A DNA stretch of 64,000 bases, taken from positions 496,001 to 560,000 of the forward strand of contig OZ037839.1 in NCBI GenBank assembly GCA_964035575.1, written 5' to 3'. The translations under genes were made by a program, and so were the position numbers. The DNA comes from Rhynchopus sp. YZ270_cl-10 (lineage: Eukaryota). Positions 1 to 64,000 of the stretch are shown piece after piece (position 1 is the stretch's first letter; every line of letters begins with the position of its first letter). Under the pieces are notes generated by a model. The model saw nothing but the letters and a program-made list of their open reading frames with translations. It was not told the origin of the DNA and searched no databases.

Positions 1-1
1 C

Positions 2-712
2 GATCAGCGCTAGGGAGTTGTCCAGCGCCTCGAAGCATCTTAGGACGCCCTTTTGATACTCGAGCGCGTTATCAAAAGTGGGTAGGGTCGACTCCCTGAA
101 TGCCTTTCCTACCTTTTCCCTGATCTCCTTTCTGATGCGGCTGTTTTGGATGTTTTTCCAGGTTGCAACAACATACGGCGAGAAATCAGCGTCGAGTGCC
201 GTTTGCTGGGACTTCTTGATAAACTCTATAGTTTTCTTGAGACTCTCGTTCTCCTGTTGCAGAAGATCCAAACGTGCAAAAGTGTGCATGAAAAGCTTCT
301 TAGCGGTTTCCGGAATCATTGCGAGGAGCCCTTCCACCGTGTCCTCTGCGTCGTCGTCCTCCTCGTCCTGCTGCTGCTGCTCGATCGGCTTTTCCTTTTT
401 CACCTTCGTTCTTGGCGCACGCCTCCACGCGCACACCGGACACACCCATCTCTCTGTCTTCTTGAGGAAGTCTGTGATCACCCCTTCAGGGATTAGCCCC
501 GTGTTCCGCATGCACGTCTTCGTGCACTGTCTGCCGCAGCCCATGCAGCCAAGGACACCCTTTTTGTGCATGACACCGCACGAAGGAAAAATGCACTCAT
601 CTTCGGTGTCCGGTTCCATTGCATTTGCTTTGGGGACTGGGGGTTTGATCTGGTCCCAAATGACCTTATCCCCCCCCGGCCAGCTATCCCAGGGAACAGC
701 CACAGATGACAT
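2..712 (-). CDS. Partial ORF (runs off window edge): PHD-finger-like Cys-rich domain followed by acidic linker and coiled-coil
   Basis: Manual translation from ATG at 712 (MSSVAVPWDSW...CIFPSC...CMGCGRQCTKTC...WVCPVC...LDLLQQENESLKKTIEFIKK...) is stop-free for 237 codons to the edge. Missing from the ORF track because no stop lies in the window. Confidence 0.7.
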   Translation of the reverse strand, partial: MSSVAVPWDSWPGGDKVIWDQIKPPVPKANAMEPDTEDECIFPSCGVMHKKGVLGCMGCGRQCTKTCMRNTGLIPEGVITDFLKKTERWVCPVCAWRRAPRTKVKKEKPIEQQQQDEEDDDAEDTVEGLLAMIPETAKKLFMHTFARLDLLQQENESLKKTIEFIKKSQQTALDADFSPYVVATWKNIQNSRIRKEIREKVGKAFRESTLPTFDNALEYQKGVLRCFEALDNSLALI

Positions 713-750
713 AGTTTCTTTTTGTTTGTTTGTTTTTTTTTTTTTTTTTT

Positions 751-1280
751 TTCAAACCCCAAAAGTCCCGAAAACCCCGAAAAACCCGCGTCCTGAAGTA
801 CGGTGGAGAGGTGGAGCACAAGGGGGGAAGGGGAAAACGGTAAAACTCATGACAATCGACGAGCGCGTCTTTCATTTCCAGACGTATTGCATACTCGTAC
901 AAAATTGAATGTAAAAGTAGAGACTACAACAAAAAAACAAACAAGAAGCCGCCCCGTACCCCTTAAACGTAAAAGTGACATTTTTGTTGACAAAAAAATA
1001 TATCCGTTTCGCTTGATCAGATCTCGACCGTTTGTTGCATTGCACGCTTCCACCTTTGAAAAAATTGATTGTTTCCAGCACACGCGGACTGTGTCAGTGT
1101 GTGTTGGTATATGATTATTGCCTGAAGTACAGAAAATGGGAGTGTCGGTGGCGGAGCACAAAAGAGGTAAAATGAGAAACACATCGGGTGGGGTCTCTGA
1201 TCTAATCTGTGCGACGAATATATTTCCCCTAACACGCCATGTTTGGCCAGGGCCTCTCCAGCGCGTCAGTTGCAGAAGAA
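751..1280. repeat. Dispersed modular repeat (modules A ~751-905, B ~995-1053, C ~1054-1280)
   Basis: A recurs at ~29325-29339 + 30321-30465 and diverged at ~63590-63706. B recurs at ~29111-29171 and ~61688-61747. C recurs at ~61752-61848 + 63438-63570. Confidence 0.9.
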
Positions 1281-1859
1281 AAATAGCTAAAAAATAGCGG
1301 ACATGTCGAAAAGGGAGAAAACCGGGGGGTTAAAAACATACCTTGTACTCGGCCCACTCTCCAGGTACAAAGAACATCACTGCACGACAAACCCACTACT
1401 ACGATAGAAAATAACTATTTTTTACCGAACAGAAAGGTCGTTTTATTGATGAGTGTTTTCTGAGTGCACACTCAGTGGGGACAAAATGCAACACTTACCG
1501 AAAAAATTCTCCAATCGGACAAAAACCTTTCTAAACACCCAAAAAAAAACACCTCAGTCCACATCCGCTGGGGTCGCGAGATGGAAATATATGGTTTTAC
1601 AGCTTTTAGGGGGTCTAGCGTGGGTCCCAGATGCATTTTGCAACGGGTCTGTGTGTGCCTCAACCGCTTCACAGTACCCTTTTTTGTAACTGAAAACGAC
1701 GCATCCTGTACCTAAGTGCACTGAAGCCTTGCTTGCGTCCTCCTTCGTGGTTTTGGGCGTTCGCACGCGAGAATCATTATCGCATTCTCACATGTAATTC
1801 TCGCATCACGGAGAGGATTTTAGCGTCACGTGACCACAAAAAAAGTGCACAGAATTAGT

Positions 1860-2500
1860 TTGGTCAAAAATCACCTTGCACTTGTGAAGGAATTGCTAAG
1901 GAAATGTGAAATATGCGTGTTTGGTACACAAAAGTGCGTTTTGGGTGGTTCTGAAGGGTCAAAACACCAAAAAAATGCGTTTTTTTGCATTTTTGGTCAC
2001 CCAAGGACCCACTATTTTGGTTGATATTTTTTTTTTCCCTTTGCGAAAAAATACCCAAAAATCACGGCTATAAAAACGCTAAGGAAAAATCGATATTCAT
2101 TTTTTGGGCAGAGAAGTGCGTTTTAGGCGCCCACAGATGGTCAAAACATCAAATTTTTTGTGTTTTTGGCATCTTTGGACACCCAAGGACCCACTGTCAG
2201 GGGTGAATTTTTTTTGCCTGAGATTTGCCTTTGCCAAAAATCGAAAAAAAAAATTATGAAGGAAATTGCTAAGAAAAAGTCGAAATTGTGGGCCCCTGTA
2301 GTGCATATGGCGGTACCCCAGATCGTCAAAACACCCGACTCTTGCGTTTTTTTGCACTTTTTGGTGCACAAAAACCCTACTCAGGGGTCAAAATTTTCCC
2401 GGAAAAAAAAATTTTTTTTTCGAGATTTTTCAAAAATCGACTTGTCTTTGGTAAAAACCACGAAATTTCGGGTTCGCAAAACCACGTTTTAGACCCCCAC
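1860..2500 (-). mobile_element. Inverted internal fragment of the GGGGGGTCCG-TIR element family
   Basis: Reverse complement aligns by eye with ~62330-62920 inside the 61849-63437 element; no clear termini found. Confidence 0.7.
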
Positions 2501-2639
2501 AGATGCTCAAAAGTGCCAAATTTTGCTTTAAATGGCCTCAAATCGTCGAAATTAGCCCTATATAGGGGCGAAAAAAAAAATTCGAGAGTCCCTTTCCCTG
2601 GGAGACAATAGCCAGAAATCTGAGAAAAAAAAAAAAACT

Positions 2640-2812
2640 GGCCAGATTTCCAGATCTGGCCAGATCTGGGGGGGTTTTTTTTTTTTTTGAAAAAAAAAAT
2701 TTCCCAGATTCCCAGATCTGGCCAGATCTGGCCAGATCTGGAAACAAGATCTCCACATCTGGAAAACGAGCCAGATCTGGGGAATTGGCCCCCAAATCTG
2801 GCCAGATCTGGC
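2640..2812. repeat. Short degenerate tandem repeat (GCCAGATCTG-like)
   Basis: Repeated ccagatctgg/ccagatttcc motifs. Confidence 0.8.
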
Positions 2813-3052
2813 AGCATCCGTGATCTAAGCATCTAAGGACCGGAAATCGACCAAAAGAGATAAAGAGATAACGCTGTACACTTTCGTCAAATTTTGAACG
2901 TTTTTTTTTGAAAACTTGGTTGTATTAGTGTAGACACCCGAGGATGAACTCCAATATATTGGTTTTTTTTTTTTTTTTGAAAACTTGGTTGTATTAGTGT
3001 AGCCACCCTAGAGTGTGCTCCACTATTTTTTTTTTTGAAGTCCGCTCACGGG

Positions 3053-3210
3053 CAGTAATGTATATTGGGGTAGTGGTGGTGCAGTAAAGGGGGAAATATG
3101 TGGGAAACCCCCCTTTTTTGGTTTTTCGCGTGGTTGTGTGCAGGGTTTTATATAGCCAGCACCCACCAAAACGGTGGTTTTGTGTGAGGCAGTCATTGTT
3201 TTTGTGTGTG
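3053..3210. repeat. Dispersed ~155-bp repeat; inverted copy at ~33508-33660
   Basis: cagtaatgtatattgggg...gtcattgtttttgtgtg matches the reverse complement of 33508-33660 with few differences. Confidence 0.85.
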
Positions 3211-3768
3211 GAAAACTAGTGTCCTATCCAGGAATCCAGATTTCAAGATCGGGGTCAGCTTGTTTTTTTGCCCAAAAATTCAGCACTGCTGACAAAGGAA
3301 GACATTGGGAGCTGTAGTTTTTTTTGCGGAGCAAAAAAAACAAGATAAAATGGCGCCGCAGGCGAAAAAAATTCATGGTACGGTGACTCGTGGTGTAAAA
3401 AGCTAGCTTTTTACACCACGAGTCACTCAAAGAACCCCTTTTTGCGGAATCCCGACTCGTTTTTTAGGCTTCTTGACGACCGTGCTCTTCATGGTGGGGT
3501 CGCGTTGCTCTGTAGTCCCTTCGGGACCCCTCTTAGAGCCCTGTAAGGTAAGGTAAAAATTGCAAAAAATCCCGAAATTCTATAGTTTTTTTTTTTTTTT
3601 TCGGTTTTTTGTGGGATTTGGTCCCACATACAGATACCTATATACATCACTGCTCACGGGTTTATGAATGGCTACGTATATTATTACTATATTTTTAAAG
3701 TACGACCAAGATCGAGACTTTCTACATTCAGAAAAATGACCACAAAAATGAAGAAAATGTGCCATACT

Positions 3769-4714
3769 TGGTGCTATCCGGGGAGCGGCGTTTTGCAAAG
3801 TTTCACAAAGTTTCACAAAATGTCACAAAATTTCAATCCTATGCACAACGTGTCGCAACGTTTCACAACGCTTCACAACTTTTCACAACTATGTACACAC
3901 ACCGTTGTGAAAAGTTGTGAAGAGTTGTGATTTTGATTGAAATTTTGTGAAAAGTTGTGATTTGGATTGAAAATTGTGAAAAGTTGTGAAAGTTGTGAAT
4001 ATTTGTGAGAAGTTGTGATTTTGATTGAAATTTTGCGAAACTTTGTGAAAAGTTGTGATTTTGGTTGAAATTTTGTAAAAAGTTGTGAAAAGTTGTGAAG
4101 AGTTGTGATTTTGATTGAAATTTTGCGAAACTTTGTGAAAAGTTGTGATTTTGGTTGAAATTTTGTAAAAAGTTGTGAAAAGTTGTGAAGAGTTGTGATT
4201 TTGATTGAAAATTGTGAAAAGTTGTGAAAATTGTGAAAAGTTGTGAAAGCTGTGAAAAGTTGTGAAAAGTTGTGATTTTGATTGAAATTTTGCGAAACTT
4301 TGTGCAAAGTTGTGATTTGGATTGAAATTTTGTGAAAAATTGTGAAAAGTTGTGCTTTTAATTGAAACTTTGTGACAAGGTGTGAAAGTTGTGAAAAGTT
4401 GTGAAAGCTGTGAAAAGTTGTGAAAAGTTGTGATTTTGATTGAAATTTTGCGAAACTTTGTGCAAAGTTGTGATTTGGATTGAAATTTTGTGAAAAGTTG
4501 TGATTTTGATTGAAATTTCGTGAAATTTTGTGAAAAATTGTGAAAAGTTGTGATTTTAATTGAAATTTGTGAAAAGTTGTGCTTTTAATTGAAATTTTGT
4601 GACAAGGTGTGAAAGTTGTGAAAAGTTGTGAAAGCTGTGAAAAGTTGTGAAAAGTTGTGATTTTGATTGAAATTTTGTGAAACTTTGCAAAACGCCGCCC
4701 CCCGGATAGCACCA
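3769..4714. mobile_element. Foldback/MITE-like non-autonomous element with ~41-bp TIRs and internal (AAAAGTTGTG)n-type satellite
   Basis: tggtgctatccgggagcggcgttttgcaaagtttcacaaa at 3769 is inverted at 4714. CATAC lies one base outside each end (3763-3767, 4716-4720). Internal repeats switch orientation at ~3900. Confidence 0.8.
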
Positions 4715-4992
4715 TCATACACATTTATGCACGAAGCCCCCTCTCTACGGGAATGAGAGGAGCGAGAAAGAGCACAATGAACAAGAATGCGTCTCGTGTT
4801 GTGAGGGGGGTTGCTGTGTTCAAGGAAAGCTTCAATAATGCAGGCAATTAGAATCTCAGCAAACAAAAAAGCACGGCGAGTGCACTACACTCTGTGCACT
4901 CTTGCCGCCCTTATAAGAGAAAAAACCGTTTTAACCCAGCAATATCCCAAAAAAAGCCCTGATTTCAAAACATTCTAATGCAAAGCTAACAT

Positions 4993-7884
4993 CTAAAACC
5001 CATTCTCCAATCGCTCTTCCACGACCGTCATCTCCACCGAGATTAAGTCTTCATGGAAAGGTTCAAGGAAGGCGTGGTTGGTGGGGTCCATTTCTAGGGA
5101 CTGCATCGCGCGCCGTTGTGCCATCCAGTACAGACACCCCGCGCAGACAACACACACAAGCACCGCAGACAGCGCGAGGATCACAAACAGATAGCCCTCC
5201 TTCTCTGTGTCCGCACTGTCCGACTCAGAACTGCCACTCCCGTGCAGCGGGATGTATGGCGGGGCTGGTGTTCTTGGTGGTGGTGCGATTGGCGGCGCAC
5301 GCGTCGGGGTCACCCCTGGCGTCACCGCGGTGGGGAGCGGGGTGGACACGAACCCTTCTGGTCCTCGGGTCACAGGATTGGGCACGTTTGTGTAGGTGAA
5401 GGGCTTTGCACGGAATAGAATGTCTGAGGCATTGCCATCCCGGGTTTCGTCTGCGTAGGAGACAAGCATGTTGGTGACCCTCCCCGCATCTCTTGTCGCA
5501 AAGGCATCGGCGTACCACTGATTGGCAGTTGCGACTGCAGCAACGTCGGTCTGGTCTATCACTGCCCCGGCCTCGTTGAACATAAGCCCTGTCAGTATCC
5601 ATTTCTGGTCGCCCACGGTGCCTGAGTTGAAGACCATACGGAAGAAGCCGTTCTCTGCGGCAACGACCTTTGGGTTGCGCGAGAAGTCGCCTATCGGTCC
5701 GATGTGCACCCCGTAGCTGTCGACACCGCCAAGAAGCGGCTGCCCCGTGGAGGTGTACTCCTGTATGCGCACCACAGCTTCCGCACCCAGAATGCACTCC
5801 CAAGCAATGAGAATGTTCCCGGTGTCGGGGAACACCGAAATAGACGACGCATAGTAGTGGTCAAATATCCCGTACATATGCACCACCGCGCCGTTCGCGT
5901 GAAACCCATCGCTGTTCGTCCCGACCGAGTACTGGCTCCACTGCAATTTGGTCGCTTCCGGGTGGAACGGCGAAAAGCTGATGTACAAAACATAAACGCG
6001 CTGCCCGTGACACACCACACCACGGACCCGAGCATCCACACCGTCCGTGGAGATCTGGGTGATGGTGCTGCCGTTGATGACCTGCATCACCACGGAGTTG
6101 CCGTTCTGCCATGCCATGACTGTGCGTCCGTCTCCCAGACCGCACAGCGCAGGGTGGGTTTGGTTCTTCCCTTTCAGTGCCGGGGTGGTGTCGCCGGACA
6201 CAACCTGGCTGGGCCCCATGGTTCCATAGTTGGACACTGTACGGAGGTGGATTTCCCTGAGATCTGTTGCGTTGTTGTGAACATCCCAGGCTGCTACGAA
6301 GCCGTCGAGAACCTCCCCTGTTCTGTTCAACGCCGACACTGCGGGACGTACTGCGGATTCAAACACACCCGACTGTGCCTCAAAATCATTCAACTGCACA
6401 ACCTTTGGTGTGCCCGGAGCTGACGCACCCGCTGCGAGATATGGGTAGGTGTTCGCGTACACGGAGTTGTACTGCTCTCCGGTTTCGTACACCACCACAA
6501 GGGCAAATCCACCACTGGTGAGGCCAACACCTGCGGAGGTGGAGTTGAAGACCCGCGGCCTTTCGGTGGGGACGGGGGTGTCGCGGATGGGCACATTCGT
6601 TTCTGGCGACGTTGTTACGGCTGTGGCGTTGAACGCTGCCACGTTGAAGCACTTTGCGAAGCGTGGTGCACCGTACGTGTGGTCTGGATAGCACTGCTTC
6701 ACGCCTCCACCGGGCACTGCGGCGGAGGCGACCACAAACTCGCCCGCAGGGACAGACAGAGGGTTCAGTGTGACGCTCGCCAACCCTGTAACCCATCTCC
6801 ACGTGGTGTTCTGCAACAGCTCTGCCTCCATAGGCGCAAAGAACACCGTCACCACAGACACGCCACCATCCCTCTTAGCCGTAAAGGACAACGCTGCCTG
6901 CTCATTGCTCAACTCAGTAAACGTAATAGGCGCGTCGACGTCGACAGCAAACCCCAAGGAATGTGCGGCACCCACACACCCCGACGCATGCTCCGGCGTG
7001 CTTTGCGAGCACACCAACGCAAGACTGTTGCCCCGGTACATACCAAACAGAACCGCATCCTCCAAGCCACCCACCGCAGGGCACGTTGCCTTGGGGACAA
7101 GCATTTCCTTGAAAGTCGTGTCGTAGGGCGACGTCACACCTGCATGGTGCACATGAACAAAAACCTGCGCCATCGGAGCACCGTCGGATTCGCAGGCAAT
7201 GACGTAGTGCACATCGATGTCGAAGGAGAACTGTGTGGAGACGTTCCGCCCTGCCACAGCACAGGCACGGCAGCTGTCGTACAGCGAAAACGCGTCTTCG
7301 GAGAAATCCGCAGTCGCCTCGACCCCAGTCTTCGCGGACAGGTCGGTCTGGTTTACAAGGTACGTCCTCGAGACAGAGACGGTAGCGTTGGACGAGGCAC
7401 GCACAGTGTCGTTTCCGTGGTACGAAGCGGTCCACGCAATGTAAATGTAGTTGTCATTTCCGAAAAGATAGGGCTCCATGTTGAACGTGGAGTCTGAGTC
7501 GGAGACGACGGTCTCGTCTAAAGAAACCCCGAGACGGGTGGACACACTCACAGCTCTCGCCACGATGCTTGACTTGACCCCAGGGTACGTCTGCTGCCAC
7601 ACAGCCAGGAATCCGCCGTTTGTCCTGATAATTGCGGGGGAGGAGAGGATGGGAGCTGTGTCCGGGTTTGAGGGCACTTTGTTCACCATAAATATAAAGG
7701 TACGTCCGTTAACGCCGACCTGGCACTGGCACTCCACATAGTTGCTGTTGTTTGCTACATACAGCGCCGCACGGCCGCCTCCGTCAAGCACAGCAACACT
7801 TGTGTCACGAAACGAAGTGCCACTGCACAGCGCTGCAAGCGACAGCACCGCGCACACCACACCAGGCCTCAACAACGGGCCCAT
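4993..7884 (-). CDS. Type I membrane surface protein: signal peptide, beta-rich repeat ectodomain, Pro/Thr stalk, C-terminal TM
   Basis: 997-aa ORF. Likely start MGPLLRPGVVCAVLSLAALC (ATG 7884). TM segment YLFVILALSAVLVCVVCAGCLYW. Many N-X-S/T sites. GC-rich coding composition. Confidence 0.85.
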   Translation of the reverse strand: MGPLLRPGVVCAVLSLAALCSGTSFRDTSVAVLDGGGRAALYVANNSNYVECQCQVGVNGRTFIFMVNKVPSNPDTAPILSSPAIIRTNGGFLAVWQQTYPGVKSSIVARAVSVSTRLGVSLDETVVSDSDSTFNMEPYLFGNDNYIYIAWTASYHGNDTVRASSNATVSVSRTYLVNQTDLSAKTGVEATADFSEDAFSLYDSCRACAVAGRNVSTQFSFDIDVHYVIACESDGAPMAQVFVHVHHAGVTSPYDTTFKEMLVPKATCPAVGGLEDAVLFGMYRGNSLALVCSQSTPEHASGCVGAAHSLGFAVDVDAPITFTELSNEQAALSFTAKRDGGVSVVTVFFAPMEAELLQNTTWRWVTGLASVTLNPLSVPAGEFVVASAAVPGGGVKQCYPDHTYGAPRFAKCFNVAAFNATAVTTSPETNVPIRDTPVPTERPRVFNSTSAGVGLTSGGFALVVVYETGEQYNSVYANTYPYLAAGASAPGTPKVVQLNDFEAQSGVFESAVRPAVSALNRTGEVLDGFVAAWDVHNNATDLREIHLRTVSNYGTMGPSQVVSGDTTPALKGKNQTHPALCGLGDGRTVMAWQNGNSVVMQVINGSTITQISTDGVDARVRGVVCHGQRVYVLYISFSPFHPEATKLQWSQYSVGTNSDGFHANGAVVHMYGIFDHYYASSISVFPDTGNILIAWECILGAEAVVRIQEYTSTGQPLLGGVDSYGVHIGPIGDFSRNPKVVAAENGFFRMVFNSGTVGDQKWILTGLMFNEAGAVIDQTDVAAVATANQWYADAFATRDAGRVTNMLVSYADETRDGNASDILFRAKPFTYTNVPNPVTRGPEGFVSTPLPTAVTPGVTPTRAPPIAPPPRTPAPPYIPLHGSGSSESDSADTEKEGYLFVILALSAVLVCVVCAGCLYWMAQRRAMQSLEMDPTNHAFLEPFHEDLISVEMTVVEERLENGF

Positions 7885-8492
7885 CGGATGGTTTTCCTTG
7901 TTGGGTTTTATAAAGGGGACTACGGGAGTTTCTGGGGAGGAGAAAAAATTGAATGAAGATAAGATTCTTTGCCGGCTGCCGCACACCTTTGAGACCAGCG
8001 CCTACGGTTGCCCTTACAGGGGGGTGAAGGAAGGTAAGTTGAAAAACGGGATAAAAGAAACACGCTGAAGGCGGGTATGGAGCGAAGTGGAAAAACACTG
8101 TGCCATTCTGCTGCAGTTGCGAGCCCATCCAGCAACGTGCTGGGGGGCATTATTATTTTCGTCCGACATGGTGTTATTGGGGCTTGGGGTATACCCCGAG
8201 AAGGGCCCGATAAGAACATTTTTTGAGGAAATCACACCACAAAAATACTAAAAGTTCTGGTAAAGTACTAAACGCAATACATTTTTTTCTAGGTTTGCGA
8301 AGAAGACGAGACCTGATCGAAATCAGATGCTAGGATAGGATTTCCTCATTCGTTGTAAAAGAAGTTGACTTGAACACAAAGCACTAGTGACACTTGCACC
8401 CTTCGGTACAAATGACAGACCCCCCCCGCCCCCACCCCCGCCCAACCATGCAGTCCTACACTCCATTTGGTGACATCAGAAACAGAGAGACG

Positions 8493-9770
8493 CTACTGAA
8501 CTACCTCCATCTCCCTCGCATCGATCATGTGCGCATCACGCAGATACGGCCCACCACTTTGTGTGCTGTCGTACGAAACGCTGGAAGTGAACGTCTGTCC
8601 TTGGCGTGCCGTGCGTGCAAGCTTCCTTTTCCTGCCCCCTGCCGTGATGAAGAGCCCTGCAGCGAGGAAGAAGAACGTCACAGATGCCAACCCCATCACA
8701 TACAGCGCACCGTAGGATACCCTGGAAGCAGCACCACGACACGCTTTCGGGATACCACATACAACCACACCACCGTCAACTGTCACAACCAACCCATCCA
8801 CCACAGTGAACACACCAGAAGCCACAACGCTACCACGCACTGAGAGAGTCTTTGCGGAGCCATTCAGTACGTACTCCGTTACGACACCTTGCGACGCAAT
8901 GAAGAGAGCACCATCGATGAGGACAGAGGAGCTGGACGGTGCACGCTTGATGGTACTGTGGAATATTAAACTGCTGTCGTAAACGGTGACACTACTTTGC
9001 GAGACAGCGAGCAACGTGCCGGAGGAAGCGTGCAATCCGTTCGCGAGCACCGCCGATGACAGCATTTCGTTTCGCATCAAAACAACCGGACGGCTCGGGT
9101 CACCAACATCCACCGCCACCGCAGCCAGCCCTACAACAATATACACCCTCTCACCCTCCCCCGCAATCGCAAGACCACCAGACACCACCTCCAGCACTGT
9201 CCTCCCCATCTCCCCCAAATCTTCCCCTAATACACGGAATATCACTTCGTCTCCGAGGCATACTTCGTAAATATGCTTTAAAAACGTCCAGACACATTCC
9301 TTTCCGATCTCCACTGTACGCAGACGTGGTGTATCTATGTCAACAGAAAGCAGACTACCCCCTTCACATTCCATCACAGCTACACCTCCACGAACCGTGA
9401 GATGCTCTCCACAACCATTCGGGACATGAAAGGAGAAGGTGGGTGTGGAGGTGCCGCTTATGTTAACGGAGTAGAAGGCATCTGAAGCGGCCACATGGAT
9501 GACACCACATCCTTCACCGGGTGTTATAGCCTGGGGTATCGCATCCATAGGAAATGAACGGGTGTTGACAAAGGCCACCCCTTCTGTGCTGCAGACCATA
9601 TCCCCCAGAGGAGCATACGATGCAGTGCCGTCCGTAGACAAACCCCCCGAGGCACTCATAACGTGAAATGATATGAAAAGAAATGTTGACTTAAAATACA
9701 GCCCGCTCGTGGCAGAGTAGCTTGGTTCATGAGCGGGGTAGCTGGAGTGACAATCTATGACCCATCTCAT
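8493..9770 (-). CDS. Beta-propeller-like (LVIVD-like motif) single-pass membrane protein; true start uncertain (possibly ATG 9659)
   Basis: 425-aa ORF; VYIVVGLAAVAVDVGDPSRPVVL motif; C-terminal TM ALYVMGLASVTFFFLAAGLFIT followed by basic RKRK. Confidence 0.65.
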   Translation of the reverse strand: MRWVIDCHSSYPAHEPSYSATSGLYFKSTFLFISFHVMSASGGLSTDGTASYAPLGDMVCSTEGVAFVNTRSFPMDAIPQAITPGEGCGVIHVAASDAFYSVNISGTSTPTFSFHVPNGCGEHLTVRGGVAVMECEGGSLLSVDIDTPRLRTVEIGKECVWTFLKHIYEVCLGDEVIFRVLGEDLGEMGRTVLEVVSGGLAIAGEGERVYIVVGLAAVAVDVGDPSRPVVLMRNEMLSSAVLANGLHASSGTLLAVSQSSVTVYDSSLIFHSTIKRAPSSSSVLIDGALFIASQGVVTEYVLNGSAKTLSVRGSVVASGVFTVVDGLVVTVDGGVVVCGIPKACRGAASRVSYGALYVMGLASVTFFFLAAGLFITAGGRKRKLARTARQGQTFTSSVSYDSTQSGGPYLRDAHMIDAREMEVVQ

Positions 9771-10649
9771 TTGAAGGTTAAGGTATTATGTTCAATCGAA
9801 AGATGGGGTTTATCGAAAGAAGAAATAACTCCTTTGTTTTGGGGTTTTTAGACAAAAGCCCCTCCTACTAAAAAAGGAAAATTGAAATTGTTCAGATTGA
9901 AGAGAAAGAAAACCTCTAATAGGTCTAAGGGGGGTCCGGCGAATATAGGTCCAGTCCCGTCCAGTCCGGTCAATATCGGTTTTTTTTCCAGGCTTGGAAA
10001 AGTAGTTGTCCAAAAAATTTTTTTCAAAAAAAAAAAAAAATTTTTTTTTTTGACAACTACTTTTTCAAGCCTGAAAAAATTTTTTTTTTGGGCTGACCTT
10101 GGGACCTTGTGTACCGAAAAATTCAAAAAACGGCAAAATTTTGATGTTTTGAGCATCTGTGGGTGAATCATATGCACTGCTACAGTGGCCTATTATTGGG
10201 TGTTTTCCTTAGCAAATTCCTTCACAAAACTCATTTTTGATTTTGGCAAAGGCAAATTTCAGGCCAAAAAAAATCGCCGGGGGGCTTCGCCCCCCGAACC
10301 CCCCATTGGGGGGCTTTGCCCCCCAAACCCCCCACTGGGGGGCGTAAAGCATACGCCCCCCAGACCCCCCTATGCAAATTGGGGGCCTGCGGCGCAGTTC
10401 GGAACTCTAGTGTTTACCTAACCGGCCGGTCTGCACAATGATGCCGGGAAGGGATACGACGCGCGAGCGACTCCCTGACTCCCTTTTTTCTGGATGTGTT
10501 GCTGCGGGTTTACGGGTTTGTGAGTGTATTGATGTGTTTGTTCACAGGTGCCAACCGGTTTTATCGCAGGGTCGCGAGTGCACGCGATAACGTGCCGCGA
10601 ACTGCGTGTGTGAGAGATGCTGCACAGCACGCACACTCCATTTGTACCG

Positions 10650-11378
10650 GAAGATGTCTTGACAACAAATATCCTGTACCCAGGTACCCATGTTCCCAGA
10701 CCCACGCAGTGGCACATGACCGCAAGTGTGAGTGACCCACACATGAGGGAATCGGACACTACGCAAAAGTTACCACCAGACCCTGTCTTCAAACAGCTCT
10801 GGACTCAGAGGAATGCCTGCTGTGCAGTGTATCAAACATGAGAACCAACTCCCAGCAACAAGTTCTTTTGGCGGGCGTTGTTGAGGGTGTTTGGGGTGCA
10901 AAGTTTTCCACAATTTTGATGCGCGGGTACAGAAGTGTTGTCTTGTTACTTCATCTCTAGGAATATAAATGTTGAATCGCGTTTAACTACCACTAGGGCT
11001 TGTCAGTGAACCCACGAGGGGTCGAAGGGGGTTGGTTATCCCATATCTATCAAAGTTGTGTTGACCAGGCGAATCCACTATGTTACGCTGTATGATGATA
11101 ACTCCGAAGAAATAACAGTGCATAGCAACTGTAGGAAGTTTATTAAAAAGAGTGCCTCACGCTACACAAACCACCACCCGCGATTGACTTAGATGATAAC
11201 TAGAGAATTCAGAACAAAACAACACCCTGCCCCATAAACACTAAATTGCCATGATTCAAGAGCATGCCTGGGCCAAAATTACTGTGACAAAAAAGGCAAC
11301 AGACCACCCACAAGGAGTGTGAATTGTGCACTGGTTTTCTGGGGGAACAAGCAATATTTTCTTGTGCCTAGTCCTCCG
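10650..11378. repeat. ~730-bp dispersed repeat; second copy at ~40648-41377
   Basis: Collinear direct match from gaagatgtctt..caacaaatatcctgtaccc to ttttcttgtg.ctagtcctccg, with scattered substitutions and one ~32-bp indel. Confidence 0.9.
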
Positions 11379-12079
11379 CAAAATTTTTTTGAGCAGCATT
11401 TTTTGGCCGAAAATGGGCCCCACGTATTAGCATATTTTGGGGTGTCCCGGCGGTACCACACTAACACCCACTTACGCACACTTTCACCCCATTTCACCCC
11501 ATTTCACCGAATTACATCCCCAGTTAACTTGTTAAAGCAGCTTTGCTGCGACATGGGGAGATCTGGTGTTACTGTAGATGATAGTATACGATGCTTTGGT
11601 CCATTTTTGCTTTTATTACCTCTTTGCTCTGCAAAGGTTGGAACGGGAAAGACAAAACACACCACCTTTATCAGGAATTTTTCCACAAATTTGTTTCCCC
11701 GGTGTGTTTTCCTTCCCTCGTACGTCACAATAAACGAAACCCCTCCTCACATTGTTTTTGTTGCGCTTTCAGGACCTCATCGACGGATCACTATTTGTAC
11801 ACCAGATCTCCCCCACTTTCACCCCATTACACATGAATTACAACGCCTTGGTGTCGTTGCTACAGTGTTTTGGTCTTGACTAAAGGGATGTGCGGACGAC
11901 ACCAAAAAAATTGAAATTTTTCGCGATATTTGGTGCTCCAAAAATTTGCCGGAACCGAAAATCGTGTAGTTTGGGGGTATTGAGGCCAGAAAAAATTCGT
12001 GTGAATACATAATATTCCTGATAGGGTGGCATTCGGCCAAAACATCAGCTGTTTTGGTCATTTTTGCCTTGTACAGTGC

Positions 12080-12922
12080 TGTGTACTGTGTACTGTGTAC
12101 TGTGTACTGTGTACTGTGTACTGTGTACTGTGTACTGTGTACTGTGTACTGTGTACTGTGTACTGTGTACTGTGTACTGTGTACTGTGTACTGTGTACTG
12201 TGTACTGTGTACTGTGTACTGTGTACTGTGTACTGTGTACTGTGTACTGTGTACTGTGTACTGTGTACTGTGTACTGTGTACTGTGTATTGTGTACTGTG
12301 TACCGTGTACTGTGTACTGTGTACTGTGTACTGTGTACTGTGTACTGTGTACTGTGTACTGTGTACTGTGTACTGTGTACTGTGTACTGTGTACTGTGTA
12401 CTGTGTACTGTGTACTGTGTACTGTGTACTGTGTACTGTGTACTGTGTACTGTGTATTGTGTACTGTGTACCGTGTACTGTGTACTGTGTACTGTGTACT
12501 GTGTACTGTGTACTGTGTACTGTGTACTGTGTACTGTGTACTGTGTACTGTGTACTGTGTACTGTGTACTGTGTACTGTGTGTACTGTGTACTGTGTACT
12601 GTGTACTGTGTACTGTGTACTGTGTGTACTGTGTACTGTGTGTACTGTGTACTGTGTGTACTGTGTACTGTGTACTACTGTGTACTACTGTGTACTACTG
12701 TGTACTACTGTGTACTACTGTGTACTACTGTGTACTACTGTGTACTACTGTGTACTACTGTGTACTACTGTGTACTACTGTGTACTACTGTGTACTACTG
12801 TGTACTGTAGGTACTGTAGGTACTGTAGGTACTGTAGGTACTGTAGGTACTGTAGGTACTGTAGGTACTGTAGGTACTGTAGGTACTGTAGGTACTGTAG
12901 GTACTGTAGGTACTGTAGGTAC
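12080..12922. repeat. Compound satellite: (TGTGTAC)n, then (TGTACTACTG)n, then (TACTGTAGG)n
   Basis: Directly visible 7-, 10- and 9-bp tandem units. Confidence 0.97.
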
Positions 12923-12926
12923 GGTT

Positions 12927-13068
12927 TTCGCACTTTTTCCGCACTTATTCGCACTTTTACCATGCACCACGTGACATGTACCTGTGTACCTGTGTACCTG
13001 TGTATTTGGCAAAGACAGTCAGTAAGCCTACATGCTAAAAGTGCGAACAAGTGCGGAAAAAGTGCGAA
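12927..13068. repeat. ~38-bp inverted repeat pair (ttcgcactttttccgcac...catg / catg...gtgcggaaaaagtgcgaa)
   Basis: Arms at ~12927-12964 and ~13031-13068 are near-perfect reverse complements. Confidence 0.8.
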
Positions 13069-14429
13069 TAGGTGCGGAAAAAGTGCGAGAAAGTGCGGAA
13101 AAGTGCGAATCAGACCCCTTCAGCCACACCAAAAAAGTTTAAATTCCCTCCATTACACCCCATTACGCCCCATTACACATGAATTACGCCGTGCCCGGGA
13201 CACCCCAATTTTTTTTGCACCCTCTTTCAAAATTTGGCCGGACAGACCTCAGATTTAGGATATGCCCTGAACTCTTGACAAAAACATCCAAAAAAACAAC
13301 GAATTGCTAAGAAAAGTAACCGGGGTATGCTGTGGAAAACCTCAGTCCGCCGGGCGGACTCGGGGTCTGGCCAAAAGGGTCCGGCCACTCCACCGTGTGG
13401 ATTTTGTGTGTGATTGGTATCCTTGAACAGGGAATAGCTAATGGAATTGCAACCTCTGTCGCGGTGTCGCGACGACTGCTCTGCAAGTCGCCACCAGATC
13501 CACTTTTATGAAAATAAGTGTAGGGGAGGACCTCTGGTTTACGAAATCGTAGGCACTTCTGAGCAAATGAAGTCGGTTTTTGACACAAAATCGGGGTGGG
13601 TGGGCCATAATTTGCTCCAAATATGACCAGTCGAAAATTGGGATTTTTCTGAAATTTGCATTGTGCCCAGCAAAAATCCTCGTTTTTTTTGAAGAATTTT
13701 CCAAAAAATATGCTATACCCCCTATGACTGGACCCAACTCCCCTCACTATTTTTTGCCTAAAAAAGCCCCAAAAATCCTGCAGTTTTTTCAGGTTTTTCC
13801 AATTTTACGACATTTAGCGGACCCCCCTAAACCCCTTTTGTTCTAGGTGATATGATGTGGCAGAGGAGAGAGGGAGAAGGACGTGAAATTCGTAGCTCGC
13901 ACACAGCTGCTTTTTAGGTTTCCTGAGGTGTGTTCATAATATCCCCCCGAAAAAGAAGAAATTTGTAGGTTTTTTTTTGTGTATTCTCTCTGGTGGTGTG
14001 TGTTGCGGTTGAATTGTATTGGTTTAACATTATTGAGGACGTTGGGGGGAAAAAAATAGGGAATTTTTTTCTTCTTAAAACGTTACGTGTTGTGTACAAC
14101 ACATTAATCAAACATAGAACAGACTAACCACTTTCCTCCCCCCCCCCCGATGCGGGTAGTTCCCAAAAACGACAACCCAAATGAGAGATCATATGCCGAC
14201 CCTCATTTTGAGTAACAACCCTAGGGCTGTCTTCTCGTCACCTCGCATGCAATTAGCCCAAATTACAACCCCAAAAAAAGAAGGATTTTCATTTGAACTA
14301 CCGCACCGTGCACTCCTTTTAGAGGGTGATGCTTTTCCCCCTTCTTTTTTGTGATAAATTGTTTGGAGTAAGTGTAGTTTGCCTCGGTTGTGTTGCCACA
14401 GTTTGTGCAATCTCCACTGTCCTTTTTTT

Positions 14430-16262
14430 CTATCTCCCTAACACAAACCGCTCAACAATCCATTCCGGCGGTTGGTCTCCATTAGCCGCCTCCTCCCCAC
14501 TGTCTCCGTCATCCCCTCCGGTGTTCTCTTCTGACTCCCCTCTTGAACCCGCATAGAGTTGTTCCGGCATAATTCCTTTTGCACGACAGTCTTGCTCAAG
14601 CTCGGTAATCTCTTGTACCAAGGCAAGCCTCTGGCGGACCCGGTGGCGGGCCTCATCGATATCGGGTCCTACGACGTGAAGATGGAAGGTGGTGAGGATT
14701 TGCAATTCTCTTGTGGCCTCGTAGATTGGTTCTAGTGTGTGGATGCTGTGCACCGCATAGGGGAACCACCGCACCAACGCTACTGCAAACCGATACGGCA
14801 CGTCTGCGCAAGCATCCACCTCCGTCTCCTCTTCCTCAGACCACACCTCCCTCTGTGCCACACGGTACACCAACATCCCTTTCGCATAGGTCCCTACCAT
14901 AAGCTCTGTAATCCCATCCCCCGTTGAGTCGCTCGCATGCGCACACAATGCACCGGTTCCTAATAGACCGCCGTCGTTGTGGATGTCACCTCGTTGATTT
15001 GCCTTGAGACTTGAATCAAGATTCCAAACAGGAGATGGAGAAGGATCAGACGCATGAAGGGTTTGAGTCGAAGAGGAATGCCGGAGGTGCTGTTGTGTTG
15101 GGGTCGGAAAGTCCCGAGAAACCCCTTTATCTGATGCGTCAAGACGATCTGCGCGGGGTGAGGTTGGCGTCTGAGTCAAAGGAGACATACACTCCTGAGC
15201 TGAAATCACGCCTTCATGATCCAACGTCCCAACAGGCAACGCTTCGCATTTTTGCAACCCAAACCGTTCTACATCCCAAAATATCAACACCCTCCCCAAG
15301 GCTTCAACCACCATCAAATTGTACGCATACAAAAACCCCCTGCTTGATTCAGTCCCGCTGAAACCTTCGGCACGACGAAGAATCGCAGTTAATTCGTCAC
15401 CTAAACTTCCCTTTTCTCTCTTCTGCGCTAAGGTGAAGAAGTGAACGGCAGAGAGCGGGCCGTTCAGGAGCCGTGCACCCTGTTTCCCATCTGATTGGTC
15501 GTGCGTTACTACCCAGAGTTGCAGCCAGCCGTCCTGCGTTCCGGTGGCCCACAAATCGAGGTTTCGTTTGATCACATAGTCCATAGTGAGTACCACAGAG
15601 CGGACAGCCGTGAGGTGCCGTAGAAAGCCGATCTGCCCTATACTCGCGGGCACCGAGATATCGTGGAAGGAGGTGTAATAGTTATTCCTCGTCAGCACCC
15701 AGGGGTGGATGCTCCCGTCGCTTCCAGAAATGAGGAACACATTGTGCGCCTGGAGCTCATCCTGATAGACCTTGAGGGCTACAGGCTGCCAATCGATTGT
15801 TTCGCTTTTCATGACGTTTCCACTATAGTCACGCTCAGAGGTTAACGTTGTACGGTCAAATTGGATGACAGTGAGGGTCGGCTTGCGTTCACATTGGTGG
15901 GTCTGCATTGATGCGACGAGAAGCCAGATGTCATCCGGGGCGGTGCTGAACAACGTAGCACAAATCCCCAAAATCTGCTGATTTTTCTGCCCAAACTGCA
16001 CCGGACGCCAGTCATATTGACACGCCGGCTCGGTCCCATCACCTCTCGTCTGCGGGAGAAGAACGTAAATAGTACTACACCCCGCAACAAATGACAGATG
16101 CGGCCTATCCTCCGAAGCCTCCACCGATGCATAGGAGTTAACACAGGAAGGGTTCGCCTGCCCAAGATGGAACAACGATATACTCGACAAATCTGAAGAT
16201 GACGCCTCAAGAAACGGCCCTGCAGAAGTGTCCACCCCAGGGGTGAAAGGGGGAGATGGCAT
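14430..16262 (-). CDS. KPTN: Kaptin-like protein (KICSTOR subunit family)
   Basis: 610-aa ORF. Motifs GPLSAVHFF, DSTGDGITELMVGTYAKGMLVY and RWFPYAVHSIH...ELQILTTFHLHV resemble the kaptin C-terminal FG-GAP-like region (recalled, not searched). Confidence 0.65.
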   Translation of the reverse strand: MPSPPFTPGVDTSAGPFLEASSSDLSSISLFHLGQANPSCVNSYASVEASEDRPHLSFVAGCSTIYVLLPQTRGDGTEPACQYDWRPVQFGQKNQQILGICATLFSTAPDDIWLLVASMQTHQCERKPTLTVIQFDRTTLTSERDYSGNVMKSETIDWQPVALKVYQDELQAHNVFLISGSDGSIHPWVLTRNNYYTSFHDISVPASIGQIGFLRHLTAVRSVVLTMDYVIKRNLDLWATGTQDGWLQLWVVTHDQSDGKQGARLLNGPLSAVHFFTLAQKREKGSLGDELTAILRRAEGFSGTESSRGFLYAYNLMVVEALGRVLIFWDVERFGLQKCEALPVGTLDHEGVISAQECMSPLTQTPTSPRADRLDASDKGVSRDFPTPTQQHLRHSSSTQTLHASDPSPSPVWNLDSSLKANQRGDIHNDGGLLGTGALCAHASDSTGDGITELMVGTYAKGMLVYRVAQREVWSEEEETEVDACADVPYRFAVALVRWFPYAVHSIHTLEPIYEATRELQILTTFHLHVVGPDIDEARHRVRQRLALVQEITELEQDCRAKGIMPEQLYAGSRGESEENTGGDDGDSGEEAANGDQPPEWIVERFVLGR

Positions 16263-16653
16263 TGTGTGTGTTGCTGTTTTTTTAGGAAGTTTTTTAGTGG
16301 GGGGGAAGGGAGAGGCTGAAGGGGGGGGGGGAAATGGAGCTCCTAATTTTTAGATAATTTCACAGAAAGGTACAAATACAAAAAAAAGAGGAGAGAGAAG
16401 TTGAAAATGTGCAAAAAATCCTCACCGTTTTTCATAGGCGGGGATGGTGAGGGATGGGTCAGATTTCGTCATAACCCAACTTTTGTAAAAATTTAACAAT
16501 CTGTTTTCCTTGCTCCCGCACCTTGCTGCACGACGGTGAAGTAAATCTGTCTTGATTTGTGGTCTCACCGTTGCGAGCCGACGGTGAAACCATAGGTAAA
16601 ACCACAATGCCACCAAAGCTAACGCATTTCCTTCACCGTTTGTGTGGTACAGA

Positions 16654-18867
16654 TCATACTGGGAGAGTAACCTGGCTCAAGACCACCGGATCTGAGGTGT
16701 CATTCCCTGGAGGAAAATAGTTCACGACAACATAGGCCCGCGACCCCGCCCATGCAATGCCACATCCCATACTGCGGGTCGCCTTCCAGACCATCTGCGT
16801 GAAGTGCCCTGCCCCGTTCCGGAGACCGAGCAGACCTGGGCTGCTTTCGTACACCCCCTTCTCTGCGTACCAGGTGTCGCACGCGATCTCTGCAATCCGC
16901 CGCGCGTTGAAGGTCGTCAATGTGCCCGACATGAATGTGTTCTGCCCCTCCCCGTCGTTGTTGCCATGCGTCACACCAATCAGCCGCGCACACACCTCCG
17001 CCTGCTTTTGCGCATGCAACGCTAAATTCAAGCTATATGCCAACGGCTGCGCTCTGTGCTCGCCCCTCCTCTTATTATGAAGCGCTACCACAAAAGCCTG
17101 AAACGCATCTGGCTCGCGGGGTGGCGTATACACCCTTGCCGGAGCAGGCTGATGCGTTGCGTTAAGATTCGCTTCATTCTGTTCACGCTGTTTAAAACGC
17201 TGCCAGGAACCCACATTACGACGTTTTCCGCATGCTGCACAGTCCGTCGTATCGGCGGTATTCGCTTTATAATCACAATCAAAGCAAATCCAAACCCCCT
17301 CTGTATCAAATCCTTGGGACGTTGCAACTGAAGACGGACTCCCCCCTGTTGGCGCGGTCCGCACCGTATCCTCCATCTCCTCTGATTCTGAGAATACCAA
17401 TCCTGCCTCTCGATTTAACAGCGCTAATGCGTCATGCGTCGGTAATACGACATCATCCTGCTCGGAACGCGATCCAGGTGAAACCGACATCGTCGCGGCT
17501 AGAGAATCCGCACGCTGTCGCGACCTAGCGTTTTGCAGCCCCGCAGACAGCGTGGCGGCATGCCACGAAGGGAGGCCACGGTCATCTGCAGCAGGGATCT
17601 GCCTCTGTCGTGGCACCGCATGCGTCAAATCCTCCGCACTGCACGACACCTCCGTCCCGTCGGGCAGCTGGATGATATACACAACGGGGGCCACCTCCAC
17701 CACAAATATAACCGTCGCCTGATGTGGCACCCCACGAATCGCAAACATCACGGCATCCCCTTTATTATACTCCGTACGAAGCACCGGGCTTGAAGGGAAC
17801 GACCCTCCTAGACGTGCAAGGTGCGGAGACGTCGCACGGCACCCTTGAGGACGGCCACGTCGTGCAGCGATATACTCCGTTGCGACGGGAAGTGCGTCGC
17901 TCCAGCCCCGTTTGATTTGGTGGTGTACATCCGCCTGGAGCACCCCCAATGAAAGAAGCGCTGGGGAGAGCTGGTGGATGAGCTCCGCCTTGTCAGGGAT
18001 AGGGGGGTGCGGTGCTTCGCGGGGTGCGATTCCTTGGGCTGCGTAAGAGTGATCATAGGAGAAGTGCAGAGAGGCGTCGTCGGTGCGTTTGGGGCGGGGG
18101 GTGTTCTGCTCGCAGCCGCAGACCGCGCAGAGGGAAAAGACTGCGGCATTCATGACGTTATGACAGAGCGTGCAGGTCCACCACTTTGGGCCGGTTCCAA
18201 ATAAGGTGTCGAGCATGGAAGATGCTGAGAGGTTTTCGCGGTATTGTTCTAGTAGGTAGTTGCGTAGCGCTTCTTTGCGGCCAGAGTAGCGTTCCACTAG
18301 CCAGTCTACGTCGCATGCTTGCTTAGCGTCGTGTGTGGCAAAGAATTCTGCGAGGATCCAACGAAGCCTCTCGGCAGCAGGGTCGAGGTCACCTTCGCGT
18401 GTCCAGACGTCGCCATCTTGGAAGTGGAGTGTCGCGTCTGTGAGTGTCGCGAGCTGGGAGAAGACGTTCATGCCTTCGCCCTGCGCGGTGCCGCATGTAG
18501 GTGACCAAGACGCGTTCGGGCATAGTACAGAGACCGTTCTCCCCTTCTGAGCTATGCTTAGCACACCATGTGCCGTGGAGTTCCAGCGTCCCTGAAGCCA
18601 TACGATACCGCGTTTGCGCGCGGCTGCCGTAACAGAGCAGGCGGCAGACGCAGACTCCGCCCCGCAGCACATATGATAGCGGCGGCCGCTGTCGCACAGT
18701 GCGCAGGCAGTGTAGCCATACTTCGGTCGTGCGACAATCCCAAATGCGCTGCAGCCGTGGTCGTTGCTGCATGGGTGGTGGTGTGGGGGGGAGGTGTCGG
18801 TGGTGCGCAGCTTCTCCTTCAATGCGGGTCGCACGGCATTGTCTGGAGGAGGGTTGACGCTGGTCAT
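16654..18867 (-). CDS. Multidomain protein with two RanBP2-type zinc fingers and a C-terminal CAP/SCP (PR-1-like) domain
   Basis: WTCTLC..N......CAVC and WICFDC...N......CAAC. CAP signatures LHNKRRGEH, EGQN, GHFTQMVWKAT..MGCG, VVNYFPPGN. Likely start MTSVN at 18867. Confidence 0.85.
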   Translation of the reverse strand: MTSVNPPPDNAVRPALKEKLRTTDTSPPHHHPCSNDHGCSAFGIVARPKYGYTACALCDSGRRYHMCCGAESASAACSVTAAARKRGIVWLQGRWNSTAHGVLSIAQKGRTVSVLCPNASWSPTCGTAQGEGMNVFSQLATLTDATLHFQDGDVWTREGDLDPAAERLRWILAEFFATHDAKQACDVDWLVERYSGRKEALRNYLLEQYRENLSASSMLDTLFGTGPKWWTCTLCHNVMNAAVFSLCAVCGCEQNTPRPKRTDDASLHFSYDHSYAAQGIAPREAPHPPIPDKAELIHQLSPALLSLGVLQADVHHQIKRGWSDALPVATEYIAARRGRPQGCRATSPHLARLGGSFPSSPVLRTEYNKGDAVMFAIRGVPHQATVIFVVEVAPVVYIIQLPDGTEVSCSAEDLTHAVPRQRQIPAADDRGLPSWHAATLSAGLQNARSRQRADSLAATMSVSPGSRSEQDDVVLPTHDALALLNREAGLVFSESEEMEDTVRTAPTGGSPSSVATSQGFDTEGVWICFDCDYKANTADTTDCAACGKRRNVGSWQRFKQREQNEANLNATHQPAPARVYTPPREPDAFQAFVVALHNKRRGEHRAQPLAYSLNLALHAQKQAEVCARLIGVTHGNNDGEGQNTFMSGTLTTFNARRIAEIACDTWYAEKGVYESSPGLLGLRNGAGHFTQMVWKATRSMGCGIAWAGSRAYVVVNYFPPGNDTSDPVVLSQVTLPV

Positions 18868-19592
18868 TTGTCTGGTAGTGGTGGTGTAAGGGGAGGGAGG
18901 ATGAGCGGCCAATGTCTCGAGGAATAAGAGAAAATAAAAAAGCATTTCAGTTTTCAGTGTGATGGTCACAATCGAAGAAAGACAACAAATCACAATCTCC
19001 ATCTCGCAACTCGCGGCGTCGGAAAAAGAGAAGTTGAAAGTGCAAGGGTCTCACCGGACAACTGGCGGACGCAGGCACTGCAAAATATAAAAGACTACTC
19101 GGCCCTTGTGGAAACAAGAGGCGGGTGATTTTTTTAGTTTATTTGTTGGCTTTTTTGTTGGGAATAAATGAGCCAAAATGACGAGAGAAAACATCACACT
19201 CTCCAATAATGAAGACATTCTTTTGTCGAATGCCTTTTCGCAGAAGTTCGTCTTCCCCGCGAATCGAAAGAAATTTCACCTCTGACGTTGCGGCCGTCTC
19301 AGTACCAGATGGTCCGCTTCGCTCCTCGTGGTCGCTCGCCAACCTATATTGTTTTGGGTGTTGTTGGTGCCCCAAAATAGCAGAAAATAGCAGCTCCCTT
19401 CAGCCGCACCAAAAAATCCAGATGCCCAGAATAGCAGAAAATAGCAGAAAATAGCGCAAAATAGCGCAAAATAGCACCGCTCTTCAGCCACACCAAAGGT
19501 GTTGATTTTTTTTTTTTGTGGTGCGTTATTATTACAGAAGATTCTTGTAGTGATACAGCCTGCCAATAGGACACCTGTCATCCGTAAGTGGA

Positions 19593-21095
19593 CTAAAATT
19601 CCGCATATTTTGCGATAAACTGATTTGAACACAAAGACACACGACATATCCACCCTACCCTGATACATACCTTCCCAAGTGAGGAGAGCCGCTTCCCCTC
19701 GACGTCCTCGGTCCCCATGATCACCATGCGTCGGTGTATCTCCTTCATGTCTTCGTTGTGCCGCCGCTCGGTTTCGCGCTTCTTTTGCGTCCACCCCATC
19801 ACATCCGGGCAGGTACTGCTGTCGCCGTGTTTGTACTGCGTCTTTCGGGTCAGCTTTGCGGCCGCATAATGTCCAGGACCAGGTATGGAACATTCCTTGG
19901 GGCGAGGCGGGAATCGATCACAACGCGCAAACGTTGAGGAAGCCGGTTTCCGTGCAGTATCATAGGCACTCTCATACGCGCACGGCCCCGGCCCTGCAGG
20001 GTTCGTCTGTGGTAGTGGTGTGGCAATGCTATAGGACGGGCCGCACTGCCCCCCCTCAACCTGGTAAGCACCAGGCCCTGGCTGGCCCTGTCCTTCAACT
20101 TGGTATTGCGCTTCCCTGCCGCTTCCGGGCTTCTTTTTGCGTGCACCTTTTTTATCATCAAAATAGCGGCGAAGCTCGCCTTCATATGCATTCGCATTAG
20201 GCTGTGGTCCAAAGGAATATGCTGGGGCACTGCGTTTCACTGCTGTTTCCGTGACTGCGTACCGTTGAGGGCCTGGTGCATCAGATTGTTGTGCAAAAAC
20301 GGTGTCTCGCTGTGTTTTTCTACCAAACGCACCGCTAGCAAGGGTAGCCCCTGAAGACGTGAGGACCTCTTGAGGTTGCCCACTGCGGGACACTATGCGG
20401 ATCCCATTTGGGGTTTTTTCATCAGCGCATATGGTCTGTCTTGCTGCGGGAAGTGTTGGGGTCGTTGTTGGCGTGTTTTCAAGAAACTGAAAATACGTCT
20501 GCCTCGCCTTCGGAGGGAGACGTACCCCTTTCTTCTGAATGGAACGTATGGAGTAAACAGGCCCCGGCGATCGAGCGAGGGGTTCTGGAAACCGCGCCGC
20601 AGTTCTTCGTTGTGGTGCGTGTGCGGATTCGTCGGCTATACCCTTTAAAGTGTATTGTTGAGGTGCCGGCATGTCAGAATGACGTTCCGCACTGCGTTCC
20701 GTTCGAGAAAACGTTCCCACCGTCAGCCTCGGTGGGGAGCAGTCGACGCCAGCATAGCTGTGGACCCCTCCCCCCTCAGGGCAGGGGAACCTCTTGCCGT
20801 GTCCAAAGACGGTGCGGCTGCTCAAGGAACGGTTCGGGCAGTCTTCCCCAAGGGTTCCAGGGAGGGAGTACGTTGCGGGGCCTGGTACATCGTTAGCTAG
20901 GTCCGCAGTGCGTCCTTTGGACCAGGTTGGTGTGCCAAATGAACGGCGTTTGTCGTCCGCCAGACCTTCGATGGTGGCGTAGCTGCCGGGTCCTGGAAAG
21001 TTTTCGCGTGTGGTGCAGTAGGTATATCGAAGACGTTCTGATTCGGAAAGAAGCGCAGGTGGGTGTAGAAGCGAGGTAGGTACGTTGTCTGCCAT
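19593..21095 (-). CDS. SHIPPO-repeat (ODF3/STPG-like) flagellar protein
   Basis: 500-aa ORF with many PGP(G/A)xY motifs (PGPGSY, PGPATY, PGPVY, PGPGAY, PGPGHY). Confidence 0.8.
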   Translation of the reverse strand: MADNVPTSLLHPPALLSESERLRYTYCTTRENFPGPGSYATIEGLADDKRRSFGTPTWSKGRTADLANDVPGPATYSLPGTLGEDCPNRSLSSRTVFGHGKRFPCPEGGGVHSYAGVDCSPPRLTVGTFSRTERSAERHSDMPAPQQYTLKGIADESAHAPQRRTAARFPEPLARSPGPVYSIRSIQKKGVRLPPKARQTYFQFLENTPTTTPTLPAARQTICADEKTPNGIRIVSRSGQPQEVLTSSGATLASGAFGRKTQRDTVFAQQSDAPGPQRYAVTETAVKRSAPAYSFGPQPNANAYEGELRRYFDDKKGARKKKPGSGREAQYQVEGQGQPGPGAYQVEGGQCGPSYSIATPLPQTNPAGPGPCAYESAYDTARKPASSTFARCDRFPPRPKECSIPGPGHYAAAKLTRKTQYKHGDSSTCPDVMGWTQKKRETERRHNEDMKEIHRRMVIMGTEDVEGKRLSSLGKVCIRVGWICRVSLCSNQFIAKYAEF

Positions 21096-23705
21096 TTAGG
21101 GAGGAAGAGGAAGAAGAAGGGGGGGGGGGAAAGTGAAGGGTTCTGTGAAAAAAGGGTGAGTGAGTTGCGTCTAAACAAAATCTTAACGTTCACTGTCTAT
21201 TAATTCTAAAAAAGTGGGGTAAAAACCCGCCAAGGTAAATTGGGTAAGAGGTTGAAAAGTTGGAACACTTCTTCACCCCCACATCACACAAAAAAAATGG
21301 AAACTTCCCTTTAGAAGGATGCACTACGTTGTACTTCAGATGTCAAAGATTTCCCAGTGTGATGAAGTGTGGGTCCTCTGTGTGAAGTGCTCAGTGTGTG
21401 GTGAGGGGGCTGGGCCCCAGAAGATTGGCGCAGAACAGCACCTCGCCCCAATCAATCCTTACCCCCTCTATCAGACTCCGATCGCAGCGTTCCGGAGACC
21501 GAAGGAGCTCAGTGGTGGCCGAACGATGGAATCGTGGTTGGGTGTCCACGCACACCATGTAGATTGAGTAGATACTGACGACGACAATCTCACGCCTTGA
21601 TTGGACGGCAGAAAGCGGGGGTGGTGGGGTTGGAACCACACAGCAGCATCTGCTATGAGCGCATCTCAACACGGAAACGCATGGTGCCTAATGCTAATTA
21701 GAGTAGACAAATTTTTGTTCCTCCTTGAGAGCACTGATAAGCCAGAAAGAGAGAGGGTGTGAAAATCAATGCCTTTGTTTTACTCTAGTACCGGGGGAGG
21801 GGGTTGAGGAGGAGGAGGAGGAGGAGGAGGAGGGAGGCAAGATACAACAAAATAGCTTTCTTGTTTGTTTTTCACTTATCCTCACCCTGACACGTATGTG
21901 GAGTAGAAAAGACTCTAGGCTGACAGGTTGTTTATAAAAAGGGGTGGGAACACTGCGGTTTGTCAGAGTTGTTGCACCAAACCTGCCAAATATTTTACCC
22001 CAGTTCAAAAGTGTAGCCAAAAATGCAGTTCAATAGGTTCACCGAAGTGTTCTTCACACAAATCACCAAAACCCCCGAACCCCTCTTTTCATCCAGCTTG
22101 TCCTGCTCCTGTTTATGCTGCCCCCAACTCTCCAAATCCTCTTTTTGTTCCTCTTTTTTGTCCTCTTGTGTTTGCATCAATCCCTTCTCGCTCTTGTCCT
22201 GCTTTCAATGCAATACATTGTCTTGCACTTCCAGACACGTCTGTTCGTACTGCCTCAAAAGCTTCTATCCGCACATCTTCGAACTGTTCCGTAAACCTTG
22301 CGTAAATCTCACGCACACGTACATAGAAGGCCTCCTTGTAGGTGCTCATTCTAGGGTCTCCATTCGGGAGAGACAACATCTCGTCAATGTCGATGTTGCC
22401 TGGCAAGACGACTGTTGTGAGTGCGTTGCAGTTCACCAGGAAGCGGCGCTGGATCACTGTGTCCCTGCCAAAACCTGACATGTCCAGCGTGGTCAAGGAT
22501 GTGCAATCTTGCAGGAAACGATTCTCAATCTCCCTCACATTGCTCAGTCCTGATAAGTCTGCTGTTGTCAACGCGGTGCAGTCTTCCATCCACCTTTGCT
22601 CAATGTGTGTGATGCTGCTAAAAGCTGAGAGGTCGATACTTCCCAGCGAGGTGCAACCCCAGAGAAAGCAGTTACCTACCTTCGCAACGCTGTGCAGTGC
22701 TGTCAAGTCAATCGTTTTCAACGAGGTGCAGGACAAACAAAACTCGTTCCCAATTTCCGTCACATTCGTCATCCCTGAAAATCTCATGGTCATCAACGAC
22801 TTGCAGTTGCGGAGAAACTGGGAGTCGATCTTCGTGACACTGCAAAAAGCTGACAAATCAATGGTTCCCAACGAGATGCAGTTCAGGAGGAAGCTGTCCT
22901 CAATGTGCGTGATTCTGCGCCATCCTGAGATGTCAATCCTTTCCAACGACTCGCAGCATGCAAGAAAGTATGCACCAACCTTCATCACACTCGTCATATG
23001 GGATAAGTCAAGCTTTGTGACGCCACTTCCTCGGAGGAACGAGCTCCCTATCACCGTCACACCAGTGAACCCTGACACGTCAAGGCTTGTCAACGATGTG
23101 CAGCAATAGAGACAGTTATGCCCAATGTGCGTAACGTTGCACAATCCCGACAAGTCAACGGTTTCCACCGACGCACACCAGTAGAGGAAGTCGTCCTCAA
23201 TTCGTGTCACACCAGACACAGCAGAGAGATCAAGTCTCGTAAACGATGCATCGCTCAAGAAGTTGTTCGGAATAACAGTCGCAACCTCCGCCTGAAGAAG
23301 CAGAGAAGCCACCTCAGGATCCCTCACAGTCGCCAACCTCTCTTCGGTAAACGTTTTTTAAAAATAGGATGGAGCACCCCGGTCCGAAAAGGAATGCAGC
23401 CACCCCTGGCTTCAGGCTCGCGAACCCAGTATTGCAGTAACACTGGGTCTCACGGGCCAAAAACCGAACAAAGAAAAGGAAAATGTTTGGGTTCAGCGAC
23501 AGCGCCAATGGGCTGACGCGAGGCTGAACCAACTTAAAATAAAATAAAAAATCTTGTATCAACTTGAAAAGGAAAAGCAATGAACAGCAACAGAGCCATT
23601 TGGGCTTACGCGTCGCTATAGTAACTGAAAAACAATGTTTTAAAAACAAGAATGTCGTTGACCAAGATTGAAATACACGAAAAAGGTAAAATACTAAGAA
23701 TTGCC

Positions 23706-26700
23706 TCATATTCCATGGGCATCGTTTCTGATGTTGTAGTTTGTCTGCTGAGTGATCACGCGCCCCCCCTACTAGGGAGGTCTTAGGTTCATGCTTCGGC
23801 TAGCACGTAAAAGCTACCATGTCGCCGAAGTTAGCGGTCCTCGTATTCCATGAGGTCTTTCAGATGTTGTTGTTTGACTGCTGAGTGATCACGCGCCCCC
23901 CCTACTAGGGAGGTCTTAGGTTCATGCTTCGGCTTGCACGAAAAAAGCTACCATGTCGTCGAAGTTAGCGGTCCTCGTATTCCATGAGGTCTTTCAGATG
24001 TTGTTGTTTGACTGCTGAGTGATCACGCGCCCCCCCTACTAGGGAGGTCTTAGGTTCATGCTTCGGCTTGCACGTAAAAGCTACCATGTCGTCGAAGTTA
24101 GCGGTCCTCGTATTCCATGAGGTCTTTCAGATGTTGTTGTTTGACTGATGAGTGATCACGCGCCCCCCCTACTAGGGAGGTCTTAGGTTCGGGCTTCGGC
24201 TTGCACGTAGAAGCTACCATGTCGCCGAAGTTAGCGGTCCTCGTATTCCATGAGGTCTTTCAGATGTTGTTGTTTGACTGCTGAGTGATCACGCGCCCCC
24301 CCTACTAGGGAGGTCTTAGGTTCATGCTTCGGCTTGCACGTAAAGAACTACCATGTCGCCGAAGTTAGCGGTCCTCGTATTCCATGAGGTCTTTCAGATG
24401 TTGTTGTTTGTCTGCTGAGTGATCACGCGCCCCCCCTACTAGGGAGGTCTTAGGTTCATGCTTCGGCTTGCACGTAAAGAACTACCATGTCGCCGAAGTT
24501 AGCGGTCCTCGTATTCCATGAGGTCTTTCAGATGTTGTTGTTTGTCTGCTGAGTGATCACGCGCCCCCCCCTACTAGGGAGGTCTTAGGTTCATGCTTCG
24601 GCTTGCACGTAAAAGCTACCATGTCGCCGAAGTTAGCGGTCCTCGTATTCCATGAGGTCTTTCAGATGTTGTTGTTTGTCTGCTGAGTGATCACGCGCCC
24701 CCCCCTACTAGGGAGGTCTTAGGTTCATGCTTCGGCTAGCACGTAAAAGCTAACATGTCGTCGAAGTTAGCGGTCCTCGTATTCCATGAGGCATTTCTGA
24801 TGTAGTTTGTCTGCTGAGTGATCACGCGCCCCCCCCTACTAGGGAGGTCTTAGGTTCAGGCTTCGGCTTGCACGTAAAAGCTACCATGTCGCCGAAGTTA
24901 GCGGTCCTCGTATTCCATGAGGCATTTCTGATGTAGTTTGTCTGCTGAGTGATCACGCGCCCCCCCCTACTAGGGAGGTCTTAGGTTCAGGCTTCGGCTT
25001 GCACGTAAAAGCTACCATGTCGTCGAAGTTAGCGGTCCTCGTATTCCATGAGGTCTTTCAGATGTTGTTGTTTGTCTGCTGAGTGATCACGCGCCCCCCC
25101 CCTACTAGGGAGGTCTTAGGTTCATGCTTCGGCTAGCACGTAAAAGCTACCATGTCGTCGAAGTTAGCGGTCCTCGTATTCCATGAGGCATTTCTGATGT
25201 AGTTTGTCTGCTGAGTGATCACGCGCCCCCCCTACTAGGGAGGTCTTAGGTTCAGGCTTCGGCTTGCACGTAAAAGCTACCATGTCGCCGAAGTTAGCGG
25301 TCCTCGTATTCCATGAGGCATTTCTGATGTAGTTTGTCTGCTGAGTGATCACGCGCCCCCCCCTACTAGGGAGGTCTTAGGTTCAGGCTTCGGCTTGCAC
25401 GTAAAAGCTACCATGTCGTCGAAGTTAGCGGTCCTCGTATTCCATGAGGTCTTTCAGATGTTGTTGTTTGTCTGCTGAGTGATCACGCGCCCCCCCTACT
25501 AGGGAGGTCTTAGGTTCAGGCTTCGGCTTGCACGTAAAAGCTACCATGTCGTCGAAGTTAGCGGTCCTCGTATTCCATGAGGTCTTTCAGATGTTGTTGT
25601 TTGTCTGCTGAGTGATCACGCGCCCCCCCCCTACTAGGGAGGTCTTAGGTTCATGCTTCGGCTAGCACGTAAAAGCTACCATGTCGTCGAAGTTAGCGGT
25701 CCTCGTATTCCATGAGGCATTTCTGATGTAGTTTGTCTGCTGAGTGATCACGCGCCCCCCCTACTAGGGAGGTCTTAGGTTCAGGCTTCGGCTTGCACGT
25801 AAAAGCTACCATGTCGCCGAAGTTAGCGGTCCTCGTATTCCATGAGGCATTTCTGATGATGTAGTTTGTCTGCTGAGTGATCACGCGCCCCCCCTACTAG
25901 GGAGGTCTTAGGTTCATGCTTCGGCTAGCACGTAAAAGCTACCATGTCGTCGAAGTTAGCGGTCCTCGTATTCCATGAGGTCTTTCAGATGTTGTTGTTT
26001 GACTGCTGAGTGATCACGCGCCCCCCCTACTAGGGAGGTCTTAGGTTCATGCTTCGGCTTGCACGTAAAAGCTACCATGTCGTCGAAGTTAGCGGTCCTC
26101 GTATTCCATGAGGTCTTTCAGATGTTGTTGTTTGACTGCTGAGTGATCACGCGCCCCCCCTACTAGGGAGGTCTTAGGTTCATGCTTCGGCTAGCACGTA
26201 AAAGCTACCATGTCGTCGAAGTTAGCGGTCCTCGTATTCCATGAGGTCTTTCAGATGTTGTTGTTTGACTGCTGAGTGATCACGCGCCCCCCCTACTAGG
26301 GAGGTCTTAGGTTCAGGCTTCGGCTTGCACGTAAAGAACTACCATGTCGCCGAAGTTAGCGGTCCTCGTATTCCATGAGGTCTTTCAGATGTTGTTGTTT
26401 GTCTGCTGAGTGATCACGCGCCCCCCCTACTAGGGAGGTCTTAGGTTCATGCTTCGGCTAGCACGTAAAAGCTACCATGTCGTCGAAGTTAGCGGTCCTC
26501 GTATTCCATGAGGCATTTCTGATGTAGTTTGTCTGCTGAGTGATCACGTGCCCCCCCTACTAGGGAGGTCTTAGGTTCAGGCTTCGGCTTGCACGTAAAA
26601 GCTACCATGTCGCCGAAGTTAGCGGTCCTCGTATTCCATGAGGCATTTCTGATGTAGTTTGTCTGCTGAGTGATCACGCGCCCCCCCTACTAGGGAGGTC

Positions 26701-27725
26701 TTAGGTTCAGGCTTCGGCTAGCACGTAAAAGCTACCATGTCGCCGAAGTTAGCGGTCCTCGTATTCCATGAGGCATTTCTGATGATGTAGTTTGTCTGCT
26801 GAGTGATCACGCGCCCCCCCTACTAGGGAGGTCTTAGGTTCAGGCTTCGGCTTGCACGTAAAGAACTACCATGTCGCCGAAGTTAGCGGTCCTCGTATTC
26901 CATGAGGTCTTTCAGATGTTGTTGTTTGTCTGCTGAGTGATCACGCGCCCCCCCCCTACTAGGGAGGTCTTAGGTTCATGCTTCGGCTAGCACGTAAAAG
27001 CTACCATGTCGCCGAAGTTAGCGGTCCTCGTATTCCATGAGGCATTTCTGATGATGTAGTTTGTCTGCTGAGTGATCACGCGCCCCCCCTACTAGGGAGG
27101 TCTTAGGTTCATGCTTCGGCTTGCACGTAAAGAACTACTATGTCGCCGAAGTTAGCGGTCCTCGTATTCCATGAGGTCTTTCAGATGTTGTTGTTTGTCT
27201 GCTGAGTGATCACGCGCCCCCCCCCTACTAGGGAGGTCTTAGGTTCAGGCTTCGGCTTGCACGTAAAAGCTACCATGTCGCCGAAGTTAGCGGTCCTCGT
27301 ATTCCATGAGGCATTTCTGATGATGTAGTTTGTCTGCTGAGTGATCACGCGCCCCCCCTACTAGGGAGGTCTTAGGTTCATGCTTCGGCTTGCACGTAAA
27401 AGCTACCATGTCGTCGAAGTTAGCGGTCCTCGTATTCCATGAGGTCTTTCAAATGTTGTTGTTTGACTGCTGAGTGATCACGCGCCCCCCCTACTAGGGA
27501 GGTCTTAGGTTCAGGCTTCGGCTTGCACGTAAAAGCTACCATGTCGCCGAAGTTAGCGGTCCTCGTATTCCATGAGGTCTTTCAAATGTTGTTGTTTGAC
27601 TGCTGAGTGATCACGCGCCCCCCCTACTAGGGAGGTCTTGGGTTCAGGCTTCGGCTAGCACGTAAAAAGCTACCATGTCGCGAAGTTAGCGGTCCTCGTA
27701 TTCCATGAGGCACTTCAGATGTTGT
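23706..27725. repeat. Tandem array of 30 units of 130-136 bp (mean ~133)
   Basis: Marker ctactaggg counted 30 times from ~23769 to ~27624; variants (gtctttcagatgttgttg vs gcatttctgatgtag; gccgaag vs gtcgaag) are interspersed. Confidence 0.97.
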
Positions 27726-27744
27726 TCTTCTTTTTCTTCTTGTT

Positions 27745-27810
27745 CCGAGTCTTTGCCGCAGTCCACTGCGTTGCCCGGGGTCACCTCGTGGAGGTGCTCG
27801 GTAAAACCCC
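27745..27810 (-). ncRNA. HDV-like (delta-like) self-cleaving ribozyme, 66 nt
   Basis: GGGGUU-UUA-CCGAGC-ACC-UCCACGA-GGU-GACCCC-GG-GCAA-CGCAG-UGGA-CUGCG-GCAAA-GACUCGG. P1, P2 (one bulged A), P3, L3, P1.1, P4 and a C75-equivalent (plus-strand 27755) can all be assigned by hand. Confidence 0.85.
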
Positions 27811-27895
27811 AGTCGCCAACCTCTCTTCGGAAATGTCTGTCTCACCCAAGGCATGAAGTGTCTCAAGAGATTCGTACTTCATCGACTTCGTCAAC

Positions 27896-28749
27896 GTAGG
27901 GGTCCGTTTTAGGTCTCTGGCAGGCCGGGCCTTCTTTCTGTGACCTTCCCAACCAAAAGACCCCCAAAAAACACAGGTACCTGCTGCGTTTAATGGCACT
28001 TTACCCCAGTCCCTGGAACAGATCGGCAAGCCGACCAGCCCAGGTATGCATGCCAACACTACTGGGGGTGCACTGTTCGATAGCATAAAAGAAAAGTCAA
28101 AAAGTCAAAAAGACAAGAAGGTCAAACAAAATAGGTACTTCGAACAGGGCTGACAGGAGGGGATTCTCACCCGAGGTTCGGTGCCTGTCAGGCTGCGATT
28201 AGTGGTTCTGGGTGATTCCCTTCTTCCTAGCCACCGTTACCGCGGTGCCCGCACCGTAAGAGAGTGGGGACGGTTCACGACCGTTCGTACGCGTCAGCAA
28301 AAGTAGGGGTCGGAGTCCAGGCCCGAACCGGAAACATTAACCTCCGTTTTTCGAAACATTAAAAAGTAAAAATGAAAAAGAAAAATCAACAGCAAGAGCA
28401 GTGTTGCTGTAAAAGAAACAGCAGCACCGTCAGCTAACATGCCACACATTATGGCAGACGGCCACACAAAATTCCCCTGATTTGTACAGAGAAAGTTGTA
28501 ACTTCTTCCTTACAAGTAAGGGAGTGCCGGCAGGGAAGGAGTTACAACAAACAGTGAACAAACTCAAGTACCAGCCTTTCCGCGTAGCACAGACCCTACA
28601 TTTGGTAGTTGGTCTGCCCTACTGCCTCATCTGCACCGTAGCTGGACGCCACGACGACAACTCCTTCATCTATCAACGTACCAAAGCACGTGAAAATAGA
28701 ACAAAAACAAACACATTGGAAAAACAACAGAGCATGTACCTGCAGATCC
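27896..28749. mobile_element. 854-bp non-coding insertion with perfect 20-bp TSD, no TIR or poly(A)
   Basis: acttcatcgacttcgtcaac at 27876-27895 and 28750-28769; empty site in paralogs at ~38440 and ~55683. Confidence 0.85.
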
Positions 28750-29339
28750 ACTTCATCGACTTCGTCAACACGACTGTGTCTCCAGCACTCAGTTCTGTGA
28801 TGTCCTCTCCTTCCTCCTTCCCTCCGAAGCCCATGCGGAAGCTGTCTTCGCACAACCCTGTTGCAGACGCCACCTTCTGCCGCATCGTCTCCGTTGTGTC
28901 GTTCTCACCCACCTCAATCACAAATTTGTTTTCATCATATCCCTGCACACACAGTTCCATTGTTTCGAGTGAAGTGTTGCTCTGTTTTGGGGTGGTGTTG
29001 AGAAGGAGGAGGAGGGAGGCAAGATACAACAAAATGGGGGAATAACATGCTCGAGAGACTCGGGGTTGGCAAAGGAGAACTCTGTGGGATAAAGAGGGGA
29101 GAAGTTCACCAAAAAATATATCCGTTTCGCTTGATCAGATCTCGACCGTTTGTTGCATTGCACGCTTCCACCAAAAATGAAATACCCCCCCTTCTTTATT
29201 TATTCGTTGTTTGTTGTTTGTTGATCGCATCCATCCTCGTCCGTACTTCAGGAAAAGCACACAGCACTTTTGGTGGTATTGAAATGCCCTGTGAAACCGT
29301 CCGCACTTTTTTTTTTTTTTTTTTTTTCAAACCCCAAAA

Positions 29340-30320
29340 CATGGGGGGTGAAACATCTTTTCAGATGATGTGGAATCTTATCATCTTTTTCACATCGTGT
29401 CACGTCGTGAAAAAAAGGAAAAAAAAAAAAAAAAAAAAAGTGCTCGCACACGATCTGCAGCAGTTCTACTCAATATTTTTTCAGATGAGTCACCACCACG
29501 GTTCGCACGGATCGCGATCCGTCAACTGCGGTACTTTTCCGGGAAAAACAAAAAAAAAAAAAGTGGGGTGCGCACGGGGGTCGCGCTACGCCCCTACCGA
29601 CTACCGTAGATTTTTGACGATTTTGCTCGGTACGTTTTTCCTTACTAAAACCAGAGAATCTCATATTTCATAGTAAGAGTATTTCGGAGTGTTTTTGGAC
29701 ACACATGTGACCCCACCGTGGAGAGCAATCGGCTCGCGCAATCAAAAGAAAGCAGAGAAAAAGGAAAAAGAAAAAAGACAAAAGTTGGGTACCGTGCGCC
29801 TGCGGCGCTACTGTGTTCCCACTCAAAACACCACAATTTCATCTGAAGTTAGGTTTTCAAACCTGAAAACCCCTTGTTTACGAGTATGGGTTCATATTTT
29901 GCAAAAATTTAAGTCAATAAAATTTTGTCCATTTTTCCAAAATGACCCCACCACTTTCTGCAATCGCGCCGAATCGGACGATGCGATCGACAAAAACGCG
30001 TGATCTGGACCCCAAAATTTTGGTCAAAATCACGTGATCTGGGAACATGCTTGTTTTTGACCAAAGCAAAAAAAATTTCTTTGCCCTAAATCGGGCGTGG
30101 TAGGTGATACAATGGCCCAAAAAATCTAAAGAAAATCTCAGATTGACTTTTTCTGGAAAAAAATTTTCAAGTGAAAATTTCAGCCAAAAATACGGTCATT
30201 TTCACCTGATTTTTTTTTTTTTTTTTTTTTTTCATGACGTTTTTTTTTTCACGATCAAGAAACGAAGTTGTGAGAGATTTCCGAAATTTTAGATCGTGAT
30301 AAGATCTTTTACCCCCCATG
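29340..30320. mobile_element. 981-bp non-autonomous DNA transposon, TIR CATGGGGGGT(G/A)AAA(C/G)ATCTT, 6-bp TSD CCAAAA
   Basis: Empty site ttcaaaccccaaaagtcccg at ~751-770; filled site ccaaaa[catggggggt...accccccatg]ccaaaagtcccg. Confidence 0.85.
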
Positions 30321-30466
30321 CCAAAAGTCCCGAAAACCCCGAAAAACCCGCGTCCTGAAGTACGGTGGAGAGGTGGAGCACAAGGGGGGAAGGGGAAAAC
30401 GGTAAAACTCATGACAATCGACGAGCGCGTCTTTCATTTCCAGACGTATTGCATACTCGTACAAAA

Positions 30467-30762
30467 GAAAATAGCCGCACAAAAGCTTGAAAAAGGCTGA
30501 ACACTAACTCTCCCAAAAGTAGTACGTTGCATTCGGTTAATGATCTCTCTTTGTACTGTGCTTTGAACAGCGTTGGCCCTGGCTAGGACGGGCGCTTCAC
30601 ACCAGGAGCATAACACAACCAAAGGGGCCACCCCATGGGCTAGGACCGACTCCGGTCATGCAGCTCACAACTGGCAAAGAATAAACAACAGCGGAACAGT
30701 TGTGAAGGCTAAGGGCTAAGTCCGATGCGGGTACGACGCAGAAGCCGACATCAACACCACCA
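30467..30762. repeat. Repeat shared by the upstream flanks of LRR copies A and B (also ~38808-38915 and ~39032-39219)
   Basis: Near-identical aaaatagccgcac...gcgttgg and ccctggctagg...caccaccatc blocks. Confidence 0.85.
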
Positions 30763-31479
30763 TCAACTTTTATTTTTCCTTCCTTCAAAACTACACACAC
30801 AACGCTTTTGGTTTTTGGGAGACACACAAGGTGCCAGGTTCTATGATAAGCACGGAACCACCTTGCACCTGTTTGTCATATTGTTTCCCATGCAATACAT
30901 GGATAAACGTTTCGCACTCGAAACTAGGGAAACAATGACAACACAGGTGCAGGGGTTTTTGAATTTGCTGTATTTGCATATTTTTCTGCTTTATGACAAA
31001 GAACAAGAGATACGTAAGAAGAGCAGCACGCCGCTAGGCTGTGTATTGACAGAGCAAATAGAAACATGTATACATGTTCCAGAGAGGGAACCGAGAAGCG
31101 TCACAAGAAAGCGCTACGACGAGCGTAGCAGAAAAAATCGTAAGAAAGTCACAAGAGATGTTAGCAAGCATCCAGCACTCAATCCACTAAAGGACTACAA
31201 GAGCACTATGTAAGAGAAAAAACAACACTAACATTCATGGAGCCAGGGGAGCGAAGGGTGCACACGGCACCGAGAAAGAAACACGAAGGACACCCGAGTA
31301 TCCCGCACTCTGTCCTACGAGAGACCACCAGCTCTCTTCCCCGGACAGGCGAGCCCACAAGTGCTCTGTCCAATCCATGAGATCAACCAGGATCTTAACT
31401 TAAATACAGGTACAGACTCATTTGACTTTCATGCAGCGAAAAAGAATGGCAACAACAGTGCAAACAGCACCGGGAGAGA

Positions 31480-32710
31480 GCATCAAAAAACATCCGAGCA
31501 TCTAATACTCAAGTCAAGCAAGAGACCACAAGAACTCGTCACCTGGCTCAACCAAGAACTTAATCTCCACGCAGGGTTACCAAGTATAAAACTCATCAGT
31601 GTTCGCGGCGCAGAAGAAACAAACAAAATGCAAACAGCACATAGAAAAAACGTAAAACATGACACATATCCGAACATCAAATACTCGATCCACACAAGAG
31701 ATCACAAGAACTCATCACCCATGAAAGACTAGCCCCCTCGGCACTCAGTCTCACACTAGGGCTCAACCAAGAACTTTACTCAAGCAGGACCACCAAGTGT
31801 ACACTCATCCGCATTCATGTAGCAGGAAAGTAAGACAGAGCAAACAGACACAAAAAACATCCGAGCATAAATACAACGGTAATGCATGAGACCACAGAGC
31901 TCTACCCCTGGAGAGACAAGCCCAACTGGCGCACATCTCCTATCACCCGGGATCAACAAGCCTACAAGTGGCATCGAGACCTCTAACCCTGGAAAGATGA
32001 GCCCATACGGCACTCAGTCTCTTTATCACCCGGGATCAACAAGATCTCTACGCAAGCAGAACCAACCCATGCGAGAAGCCACAAGAACTCTAACCCTGGA
32101 GTCACCCGGGATCATCAAGAACTCTGCTCAAGTAGAGTATTAGCTCATCCGCTTTTGTGCAACAGGAAGAAACAAAACAGTGTACAAGTAACATAACAGA
32201 GCACAAACACCACAGAGAGAGCGAAAAATCCCCCGAGCAAGAACTCTAACCCATGAAAGACGAGCCCATCCGGCCCTCAGTCTTATCACCCGGGATCATC
32301 AAGAACTCTACTCAGGCAGGGCCGCCAGTATAAACTCATCAGTGTTCTTGTAACAAGACAGAAAAAACAGTACAAGCAGACACGAAAAACATCCGAGCAT
32401 AAATACAACAGTAATGCATGAGACCACAGAGCTCTACCCCTGGAGAGACAAGCCCATCTGGCGCTCATCTCCTATCACCCGGGATCAACAAGCCTACAAG
32501 TGGCATCGAGACCTCTAACCCTGGAAAGATGAGCCCATACGGCACTCAGTCTCTTTATCACCCGGGATCAACAAGATCTCTACGCAAGCAGAACCAACCC
32601 ATGCGAGAAGCCACAAGAACTCTAACCCTGGAATCACCCGGGATCATCAAGAACTCTGCTCAAGCAGGGTTACCCAGTATTAACTCATCCGTATTCATGT
32701 AACAGAGCAA
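31480..32710. repeat. Degenerate modular repeat region containing a direct duplication with ~532-bp period
   Basis: ~31855-32130 is repeated at ~32387-32662; recurring atcacccgggatca(a/t)caag and gaactctaaccc motifs. Confidence 0.85.
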
Positions 32711-33948
32711 GCTGATCAAGCAGGTTAGCCAATGAGGCACTATTTTTAGAAGAAGAAAGCAGGGAGCGGAGGGAGGGAAAGCTTTTTGATAAAAATTAGC
32801 GAAATACAAAAACCAGCGCGTGTGGAAGAAACAAGGAGAGGAAAATATTTTTTCTGATTCAAAGTGGTGTTTACGTTTTGGGTACGGGGCGGAGAATAAA
32901 GTGAAGTTATTAATGCAGGCACCTCCGACTGACCCACGTACGATGCCAGCCATCCGGATGAAAGCACAAGTACCCTGCGGCCAACAACAGAAGATGTAAA
33001 AAGGAAACCTAATGACTGGCCCGTACCGTAAGAGAACGAGGGCGGTTCACAACCGCTCGACAGCCGGCGGCCCACCTTCCGTTGAAGAGTTGTGAGCTTA
33101 CAGGTACTGCAGTTCGCTGCACCCAACGCTTGATGCACGATAGTCTACACAAGAGAGCAGAAACCCAAAAACACAAAAAGGGGTGGGCGGGGGGGGTCAC
33201 AACATCTCTCTCTTGGCGCCCCATGCTGTACCGACAGTTGGGCCTCACCCTTTCTCTTAGGGATATACATGGACGTCCTTACAGGCAGCACACCGTAACC
33301 CAAAGGCGTGGCAGAGAGACTCCGCAGAGCGACTCTGGCCTGACCGCTGGCCATTTATGCTCCGGGTGCGAGCACCCATCATAGCATAGGGGGGCCAGCC
33401 TGACCCAGCATTTATATACCCTGCCAGGGTGAACTTGCATAAAAGAGGGCAGGAGGGAATAAAATCTGTTCGATAAAAGAAACGCGAGCTTATTGTTTTA
33501 TCTTGTTCACACAAAAACAATGAATGCCTCACACAAAACTGTTTTGGTGGGTGCTGGCTATATAAAACCCTGCACACAACCACGCGAAAAGCCAAAAAAA
33601 GGGGGTTTCCCACATATTTTCCCCTTTACTGTACCCCCACCACCCCAATATACATTACTGACTTAGGCATTTTAAAAATAAAACTCTTCCTTTTTTAGAT
33701 AGATATTCAGTAAAAAGAAACGAAAACAAGGAAAAAAAGAGAGAAAGTTTTTTCGTTGATCGCTCGAATTAGTGTCCCTGAGTGAATGAATCTGGGGAGT
33801 AATTCGGCAAGCACTATCTAAAAACAGAGTTTTATTTTTATATGACGATTCTCGTATATTCAAAAAAAATAGTTTTTCCGACAGAGCTTAGGCCTAGCTA
33901 GGACCCCCCTAGGAATATGCCATGAGTGGGTATTGACACAACCCAAAC

Positions 33949-34401
33949 TCATCCTTGTAGAAGTGTATCGGATTTTATGGCGGATTTGATGTCTTTGTGT
34001 TTTGTGGACTCAGCGGAGGAGGCGGAATGGGACAGAGGGGAGGCACCATCCTCAGGGGTGGTGGTGTCCGCTATCAGTGGAATGGCGTGAGCCGTATCAG
34101 AAGCTTGGAGCGCCTTGCTTTCACGTTCCTTTTCTGCTGTGTGCTCCTCGACGAATTGCTTGTATGTGCTCTGCTTCATGAAATGTCGCAGACTACTGAG
34201 AGGTTGTGGTCGTCCTGCGCCACGTCCGCTGCCGGCAGGACGTTGTGCGCTCTTTGCACCATTGAAGGTGACGGCGCTTGCGTTCAGCTTGTTCGCAGCA
34301 GCCTTGTCTTGAAGCTCCTGCCGGTAGACGCAGGCCCGTTCATCAATCTGGCGTTGTTTGGCGCTGTCCTCACGTTGCCTTTGCCCCTTCCCGAAAGCTC
34401 T
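33949..34401 (-). other. Possible orphan exon or pseudogene (~150 stop-free codons, PAM2-like KLNASAVTF)
   Basis: The frame of track ORF 33949..34179 stays open to 34401, where an in-frame TGA (34402-34404) closes it; GC-rich coding-like composition. Confidence 0.4.
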
Positions 34402-34694
34402 TCACCAGGCTGTGCTAAATACAAATGACATTTCGAAAAAAAAAGAAGAAAAAAACAATATCCCTGAAAAAAGAGGAGTAGGGGAGAAAGGGAGAAAGGG
34501 GTTGAATGGGTTTATATATGGATGCGTGAGTGGGGGGCGTGGGTGGTCTTGTCGTCTGACAGGGTATCGATAGTGAGAAGTAGTGTATATTTCTCTGTCA
34601 ATTTCTGATAAAATAAAATGGATGATTTGTGTGGGATGGAGTGAAAAATACGCACGCAACAAAGTGGAATGGCATGAAGCATGCAAGTGGAATG

Positions 34695-36405
34695 TGTGGG
34701 GTTTATGATCGTACTCCTAGTGGTCAAAAGAAATCAAAATAAAAAACAATAACAACAAAGGGAGAGTGAGGGAGGAATCAGTTATCAATTGGCACCGTTA
34801 GTGCGAAATGTACGTGCGGGGAGGAGCTAGAGTGGGGAAAACGGAAAAAGCGAAAAATGAATTTTTTCTGCTGAAAATGGTGGTATTTTGTTTTTCCCAG
34901 CCCTCCCCGGTTCCTACCCTGCCAAAGCAGGAGGTAAAAAGAAATAGCAGCCCGACGCCCACCTTTTTTGTTTAAAGTACTCTCAAACCCCACATAACGC
35001 ACTTCCAGTGCCTTACAGTGCTGCTATATGAAGTGAAGTGAAGTGAAGTGAAGTGAAGTGAAGTGAAGTGAAGTGAAGTGAAGTGAAGTGAAGTGAAGTG
35101 AAGTGAAGTGAAGTGAAGTGAAGTGAAGTGAAGTGAAGTGAAGTGAAGTGAAGTGAAGTGAAGTGAAGTGAAGTGAAGTGAAGTGAAGTGAAGTGAAGTG
35201 AAGTGAAGTGAAGTGAAGTGAAGTGAAGTGAAGTGAAGTGAAGTGAAGTGAAGTGAAGTGAAGTGAAGTGAAGTGAAGTGAAGTGAAGTGAAGTGAAGTG
35301 AAGTGAAGTGAAGTGAAGTGAAGTGAAGTGAAGTGAAGTGAAGTGAAGTGAAGTGAAGTGTGGGGTTTATGATCGTACTCCTAGTGGTCAAAAGAAATCA
35401 AAATAAAAAACAATAACAACAAAGGGAGAGTGAGGGAGGAATCAGTTATCAATTGGCACCGTTAGTGCGAAATGTACGTGCGGGGAGGAGCTAGAGTGGG
35501 GAAAACGGAAAAAGCGAAAAATGAATTTTTTCTGCTGAAAATGGTGGTATTTTGTTTTTCCCAGCCCTCCCCGGTTCCTACCCTGCCAAAGCAGGAGGTA
35601 AAAAGAAATAGCAGCCCGACGCCCACCTTTTTTGTTTAAAGTACTCTCAAACCCCACATAACGCACTTCCAGTGCCTTACAGTGCTGCTATATGTGGGGT
35701 TTATGATCGTACTCCTAGTGGTCAAAAGAAATCAAAATAAAAAACAATAACAACAAAGGGAGAGTGAGGGAGGAATCAGTTATCAATTGGCACCGTTAGT
35801 GCGAAATGTACGTGCGGGGAGGAGCTAGAGGGCCAGGATTCCCAGCTCCCCCGGCAGCTCCCGCAGGACGCTGGTGGGGACACTGGTGGTCTTTAAGGGA
35901 AGCACACTCTTTACGGCGTCCGGCGCCCTTTCCATTGCTTCCGCCACCTCCTTCGACACCCGCAGAGACCACCAATCGCGTGTCTCGAAGTCAGCCAAAA
36001 AGGCTTCCATCGTGCGGGGAGGAGCTAGAGTGGGGAAAACGGAAAAAGCGAAAAATGAATTTTTTCTGCTGAAAATGGTGGTATTTTGTTTTTCCCAGCC
36101 CTCCCCGGTTCCTACCCTGCCAAAGCAGGAGGTAAAAAGAAATAGCAGCCCGACGCCCACCTTTTTTGTTTAAAGTACTCTCAAACCCCACATAACGCAC
36201 TTCCAGTGCCTTACAGTGCTGCTATATGAAGTGAAGTGAAGTGAAGTGAAGTGAAGTGAAGTGAAGTGAAGTGAAGTGAAGTGAAGTGAAGTGAAGTGAA
36301 GTGAAGTGAAGTGAAGTGAAGTGAAGTGAAGTGAAGTGAAGTGAAGTGAAGTGAAGTGAAGTGAAGTGAAGTGAAGTGAAGTGAAGTGAAGTGAAGTGAA
36401 GTGAA
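34695..36405. repeat. Three tandem copies of a ~335-bp unit with (GAAGT)n microsatellites at 35030-35360 and 36228-36405
   Basis: Essentially identical units start at ~34695, ~35359 and ~35693; the third copy carries a 180-bp insertion. Confidence 0.95.
35831..36010 (-). other. 180-bp insertion with perfect 20-bp TSD; reads as 60 open codons from ATG
   Basis: cgtgcggggaggagctagag at 35811-35830 and 36011-36030; the two sister units show the empty site. Confidence 0.9.
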
Positions 36406-36601
36406 GAGAGTTGACGTGAAGGGCACGCAGGGAGCACAAAAGGAACTGTGCCCTTGATCCGACCCCAAAGAAGTGTCCAATGAAGGTGGGTGGTACAGTG
36501 GGGATGATTTCTTCCTCACTCAATAAAACACTACTCGACCCGCCCAAACACACACAATAATCCTAACACCCCAATTCCCACGCCCGCTTTCTTTATTGCC
36601 C

Positions 36602-38650
36602 CTAAAAACCAATGTCACCTAGTCTGCTGCGTACAACGTTGCTACACTTGTCCATTCCGTCGACTTTCGACAATGGGCAGTAGGAGAGAAAATCATCACC
36701 AATCGTGGTGACTGCTTGCAGGCCGGTGAAGTCCACTTTCGACAACGTTGTGCAGTTGGAGAGAAACGCGTCACCAATCGTGGTGACTGCTCGCAGGCCG
36801 GTGAAGTCCACTTCCGACAACCATGTGCAGTTGTAGAGAAACCAGTCACCAATCGTGGTGACTGATTGCAGGCCGGTGAAGTCCACTTCCGAAAACGATT
36901 TGCAGTGGGAGAGAAAATTGTCACCAATCGTGGTGACTGCTTGCAGGCCGGTGAAGTCCACTTTCGACAACGATGTGCAGGAGGAGAGAAACCTGTCACC
37001 AATCGTGGTGACTGCTTGCAGGCCGGTGAAGTCCACTTTCGACAACGTTGTGCAGTTGGAGAGAAACGCGTCACCAATCGTGGTGACTGCTCGCAGGCCG
37101 GTGAAGTCCACTTCCGACAACCATGTGCAGTTGTAGAGAAACCAGTCACCAATCGTGGTGACTGATTGCAGGCCGGTGAAGTCCACTTCCGAAAACGATT
37201 TGCAGTGGGAGAGAAAATTGTCACCAATCGTGGTGACTGCTTGCAGGCCGGTGAAGTCCACTTTCGACAACGTTGTGCAGTTGGAGAGAAACGCGTCACC
37301 AATCGTGGTGACTGCTCGCAGGCCGGTGAAGTCCACTTCCGACAACCATGTGCAGTTGTAGAGAAACCAGTCACCAATCGTGGTGACTGATTGCAGGCCG
37401 GTGAAGTCCACTTCCGAAAACGATTTGCAGTGGGAGAGAAAATTGTCACCAATCGTGGTGACTGCTTGCAGGCCGGTGAAGTCCACTTTCGACAACGATG
37501 TGCAGGAGGAGAGAAACCTGTCACCAATCGTGGTGACTGCTTGCAGGCCGGTGAAGTCCACTTTCGACAACGTTGTGCAGTTGGAGAGAAACGCGTCACC
37601 AATCGTGGTGACTGCTCGCAGGCCGGTGAAGTCCACTTCCGACAACCATGTGCAGTTGTAGAGAAACCAGTCACCAATCGTGGTGACTGATTGCAGGCCG
37701 GTGAAGTCCACTTCCGAAAACGATTTGCAGTGGGAGAGAAAATTGTCACCAATCGTGGTGACTGCTTGCAGGCCGGTGAAGTCCACTTTCGACAACGTTG
37801 TGCAGTTGGAGAGAAACGCGTCACCAATCGTGGTGACTGCTCGCAGGCCGGTGAAGTCCACTTCCGACAACCATGTGCAGTTGTAGAGAAACCAGTCACC
37901 AATCGTGGTGACTGATTGCAGGCCGGTGAAGTCCACTTCCGAAAACGATTTGCAGTTGTAGAGAAAATCATCACCAATCGTGGTGACTGCTTGCAGGCCG
38001 GTGAGGTCCACTTTCGACAACGATGTGCAGGAGGAGAGAAACCTGTCACCAATCGTGGTGACTGCTTGCAGGCCGGTGAAGTCCACTTCCGACAACGTTG
38101 TGCAGGAGAGAAACCAGTCACCAATCGTGGTGACTGCTTGCAGGCCTGTGAGGTCCACTTTCGACAACGATTTGCAGGAGTAGAGAAAACTGTCACCAAT
38201 CGTGGTGACGCAGGGTAATGCAGGCAGGTGCAGTGTGATGCCACAGTTGTCATCCACATTGGGTACGCAACTGAAACCAATGCGCATTACGGCACTACAT
38301 GAGAAGAAGTCTTCTGGAATCTCAGTCGCAACTTCTGCCTGAAGAAGCAAGCTGGCCACCTTCGGATCCTCCACCTGCTGCAACCTTTCTGCTGTGATGT
38401 TTGTCTCACCCAATGCATGAAGAGCTGATATGGCTTCGTACTTCATCGACTTCGTCAACACGACTGTGTCTCCAGCACTCAGTTCTGTGATGTCCTCTCC
38501 TTCCTCCTTCCCTCCGAAGCCCATGCGGAAGCTGTCTTCGCACAACCCTGTTGCAGACGCCACCTTCTGCCGCATCGTCTCCGTTGTGTCGTTCTCACCC
38601 ACCTCAATCACAAATTTGTTTTCATCATATCCCTGCACACACAGTTCCAT
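36602..38650 (-). CDS. Ubiquitin-like + BspA-type LRR protein copy B with 21 near-perfect 25-aa repeats
   Basis: Start MELCVQGYD at 38650; repeat TTIGDxFLxxCxxLSxVDFTGLxxV; 75-bp DNA periodicity. Confidence 0.9.
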   Translation of the reverse strand: MELCVQGYDENKFVIEVGENDTTETMRQKVASATGLCEDSFRMGFGGKEEGEDITELSAGDTVVLTKSMKYEAISALHALGETNITAERLQQVEDPKVASLLLQAEVATEIPEDFFSCSAVMRIGFSCVPNVDDNCGITLHLPALPCVTTIGDSFLYSCKSLSKVDLTGLQAVTTIGDWFLSCTTLSEVDFTGLQAVTTIGDRFLSSCTSLSKVDLTGLQAVTTIGDDFLYNCKSFSEVDFTGLQSVTTIGDWFLYNCTWLSEVDFTGLRAVTTIGDAFLSNCTTLSKVDFTGLQAVTTIGDNFLSHCKSFSEVDFTGLQSVTTIGDWFLYNCTWLSEVDFTGLRAVTTIGDAFLSNCTTLSKVDFTGLQAVTTIGDRFLSSCTSLSKVDFTGLQAVTTIGDNFLSHCKSFSEVDFTGLQSVTTIGDWFLYNCTWLSEVDFTGLRAVTTIGDAFLSNCTTLSKVDFTGLQAVTTIGDNFLSHCKSFSEVDFTGLQSVTTIGDWFLYNCTWLSEVDFTGLRAVTTIGDAFLSNCTTLSKVDFTGLQAVTTIGDRFLSSCTSLSKVDFTGLQAVTTIGDNFLSHCKSFSEVDFTGLQSVTTIGDWFLYNCTWLSEVDFTGLRAVTTIGDAFLSNCTTLSKVDFTGLQAVTTIGDDFLSYCPLSKVDGMDKCSNVVRSRLGDIGF

Positions 38651-39932
38651 TGTTTCGAGTGAAGTGTTGCTCTGTTTTGGGGTAAGTGTTGAGAAGGAGG
38701 AGGAGGGAGGCAAGATACAAGAAAATAGGGGGATAACATGCTCGAGAGACTCGGGGTTGGCAAAGGAGAACTCTGTGGGATAAAGAGGGGAGAAGTTCAT
38801 CAAAAGGAAAATAGCCGCACAAAAGCTTGAAAAAGGCTGAACACTAACTCTCCCAAAAGTAGTACGTTGCATTCGGTTAATGATCTCTCTTTGTACTGTG
38901 CTTTGAAAAGCGTTGGTCCAGAAAAAGATCCACATTTATTCTGGACAAAATAACTTTTTCGAAGCACGATAATTTGTATCAACCGAAATGGCAGACAGGA
39001 CGTCTAAAAGGCACTCCTGAGATTTACCACACCCTGGCTAGGACGGGCGCTTCACACCAGGAGCCTAACACAACCAAAGGGGCCACCCCATGGGCTAGGA
39101 CCGACTCCGGTCATGCAGCTCACAACTGACAAATAATAAACAACAGCGGAACAGTTGTGAAGGCTAAGGGCTAAGTCCGATGCGGGTAAGACGCAGAAGC
39201 CGACATCAACACCACCATCCACACACGAAAGGTCTGGAACGATCTTGTCTCTAGGCGGAAGTTGTATCGGAGCTCCGCACGAATGTCTCGGAGTCCTAGG
39301 TGCCCCAGTATCACCCCAGGTGCGCAGTGAAGGTGGGGAAAGAGAAGCAGGGGAGGGCGGCAACAGCAGCAGCAACCACAACGTGTGTGCAGTGGTCGAC
39401 GTGCTCAGCGAAAAGATTTTTCAAGAATGAAGAAGCTTTTTGAATCAATAAACAAATAGGGACAACAGTTGTCAACTCCCACCAATTCTTTTTTTTTTTT
39501 TTTTTTACATATCTTCCAGGCTCTCCGCTAGGATTTCCGATTTTGAAAATATTCTGTTGATGGTCCACGTTGGTGGGGTACATGCTTGCGCCGCAGGCGC
39601 ACGGTACGCAACTTTTTTTTTTACCAACGCCCGATTTTGACTTTTTTGGGACGTTTGAGCACTCACCTCTCCATATCTTCTTCTCCTGAGCTTTTTTGAC
39701 AGGTAGAACGGGTCTGAACCACTTAGCAGAACTTTTTTTTTTTTTTCTTTTTTTCCCCATTTTCAAAAAGTTCTGTTGACAATCAACAGAACTTTAGTAC
39801 CTAGCGGAGTGCCTGATATCTTCTCGGCTTTTTTGCTTTTCTAAAAAGCTCTTTTTTATTGTTTTTTTTTGAAAACTTGGTTGTATCAGTGTAGCCACCC
39901 TAGAGTGTGCTCCACTATATATATTTTTTTTT

Positions 39933-42161
39933 GAGAAAAGTTCGATTTCGGCCTCGAAAATTACCGTGACACCGATTTGTCACGGAATTTTGTCACGGAA
40001 TTTTTTTGAAAGATTCGATTTCGTGACAAAAAAAAATCGATTTCGTGACAAACCAATTTTTTCATTGACACACAAAATTCGATTTCGTGACAAACCGATT
40101 TTTTCATTGACAAAAAAAAATTCGATTTCGTGACAAATCCAAAAATTCAGTGACAAAAAAATGTCAATGAAAAAATGGATTTTGTCAAGGAAACCGAACT
40201 TTTTGTCAAGGAAAAAGTCGTGACAGAAATGGATTTTGTCAAGGAAACCAAACTTTTTGTCACGGAAAAAGTCGTGACAGGGCACTGGGTACTGGGTACA
40301 CTGGATACAAGGATAAAAGTCGTGAAAGAGCAACCACAGCTCCACATGACAAACACAAAAGTGTCCAGTCACGTGGGGCATTCATGCACTGAGGAGATAA
40401 TGATCCAACAATTTACAAGAAAGATTACTTAACCTACTGCTGGAAATTGCCAGGTCGTAGTAACACACAAAGTGTGCCTCCGTTCGGGAAGACCGGATAT
40501 TCTAGAGACCAAAAAGGCCTCAAGAATATCTTCCGGTAGTCAAGGTATAACCGAATGAACGGCCCAAGACCCCCGTGGAGAAGTTAAATGTGTAATGCTA
40601 TCAGGTAGAAACTGCGAACACTGTCTTACCCTCCTCAATGCATGGTGGAAGATGTCTTTACAACAAATATCCTGTACCCAGGTACCAGGTTCCCAGACCC
40701 ACGTAGTACCACGTCGCAGTACTACGCAAAATTTACCACCAGACCCTGTCTTCGTGCACCTGAAGTACAACGCCGCAGACAGGCCAAACATGCGTTGGAC
40801 TCAGAGGAATGCCTGCTGTGCAGTGTATCAATGAGAACCAACTCCCAGCAACAAGGGGCGCCTTTTGGCGGGCGTTGTTGAGGGTGTTTGGGGTGCAAAG
40901 TTTTCCACAATTTTGATGCGCGGGTACAGAAGTGTTATCTTGTTCTTTCATCTCTAGGAATGTAAATGTCAATCGCGTTTAACTACCACTAGGGCTTGTT
41001 CAGTGAACCCACGAGGGGTCGAAGGGGGTTGGTTATCCCGTATCTATCAAAGGTTGTGTCGACCAGGCTAAACCACTATGTTACGCTGTACGTTGTTAAA
41101 TCCGAAGAAATAACACTTTAGCAGCCGCAGGAAGTTTGCTAAAAAGAGTGCCTCACGCTACACAAACCACCACCCGCGATTGACTTAGATGTTATAACAA
41201 AGAGAATTCAGAACAAAACAACACCCTGCCCCATACACACTAAATTGTCATGCTTCAAGAGCATGCCTGGGCCAAAATTACTATGACGAAAAGGCAACAA
41301 GACCACCCACAAGGAGTGTGAATTGTGCACTGGTTTTCTGGGGGAACAAACAATATTTTCTTGTGTCTAGTCCTCCGGAAGCAGAGGACAGACTTTCCGG
41401 AAGGTTTCCAAAGTCGAATTTCTTGCACTAGCTATGCTCCCTGGTTAATGGCTATAGCAGTGACTGACAAAGTGTTCCCACCCCCCTTTCCACCACCATA
41501 ATAACCGAACTCTGCTTATCAAACCACAATCTGAATCTGCTTCCGTCGCATGCGCTGGTGGATTCGATCTGTTTTGGTGTGTGTAATGGAATGTATGGGT
41601 GAGGGTTGGGGTATTAGGTATAGAAACTTGCGCACCCATTAATTTTTTACCGAATGAAAATGAAATCTGCAATGAGTGTCTGCTGCATATCATTTAGTGG
41701 GGCTGGCCTCTGGCCAGAGGCGTGCAAGCCTGACCGTGTTCGCGATATACTAAGTCTTGCATAATCATAAAGTTATCATACCTTGTGTCTTCAGTCTCTG
41801 CCCTTAGGTTTCTAGACAGCTCAAGAATGGCCTCTTTTGTGTTTGTCAAGTGGCTGTCTGGTCACTTTTCAGTGACTGGCGGGTTGGCTGTCACGACTTT
41901 TTCCTTGACAAAATCCATTTTTTTCAATGACATTTTTTTGTCAATGAAAAAATGGATTTGTCACGAAATCGAATTTTTTTTTGTCAATGAAAAAAGTCAT
42001 TTGTCACTAAATTGAATTTTGTGTGTCAATGAAAAAATCGGCTTGTCACGAAATCGAACTTTTTTTGTCACGAAATCGAATCTTTCAAAAAAATTCCGTG
42101 ACAAAGTACCGTGACAAATCGGTGTCACGGGTATTTTCGAGGCCGAAATCGAACTTTTCTC
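39933..42161. mobile_element. MULE-like non-autonomous element with long (~330-430 bp) repeat-rich TIRs, inserted in a T run
   Basis: GAGAAAAGTTCGATTTCGGCCTCGAAAAT at 39933 is inverted at 42161; T9 on the left and T10 on the right are compatible with a 9-bp TSD. Confidence 0.8.
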
Positions 42162-43390
42162 TTTTTTTTTTGATAAATTGTTGGAGTAGTGTAGTTGCCT
42201 CGGTTGTGTTGCCACAGTTGTGCAATCAATTTTTAAATTATGTGGGGTTTTATTTTTGTAGACAATCACTGTACCTCACACATAGTGAGATGTGACTCAT
42301 ACACACACATTTCTTTTGCAAAACGTAATGTTTTTTTTTTTAATTTGAATTGAAAAAGCCTTTTAAGGGCAGCATTTTCTTGTTGAAAATTTGGTTGCAA
42401 TCTAAAAATAAAAACAAAAACAAAAGATAGGTATTTTCATGTACCTTCAATTAAAATAGAAAAGCACACAACAAAAGACGTTCCAAAAAATACGAAAAAG
42501 ATAAAGAATATTCTATCTCTCGTAGCTTCGGTCACTTCTCCCTCAACGAATAGTATCCAGCTTTTGCAGCAAAAAAAAAAAAAAAAGAAATCTAAAAAAG
42601 GGAAAGGGGAGAAGGGAAAATGGGGGGCTTTGTATCTATAGCAGTCACCCTTTTTTTTTGCATTTTGGGGAAGGCACTCAATGTTGTTGTGGTTGTTGTC
42701 CTGTGGTATTGTGTTGGCGGGTATTGTTTGTAGTTTCGACAAATCACACTTTTTTTTTTCAAAACTTGGTTGTTTTATTGTAGACACCCGAAGATGAACA
42801 CCACTATACTTTCCAGTCACCTTTATTTTTTTCCCTTCTTGGGGTGTGGGTTCTTTTGTCGTTTTTTTTATATACACTTATGTCCAGAGGGTGTTAGGAA
42901 CTGGGGCGCAGTTTTAAGAAACCCTACACCCGTTTGTCAGATTACCTGCATTCGTCAAAAAAGTATACTATTGGGGGGAAAAAAACCCCCCTAGCCCTGG
43001 GGGATGGGAAATATCTAATTCTTGGGTAGATTATTTGAAGCAGAAAACGTGTTCAGTCTCAGATAACACCCTGCTACTCCAATATGAGCTAATTCTACTT
43101 TTTTCCTTGGATAAAAAAATTTCTTTTTTTTTTTGGGGGGGGGGAGCAGGGTTTCCGCCAGGATTTGGGGTTTCAGAAATTGGTGGCCAAGTGTACACTC
43201 CCGAATCCCTGTAAAAATCCAAATTTTTCCGGGAAAAATATTGGGGTGTACCAAAGTACACCCCGGTACACCTTGGCGGAAACCCTGGGGAGAGGGGAAA
43301 TTCTAATAAAAAATTGAAAGGTGCAAAACGCCTTTGCAAAACGCGCAAAAAGCAAAAAGGAAAAATCTAATGACAAAAGGGGGGTCTCTC

Positions 43391-45892
43391 TTAACAGCCT
43401 GAAATGGGCACGGTTTTTCCACATCCAGATAAGAAGGCGCATGTCAGCTTGCGGAGTCGCTGGCACTCAAACAGCCCTGCATCGCAGTGTACCTCCTGCA
43501 GAAACCCTGCCTCGTTGTCTAGTAGCGAGAACAGCGCATTCTCCATGGCCACGTTGATGTGCGCGCTTTGCTTTGCTGTCGCTGTGTAGAAGGTGCCAGG
43601 CGCACCGAAGGCGACCACCTGTACTGGGAGGTCTGCCATGACTGCATGCCCTGCAGGTGTTCCGTGTCCAGTTACAACGACGTTTGTCCCATTTGCCAGA
43701 AGCGCTGCAACGTGAAGCTTCAAAGAAGCGCCGGCAACGTGCCGGTCGTTCCCCGCAAACCTGGATAGCGCAGAGGAGACGTCTACTAGGCCACGGCGGT
43801 CCTCCGCACGCCAGGAAGAGGCAAACGGGATGGTAGCGTCCAGCAGCTTCGCCAGCACGCTGTCGCCCCAGATGTCCAGGTCGTATGCCCAGCGGCGGGC
43901 GTGCTCCTCAGATGCCTTGGCCACGACAACACTCATGTTCTCATCTTTGTTGAGAAAGGTGACGCGCGGGAGGTCGTCAGGGCGCAGTGCATCCGTCTCG
44001 TGTGTGGAAAGCACCGTCCAGGACTCACCGTAGAGGGTGTGCAGGTCCTTCGCCACGTTCTCGGCGTCGTTCTGTGCAATGAAGGTAAGCAGTGCGAGGT
44101 CCGGTGTAGCAAGGCTGCCCCACTGCATCGTGCACGCTGCGTACGACCCGACGCTGGTTGAGTTGTCCGCCGCCCCGGTCGCCTGCGTTGTCTCGATGTC
44201 CTCGCTGAACGTCGTGCTGAGGCTGCACACAATGCAGAACACGACCATATACACAAACCACAGTGCCGTCGCCGCCTTCGCATCTGCAGTGAGAACGCGC
44301 TGTGTCATATTCAGCTTTGCCTCGAGCGCGCCACAGTGGTGGTCAAGGATGACGCTAGTCTCCTGCGCGAGACGCTCCATTGCGCGTCTGCTCTTCTTCG
44401 AAATGCAGGAGCTCTTTGGGTGGCACTGCCGCAGTGCGTCCAGACAGGGCAGCAGGTTGAGGTATCTCGTGTACTGCACGTCTTCGTTGCCGTCCTGCTC
44501 CGGAACGATCATGCTGTCTGTGACGTGGAGGTCATGGCGACGCAGAAGCTGACCCTGTGAGAGAGCGATGAGGGCCAAGGTAAGGAGGAGCATCTGAGCA
44601 TCGCCGGAGAAGGCGCTGCCGAGAATGCCGAAGAGCGTGAAGAGCGTCCAGCAGGAGAGCGCAGCGACGGTCGTGATGCGCTGCCGTCTGGCGATGCGGG
44701 TGGCCTGCTTGGCGGGCTTTGCAGCAGTGTAGGCAAGGAACAGCGCGCCACCGAGGAGGATGCACACGAGGGCCACCCATTTGACATCCGACACATCACC
44801 ACCCAGTGTGAGCACAGCAAAGAGAACCCACAGACTACCCATGGCCACATGTGCGGTGTACGTCCGGACAGTCAAAAAGTCAAGCCCAAACTCAGCCATA
44901 ACCAGCGGGTTCGCAGAAAGGCGCAGCTTCCAAGGCGTGACCTCGTCCTCAGGCACATCGGTTTCGTGCTCCTTCCTCATTGCGGTGCCCTCCTTCCATG
45001 CACGGCGTTTGTTGCGCAGCGCGACACACCACATGAAGACGAACACACCTGCCACGATGAGACACATCGCTACGAACGCAGCAAACGCAAACACACCGAC
45101 GAAGGAGAAGGCGCCGTTCGCTGTCGCGCAGAGCACGACCGCGGTGAGGAGCGGGGCGAGCAGCGTCGCGCACAGCAGCGCTGCGAGCTGGGCGTTCCTC
45201 ATACGGATCGCGCGGGCAGTGAAGTTTGCGTTGGGAAGATAGAACAGATGCACCGTGTCACGCGTCATGCCAAGCCAATGCGTCAGCAGCTTCATGTTGC
45301 AGTCCAACACTGCCGACGCGACTGTTACGAGCAACGCCGCTGCGTGCAGCGAAGACACCACAGTCCAGAACTCATCCGCCCCTGGGAGCAGCATCCTCAA
45401 CGTCAAGGTGTAGGTCAGCCTCGCCCACAGCAGCACCGTGAAGCACAGCACCGACATCAGCAGCACGGCAACGTACGCGCGCACCCACACCGAGAATGCG
45501 ATCTCCTCAGCAATCTGCAGCCCCCACGCGGACACACCCCACTTCATGCCGTGGTCGTCACGCCCACGGGAGGGGCTGCGTGAGTGCGCCACGTAAGGGG
45601 AGCCTGCACGGGCAGGGCTAGCGTGCTCCGGGATGTCGGCGTCGTCGTCCTCCTCCAGCACTTCTTCGAAGAGTTCGTTGCTGCGTGCATCGTTGCGCTC
45701 GGTGCTGCGTGTCCTGCGTGCAGGCTCGCTCGACCCACGGCGTGTCTGTGGCCGCACCACAGAAGGCGGCGTGCGCTGCGACCCTGTCGACACAGCCTCC
45801 ATCTCTTCCATCGCAGGCACGCCCACGCTGTCCACGTCCATCACCTCCGACAGCGGGCAGCCGTGGGTCGTCCCCGATGACATCCGGTCCAT
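43391..45892 (-). CDS. Multi-pass membrane protein with C-terminal lipase class 3-like alpha/beta hydrolase domain (nucleophile Ser absent)
   Basis: About 9 hydrophobic segments; WAYDLDIW, VVVTGHGTPAG, VVAFGAPG and EVHC motifs; likely start MDRMSS at 45892. Confidence 0.8.
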   Translation of the reverse strand: MDRMSSGTTHGCPLSEVMDVDSVGVPAMEEMEAVSTGSQRTPPSVVRPQTRRGSSEPARRTRSTERNDARSNELFEEVLEEDDDADIPEHASPARAGSPYVAHSRSPSRGRDDHGMKWGVSAWGLQIAEEIAFSVWVRAYVAVLLMSVLCFTVLLWARLTYTLTLRMLLPGADEFWTVVSSLHAAALLVTVASAVLDCNMKLLTHWLGMTRDTVHLFYLPNANFTARAIRMRNAQLAALLCATLLAPLLTAVVLCATANGAFSFVGVFAFAAFVAMCLIVAGVFVFMWCVALRNKRRAWKEGTAMRKEHETDVPEDEVTPWKLRLSANPLVMAEFGLDFLTVRTYTAHVAMGSLWVLFAVLTLGGDVSDVKWVALVCILLGGALFLAYTAAKPAKQATRIARRQRITTVAALSCWTLFTLFGILGSAFSGDAQMLLLTLALIALSQGQLLRRHDLHVTDSMIVPEQDGNEDVQYTRYLNLLPCLDALRQCHPKSSCISKKSRRAMERLAQETSVILDHHCGALEAKLNMTQRVLTADAKAATALWFVYMVVFCIVCSLSTTFSEDIETTQATGAADNSTSVGSYAACTMQWGSLATPDLALLTFIAQNDAENVAKDLHTLYGESWTVLSTHETDALRPDDLPRVTFLNKDENMSVVVAKASEEHARRWAYDLDIWGDSVLAKLLDATIPFASSWRAEDRRGLVDVSSALSRFAGNDRHVAGASLKLHVAALLANGTNVVVTGHGTPAGHAVMADLPVQVVAFGAPGTFYTATAKQSAHINVAMENALFSLLDNEAGFLQEVHCDAGLFECQRLRKLTCAFLSGCGKTVPISGC

Positions 45893-46405
45893 AGTCTTGT
45901 GTTGCCTTTGTTTCAACCTGGGGTGGCGAGTATGAGGGGAGGGAGGGCAGGGGTCACACAAGGTTCTGATGTGTGATGAGGCGGGAATTGGGGTAGAGTT
46001 TCAACAGTGGAAACAGGGGGTTCATGACTACCTCTCAGGTGGATGTGATATTGTGGCGAAGGAGAAGGAAACGAAAAAGGAAGAACACCGTATGGCGAAC
46101 CAGCTGCAACAGGTGTGATGGAGAACCAAACACTGGATGAGAGTTTTTTGCAGAGAACGCACCTTCCGTCGCTTGTCCTTCCTCTTTTTGCCAATGCTTA
46201 TAAAAAAATAGGAGGGGGTAAACTCTTTTTATTTACCAAAACGGGGCGAAGTTTTTGCAAAAATATATTTCGTGTAAACGTACAAATTCAGTCCATTATC
46301 AATAAAGAAAAAAAAATACTTAAACACCACCCTCTCCCTCAACAAAATGAGATCACAACACAACTGAGTATTTTATTTACCTCACATTGAATTCCCACCC
46401 CCCTT

Positions 46406-49400
46406 TTATCGCATCCCCTTCACTGCATGCGCTGCATTGTATGGAAGAAACTCTACAGGTACTTTATGCTTCCGTTTCCGTGAGGATCCCCTGCACCAGA
46501 TGTCGGCGCTATGTGGGCGTGCTGCAGGAACACCAACACCAACACCACCAACACCACTCCCTTGCGAGGAGCGAAGCAGGGTGCGCACCTCCCGCCGCAC
46601 AGCGCCCGCCGAGACAGGACGGGGCCGCCACACATCCTCAGAGCTGCCCTGCAAATCCACCAGGACCAACTCCTCCTCACAGCCTCGTCTTCCTTCTTGC
46701 TCTTCGGCCTCGATGGATGCACGGAGTGTCGCGCTTTGTTGCCACAACGCGGTGATGCGGGGTTGCAGTGCACGTTGTTGACGGCGACGACGACGGCGGA
46801 GCTTTTCATCTTGTCTCCTCTGTCTAGTCAGCATGCGGAGCGACGAATATGCGTGCAACCGTCGGTAATACTGCTGGAGCAACGCAAGAAAGTTTCTTCT
46901 TAGAATTTGCTTTACAGCGCTGACCTGCAGGCCTTCACGATGTCTCCTCCACGTCGCCCGCAGTTCCGACGCCAAATAACACAACTCAGCGTGCCCTGTT
47001 GACTCTAGATGCGAAATATCCTCCCTCGCATGACCTTCCGATGCGAGCAACGCGGACGCAGCGCACCACAGATGCAGTCTCAACAAATACGTTCTGCACA
47101 GCGCGCACCGTGCTGCCTCGTAGAGCTCCGCAAGCGCACGACGACGCTCCTTACAACGGTTGTGATACCGAAGAAGCGAATGGAAAAAGGTACGACGCTG
47201 GATAAGCGCATTGCGTGCCTTAAGAAGCCTACACCGCGCTTCAAGCACAACCCGTTTATAGACAGCAAAGTAACGACGTAATACCCGGACGCGACTGTGG
47301 TGGAGCAACTGCGCTGCCTTAGCCTTTCTCCGTTTGGTACGTATCTGCTGCGCAGACTTGATGAAGTACCATCGAAACCGTCGTAGCAGCGCCATCTCAT
47401 TTTTCAACCGCATTGGCGTGACATACTGTCTCCTCTGCATCCGCACCCTCACCCTGCGTGTCTCCTTCGCGTTGGCAGCATGATTACGAAGACAAACAAA
47501 ATACCGAAGCTGCAACCCAGTACACAAATCCGCTGACATTCCACGCGCCGCTCGAATGGTCCTGGTATTCGCTTCAAACTCATTGCGTAAAATACCACCA
47601 CGCCCTACGGCCTGAAGTTTTCGCACCAAAAATTCTTGGTAAGTTACAACCCGCACCGCAACGGAGGTACAAAGTGTTGTATCTGTACACCATGTTGTCA
47701 CTTTGTCTGGCCATATGCCCAATGCTGTCTCTTTAGAGAGAGCTACGTCTTGCGGCGTGCCTTGGAGGTTGCGGATTGCCCAGCGTGAGTCAGTACAGAG
47801 CAGGTAGTGAGCATTGGGGCCCATCCAAACGGGGCGTGATGATGCCACCTTGTCAACGGCGTTGTAGATGCCGCAGGCCTCTTTGGTGTGCGCCATGACA
47901 CAGAGTTGTGGTCCCGGGAAGGTTTCCGTTTCGGCCCGGCGAGAGGAGAGCTGCCGTTCACAGCGGTGCTGTCGGAACAGAGCCTGCAGTTTGACCACCT
48001 TCGCCAAAACCCTGTGTACTATAGCTCGCATGCGACGTCGTAATATGCATGCATAAATATGCTGTCCAACCACCTTCGCTGCTGTAGCACGTACCAAATG
48101 TCTTCCCTGAAGTGGCGCACCACATCGCCCGACGCTCATAAGAACGCCAGAGATCTTTTTAATCCGCACTACGTGGCCATGGTAAAGACCTTGCACTCTG
48201 CTGGCAGCGAGGTGCCGGCGAAGAAGATGGCGGCGTAAGGTATCGAAGTACCGGAGGCAGAGGAGTTCGAAGTGCGCTTTGCGAAGTTGCGCGACACGTC
48301 GTGCGTTTTCCATTGCGTGGGAGGTGCGGAGCTGGCGGCTGAGGAGACGGTGCCCTAGGAGCTTTAAGAAGTAGCGGTGGAGGACGCGTTTGTTCTCAGA
48401 GTGTTCTAAAGCGGAGACACAACGTAGGTAGGAACGGCGCTGTCTGTGTTGTGCGGTGAAGACCTGCCATTTGATGCAGTATGTCGTGGTCAGTGTGGAG
48501 GAGGTGTGTGCACGTAGGATGGCGAGCGAGCGGAGGATGGTGCGCATGCGGGTGCTGCTAAGCCGGTCGAAGCTGCGTTTGAGACGCAAACTCAGAAGCA
48601 GTGTGCCAAAGTACTTCCGCCGCAACGTCTGTTCGCAGCGGTGCTGCAGTGCAGTACACCCATTTCCCCTCTGCCTACGTTGTTCGCAGTGCCGGCACCA
48701 CCTCCGGTAAGCAACACCAAGCGCCCTCCTCAGTGTGAGGGATTCAAGAAGAACGACACTCCGCTGTGCCCACACACAGCGCCACCTCGCAGTGCACACC
48801 TCCGTAGTGTGTGGTGGGGGTTGTGGGTGCTGTGCCACGTCGTGTTGAGTGTCGGGCAGGTTGGTCTCTGGTCCCTCGGGCCGTTCATCGGGGAGGCCGT
48901 GCTGTGCAGGCTCTTGGCATGGTGGCTGCTGTTCCACATCGTGTTGTTGAGTGTCTTCCGGCAAGTCCTGTGCAGCTGCCCCGTCTTGGCATGGGGTTGG
49001 TTCCTCTGCGTCGTGCTGGTGCTGTGTGTCTGATTCATCCAACTGTACTGGCAGCGCTTCACCATCTGGGTATTCAGGCACTCCACCTCTGTCAGACTCA
49101 CCTTGCACTCTACCTTCTGACGGTACAGACCCTTCACAGGACACCGGTGTCTGTTCCCCTTCGTGTCCGTCAGCCACTGCGCCTTCATACGGCAGGTCTC
49201 CCTCCTTGGTCGCTTCCTCCCTGCCGGCGTCAGGTGTGTCTTCTTGTTGAGTGTCGGGCAGGTCATTGGTCTCTGGTCCCTCGGGCCGTTCATCGGGGAG
49301 GCTATGCTGTGCAGGCTCTTGGCATGGTGGCTGCTGTTCCACATCGTGTTGTTGAGTGTCTTCCGGCAAGTCCTGTGCAGCTGCCCTGTCTTGGCATGGG

Positions 49401-49729
49401 GTTGGTTCCTCTGCGTTGTGCTTGTGTTGCGTATCTGCTTCATCCAACTGTACTGGCAGCGCTTCACCATCTTGGCATCCAGGCACTCCACCTCTGTCAG
49501 CAGACTCACCTTGCCCTCCACCTTCTGACGGTACAAACCCTTCACAGGACACCGGCGTCTGTTCCCCTTCGTGTCCATCAGCCACCACACCCTCACGCGG
49601 CAGGTCTCCCTCCTTGGTCGCTTCCTCCCTGCAGGCATCAGGTGTGTCTTCCTTGTTCACTTGGACGCCACCTCCATCTGGAATGCCCTCCTCCTCTGAA
49701 GGCAGAAGGGGTACATGGTCAGGTTCCAT
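46406..49729 (-). CDS. Large protein with duplicated acidic N-terminal segment, IQ-like motifs and Sfi1-like (LRRYF..) repeats; probably cytoskeletal/flagellar
   Basis: 1107-aa ORF; ~135-aa internal duplication (~49650-49250 vs ~49245-48845); VQGLYHGHVVR, KLQALFRQHRCER, KLQAVGRGGILR. Confidence 0.75.
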   Translation of the reverse strand: MEPDHVPLLPSEEEGIPDGGGVQVNKEDTPDACREEATKEGDLPREGVVADGHEGEQTPVSCEGFVPSEGGGQGESADRGGVPGCQDGEALPVQLDEADTQHKHNAEEPTPCQDRAAAQDLPEDTQQHDVEQQPPCQEPAQHSLPDERPEGPETNDLPDTQQEDTPDAGREEATKEGDLPYEGAVADGHEGEQTPVSCEGSVPSEGRVQGESDRGGVPEYPDGEALPVQLDESDTQHQHDAEEPTPCQDGAAAQDLPEDTQQHDVEQQPPCQEPAQHGLPDERPEGPETNLPDTQHDVAQHPQPPPHTTEVCTARWRCVWAQRSVVLLESLTLRRALGVAYRRWCRHCEQRRQRGNGCTALQHRCEQTLRRKYFGTLLLSLRLKRSFDRLSSTRMRTILRSLAILRAHTSSTLTTTYCIKWQVFTAQHRQRRSYLRCVSALEHSENKRVLHRYFLKLLGHRLLSRQLRTSHAMENARRVAQLRKAHFELLCLRYFDTLRRHLLRRHLAASRVQGLYHGHVVRIKKISGVLMSVGRCGAPLQGRHLVRATAAKVVGQHIYACILRRRMRAIVHRVLAKVVKLQALFRQHRCERQLSSRRAETETFPGPQLCVMAHTKEACGIYNAVDKVASSRPVWMGPNAHYLLCTDSRWAIRNLQGTPQDVALSKETALGIWPDKVTTWCTDTTLCTSVAVRVVTYQEFLVRKLQAVGRGGILRNEFEANTRTIRAARGMSADLCTGLQLRYFVCLRNHAANAKETRRVRVRMQRRQYVTPMRLKNEMALLRRFRWYFIKSAQQIRTKRRKAKAAQLLHHSRVRVLRRYFAVYKRVVLEARCRLLKARNALIQRRTFFHSLLRYHNRCKERRRALAELYEAARCALCRTYLLRLHLWCAASALLASEGHAREDISHLESTGHAELCYLASELRATWRRHREGLQVSAVKQILRRNFLALLQQYYRRLHAYSSLRMLTRQRRQDEKLRRRRRRQQRALQPRITALWQQSATLRASIEAEEQEGRRGCEEELVLVDLQGSSEDVWRPRPVSAGAVRREVRTLLRSSQGSGVGGVGVGVPAARPHSADIWCRGSSRKRKHKVPVEFLPYNAAHAVKGMR

Positions 49730-52175
49730 AGCGGTCGGTTGGTTGTCAAATTTTTTTGTGGCAATTCTTTATTGTTAACCACCTGATAGACCCAACGGTG
49801 TTTGACGTTTTGTTTGGCAGTTTAGTTGCTACCCGGGGGACAAAATCAGGTGAGATGAGGCTAACTTATGAGTCGTCCGGTGTTTCGTCCACTACGGCCT
49901 CGTCTGCAGCCTGGTTGTGGTTCTGCTGCCAAGTGTGCTGCGCAAGAAGTGCTGTAGGTATCACAAACCAGACCCTCGCGAGAAGCTCCAAGGCGTGCAT
50001 GAAGGCATCAAGTGCTTTATCCTTTTTATCTCTGAACGGTTAAATGGAATGTGTGAAAGATAGGGAAGAAAAAGTGAAATAATTGGGAGAGCGTTGGAAA
50101 AAGGGAGGAAAAAGGGAGGAAAAAAAGAGGGAAAAAAAGACGTCATTTTTTTTGTTAAATGTGCAACAACTCTTTTAAAAGTGTTGTCTTCTTTGCATCG
50201 TTTGGTTTATTTTATTATTGTAATGAAATTGTAAGTTATCAACACAACCACCCCCTTCCAAGAAGCAATGTTTTATCTCGCGTCTTTCATCGGGGGGGAG
50301 GGAAAGTAATAGTTAATGCAGGCAACCTCTGACTGACCATACGATGCCTGTCATGCCAGATAAAAGCACCAAAAAGAAAAAAGAGAAGTTAAGAGATCAA
50401 TATGCCTTTGCGTGCATCATATCTCAACAAAAAAAAATGCAAAATATAAACACAAGGAGAACAGGGTGGGGTTTCCAGAAAGAAGCAAATACAGGAGGTG
50501 TTTAGCGAATTTTTGGAACTGTCCTGGAAAATTTTTTTGCCTCGCGCGGCAATTTGTTTCTCCCCCCCTGACGAAAAAAAAAGTACACAAAAAAATGCGT
50601 TTCTACGTACCCACCTTTAGTGGGCCAATAATGTCACGTCGTTCACCCAACGCTCCGCAACACCACCACCCGATAGTGTGCGTGGAAGCGTTAACGCATC
50701 AAACAACTACAAGGGGTGAGGGAACCACTAGCGATATTTTTTGTTTGACAATGGACGGGTAGATGACCCGTGATGCCAATGGTGACGGTACACAGGGCAA
50801 GCCTGGCATCCACAAAAGAAAGAAAAGTTTATAAGATGATCCTAAGCCTCTCTGTGCTTAGTCACCTTAAAATAAAAATGTCGTTTTAAAAAAGAAAGGT
50901 GGTCAAAGAAAGATGATCTGTGCCTCACGGGTACGCATCTAGGAAGTCTAGGAAGCAAGAGAAGTGGGAGAGGGAGTCTTACTTAAAGAAAAGTTGCAAG
51001 ATGGCTACACCTCACCGTGCACACACATCCGTAATGAAGAAAGAAACGGCATATTTGAAAGGGGATAAGGAGATTGTTTATTTTTTTTTTTGTTTTGCTG
51101 CAGTTTTTGTTTGCTAAAACTACCTTCAAAAAAAGGGGGGGGAACAGTGTTAAAGGGATTGCTGAATCGCTGATATAAGAAAGAGTGGAAGAGAGGTTTT
51201 TGAAAGTGCAAAAATGCGCAGCGTATCGATTCTCCAACGTTGCAGCCTCCTCGAGGAGAAGCTCAACAACGCTGGCACTGAAGAGAGGGAGAGATCGAAA
51301 AGGGGGTGTTATGAATTATTACAATGTGACTCTGGGTCACATCAAAGAAAAAAAAATAGGTAGGCGTGCTTTTAGGAGACACCCCAACCTTTACGTTACC
51401 ATACCAAACAAATCAAAATAAAAAAGTAATTACTATCAAAGTATCTCAACATATGCATTCAATAAATTGATAGCATAGGAAGAAGGAATCAAAAAATGTT
51501 CCCAACTTTTTTATCGAAAAAAAAATGGGGTGTCCTGTGTGTATGGGGAGGCTCGATATTCATTTCCCTCCCCACTCATCATCGTCGGAGCAGTGCGGAA
51601 GGAACACAGAATACACAGACGAAAACCCGTCGCTCGAGTAACTTGGCTCCACCAGGGCAATCAATCACGCTTAGGCTTTGTCCAGCCTCCGAAATGTCAA
51701 AACAAAAATAAGGGATAAACTGACTGTACGATGCCAGCCATCCGGATGAAATCACAAAAAAAAAACCCTTGAAAGATGAAGGCGCCTTGCGTGATAAAAC
51801 AAAGATCAAAAACAAAAAAAAAATTCTCCCCCCCTTCGGGGGGTTTTCTTATGCTTTTATTATTGTTATCATGTTCATGTTATTTTTGCTTTTGTTCATT
51901 TTTTTTTTTTTTTGAAAAAGTTTGTTCTTGTTTGTTTTTTTGTTGTTTTTTCCCTCCCGCTTTTTTTGAGTTTTTTTTTTCTAAGTTTGTCAACAGCAGA
52001 AAAAGGGTGCGTTACTGTTGAGATTACGACTCAACTACTCACATCCACGATCTCAAACCAAGAAAGTGTTCTTGTTTTCCTTTTTTATTTGCACTCCCCC
52101 TCCTACACACGAATGCCAGCCCTCCACCGGATAGCTATTTTAACAATAATTGTCAGCTTCATTCTCCACATGGCT

Positions 52176-53841
52176 CTACATCTTGGCAATGGTGTGGGAC
52201 CCGCTTTCATGCAAGCCTGCAGAGGTGATCCTCACGAAGTCGCACTTCTTCTGCATATCAGGGATGCTGTTCGCCCCGCAGTAGCTGATACCGGACCGGA
52301 GACCTCCCACCATCGATCTCAAAATGCCATCAACCGGCCCCCTGTTTTGTTTTGTTGCGTTTTTATGGTTTATGATTTTTTAAAAAAGAAAAGAGCAGAT
52401 AGTTAAAAGGAGAATAACAGAAAAAAAAAACGTTGAAAAAGTTTTTTTTCCAAATATTTTTGTGTGTTAGCGGAGAAGAAAACAGTTTCTCTGTGTCGCT
52501 TTTATCTTTCACATTGACATACTTATAGGGCACGATGCCTTCTACTCCTTCAGGCGTCATTTCGAAGATGTTGTCGAGGCTCACCTTCTCTCTTTCGTTC
52601 TTTGCTATGTTTGCCCCAAAGCCGGCCATGCCTCTGACCACCTTCACCTTCTTTCCGTCCTTCACGAGGAGAGCCCCTGGGGATTCATCCGTGCCTGCCA
52701 GCGCAGAGCCGAGCATGACTGTGCTGGCGCCTGCTGCTAATGCTTTGGAGACTTCGCCAGAGAGCTTGACCCCGCCGTCTGCGATGACGGGGACACCTTC
52801 GTAATTGGCGAAGGGGCAGACGTCGAAGAGGGCAGAGAGCTGTGGCATCCCTGCGCCTGCTACCTTGCGGGTGATGCAGATGGACCCAGGACCAACGCCC
52901 ACCTTCAGTCCATCAGCGCCTGCAGAGATCAAGTCCTTTGCCGCCTGTTCAGTGCAGATGTTGCCCGCAATCACATCAACCTTCGCACAAATAGGGTCAG
53001 CCTTAAGGAGCTGCAGCATTTCAATCTCAAGAGCGCTGTGTCCATGCGCAATGTCGATGACTAAGACGTCGCAGCCGACCTCAACCAAGCGGCGGGCACG
53101 TTCCAAATCTCCTTTTTTCACGCCGACGGCAGCGCCGACCCGGAGACGGCCCTTTGTGTCCATGGTGGCGGCGGTGTTGTCTGTGAGCTTGCGCAGGTCT
53201 GCTGCGGTGATGAGTGAGCGGAGGCGCCCGCCTTCGTCCACAACAGGAAGGTTGCTGATCCGCCCGTCGTGCATGATGGCCATGGCAGCCTCGGTGCTGA
53301 TGTCGTCGTCTTTCGTGACGATGAGCTTGCTACGCGGTGTCATCACGTCGGACACACGCGTGGTGTGCGGGACAATGTTTTTGAATTGTATGTCTGTGCG
53401 TGTCAGGATGCCCACAAGACGGTCGCCGTCGAGCACAACAATGGAGGTAATGCCGTACTTCGAGCCGTAGTCGAACTCCATCACCTTCTGTGCGGTGGCG
53501 ACGGTGTCGTTCGGGGAGACGTGGCGCGGGTTCATAATGCGGAAGGACTGCGCACGCTTCACGGCAGTGACCATGGCGCACTGTTCGTCCACACTGCAGA
53601 AGCGGTGCAAGATGCCGATACCGCCTGCCCTTGCCAGCGCAATCGACATGTCGAGTTCGCACACCGTGTCCATGTTAGCGGCGACAATAGGGATGTTGAG
53701 CCAAATGTTGCGCGACAGCTTCGTCCTTGTGTGCACGTCCTTCCTCGACTTTATGCCCGAATACTTTGGAACAAGAAGCACATCATCGTAAGTCAACCTC
53801 GTCGGTACGTGGCTCTCACGGAAGCGTCTTGCGTGAGACAT
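52176..53841 (-). CDS. GMPR: CBS-domain GMP reductase (trypanosomatid-type, IMPDH/GMPR family); exons 53841-52523 and 52341-52176
   Basis: [56 protein letters not shown] 181-bp GTATGT...CAG intron restores the conserved end [23 protein letters not shown]...[10 protein letters not shown]. Confidence 0.92.
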
Positions 53842-54279
53842 CTTAAGGGGTGGGCTGGGTGGCGTTCTGTAGGGGAGAGGTGGTGAAGGTTGTGCCATGT
53901 GCTGTTCCTGCAATGAAAAGGATGCAGGCACCTCCGACTGACCCACTGTACGATGCCAGCCATCCGGATGCAAGCACAACCCGGCAAGAAGGTGTAAAAA
54001 GAGGCGTGCTAACCTAAGCTAGTGTAGCTCCAATCGCAAATGAAATAGGAGGATTAATGCAGGTTTGCAGTATGTAGTTCAAATGTAGACCAAAAGCTGC
54101 TGAACGTGCCACATTCAGGAACAAAATAAATCGATCAAAAAGGCTGAACAATATTTATTTGTTAGTTTTGCAGCCTTCCTACAACAAAAAAAAGAACAAT
54201 AAAAATCCCGTTTGTCTATTGTTTAGTTGGTACGTACCCACGTCATACGCGTTGCTTCGATTACCCTACCCCCAAGAGC

Positions 54280-55896
54280 TCACAGGTGTATCCAAAAATG
54301 AAGTTCAATATTTTCACCGAAATGTTCTTCACACAAATCACCAAGTCCTCCTGTTTGTCCTGCACCAAATCCTCCTGCTTGTGTTGCTCCTGCTTGTCCT
54401 GCACCAAACCCTCCAAATCCTCCTGCTTGTCCTACTCCTGCTTGTTCTCGTCTTCTTGTGCTTGCATCAATCCCTTCTCTCTCGTGTCCTGCTTTCAATG
54501 CAATACATTGTCTTGCATCTCCAGACACGTCTGTTCGTACTGCCTCAAAAGCTTCTATCCGCACATCTTTGAACTGTTCCGTAAACCTTGCGTAAATCTC
54601 ACGCACACGTACATAGAAGGCCTCCTTGTAGGTGCCCATTCTAGGGTCTCCATTCGGGAGAGACAACATCTCGTCAATGTCGATGTTGCCTGGCAAGACG
54701 ACTGTTGTGAGTGTGTTGCAGTTGTGCAGGAAGCCGTACTCGATCTCTGTGTCCTTGCCTATTCCTGATATGTCCAGCGTAGTCAAGGATGTGCAATCTT
54801 GCAAGAAAGATGGATCAATCTGCCTAACATTGCTCAGTCCTGATAAGTCTGCTGTTGTCAACGCGGAGCACTCTTGCATCCAGCCGTCCTTAATGTGTGT
54901 GATGCTGCGCAACACTGATAAATCAACTGTTTTCAATGATGAGCAGTGATACAGAAGGCTGTACCCGATGTCTGTGGTATTGCCAAAAGCTGACAAGTCA
55001 ATCGTTTCCAACGAGGTGCACTCCGCACAAAAATGGGTACCAATTTCCGTCACATTCGTCATCCCTGAAAAGCTGAGGGTGGTCAACGACTTGCAGTTGA
55101 AGAGAAATCCGGAGCCGATCTTCGTGACACTGCAAAAAGCTGACAAATCAATGTTTGACAACGAGATGCAGCTCGTGAGGAAGCTGTCCTCAATGTGCGT
55201 GACTCTGCGCCATCCTGAGATGTCAAGACTTTCCAACGGGCCGCAGTCGATAAGAAAGCTTCCACCAACCGTCGTCACACTCGTCATCTCGGATAAGTCA
55301 AGCTTTGTGACGCCACTTCCTCCTAGGAACCTGTTCCCTATCACCGTCACACCAGTGAACCCTGACACGTCAAGGCTTGTCAGCGATGTGCAGCCATAGA
55401 GACAGCTAGCCCCAATGTGCGTAATGTTGCACAATCCCGACAAGTCAACGGTTTCGAGCGACGCACACTCGGAGAGGAAGTTGTGCTCAATTCGTGTCAC
55501 ACCAGACACAGCAGAGAGATCAAGTCTCGTAAACGATGCTCTGCGCAAGAACCCGGCAGGGATAACAGTCGCAACCTCCGCCTGAAGAAGCAGAGAAGCC
55601 ACCTCAGGATCCCTCACAGTCGCCAACCTCGCTTCGGAAATGTCTGTCTCACCCAAGGCACGAAGTGTCGCAAGGGATTGGTACTTCATCGACTTCGTCA
55701 ACACGACTGTGTCTCCAGCACTCAGTTCTGTGATGTCCTCTCCTTCCTCCTTCCCTCCGAAGCCCATGCGGAAGCTGTCTTCGCACAACCCTGTTGCAGA
55801 CGCCACCTTCTGCCGCATCGTCTCCGTTGTGTCATCCTCACCCACCTCAATCACGTATTTGGTGTCATCATCATATCCCTGCACACACAGTTCCAT
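54280..55896 (-). CDS. Ubiquitin-like + BspA-type LRR protein copy C (intact)
   Basis: Start MELCVQGYDDD at 55896; diverged 25-aa LRRs (IGxxFLxxCxSLxxxDLS); Gly-rich C-terminal tail. Confidence 0.9.
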   Translation of the reverse strand: MELCVQGYDDDTKYVIEVGEDDTTETMRQKVASATGLCEDSFRMGFGGKEEGEDITELSAGDTVVLTKSMKYQSLATLRALGETDISEARLATVRDPEVASLLLQAEVATVIPAGFLRRASFTRLDLSAVSGVTRIEHNFLSECASLETVDLSGLCNITHIGASCLYGCTSLTSLDVSGFTGVTVIGNRFLGGSGVTKLDLSEMTSVTTVGGSFLIDCGPLESLDISGWRRVTHIEDSFLTSCISLSNIDLSAFCSVTKIGSGFLFNCKSLTTLSFSGMTNVTEIGTHFCAECTSLETIDLSAFGNTTDIGYSLLYHCSSLKTVDLSVLRSITHIKDGWMQECSALTTADLSGLSNVRQIDPSFLQDCTSLTTLDISGIGKDTEIEYGFLHNCNTLTTVVLPGNIDIDEMLSLPNGDPRMGTYKEAFYVRVREIYARFTEQFKDVRIEAFEAVRTDVSGDARQCIALKAGHEREGIDASTRRREQAGVGQAGGFGGFGAGQAGATQAGGFGAGQTGGLGDLCEEHFGENIELHFWIHL

Positions 55897-56741
55897 TGTT
55901 TCGAGTGAAGTGTTGCTCTGTTTTGGGGTAAGTGTTGAGAAGGAAGAGGAGGGAGGCAAGATACAACAAAACTTTTTTTTTGTTTTTCACTTCTCATGTC
56001 TTGGACTTCTGCAGATACTCTCATATGAGCGGCAGGGTGTGAAGTCCAAGACATACAACGCACCGGGACTACTCCACCGAAACCGCGAAACGACGGGTTT
56101 TAACATTGGTCAGCTAAGTTCGCTTCCTTGCAAACTCAGACACAGGCTCCCTGCGATTGGAAGAGAGAGCAGGCGAGCTCCCTGATGTGAACCGATACCT
56201 CTCGGATGAGGAGAAGACAGATATTTCTACCATCTCTCTGATGTTGTAGCGTGAGGGGCCGACGATAGACAACTGACATGAAAACGGTTTCATCTTTTTT
56301 TCTTTCTTCTTTGTCTAATATTTTGAATTACCTTTCTTTCTTGATAGTGCAGACGAGGCTCCACTGCATATTTTCCCCCCTCGGGTGCTGTCGCAAATGT
56401 GTTAACACGCACAAACCGCTACCCTGAGGACTTCATGTCCATATCCTTCCCCCAGTAATACACACACCACATAGGGCATGCAGCTAGGAAGATACCATTA
56501 TGACAGAAATTATTATCACTCCATTCGCACACAATGCAAACCTTCCTCTTTTACCCTCTCTCTCACTCTTTTGTCAGTCGCGACGTAGATATGTAAATAT
56601 TTCTTTTTTGGGCAGAACGTTTCAATAGCCCTACCCCCCTTCCTCAGCCTCCCAAAACGATCTTCTATTCAGGGGGAGACGGCTTCTATCTGGGGAGCGG
56701 TATTTGGGGTGGCTTGCTGCTCTTTTTAGAATCGCACAATG

Positions 56742-56881
56742 GGGTTTAGACCGTCGTGAGACAGGTTGGTTTTACCCTACTGATGGAGAGAGAGCCCCTC
56801 GGGCCAGCGTATGTCGACAGCAATATGGGGTAGTACGAGAGAGGAACTCCCATTTTCTAGTCCCCTGGTATCTACGGTTGT
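56742..56881 (+). pseudogene. LSU (28S-type) rRNA fragment including the sarcin-ricin loop, flanked by 29-bp imperfect direct repeats
   Basis: GGGTTTAGACCGTCGTGAGACAGGTTGGTTTTACCCTACTGATG and AGTACGAGA(GA)GGAAC match highly conserved eukaryotic LSU motifs; flanks 56713-56741 and 56882-56910 match at 26/29. Confidence 0.9.
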
Positions 56882-56931
56882 CTTGCTGCTCGCTTTAGAA
56901 TTGCACAATGTTCACACCCACACTCTACTTA

Positions 56932-57044
56932 ATGGCGGCAGTATTGTGATGGGGGCCCATTAGAATACGAAAAATACGCAAAGAAATACATCATTGATGT
57001 ATTTCGCGCATTCCAATGGGCTCCCATCACAATACTGCCGCCAT
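56932..57044. mobile_element. 113-bp Tourist-like MITE (~30-bp TIRs, TTA duplication) just downstream of the ARM gene stop
   Basis: tta|atggcggcagtattgtgatggg...cccatcacaatactgccgccat|tta. Confidence 0.75.
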
Positions 57045-57066
57045 TTAACTCTATTCCCCCACAGGG

Positions 57067-59132
57067 TTACAAGAGATCGCATAAAGTGGTTGACATGATG
57101 AATTCTTCCGCTTCGTCTTCAATGATAAGACTCTGTAGCAGTGTTGTTGTGAGGTGTGCGATCAGTGTGCGCTTCTCTGATGGGAGGTCGGGGAGGGTGG
57201 CGTGGATGCGCACCATCACGCCGATGATGCCTCCTTCCACGAAAAGGCGCTTTATGTCCGGACGGATGCTGAAGAGGAGGAGCGATCGAAGGGTCAGCTC
57301 GTTGTTCGTTGTGTCGTGAAGGGCGCGCGCCACAAGGAGGTCCACCCCTCCCAGGTCTACAACTGTTACACGGTCCTGCTCGCTTTTGCAGCAGCTGATG
57401 ATCAGTTTTGCGACGTCGTTTTGTAAGGTGCTGTCGTTCGATGCGGTGCTCACCTCAAGCAGTGCAGGCAGAACGTCTCTGAGAATGACGTCGCGCCTGC
57501 TAAGTGCGAGCCGATTGGAGCACTCTGCAATTTTCGTGCAGAGTTCGACATTCATTTTGTTTTTGCGGAGAATGCGTGCCATGCACTGCATGGGAACGTC
57601 TTCGAGAAGCATCGGGAGTTCATTTGTCGCTAGCAGCAATGCGACACTCTTCAAAACGACGAGGAGCAGGCGTGGGGAGGCCTCGTAACGCATCATTGTG
57701 TCTACAAGGACGGAGCAGCTGCGGTCTGTCAAAAGGCCCCGCGCTTCTTCGCAGCTGACGCAGACGAGAACCACCTTGGCGGCAGCTTCAAGCACCTCCA
57801 GCGTGGCTTCGCTTCTGCTAAGTAGGTCGAACAGCATGGTTTGCCCAGCGAACATAAGCGAGAGGTGCACGCCAGCTGTCTCGCACACCACCACAACGCA
57901 ATCTAAGAGCTCGACCAGCGCAGGCCCGTTCAGCTCCGTGGCTTTGACAACAGTTCCGGTGCTCGCAACCAGGCTTTGGACTGCATGGTATTTCTTCAGG
58001 TCCGCAGCGGCAGCGGCGCCGCCAACATTGGCGCACAGCTTCTTCACACAGATGTACACCGTCACCATCGAGGCTACGTTCTCACGCACGGCAGAGGTAC
58101 ATCGGAGCAGCAATACCAGACCGTTTCGGTCGAGCAGTTCTTTCGCTGTGTTCAGGGTTGTGGTAGGCAAACCGGCAACATAAGAGTGGGTTTTTTTGGC
58201 AAATAACAAAAACCTACATTGACTCTGCCGTGATTTTCATTGGACCCCAAGAGGGGGTTTTTTGGCAAAAAAAAAAATGGCATACCACTGCTGTAGTAGT
58301 CGCATAACGGTGCGATTGCTTCTGCGGCTGCAGTGATGACAGGAACTCTGGACTGCCCGCCACGCCCAAGGAGGGAAAGAAACATAGGCACGCAGCCACA
58401 GGAGAGCAGCTTCGCAATGGTGTCCTTGCAGGTCAGCATCCCAAGCGTCTTGACAGCGTCGATGAGCAGCGAGCTGTCCTGCTGCATATTCCGCTGCAGC
58501 ATCCCAAACACCGTTTCCACCAACGACGGCACACCACCTAGATGCTTTGCATTGACCGGATCCACACACAAAGCTTGGATCCCTGCCAGCACACCTTGGG
58601 TCAATGCACGGTCATGAAAATCTGATACTGTTGCCAACTCACTCACAAGCGAGACCAAATTGCAGTCTGTCAGGATTTTGCAGTAATGAAGCGCGGTTTG
58701 CAATGCATTGTACTGCCGCAGCTGGAGCTCCGCCGTGGTGAGGCAGGTCAACGTCTTGGAGGAGGAGCGCGAGACGAGCACCTCCTCATGCAATTGTGGC
58801 GAACAGAACTTCCGGAGCACCTCTGCTGCATACGAGACGTACGCAGACTCATGCTTGAAGCGCTGCATAGTGCTGCACACCCATCGGATCGTTTCGTCGT
58901 TGACCACAGAAGGCGCCCCATGAAGATAGTTCAGCCGCAACGTGAACGTCTCCAAGTCACTGCAGTAGTGTCTCAGCGCACTCCTCCCCAGCTCATCCGT
59001 CGGCGTCCGTGTAGGAACCAACAGCAGACCCGACTTCTGATTTGATGTGTAAATCTCATCACCTGCAGCATGCGTCGCAGAAGCACGCAGCCGTGTCAAC
59101 ACGGTGTCCATCTGGTCTGGTGTGTGCCCCAT
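57067..59132 (-). CDS. ARM/HEAT-repeat protein; exons 59132-58286 and 58145-57067
   Basis: Two overlapping track ORFs join in frame via a 140-bp GTATGC...CACAG intron (58285-58146); helical repeats with GGVPSLV, GCVPMFL, GGVDLLV, GGIIGVM. Confidence 0.8.
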
Positions 59133-59267
59133 AGTGTGGGGGGGAGGGAGGAGGGCTGTTGTGCAATGGGTGGTTATGTGTTAAGGAGGGGAGAAAGGGG
59201 GAGAAAAGTTGGTGTGAGAGGGTTGCGTGATATCCAACATAAGGCTAAGAGGGGGGGGGTACGAGCC

Positions 59268-59351
59268 GCATACCTAGAAGGCGAATTTCGTATTCGCCCT
59301 ATATTCGGATCCGAATATAGGGCGAATATCATATTCGCTTTCTAGGTATGC
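59268..59351. repeat. 84-bp near-perfect palindrome centred on GGATCC (possible TA-inserted mini-MITE)
   Basis: gcatacctagaaggcgaat...ccctatattcggatccgaatataggg...attcgctttctaggtatgc. Confidence 0.85.
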
Positions 59352-59400
59352 CTAGGGGGGTAGGGGGTTATGGTGGTATTGGTTAGTCGATACCAAGCGT

Positions 59401-61521
59401 TTAGATGCCGTTTTCAGACAACGAAATAAAGCAAGAGACAGCATCAGTGGCATGCATGTCCCGTGCCTCAAGGACCCGGTAGCAACCCTGGTGGGCAACA
59501 AGAACGTCTTCAAGGGCAGACGGCGGTGTTGTCCCTTCAGGAGGCTCATACAGAACGACCCCGTCACGCACAGCCTCCTCGCATAGCGCCCAACTCCGAC
59601 GTACAACAGCCCCCATCACAGTCACGAAGCGCTGGCTCCGTGCACCAACATCCCCGTGCTGTACAGGGCCGCTGACAAGCCCAGCCCCGTTCAGTGCAGA
59701 CTTCACAGATGTGCGCTGCACAAATCGTATCGCGTTCTCCATGTGTGCAGGTACAGAGCGCGACACGTTCCACCCAACACAGACACAGTTCCCAAGCAGC
59801 GTCACCAGACTCCCTCCACTCTGCTCCAGTGCCGTGGTCAGTGTCGTGAGTCGTGAGCTCATCTGGTGAAAGGCTATGTTTTGTCCCACGTCACCCACTG
59901 CAAGCTGTGCAACTCCTAATGTACCGGAGATCTGTGCGGAGTGTCCCAACAGCGTGACTGCCAGGTTGTTTGTGAATGAAGCAGACGACGCACGTGTGGA
60001 AATACTCGTTGCCAGAGTCATCTTCTGCTTCGCACTTGCCGAATAAGACTCGCAAAGTGGTGTCTCCCTTCGTCCCCCAAGTGAAACAGGCCACACACAG
60101 CACACCAACATGCTCCCAGACACACCCTTCAAGTGAACTGCTCTTGGCAGACTAGCAACAGCACTGCACGACTCAGAGACAGACGTCCACAGGTCAGAGG
60201 GAACAGCCACAGCACCAGGCGTGCATGTGCTCTCAAGCCGTGATGCAACGTTCACTGTGTGTCCGAAGTAGTCCGTCCGTCCCGTCAGTGTGTTCCGTTC
60301 GACAGTCACAGGGCCAGTGTTCACACCGATGCGCACAGTCAAACCACCCCACAGCGACCCCTGAAGAGAACAGATGGGTGCATCCTCAAGCAGAGATGCA
60401 GGCCAGTCTGCTTCGAAAAGACGTTCCTGCACACGCAACCCAAACGCCACACCATCGCGAGTGGATGCAAAGGCAATCATGAAGGCGTCGCCTATGGTCT
60501 TCACCTCGTACCCATTACACATCCGCATCACATCACGCATCACAGCGTTGTGTATCTGCAGTCCAGCACGCATCCCCTCGGGCGCGTTTTCCCAGATCGA
60601 CGTCGACGCACGGATGTCTGTGAACACAATTGTTGCAGTCTCTTTGTCAAGTCCAGGCGGTGCCACAGTCGGCTGCTGCACACCGTCCTCATCCACCTCA
60701 AACAGCGCAGCAGGGAGGTAGGGACGGTACTTCCGCAGGTTCTCCTCCAAGTTCCGCAGTGCCGCTGTCATCTCCTCAGGCAGGTCACCCTCATGCGCCT
60801 TCAGCAGCTCCGCCACCTGCTCCACGTCGTAGTCGGCCAGGAGTGCTGCAATTTCCTGCACAGCGTTGATGGTCCGCTCCATTGATGCCTGCTCCTTCAG
60901 GAGACCACGTGCAAAGCCTCGGGTTGCGATGAAGTCGATGACGAACACACTCACAGCAGCGACGTTAAAGCGCAGGCGCGTAACTGGGCACGGGAGATCT
61001 GCACACTGATAGGATTCGTCCCTGTAGGCTGCCCTCTCCTCCTGTGGCATGATACCAGGCATGTCGAGGAGGCCAAACCTGAAGAATTCCTCCACACCCA
61101 TGACAAAGAAGTACACCACTGCGACACAGACGACACACATGCTGTATCGTGTGGGCACCTCCATCACAAGGAGGAAGTCCACCACAAGCACAAGCAGCCC
61201 CCAGCCAGTGTTCCCTATAGAACGGGCGGTGATGTCAGCACTAAACACTACCAGCGCGTAGATGTAGGCGACGCATACTATGGTGGGTGTGGTCAGCTTG
61301 CCTTTGCAAAGCACCAGCACAGTGGCGCAGATCGCCGCACACATTGTGACAAGACCTGTGACACAGTACAGGTATCGTCCTCGTATACCGCCCCACACCC
61401 CCAACGTGCCAGTCGTCATCAGCAACGCTATAATATTAAAGACGAAGAACATCGTCCGCCTCTGTGTAGCCTTCTTGTCTAGTGTGCCATCCAGCGACAG
61501 CACAGCATCCAGACAGCGCAT
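59401..61521 (-). CDS. Multi-TM receptor-type class III adenylate cyclase with a degenerate second cyclase-like domain
   Basis: TIVFTDIRASTSIWE, GYEVKTIGDAFM, VRIGVNTG, DYFGHTVNVASRLES; ~6 N-terminal TM segments. Confidence 0.92.
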   Translation of the reverse strand: MRCLDAVLSLDGTLDKKATQRRTMFFVFNIIALLMTTGTLGVWGGIRGRYLYCVTGLVTMCAAICATVLVLCKGKLTTPTIVCVAYIYALVVFSADITARSIGNTGWGLLVLVVDFLLVMEVPTRYSMCVVCVAVVYFFVMGVEEFFRFGLLDMPGIMPQEERAAYRDESYQCADLPCPVTRLRFNVAAVSVFVIDFIATRGFARGLLKEQASMERTINAVQEIAALLADYDVEQVAELLKAHEGDLPEEMTAALRNLEENLRKYRPYLPAALFEVDEDGVQQPTVAPPGLDKETATIVFTDIRASTSIWENAPEGMRAGLQIHNAVMRDVMRMCNGYEVKTIGDAFMIAFASTRDGVAFGLRVQERLFEADWPASLLEDAPICSLQGSLWGGLTVRIGVNTGPVTVERNTLTGRTDYFGHTVNVASRLESTCTPGAVAVPSDLWTSVSESCSAVASLPRAVHLKGVSGSMLVCCVWPVSLGGRRETPLCESYSASAKQKMTLATSISTRASSASFTNNLAVTLLGHSAQISGTLGVAQLAVGDVGQNIAFHQMSSRLTTLTTALEQSGGSLVTLLGNCVCVGWNVSRSVPAHMENAIRFVQRTSVKSALNGAGLVSGPVQHGDVGARSQRFVTVMGAVVRRSWALCEEAVRDGVVLYEPPEGTTPPSALEDVLVAHQGCYRVLEARDMHATDAVSCFISLSENGI

Positions 61522-61848
61522 TGTGTTCGTGTGTTCTTGACACCGGTGTATTTTGTTTGAAAATTGATGAAAAAAAAAAAAATTAGGGAGGAAGAACGAA
61601 AACCATGAAGAGAAAGGAAAGGGAAAAATTTTGCTCTGAATGTGATGTTTTGTGTTTTGGGCAGGGGAGATATAAAATCTGTTGGATAAAAATATATCCG
61701 TTTCGCTTGATCAGATCTCGACCGTTTGTTGCATTGCACGCTTCCACTTTTTTTTTGAAAAAATTGATTGTTTCCAGCACACGCAGACTGTGTCAGTGTG
61801 TGATGGTATATGATTATTGCCTGAAGTACAGAAAATGGGAGTGTCGGT

Positions 61849-63437
61849 GGGGGATCCGTAAATAGACCGGCAACGACCAGACACGTAATTAGTGTGTATA
61901 GCCGGTCTTTAGCCGGTCTTTAGGGTCCGTAAAAAGACCGGCTCTTAAGGATTACCGGCTATAAGGGCCGGTCCTACCCACCCTCGAAAAAGACCGGCAG
62001 ACCGGGTGTACAATTGTACACACAAAAAATACCCGATTTTTTGGAAAAAACCAAAGGGGGGACCCTTTGGTCGTCGAAATTCCCCAGCCAAAATTGGTCG
62101 CAAAATCGGCCGATTTTTCAAAAATCTCAAAAAAAAAAAAATCCCAAAAATTTTTTTTCACAAGTGTTTTTGAGGCCTGTTCACTACACCCTAGGCACCC
62201 TCCTGGGACCAAAAAGTCAAAAAAAGCAAGAATTGAGCTGTTTTGAGCATCTAGAGTTTATTCCCCAGCCATTTTCTGCACCACCAGTGCACTTTGTATG
62301 GGCCAGCGCCTTGTCAAAAAATCGAAAAATCTCAAAAAAAAATTTTTTTTTTTCGGGAAAATTTCGACCCCTGAGTTGGGTTTTTGGGCACCAAAAAGTG
62401 CAAAAAAACGCAAAAATCGGGTGTTTTGACGATCTGGGGGTAAACCATATGCATTATGCACCTTATGCATTACTACAGGGCCCACAATTTCGGCTTTTCC
62501 TTAGCAAATTCCGCCACAATTTTTTTTTTTTTTCGATTTTGGCAAAGGCAAATCTCAGGCAAAAAGAAATCACCCCGATAATGGGTCCTTGGGTGTCCAA
62601 AGATGCCAAAAACACAAAAAAAATTGATGTTTTGACCATCGGTGGGCACCTAAAACGCACTTTTCTGCCCAAAAAATGAATATCGATTTTTCTTAGCGTT
62701 CTTATAGCCGTGATTTTTCAGTTTTTTTTCGCAAAGGTGAAAAAAAAATTCACCCAAAATAGTGGGTCCTTGGGAGACCAAAAACGCAAAAAAACGCAAC
62801 ATTTTGGTGTTTTGACCCTTCAGAAGCACCCAAAACGCACTTTTGTGTACCAAAACACGCATATTTCACATTTCCTTAGCAATTCCTTTCACAAGTACAA
62901 GGCGATTTTTGACCAGACAAAAAAATTTTTATTGCCCAAAAACGGGCGTGGTAGGCACCCGAAGTCATAAAATGGCCCAAAGAATCCAAAAAACCTCAGA
63001 AATACATGTTCGTGAATAAACATTTGCAAGTCAAAATTCAACCACAATACGGTCATTTTGTGCATACCCTGTAGCTGTAGTGGCTAGAGAACACGCATGC
63101 AGACCTGTTCCTTGCAATTTCCAGTGTTGTGTTTATCAATGCATGCATCCAGAGGACCTCTGGTTTGCGGAATCGTAGGCACTCCTGAGCAAAAATGAAA
63201 TCGGTTTTTGACCCAAAATCGGGGTGTGTGGGCCCTAATTTGCTCCAAATTTGGCCGAAAATTGGGATTTTTCTGAAAATTTCATTGTGCTCAGCAAAAA
63301 TCCTTGCTTTTTTGAAGAATTTTCCAAAAAATATGCTATACCCCCTATGACTGGACCCAACTCCCCTCACCCTTTTTTTTTTTCACCCAAAAGGGCCGGA
63401 AATTTTACACACGAATACACAAACTTACGGACCCCCC
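61849..63437. mobile_element. 1.59-kb non-autonomous TIR element (GGGGG(A/G)TCCGTAA ends; GGT duplication, alternatively CGGTG)
   Basis: Interrupts repeat module C, whose empty site gtgtcggtggcggagcac is at ~1142-1159. Confidence 0.9.
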
Positions 63438-64000
63438 GGTGGCGGAGCACAAAAGAGGTAAAATGAAAAACATATCGGGTGGGGTCTCTGATCTAATCTG
63501 TGCGACGAATATATTTCCCCTAACACGCCATGTTTGGCCAGGGCCTCTCCAGCGCGTCAGTTGCAAAAGAAATTGTTATTTATCTTGTTCGCGTGCTGAA
63601 ATACGGGGGGGAGGTGGAGCAAAGGGGGAAGGGGAAAACGGTAAGACTCATGGTAACCGAAGAAAACACGTCTTTCATTTCCAGACGTATTGCATACTCG
63701 TACAAAAGAAAATTCGAAAACTCGAAAATTGTATTAACCCTTTATGACGAAGTGGTGAGAGGGTCACAGTCACAGCAGACAATCCCGAGGGACACTCATC
63801 CACGAACGCTATTGCGATTGCTCATCCCCCCTACTCGCTTCGGGGTACAGATGTCTTGTCAAAATGCCACCCGAGGACCGAAACACAACCACACGCGAAC
63901 ACGGCGATATCGCAAACGACACACTTGAGACATCCGGGATTATACGCACACAGGACATGGTCGCCACATCGTACTGGCGCAGCTGCTCCGCAGCAACCTT

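What the first reader, a model, noticed from the sequence alone, without database searches (positions are those of the whole stretch)
23348..27810. Ribozyme-capped, tandem-array non-coding retroposon
Seen (minus strand): HDV-like ribozyme at the exact 5' boundary, an A-rich linker, 30 x ~133-bp units, ~360 bp with several hairpins, no ORF, no poly(A), 20-21-bp TSD, inserted sense into an LRR gene. Known: R2 and the trypanosomatid L1Tc/ingi/SIDER elements begin with HDV-like ribozymes; SLACS/CZAR carry ~185-bp 5' tandem repeats and long TSDs. I do not recognise this combination as a described family. Inference: a non-autonomous retroelement, or the 5' and 3' ends of an autonomous one, able to seed satellite arrays and cut co-oriented polycistronic transcripts.
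Basis: partly seen in the sequence, partly recalled or inferred. Interest (0 to 1): 0.85.

Follow-up and report, generated by a model that had tools for sequence, protein, structure and literature searches.

The report
Ribozyme-capped repeat-array retroelement in diplonemid
A 4.5-kb non-coding insertion in a gene of what is likely a diplonemid (a marine flagellate) starts with a predicted self-cutting RNA, carries 30 tandem repeats and ends in a predicted folded tail that is also joined to other genomic sites, so it is likely a parasitic jumping element copied by the enzyme of a larger retrotransposon that I could not identify.

Summary
The anatomy is confirmed: a 4,463-bp insertion (27810-23348, minus strand) with an exact 20-21-bp target duplication splits an LRR gene whose paralog in the window is uninterrupted. 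It begins exactly at an HDV-type double pseudoknot (Rfam E 2.4e-5, below gathering score), then has 30 units of 130-135 bp and a strongly folding 372-nt tail, with no ORF or poly(A). The host is likely a diplonemid. Public-run contigs show a family: the same 3' end joins unrelated flanks in 4 of 4 runs laid, and contigs bridge tail and array in 4 of 4. A longer, diverged relative shares the tail. Not shown: other 5' junctions, ribozyme-array linkage elsewhere, cleavage, expression, and the partner. Best reading (0.7): a non-autonomous non-LTR retroposon working like R2 SIDEs or RIME/NARTc, released from polycistronic RNA by its ribozyme and copied in trans. A SLACS/CRE-type partner is my lead guess (about 0.4). 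It fails ingi-clade tests (no CGTG, longer duplication, no poly(A)). The unit matches no Rfam family and only loosely resembles a twister-sister core. New variant of a known kind; interest 0.5.

The parts
27811..27830 (-). Upstream copy of the target-site duplication (20 bp; 21 if G27810 is counted)
   Evidence: exact match to 23347-23327
27745..27810 (-). HDV-like ribozyme fold; predicted cleavage 5' of G27810; catalytic-position C at 27755
   Evidence: Rfam RF02682 37.7 bits, E 2.4e-5, below gathering 44; descriptor 1 hit vs 1 in 40 shuffles; pair table
27710..27744 (-). A-rich linker; its last ~16 nt resemble the end of a repeat unit
23720..27709 (-). Tandem array, 30 units of 130-135 bp, a mosaic of a few two-state variants, G7-G9 run in each
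   Evidence: tandem joint in 3 of 4 runs
23348..23719 (-). 3' tail: degenerate unit start, then hairpins 23619-23584 and 23530-23490 (74% alike over 47 nt), 23465-23408 and 23406-23367
   Evidence: z -5.2; coordinates; internal repeat
23348..23406 (-). Terminal hairpin module and fixed 3' end, also present without the rest of the tail in other contigs
   Evidence: loose ends at 23348 and at 23405/23408, higher depth
23327..23347 (-). Downstream copy of the target-site duplication
22113..23347 (-). 3' part of the interrupted BspA-type LRR gene, frame still open
27831..27895 (-). Middle piece of the LRR gene between the two insertions
   Evidence: 94% to paralog over 86 nt
27896..28749 (.). Second, unrelated 854-bp non-coding insertion with an exact 20-bp duplication (28769-28750 = 27895-27876)
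   Evidence: covered in 4 of 4 runs
28750..28960 (-). 5' part of the LRR gene (region matching the ubiquitin-like start of the paralog)
   Evidence: 96-97% to both paralogs; Pfam on paralog

Best explanation
This ORF-less insertion with a 20-21-bp target duplication is likely a non-autonomous non-LTR retroposon: it would be transcribed as part of the co-oriented gene cluster, its predicted HDV-type ribozyme would cut it free exactly at its first base, and the reverse transcriptase-endonuclease of a separate, unidentified retrotransposon would bind the hairpin tail and copy it into new sites by target-primed reverse transcription. Shown: boundaries, duplication, ribozyme fold at base 1, array, tail, multiple 3' flanks, tail-array linkage in other runs. 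Inferred: transcription, cleavage, copying in trans. The array is likely passenger sequence, an expanded 5'/internal tandem repeat of the parent element lying between the two ends that matter, and likely long in other copies too. For the partner I favour a dispersed SLACS/CRE-type element (about 0.4) over an ingi-type (about 0.2) or other LINE (about 0.4); untested.
For: Exact TSD and empty paralog. Complete double pseudoknot starting at the boundary base; upstream base is U. Loose ends exactly at 23348 in X1 (7 contigs, agreement 0.51), X3 (6, 0.56), X4 (5, 0.55; 3 more at 23354), and at 23345/23355 in X6 (1 and 2 contigs): one fixed 3' end, several flanks, 4 runs from 3 studies. Contigs with 0 differences bridge tail and last unit in 4 of 4 runs (records 8, 16, 24, 30). 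Other contigs stop matching at 23405/23408, the base of the last hairpin, with mixed neighbours, and the last 60 nt are several-fold deeper than the rest: expected of 5'-truncated copies or of a shared 3' module. A diverged relative (X3 record 10, 3,459 nt; X6 record 31, 1,696 nt) shares tail patches and runs on unlike beyond 23684; 2 of its 4 listed changes keep stem pairs (one-sided changes) and 2 fall in the loop. Unit depth is about 17-68 times that of the tail-bridging contig in the 3 runs laid on both (X1, X4, X6), a rough hint only. Host: GMP reductase 76% to Diplonema papillatum, the best named hit; that species has 745 SLACS-like RT genes (supplement of PMC10161547). CRE-clade elements carry internal or 5' tandem repeats, and FoTeR 3' UTRs are 336-409 bp. 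SIDEs show that ribozyme plus 3' end suffice.
Against: No second 5' junction was seen: no loose end at 27810 among the 24 rows printed of 184, and no printed piece (32 of 1,782) links ribozyme to array. The ribozyme bin is covered in 2 of 4 runs only, and its depth relative to the tail differs widely between X1 and X4. The ribozyme scores under Rfam's gathering cut-off, P1 is 6 bp, and an A at the end of L3 lets P3 zip into a 6-bp hairpin that appears in every MFE fold, which could lower activity. No RT was found or linked; the long relative has about single-locus depth and may be a truncated old copy running into unique flank. Some of the other 3' flanks may belong to copies of the terminal 60 nt only (X4 record 19). 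Depth is not copy number, and the best runs may be the window's own source.
Confidence: 0.7

Rival explanations
1. Chimera or dead ribozyme: the mobile unit is array plus tail, and the ribozyme here is an inactive relic or was joined once by a template jump from another element.
For: Ribozyme not covered in X6 and X8 although the unit is; no 5' junction diversity or ribozyme-array contig among printed rows. Competing 6-bp hairpin in L3/P3. Template jumps are documented for R2 (PMC3414825).
Against: All five helices and the catalytic-position C are intact and start at the boundary base; X6 and X8 have low depth, so a hole proves nothing; hybrid R2/R1 SIDEs carry a U-to-A change in the catalytic region and still cleave (whether it is the same position could not be seen without the figure).
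Confidence: 0.12
2. A local deletion derivative: an autonomous LINE with a 5' tandem repeat inserted here and later lost its ORF; the ORF-less form is not itself mobile.
For: CRE-clade elements have 5' VNTR + ORF + ~350-bp 3' UTR; a longer relative shares the tail.
Against: The array-to-tail junction is bridged in 4 of 4 runs by contigs deeper than most single-junction contigs of the same run (X3 1,595 vs 81-348; X4 897 vs 58-288; X1 2,506 vs 9-1,195; X6 9.3 vs 3-4), which suggests that the ORF-less junction is itself repeated (depth is a rough guide).
Confidence: 0.1
3. Retrozyme-like multimer: each 133-nt unit is a variant twister-sister-like self-cleaving RNA and the array is a reverse-transcribed multimer.
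For: Each unit holds the 5-nt short strand of the twister-sister catalytic loop with A or U at the tolerated position (20 A, 10 U), inside a hairpin facing a CA step; a relaxed, after-the-fact descriptor fits 30 of 30 units and 50 of 20,000 shuffles; the same letters match the 9-nt SL4 loop in 20 of 30 units (either letter: 253 of 40,000 shuffles). Motifs from PMC5660989 and PMC11620745.
Against: The strict descriptor fits 0 of 30 units; the conserved A8-U61 pair is missing; a full twister-sister fold is 8.5-17 kcal/mol worse than the MFE in 3 of 3 units tried; Rfam finds nothing at E<=10 on two units; unit z-scores are -0.58 to +0.61; no correction for having tried several ribozyme classes; self-cutting units would destroy the full-length RNA.
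Confidence: 0.05
4. A DNA-mediated element (Helitron/MITE-like with a tandem core) or a tolerated spliceosomal intron.
For: Tandem core plus 3' hairpins recalls Helitron-derived repeats (recalled). The TSD holds AG|GT, so 27820-23338 would be a GT-AG intron whose removal restores the frame.
Against: 20-21-bp TSD, no terminal inverted repeats seen at the ends, apparent 5' truncations. 9% of 21-mers in these LRR genes hold AGGT (263 of 2,820), the second insertion has no such window and would still break the gene.
Confidence: 0.03

Closest known systems
R2 SIDEs and R2/R1 hybrid SIDEs of Drosophila (PMC3414825; abstract, one Results section and Discussion read)
   Same: Non-autonomous; 5' HDV-like ribozyme at the boundary; structured 3' end; dependent on co-transcription and on a partner's TPRT machinery.
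   Different: Not in rDNA; dispersed 3' flanks; 4-kb internal tandem array; 20-21-bp TSD against 14 bp for hybrid SIDEs; euglenozoan host; partner unknown.
Trypanosomatid ingi clade: L1Tc/NARTc, ingi/RIME, SIDER (PMC4035085, PMC4748587, PMC5814959, PMC6765202; passages)
   Same: Euglenozoan, polycistronic setting, HDV-like ribozyme cutting before base +1, non-coding derivatives, sense bias; the CACC...CG spacing of the P3/L3 core matches the Pr77 description, though the Rfam bacterial consensus has it too.
   Different: No CGTG promoter core (CGAG at +23 to +26); TSD 20-21 rather than usually 12 bp; no poly(A); several-kb array.
CRE clade: SLACS, CZAR, CRE1/2, MoTeR, FoTeR (PMC12278014, PMC12857005; passages)
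   Same: Internal or 5' tandem repeats; 3' UTR of similar length in FoTeR; variable TSD; strongly expanded in D. papillatum (745 SLACS-like RT genes).
   Different: No RT/RLE ORF; not in spliced-leader genes or telomeres; no poly(A); no paper in my searches (listings only) reports an HDV-like ribozyme on a CRE element.
Non-LTR retrozymes (PMC7761336; passages)
   Same: Non-coding tandem units near 150 nt, thought to be moved in trans.
   Different: There each unit holds a hammerhead; here there is one 5' HDV-like ribozyme, a unique 3' tail and no hammerhead core in the units.

Membership tests
HDV-like ribozyme | Nested double pseudoknot P1, P1.1, P2, P3, P4 | tested here: met
   pair table; P1 is 6 bp rather than about 7
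HDV-like ribozyme | Catalytic C in J4/2 and U..G in L3 | tested here: met
   C56, U19, G24 in ribozyme numbering; assignment by analogy
HDV-like ribozyme | Rfam gathering score | tested here: not met
   37.7 vs 44 bits
HDV-like ribozyme | Self-cleavage 5' of G1 | not testable with these tools
   needs an in vitro assay; competing hairpin
Non-autonomous non-LTR retroposon (SIDE/RIME type) | Target-site duplication, no coding capacity | tested here: met
Non-autonomous non-LTR retroposon (SIDE/RIME type) | Fixed 3' end at several unrelated sites | tested here: met
   4 of 4 runs
Non-autonomous non-LTR retroposon (SIDE/RIME type) | Same 5' ribozyme at several sites | tested here: inconclusive
   covered in 2 of 4 runs, junction rows not printed
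Non-autonomous non-LTR retroposon (SIDE/RIME type) | Ends shared with an autonomous RT-encoding partner | tested here: inconclusive
   longer relative shares tail, only 30 upstream letters visible; no genome held
ingi/L1Tc clade (Pr77 hallmark) | CGTG core at +25 to +28 | tested here: not met
   no CGTG in the first 101 nt (definition)
ingi/L1Tc clade (Pr77 hallmark) | TSD usually 12 bp and poly(A) tail | tested here: not met
   20-21 bp, no poly(A) (definitions)
ingi/L1Tc clade (Pr77 hallmark) | Sequence homology to Pr77 over 77 nt | not tested
   no Pr77 sequence was available from a tool
CRE clade (SLACS/CZAR) | RT plus restriction-like endonuclease ORF | tested here: not met
   no ORF in the element; partner unseen
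CRE clade (SLACS/CZAR) | Insertion in spliced-leader RNA genes | tested here: not met
   inserted in an LRR gene; mixed flanks elsewhere
CRE clade (SLACS/CZAR) | Internal or 5' tandem repeat region | tested here: met
   feature; not diagnostic alone
Non-LTR retrozyme | A hammerhead (or other ribozyme) in every unit | tested here: not met
   no Rfam hit at E<=10; no hammerhead core followed by GAAA on either strand
Twister-sister / TS-like ribozyme (repeat unit) | Both conserved L1 strands between two stems | tested here: not met
   strict 0 of 30, relaxed 30 of 30
Any Repbase/Dfam family | Sequence match to a catalogued consensus | not testable with these tools
   no such library on hand

The most novel reading that the evidence does not exclude
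A two-ribozyme retroposon: an HDV-type ribozyme caps an array whose 133-nt units are each a variant twister-sister-like self-cleaving RNA, moved by a dispersed SLACS/CRE-type retrotransposon, a clade for which I found no ribozyme in print. The milder half alone (an HDV-capped, array-carrying parasite of a CRE-type element) has a probability near 0.3 and would merit about 0.65.
Probability: 0.04. Interest if true: 0.85.

Novelty: new variant of a known kind. Interest (0 to 1): 0.5.

Why it matters
It would extend ribozyme-processed retroposons from trypanosomatids to their free-living sister group, in a form that is not Pr77/ingi-like; I found no such report (listings). It offers a mechanism for dispersed repeats with internal tandem arrays, which make up part of the repeat-rich D. 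papillatum genome and were left unclassified there (PMC10161547). If the partner is CRE-type it answers how those elements form their 5' end. An active ribozyme inside a co-oriented cluster would also cut the polycistronic RNA. The mechanism itself is established for R2 SIDEs and RIME/NARTc, so the surprise is moderate.

Tried and rejected
No whole genome is held, so the genome-wide BLAST could not be run. No RNA holder listed among 13 runs. Exact-pattern scans found nothing: viral contigs, 2 scans, metagenome contigs, 2 scans. The 2 prokaryotic hits for a 19-nt tail pattern match over 19-23 nt only and are treated as chance. No tRNA. Rfam on the tail gives only generic hairpin matches, best E 0.35; on the second insertion one match at E 4.3. 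No second copy of head, unit or tail elsewhere in the window. Lack of ribozyme cover in X6 and X8 is not taken as absence. The adenylate-cyclase search gave 120 listed unnamed relatives and no taxon. Earlier scan notes held nothing for this genome or sequence. No consistent covariation among the 27 variable columns of the array was apparent, and the two main variable sites of the unit hairpin occur in all four combinations. Promoter-monomer role for the units: plausible by analogy with L1 (recalled) but untested. Literature searches: (0 papers).
Full report
Observation. The window holds a 4,463-bp insertion on the minus strand, 27810 to 23348. The 21 bases 27830-27810 recur exactly at 23347-23327; the last of them is also the first G of the ribozyme, so the duplication is 20 or 21 bp. 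The interrupted gene is a BspA-type LRR gene, and a paralog at 54277-55640 runs unbroken across the site. Inside are a 66-nt ribozyme-like fold, a 35-nt A-rich linker, 30 units of 130-135 bp (26 distinct, 94% mean identity) and a 372-nt tail that folds far better than shuffles (z -5.2, 0 of 100). The longest stop-free stretch is 150 codons and there is no poly(A).

Ribozyme. Rfam gives no hit at gathering scores but matches RF02682 at 27743-27810 with 37.7 bits, E 2.4e-5 on a 701-nt search and 0.0022 on the window. A descriptor written from general knowledge of the HDV fold finds one site in the 64 kb, starting at 27810, and one locus in 40 shuffled windows. P1 (6 bp), P2 (5), P3 (3), P1.1 (2) and P4 (5) all pair and a C sits at the catalytic position. 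Against activity: an A closes L3, so P3 can zip into a 6-bp hairpin, which is what nested folding predicts. Cleavage is untested.

Host. The GMP reductase of the window is 76% identical to that of Diplonema papillatum, the best hit with a species name, and 54-57% to most named trypanosomatid enzymes. The host is likely a diplonemid other than that species. All 15 ORFs of 300 codons or more lie on the minus strand, in keeping with co-transcribed clusters described for D. papillatum (PMC10161547, passages). The element is in sense orientation.

Is it a family? I laid 4 runs on the 5' region (X1, X4, X6, X8) and 4 on the 3' region (X1, X3, X4, X6), five of the ten holders in all. At the 3' end, contigs leave the reference exactly at 23348 in X1 (7 contigs), X3 (6) and X4 (5, plus 3 at 23354) with consensus agreement of only 0.51-0.58, and at 23345 and 23355 in X6: one end, several flanks. 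Contigs without differences bridge tail and last unit in 4 of 4 runs, at depths above most single-junction contigs. The 133-bp tandem joint appears in 3 of 4 runs. Unit depth is 17-68 times the tail-bridging contig in the 3 runs laid on both, a rough hint that long arrays are typical. The last hairpin (23406-23348) is several-fold deeper than the rest and also occurs with mixed neighbours at 23405/23408, as expected if reverse transcription often stops at the next long stem, or if several families share that module. A diverged relative on contigs of 3,459 nt (X3) and 1,696 nt (X6) shares tail patches and continues unlike beyond 23684; two of four listed changes keep stem pairs by one-sided change and two lie in the loop. 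Only 30 letters of its upstream part are shown, so it may be the partner or an old truncated copy. At the 5' end the evidence is weak: the ribozyme bin is covered in X1 and X4 only, and none of the printed rows (24 of 184 loose ends, 32 of 1,782 pieces) shows another 5' flank or a ribozyme-array contig. Depth is not copy number, and some runs may be the source of the window.

The repeat unit. It matches no Rfam family at E<=10, no tRNA, no hammerhead core, and folds no better than shuffles. I noticed letters resembling the twister-sister catalytic loop (PMC5660989 and PMC11620745, passages). A strict descriptor fits 0 of 30 units, a relaxed one made after the fact fits 30 of 30 and 50 of 20,000 shuffles; the full fold costs 8.5-17 kcal/mol in 3 of 3 units. 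I keep this as a low-odds lead. An unchecked note from another genome (e1-10133843) reports such a ribozyme in non-coding repeats; it is not support.

Mechanism. The most likely cycle is read-through transcription, ribozyme cleavage at base 1, binding of the hairpin tail by a partner's reverse transcriptase-endonuclease, and target-primed insertion with a staggered cut about 20 bp apart. Only the anatomy and the dispersal of the 3' end are shown. This is the logic of R2 SIDEs (PMC3414825: abstract, R2/R1 SIDE section and Discussion) and of NARTc/RIME/SIDER (PMC4035085, PMC5814959, PMC6765202, passages). It is not an ingi-clade member on the tests run: no CGTG core (PMC4748587, passages), TSD longer than the usual 12 bp, no poly(A). 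It is not a CRE member either (no ORF, not in spliced-leader genes), but CRE-clade elements carry internal or 5' tandem repeats and FoTeR 3' UTRs are 336-409 bp (PMC12278014, PMC12857005, passages), and D. papillatum has 745 SLACS-like RT genes (supplement table). That makes a dispersed CRE-type element my lead candidate, untested. Retrozymes differ in having a ribozyme per unit (PMC7761336, passages). R2 ribozyme features were checked in PMC3774820 (passages) and diplonemid introns in PMC12621601 (passages).

Novelty. Searches for diplonemid plus retrotransposon plus ribozyme (1 unrelated paper), Diplonema plus ribozyme (6 papers, judged mostly from listings), HDV plus CRE clade or SLACS (2 papers each) and ribozyme plus tandem array plus non-autonomous showed no description of this combination. 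The library lacks most subscription papers, figures were not visible, 'ribozyme' had no hit in the 7 supplement files held for PMC10161547, and Repbase and Dfam could not be searched. Verdict: a real, probably recent retroposon insertion of a family that appears undescribed, working by a known principle; new variant of a known kind, interest 0.5.

Noticed in passing
window 27896-28749: A second, unrelated 854-bp non-coding insertion with an exact 20-bp TSD, 66 bp from the first in the same LRR gene; covered in 4 of 4 runs, deepest near 28615-28750; no Rfam match of note. The similar TSD length hints at the same or similar machinery.
   Followed up: partly
window 23296-23379 (contigs X3 record 9, X4 records 17 and 18): The same 3' end is joined to diverged LRR-like flanks at the same place, with 6-7 differences: either repeated targeting of this gene family or duplication of an inserted gene.
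   Followed up: no
window 27820-23338: The TSD contains AG|GT, so the insertion could in principle be spliced as a frame-restoring GT-AG intron; 9% of 21-mers in these genes have this by chance.
   Followed up: partly
window 33019-33059 and 28247-28287: A 41-nt patch (83%) is shared between the second insertion and the non-coding region near 33 kb; a 58-nt piece at 32913-32969 recurs at 53922-53979 and partly at 51723-51757.
   Followed up: no
window 34692-36421: A ~340-bp unit in about three near-identical copies interleaved with long (TGAAG)n tracts of 66 and 39 copies.
   Followed up: no
window 31450-32705: Nested degenerate direct repeats, about 470 bp at 89% with shorter subunits, non-coding as far as seen.
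   Followed up: no
window 22113-28960, 36602-38830, 54280-55896: Three paralogs with a shared N-terminal part (weak ubiquitin-family match in one) followed by LRRs; one has a 75-bp repeat array of 20.5 copies; the family is very deep in the runs.
   Followed up: partly

Follow-up and report, generated by a model that had tools for sequence, protein, structure and literature searches.

A predicted HDV-like ribozyme heads a non-coding, retroelement-like insertion in a diplonemid gene

In trypanosomatids, L1Tc and NARTc carry an HDV-like ribozyme at +1 that releases the element RNA, as described in the cited sections of PMC4035085, PMC3185411 and PMC5814959. The R2 ribozyme, in the cited part of PMC3774820, typically has a P1 of 6 or 7 bp, which target sequence can join, and flank nucleotides that extend P1 reduce cleavage by L1TcRz and R2, the effect being moderate in the cited part of PMC3185411. 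Minimal delta-like and theta ribozymes lack P4 (PMC10879173, in part), and internal repeats occur in CRE-type and related elements (passages of PMC12278014 and PMC12857005). In the diplonemid Diplonema papillatum, genes are likely co-transcribed in clusters and about 2,500 gene models are of retroelement type (PMC10161547, in the sections cited); the word ‘ribozyme’ does not occur in those sections or in seven of its supplement files. The literature searched, which excludes most subscription papers, holds no report of a diplonemid ribozyme.

Here we describe a ribozyme-headed insertion in the window, a 64,000-nt stretch of Rhynchopus sp. YZ270_cl-10 contig OZ037839.1. If its predicted activity holds, retroelement RNAs set free by a ribozyme, as known from trypanosomatids, would also occur in the diplonemids, their sister group, and there in an element that is not ingi-like. 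The features of the locus are collected in Table 1.

Table 1. Features of the ribozyme-headed insertion, its host gene and the neighbouring insertion (positions in the window; TSD, target-site duplication).
Feature	Position	Strand	Remarks
HDV-like (delta-like) ribozyme fold	27745..27810	minus	P1/P2/P3/P1.1/P4; Rfam RF02682 37.7 bits, E 2.4e-5
C56 in J4/2 (GCAAA), predicted catalytic cytosine	27755	minus	in register with a GGC that is invariant in 23 related cores
Whole insertion, 4,463 nt	23348..27810	minus, host-gene sense	no ORF of at least 100 aa from a start codon inside
5′ TSD copy	27811..27830	minus	21 nt counting 27810
3′ TSD copy	23328..23347	minus	21 nt counting 23327
Purine-rich linker	27728..27744	minus	shared with sister element, which diverges after 27728
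Tandem array, 30 units of 130-135 nt (~133), 95% matches	23704..27726	minus	without Rfam or tRNA match or unusual folding
3′-terminal 133 nt, two long hairpins then short U/A tract	23348..23480	minus	no poly(A)
Host gene piece 1, ubiquitin-like N-terminus (MELCVQG...TKSMK)	28750..28960	minus	96% to empty paralogue
Host gene piece 2, between the two insertions	27831..27875	minus	94% to paralogue
Host gene piece 3, BspA-type leucine-rich repeats	22113..23327	minus	PF13306 E 1e-28; 86% to paralogue
Intact paralogue, empty site for both insertions	54280..55986	minus	target 55618-55637
Second insertion, 854 nt	27896..28749	.	exact 20-nt TSD 28750-28769 / 27876-27895

The ribozyme motif comprises 66 nt, with G1 at 27810 and the predicted cut on the 5′ side of that position. 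P1 begins at the cut site and is paired at six of six positions (five Watson-Crick pairs and U6-G29), a length within the 6–7 bp expected of HDV-like ribozymes; J1/2 (UUA) leads into P2, which is paired at six of six positions with A61 bulged, and P3 (three of three) closes an L3 of UCCACGA in which U19 and G24 are positioned for a reverse wobble. P1.1 consists of C20-G36 and C21-G35 and is followed by J1.1/4 (GCAA), P4 is paired at five of five positions around a UGGA loop, and in J4/2 (GCAAA) an A follows C56. All 22 helix pairs of the nested double pseudoknot are intact in the pair table, which reproduces every helix, loop and joiner that the earlier note had listed (P1–P4, L3, J1.1/4 and J4/2). 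The cytosine that it had placed at 27755 is C56, the predicted catalytic residue. Judged by its sequence, the 66-nt motif is a real HDV-like ribozyme fold whose cleavage is predicted, and we infer a Mg2+- and C56-dependent cut 5′ of G1 that would leave a 5′-OH end on G1. The label ‘minimal’ was dropped, because minimal delta-like ribozymes lack P4 (PMC10879173, in part) and a 5-bp P4 is present here; the motif also differs from theta ribozymes in having no adjoining tRNA gene, and no tRNA gene was found in the window.

A descriptor for the HDV-like fold had to permit the P2 bulge, as its strict bulge-free form misses the motif. It found one site in the window (two registers with the same G1) and gave four matches in 200 dinucleotide-shuffled windows, or 0.02 per window. 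Rfam yielded no match at the gathering level; at E <= 10 the only ribozyme family was RF02682 (HDV-F-prausnitzii), which covers all of the motif with a score of 37.7 bits, below the gathering cut-off of 44 bits; its E value is 2.4e-4 when 7 kb are searched and 2.4e-5 when 701 nt are searched. Nested-only folding of the ribozyme gave z -0.78, with 52 of 200 shuffles equally good, a flat signal that is expected because the fold is a double pseudoknot. A chance sequence that happens to fit the descriptor could be argued from this z-score and from the RF02682 score under gathering, but it is hardly credible in view of the rate in shuffled windows, the E value and the location of the motif, no more than 1 nt away from an insertion edge that was defined independently.

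Degenerate patterns of the core matched 88 metagenome and 33 viral stretches, with 85 distinct matches, 38 of which passed a strict test of P1, P2 and J4/2, compared to 0.4 (maximum 3) with shuffled upstream DNA. After removal of near-duplicates, 23 of the 38 passing cores were aligned with the ribozyme at 27745-27810, and 92.6% of the helix cells in the resulting 24 rows pair. Covariation in P1 and P2 is partly circular because the 23 comparison rows were chosen for pairing in these helices; P4, which was no selection criterion, is 97.4% paired and displays two-sided changes at four of its five pairs. A lone bulged A in P2 is found in 30 of 41 related cores. P1′ is 7 nt long in 79 of the 85 look-alike cores, and P1 is 6 bp in five of them; the terminal A of L3 occurs in six of the 85 and in one of the 38 full folds. 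Metagenome contigs contained no exact or near-exact copy of the 28-nt ribozyme core, and viral contigs no match to the A-specific core. As full folds are frequent in metagenome and viral contigs, the core is of a common delta-like type and, by sequence likeness, belongs to a widespread phage/metagenome kind that is not specially that of genomic HDV. The claim of a core closely matching genomic HDV hence stands for an HDV-like core and is otherwise overstated, RF02682 being the sole Rfam ribozyme match and the core recurring in the metagenome and viral stretches.

Among 11 related loci scanned, three have tRNA genes, which abut the ribozyme in two. At L119:276-344 and L010:2974-3042 (minus), on viral/metagenome contigs, the 5′ ends of P4-bearing delta-like ribozymes adjoin tRNA genes (Leu and Ile, respectively), and in the ribozyme beside the phage tRNA-Leu the L3 A and GCAAA recur. 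Near-identical full delta-like ribozymes are present in many metagenome contigs (L002, L027, L037, L044, L071 and similar loci), some of which carry two of them about 1.15 kb apart.

Nested folding, which is blind to pseudoknots, brings out competitors of the core in this copy. With 10-30 nt of natural flank, U-1:G35 and C-2:G36 form with a probability of 0.88-0.97, and this flank extension of P1 occupies the two guanines of P1.1; when the flank is 60 nt long, P1 drops to 0.22 because of a helix within it. An alternative 7-bp P1 from U-1 (27811) is possible in this copy, depending on the host flank, and the final A of L3 lets P3 grow to a 6-bp hairpin that captures C20 and G24. A literature search aimed at a 6-bp P1 found no paper. 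The 6-bp P1 and the flank of this copy could slow cleavage. A rather unlikely reading takes this further: the ribozyme lineage is true but the motif is weak or dead, and the element's 5′ end is set otherwise, e.g. by an internal promoter as with Pr77. Not one of the 38 full look-alike folds has a 6-bp P1, nested predictions are dominated by the P3 hairpin in its extended form and by the flank pairing, and extension of P1 by flank lowers L1TcRz and R2 cleavage (PMC3185411, in part). That published effect is moderate, however, a 6-bp P1 is typical in R2 ribozymes, all 22 helix pairs are intact, and the public contigs compared show an insertion that varies the length of J1/2 but no core substitution. 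With its 6-bp P1 and 2-bp P1.1, the motif offers a natural, compact test of this combination and of flank-dependent attenuation.

The ribozyme stands at the 5′ edge of an insertion that continues with the linker, the 30-unit array and a tail of about 390 nt. The maximal exact repeat that flanks it is 21 nt long (27810-27830 and 23327-23347), and the TSD can be read as 20 or 21 nt because the empty site also continues with G. G1 could therefore be derived from the element or from the target. The earlier note had let the cut coincide with the TSD boundary; the TSD is real and the two agree within 1 nt, while exact coincidence is lost to a 21-nt repeat that can include G1. Only 527 of 50,887 unmasked window positions have an exact copy of their 20-mer within 10 kb. 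Both the TSD, read against the empty site, and the absence of coding capacity are what is expected of a non-autonomous non-LTR retroelement. Inspected by eye, the insertion ends show neither terminal inverted repeats nor LTRs, and no reverse transcriptase or autonomous partner was found within the window. The last 133 nt of the insertion fold with z -4.71, a value that none of 200 shuffles reached.

The array units comprise few variant types (two linker forms and a G-run of 7-9) in irregular order, and an identical 300-nt stretch recurs 529 nt apart within 23704-27726, which suggests block duplications. The array is likely a passenger, an internal VNTR that expanded inside the element. Its unit presumably resembles twister and twister-sister motifs. 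As a ribozyme or structured RNA the unit was rejected: over about four units Rfam at E <= 10 gave only a chance match of snoRNA level, folding z-scores were -0.38 and -0.41, and a G/A variant in about half of the units breaks the best helix. A 26-nt array motif had no match in viral contigs.

The host gene belongs to a family of which the window holds three ubiquitin-like plus BspA-LRR paralogues with near-identical N-termini (22113-28960, 36602-38935 and 54280-55986, all minus), one of them with 20.5 copies of a 75-nt LRR unit; the match of Pfam PF00240 to the N-terminus of the intact paralogue is below its cut-off. The very high contig depth over the Ubl-LRR N-terminus makes a large family likely. 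Elsewhere in the window, (TGAAG)n arrays, one of 66 copies and one of 39, are interspersed with three copies of a unit of several hundred nucleotides (34690-36421), and stacked short satellites with periods of 7, 10 and 9 nt as well as a degenerate 10-nt satellite occupy 12079-12922 and 3904-4682. An IMPDH/GMP reductase-like ORF has 76% identity to D. papillatum GMP reductase and at most 57% to the trypanosomatid proteins listed; judged from this one protein, the host is most likely a diplonemid that is not D. papillatum itself.

The second insertion lies 65 nt upstream of the ribozyme-headed one and is unrelated to it. Public contigs include a joint from 27875 to 28750 that skips 874 nt, and contig edges at 27896. 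Neither the descriptor nor Rfam found a ribozyme in its 854 nt. The TSD length common to the two inserts suggests a single machinery. Contigs of two public runs, X5 and X6, begin at 27896 on other flanks, the depth in a third run, X1, is about 2,300, similar to that of the ribozyme, and 28586-28749 resembles a more abundant repeat. A 41-nt motif is shared at 83% between 28247-28287 and 33019-33059 (minus), and the small hairpin in it has A-U swapped for G-C at its base; the folding of the motif is not unusual, and the motif at 28247-28287 has no Rfam match.

Twelve of 24 listed public runs, none recorded as RNA, match part of 27600-29100. Contigs were compared from five of the twelve; two of these, X1 and X2, come from one study, perhaps the source of the window itself. 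Over 27806-09, 27810-13 and 27814-17 the summed depth falls at the predicted cut in both runs (4258, 1570 and 525 in X1; 15683, 4191 and 1383 in X2); depth is no copy number. One X1 contig switches to an unrelated flank directly behind 27810, and this speaks for G1 belonging to the element; three X1 contigs continue beyond the ribozyme into flanks that resemble the target, with 3-4 differences. In X2, a loose end behind 27823 (consensus of two contigs) is in ungapped register with 27824-27853 at 19 of 30 letters; by eye, 13 of its last 14 letters match the window and those 14 match the 38-kb paralogue exactly. Register and match together point to a diverged paralogue that bears the ribozyme at the same position. 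Several flanks and the depth drop at 27810 are seen in X1 and X2 only, in short contigs of one study. Two foreign junction motifs of the public contigs have no match in the window at three mismatches. In X5, depth is about 1 over the ribozyme bins versus 61-159 over the array bins, and the fifth run, X9, gave no matching contig; neither these results nor the partial cover in X6 prove absence.

Contigs of X1, X2 and X6 (two studies) run from the ribozyme 3′ half and the linker into a different sequence after 27728, those of X6 covering the 3′ half only and leaving 27773-27824 uncovered. By sequence comparison, what diverges here is a sister element. In its 30 visible letters, four of five variable positions are, by eye, third positions of the frame that starts from 27808 and stays open across the ribozyme; such a bias arises by chance about once in seven and is therefore only a hint of a coding partner. 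The junction also bears on a different account, in which the ribozyme belongs to a larger repeat, as its internal or a borrowed module, and block and paralogue-like flanks derive from DNA-level duplication, recombination or gene conversion among Ubl-LRR paralogues and not from repeated retrotransposition. The joining of the ribozyme 3′ half to two downstream sequences would suit such an origin, as would the absence of poly(A) and of a nearby reverse transcriptase, the unrelated X1 flank, which depth subtraction indicates may be multi-copy, and the crossing-over beside the insertion site that the cited part of PMC7563717 proposes for RHS pseudogenes. We nevertheless hold it to be very unlikely: compared with an empty paralogue, 20-21 nt are exactly duplicated, which is the signature of target-primed reverse transcription, the ends seen by eye are free of terminal inverted repeats and LTRs, and the TSD of the neighbouring, unrelated insert is equally long.

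Combining the fold, the 20-21-nt TSD, the empty paralogue, the same-sense orientation, the several flanks and the structured 3′ end, we propose that the predicted HDV-like ribozyme quite probably releases the RNA of a non-autonomous non-LTR retroelement at its 5′ end, as in NARTc/RIME. Read-through of the host gene cluster would yield a co-transcript that contains the element, and the ribozyme would cut 5′ of G1, separating the element RNA from the host transcript. The reverse transcriptase of an autonomous non-LTR element may then bind the 3′ hairpins, and the copy would be inserted by target-primed reverse transcription from two nicks separated by about 20 nt. The supplement of PMC10161547, as far as cited, lists a SLACS-type reverse transcriptase orthogroup of 745 members in D. 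papillatum, which makes the CRE clade a plausible donor of the machinery. More tentatively, and with doubt prevailing, diplonemids might possess a retroelement system that is headed by a ribozyme, selects its sites and differs from the ingi clade in its 20-nt TSDs, its lack of poly(A) and its phage-type delta core. Its composite non-coding members would use one position in the expanded Ubl/LRR family again and again, like the RHS hot spots of trypanosomes, and its autonomous partner would have a frame that stays open across the ribozyme. Should the same-site insertions be confirmed, mRNAs from a multigene family would be cut short by a self-cleaving insert, always at one point.

Among described systems, NARTc/RIME/SIDER (Pr77, L1TcRz) share with this insertion a euglenozoan host, the lack of coding sequence, an HDV-like ribozyme at +1 and TSDs (PMC4035085, PMC3185411 and PMC3820030, in the parts cited), and in those parts they also share their 5′ module with another element. 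Unlike them, the insertion has a 4-kb internal array; its 20-21-nt TSD and lack of poly(A) contrast with the conserved 12-bp TSD and poly(dA) end of the ingi clade (PMC3820030, in part), and its ribozyme begins with G and has a 2-bp P1.1, whereas L1TcRz begins with CCCUG, as given by primers in the cited part of PMC3185411, and has a single P1.1 pair. The Drosophila R2 SIDEs and R2/R1 hybrid SIDEs, in the cited part of PMC3414825, have the same layout as here, with a ribozyme and a few nucleotides shared with a second element, an unrelated middle and a structured 3′ end; they reside in 28S rDNA, and the R2 SIDE measures 529 bp, compared to 4.5 kb in a protein gene here.

Internal repeat regions and varied TSD size also characterize the CRE clade (SLACS, CZAR and CRE1/2; PMC12278014, in part). 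Its trypanosomatid members target spliced-leader genes, encode RT and RLE and generally have poly(A), none of which is seen in this insertion; no report of a CRE-clade ribozyme was found in the portions of the literature searched. Retroelements that interrupt multigene-family members at a 5′ coding site, as here, are known from RHS hot-spot genes and from TcTREZO in MASP pseudogenes (PMC7563717 and PMC5814959, in the parts cited); the target differs in being a ubiquitin-like/BspA-LRR family with two different inserts 65 nt apart, and same-site use is indicated by few contigs. RF02682 and the phage and metagenome delta-like ribozymes, some of them tRNA-associated, have the same P3/L3/P1.1/GGGCAAC core and bulged P2 A but a 7-bp P1 where ours has 6 bp, and occur in phage or prokaryotic-type contigs. 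Chemistry and biological role are both of kinds already known; new to them are the host group, the array and, possibly, a hot spot.
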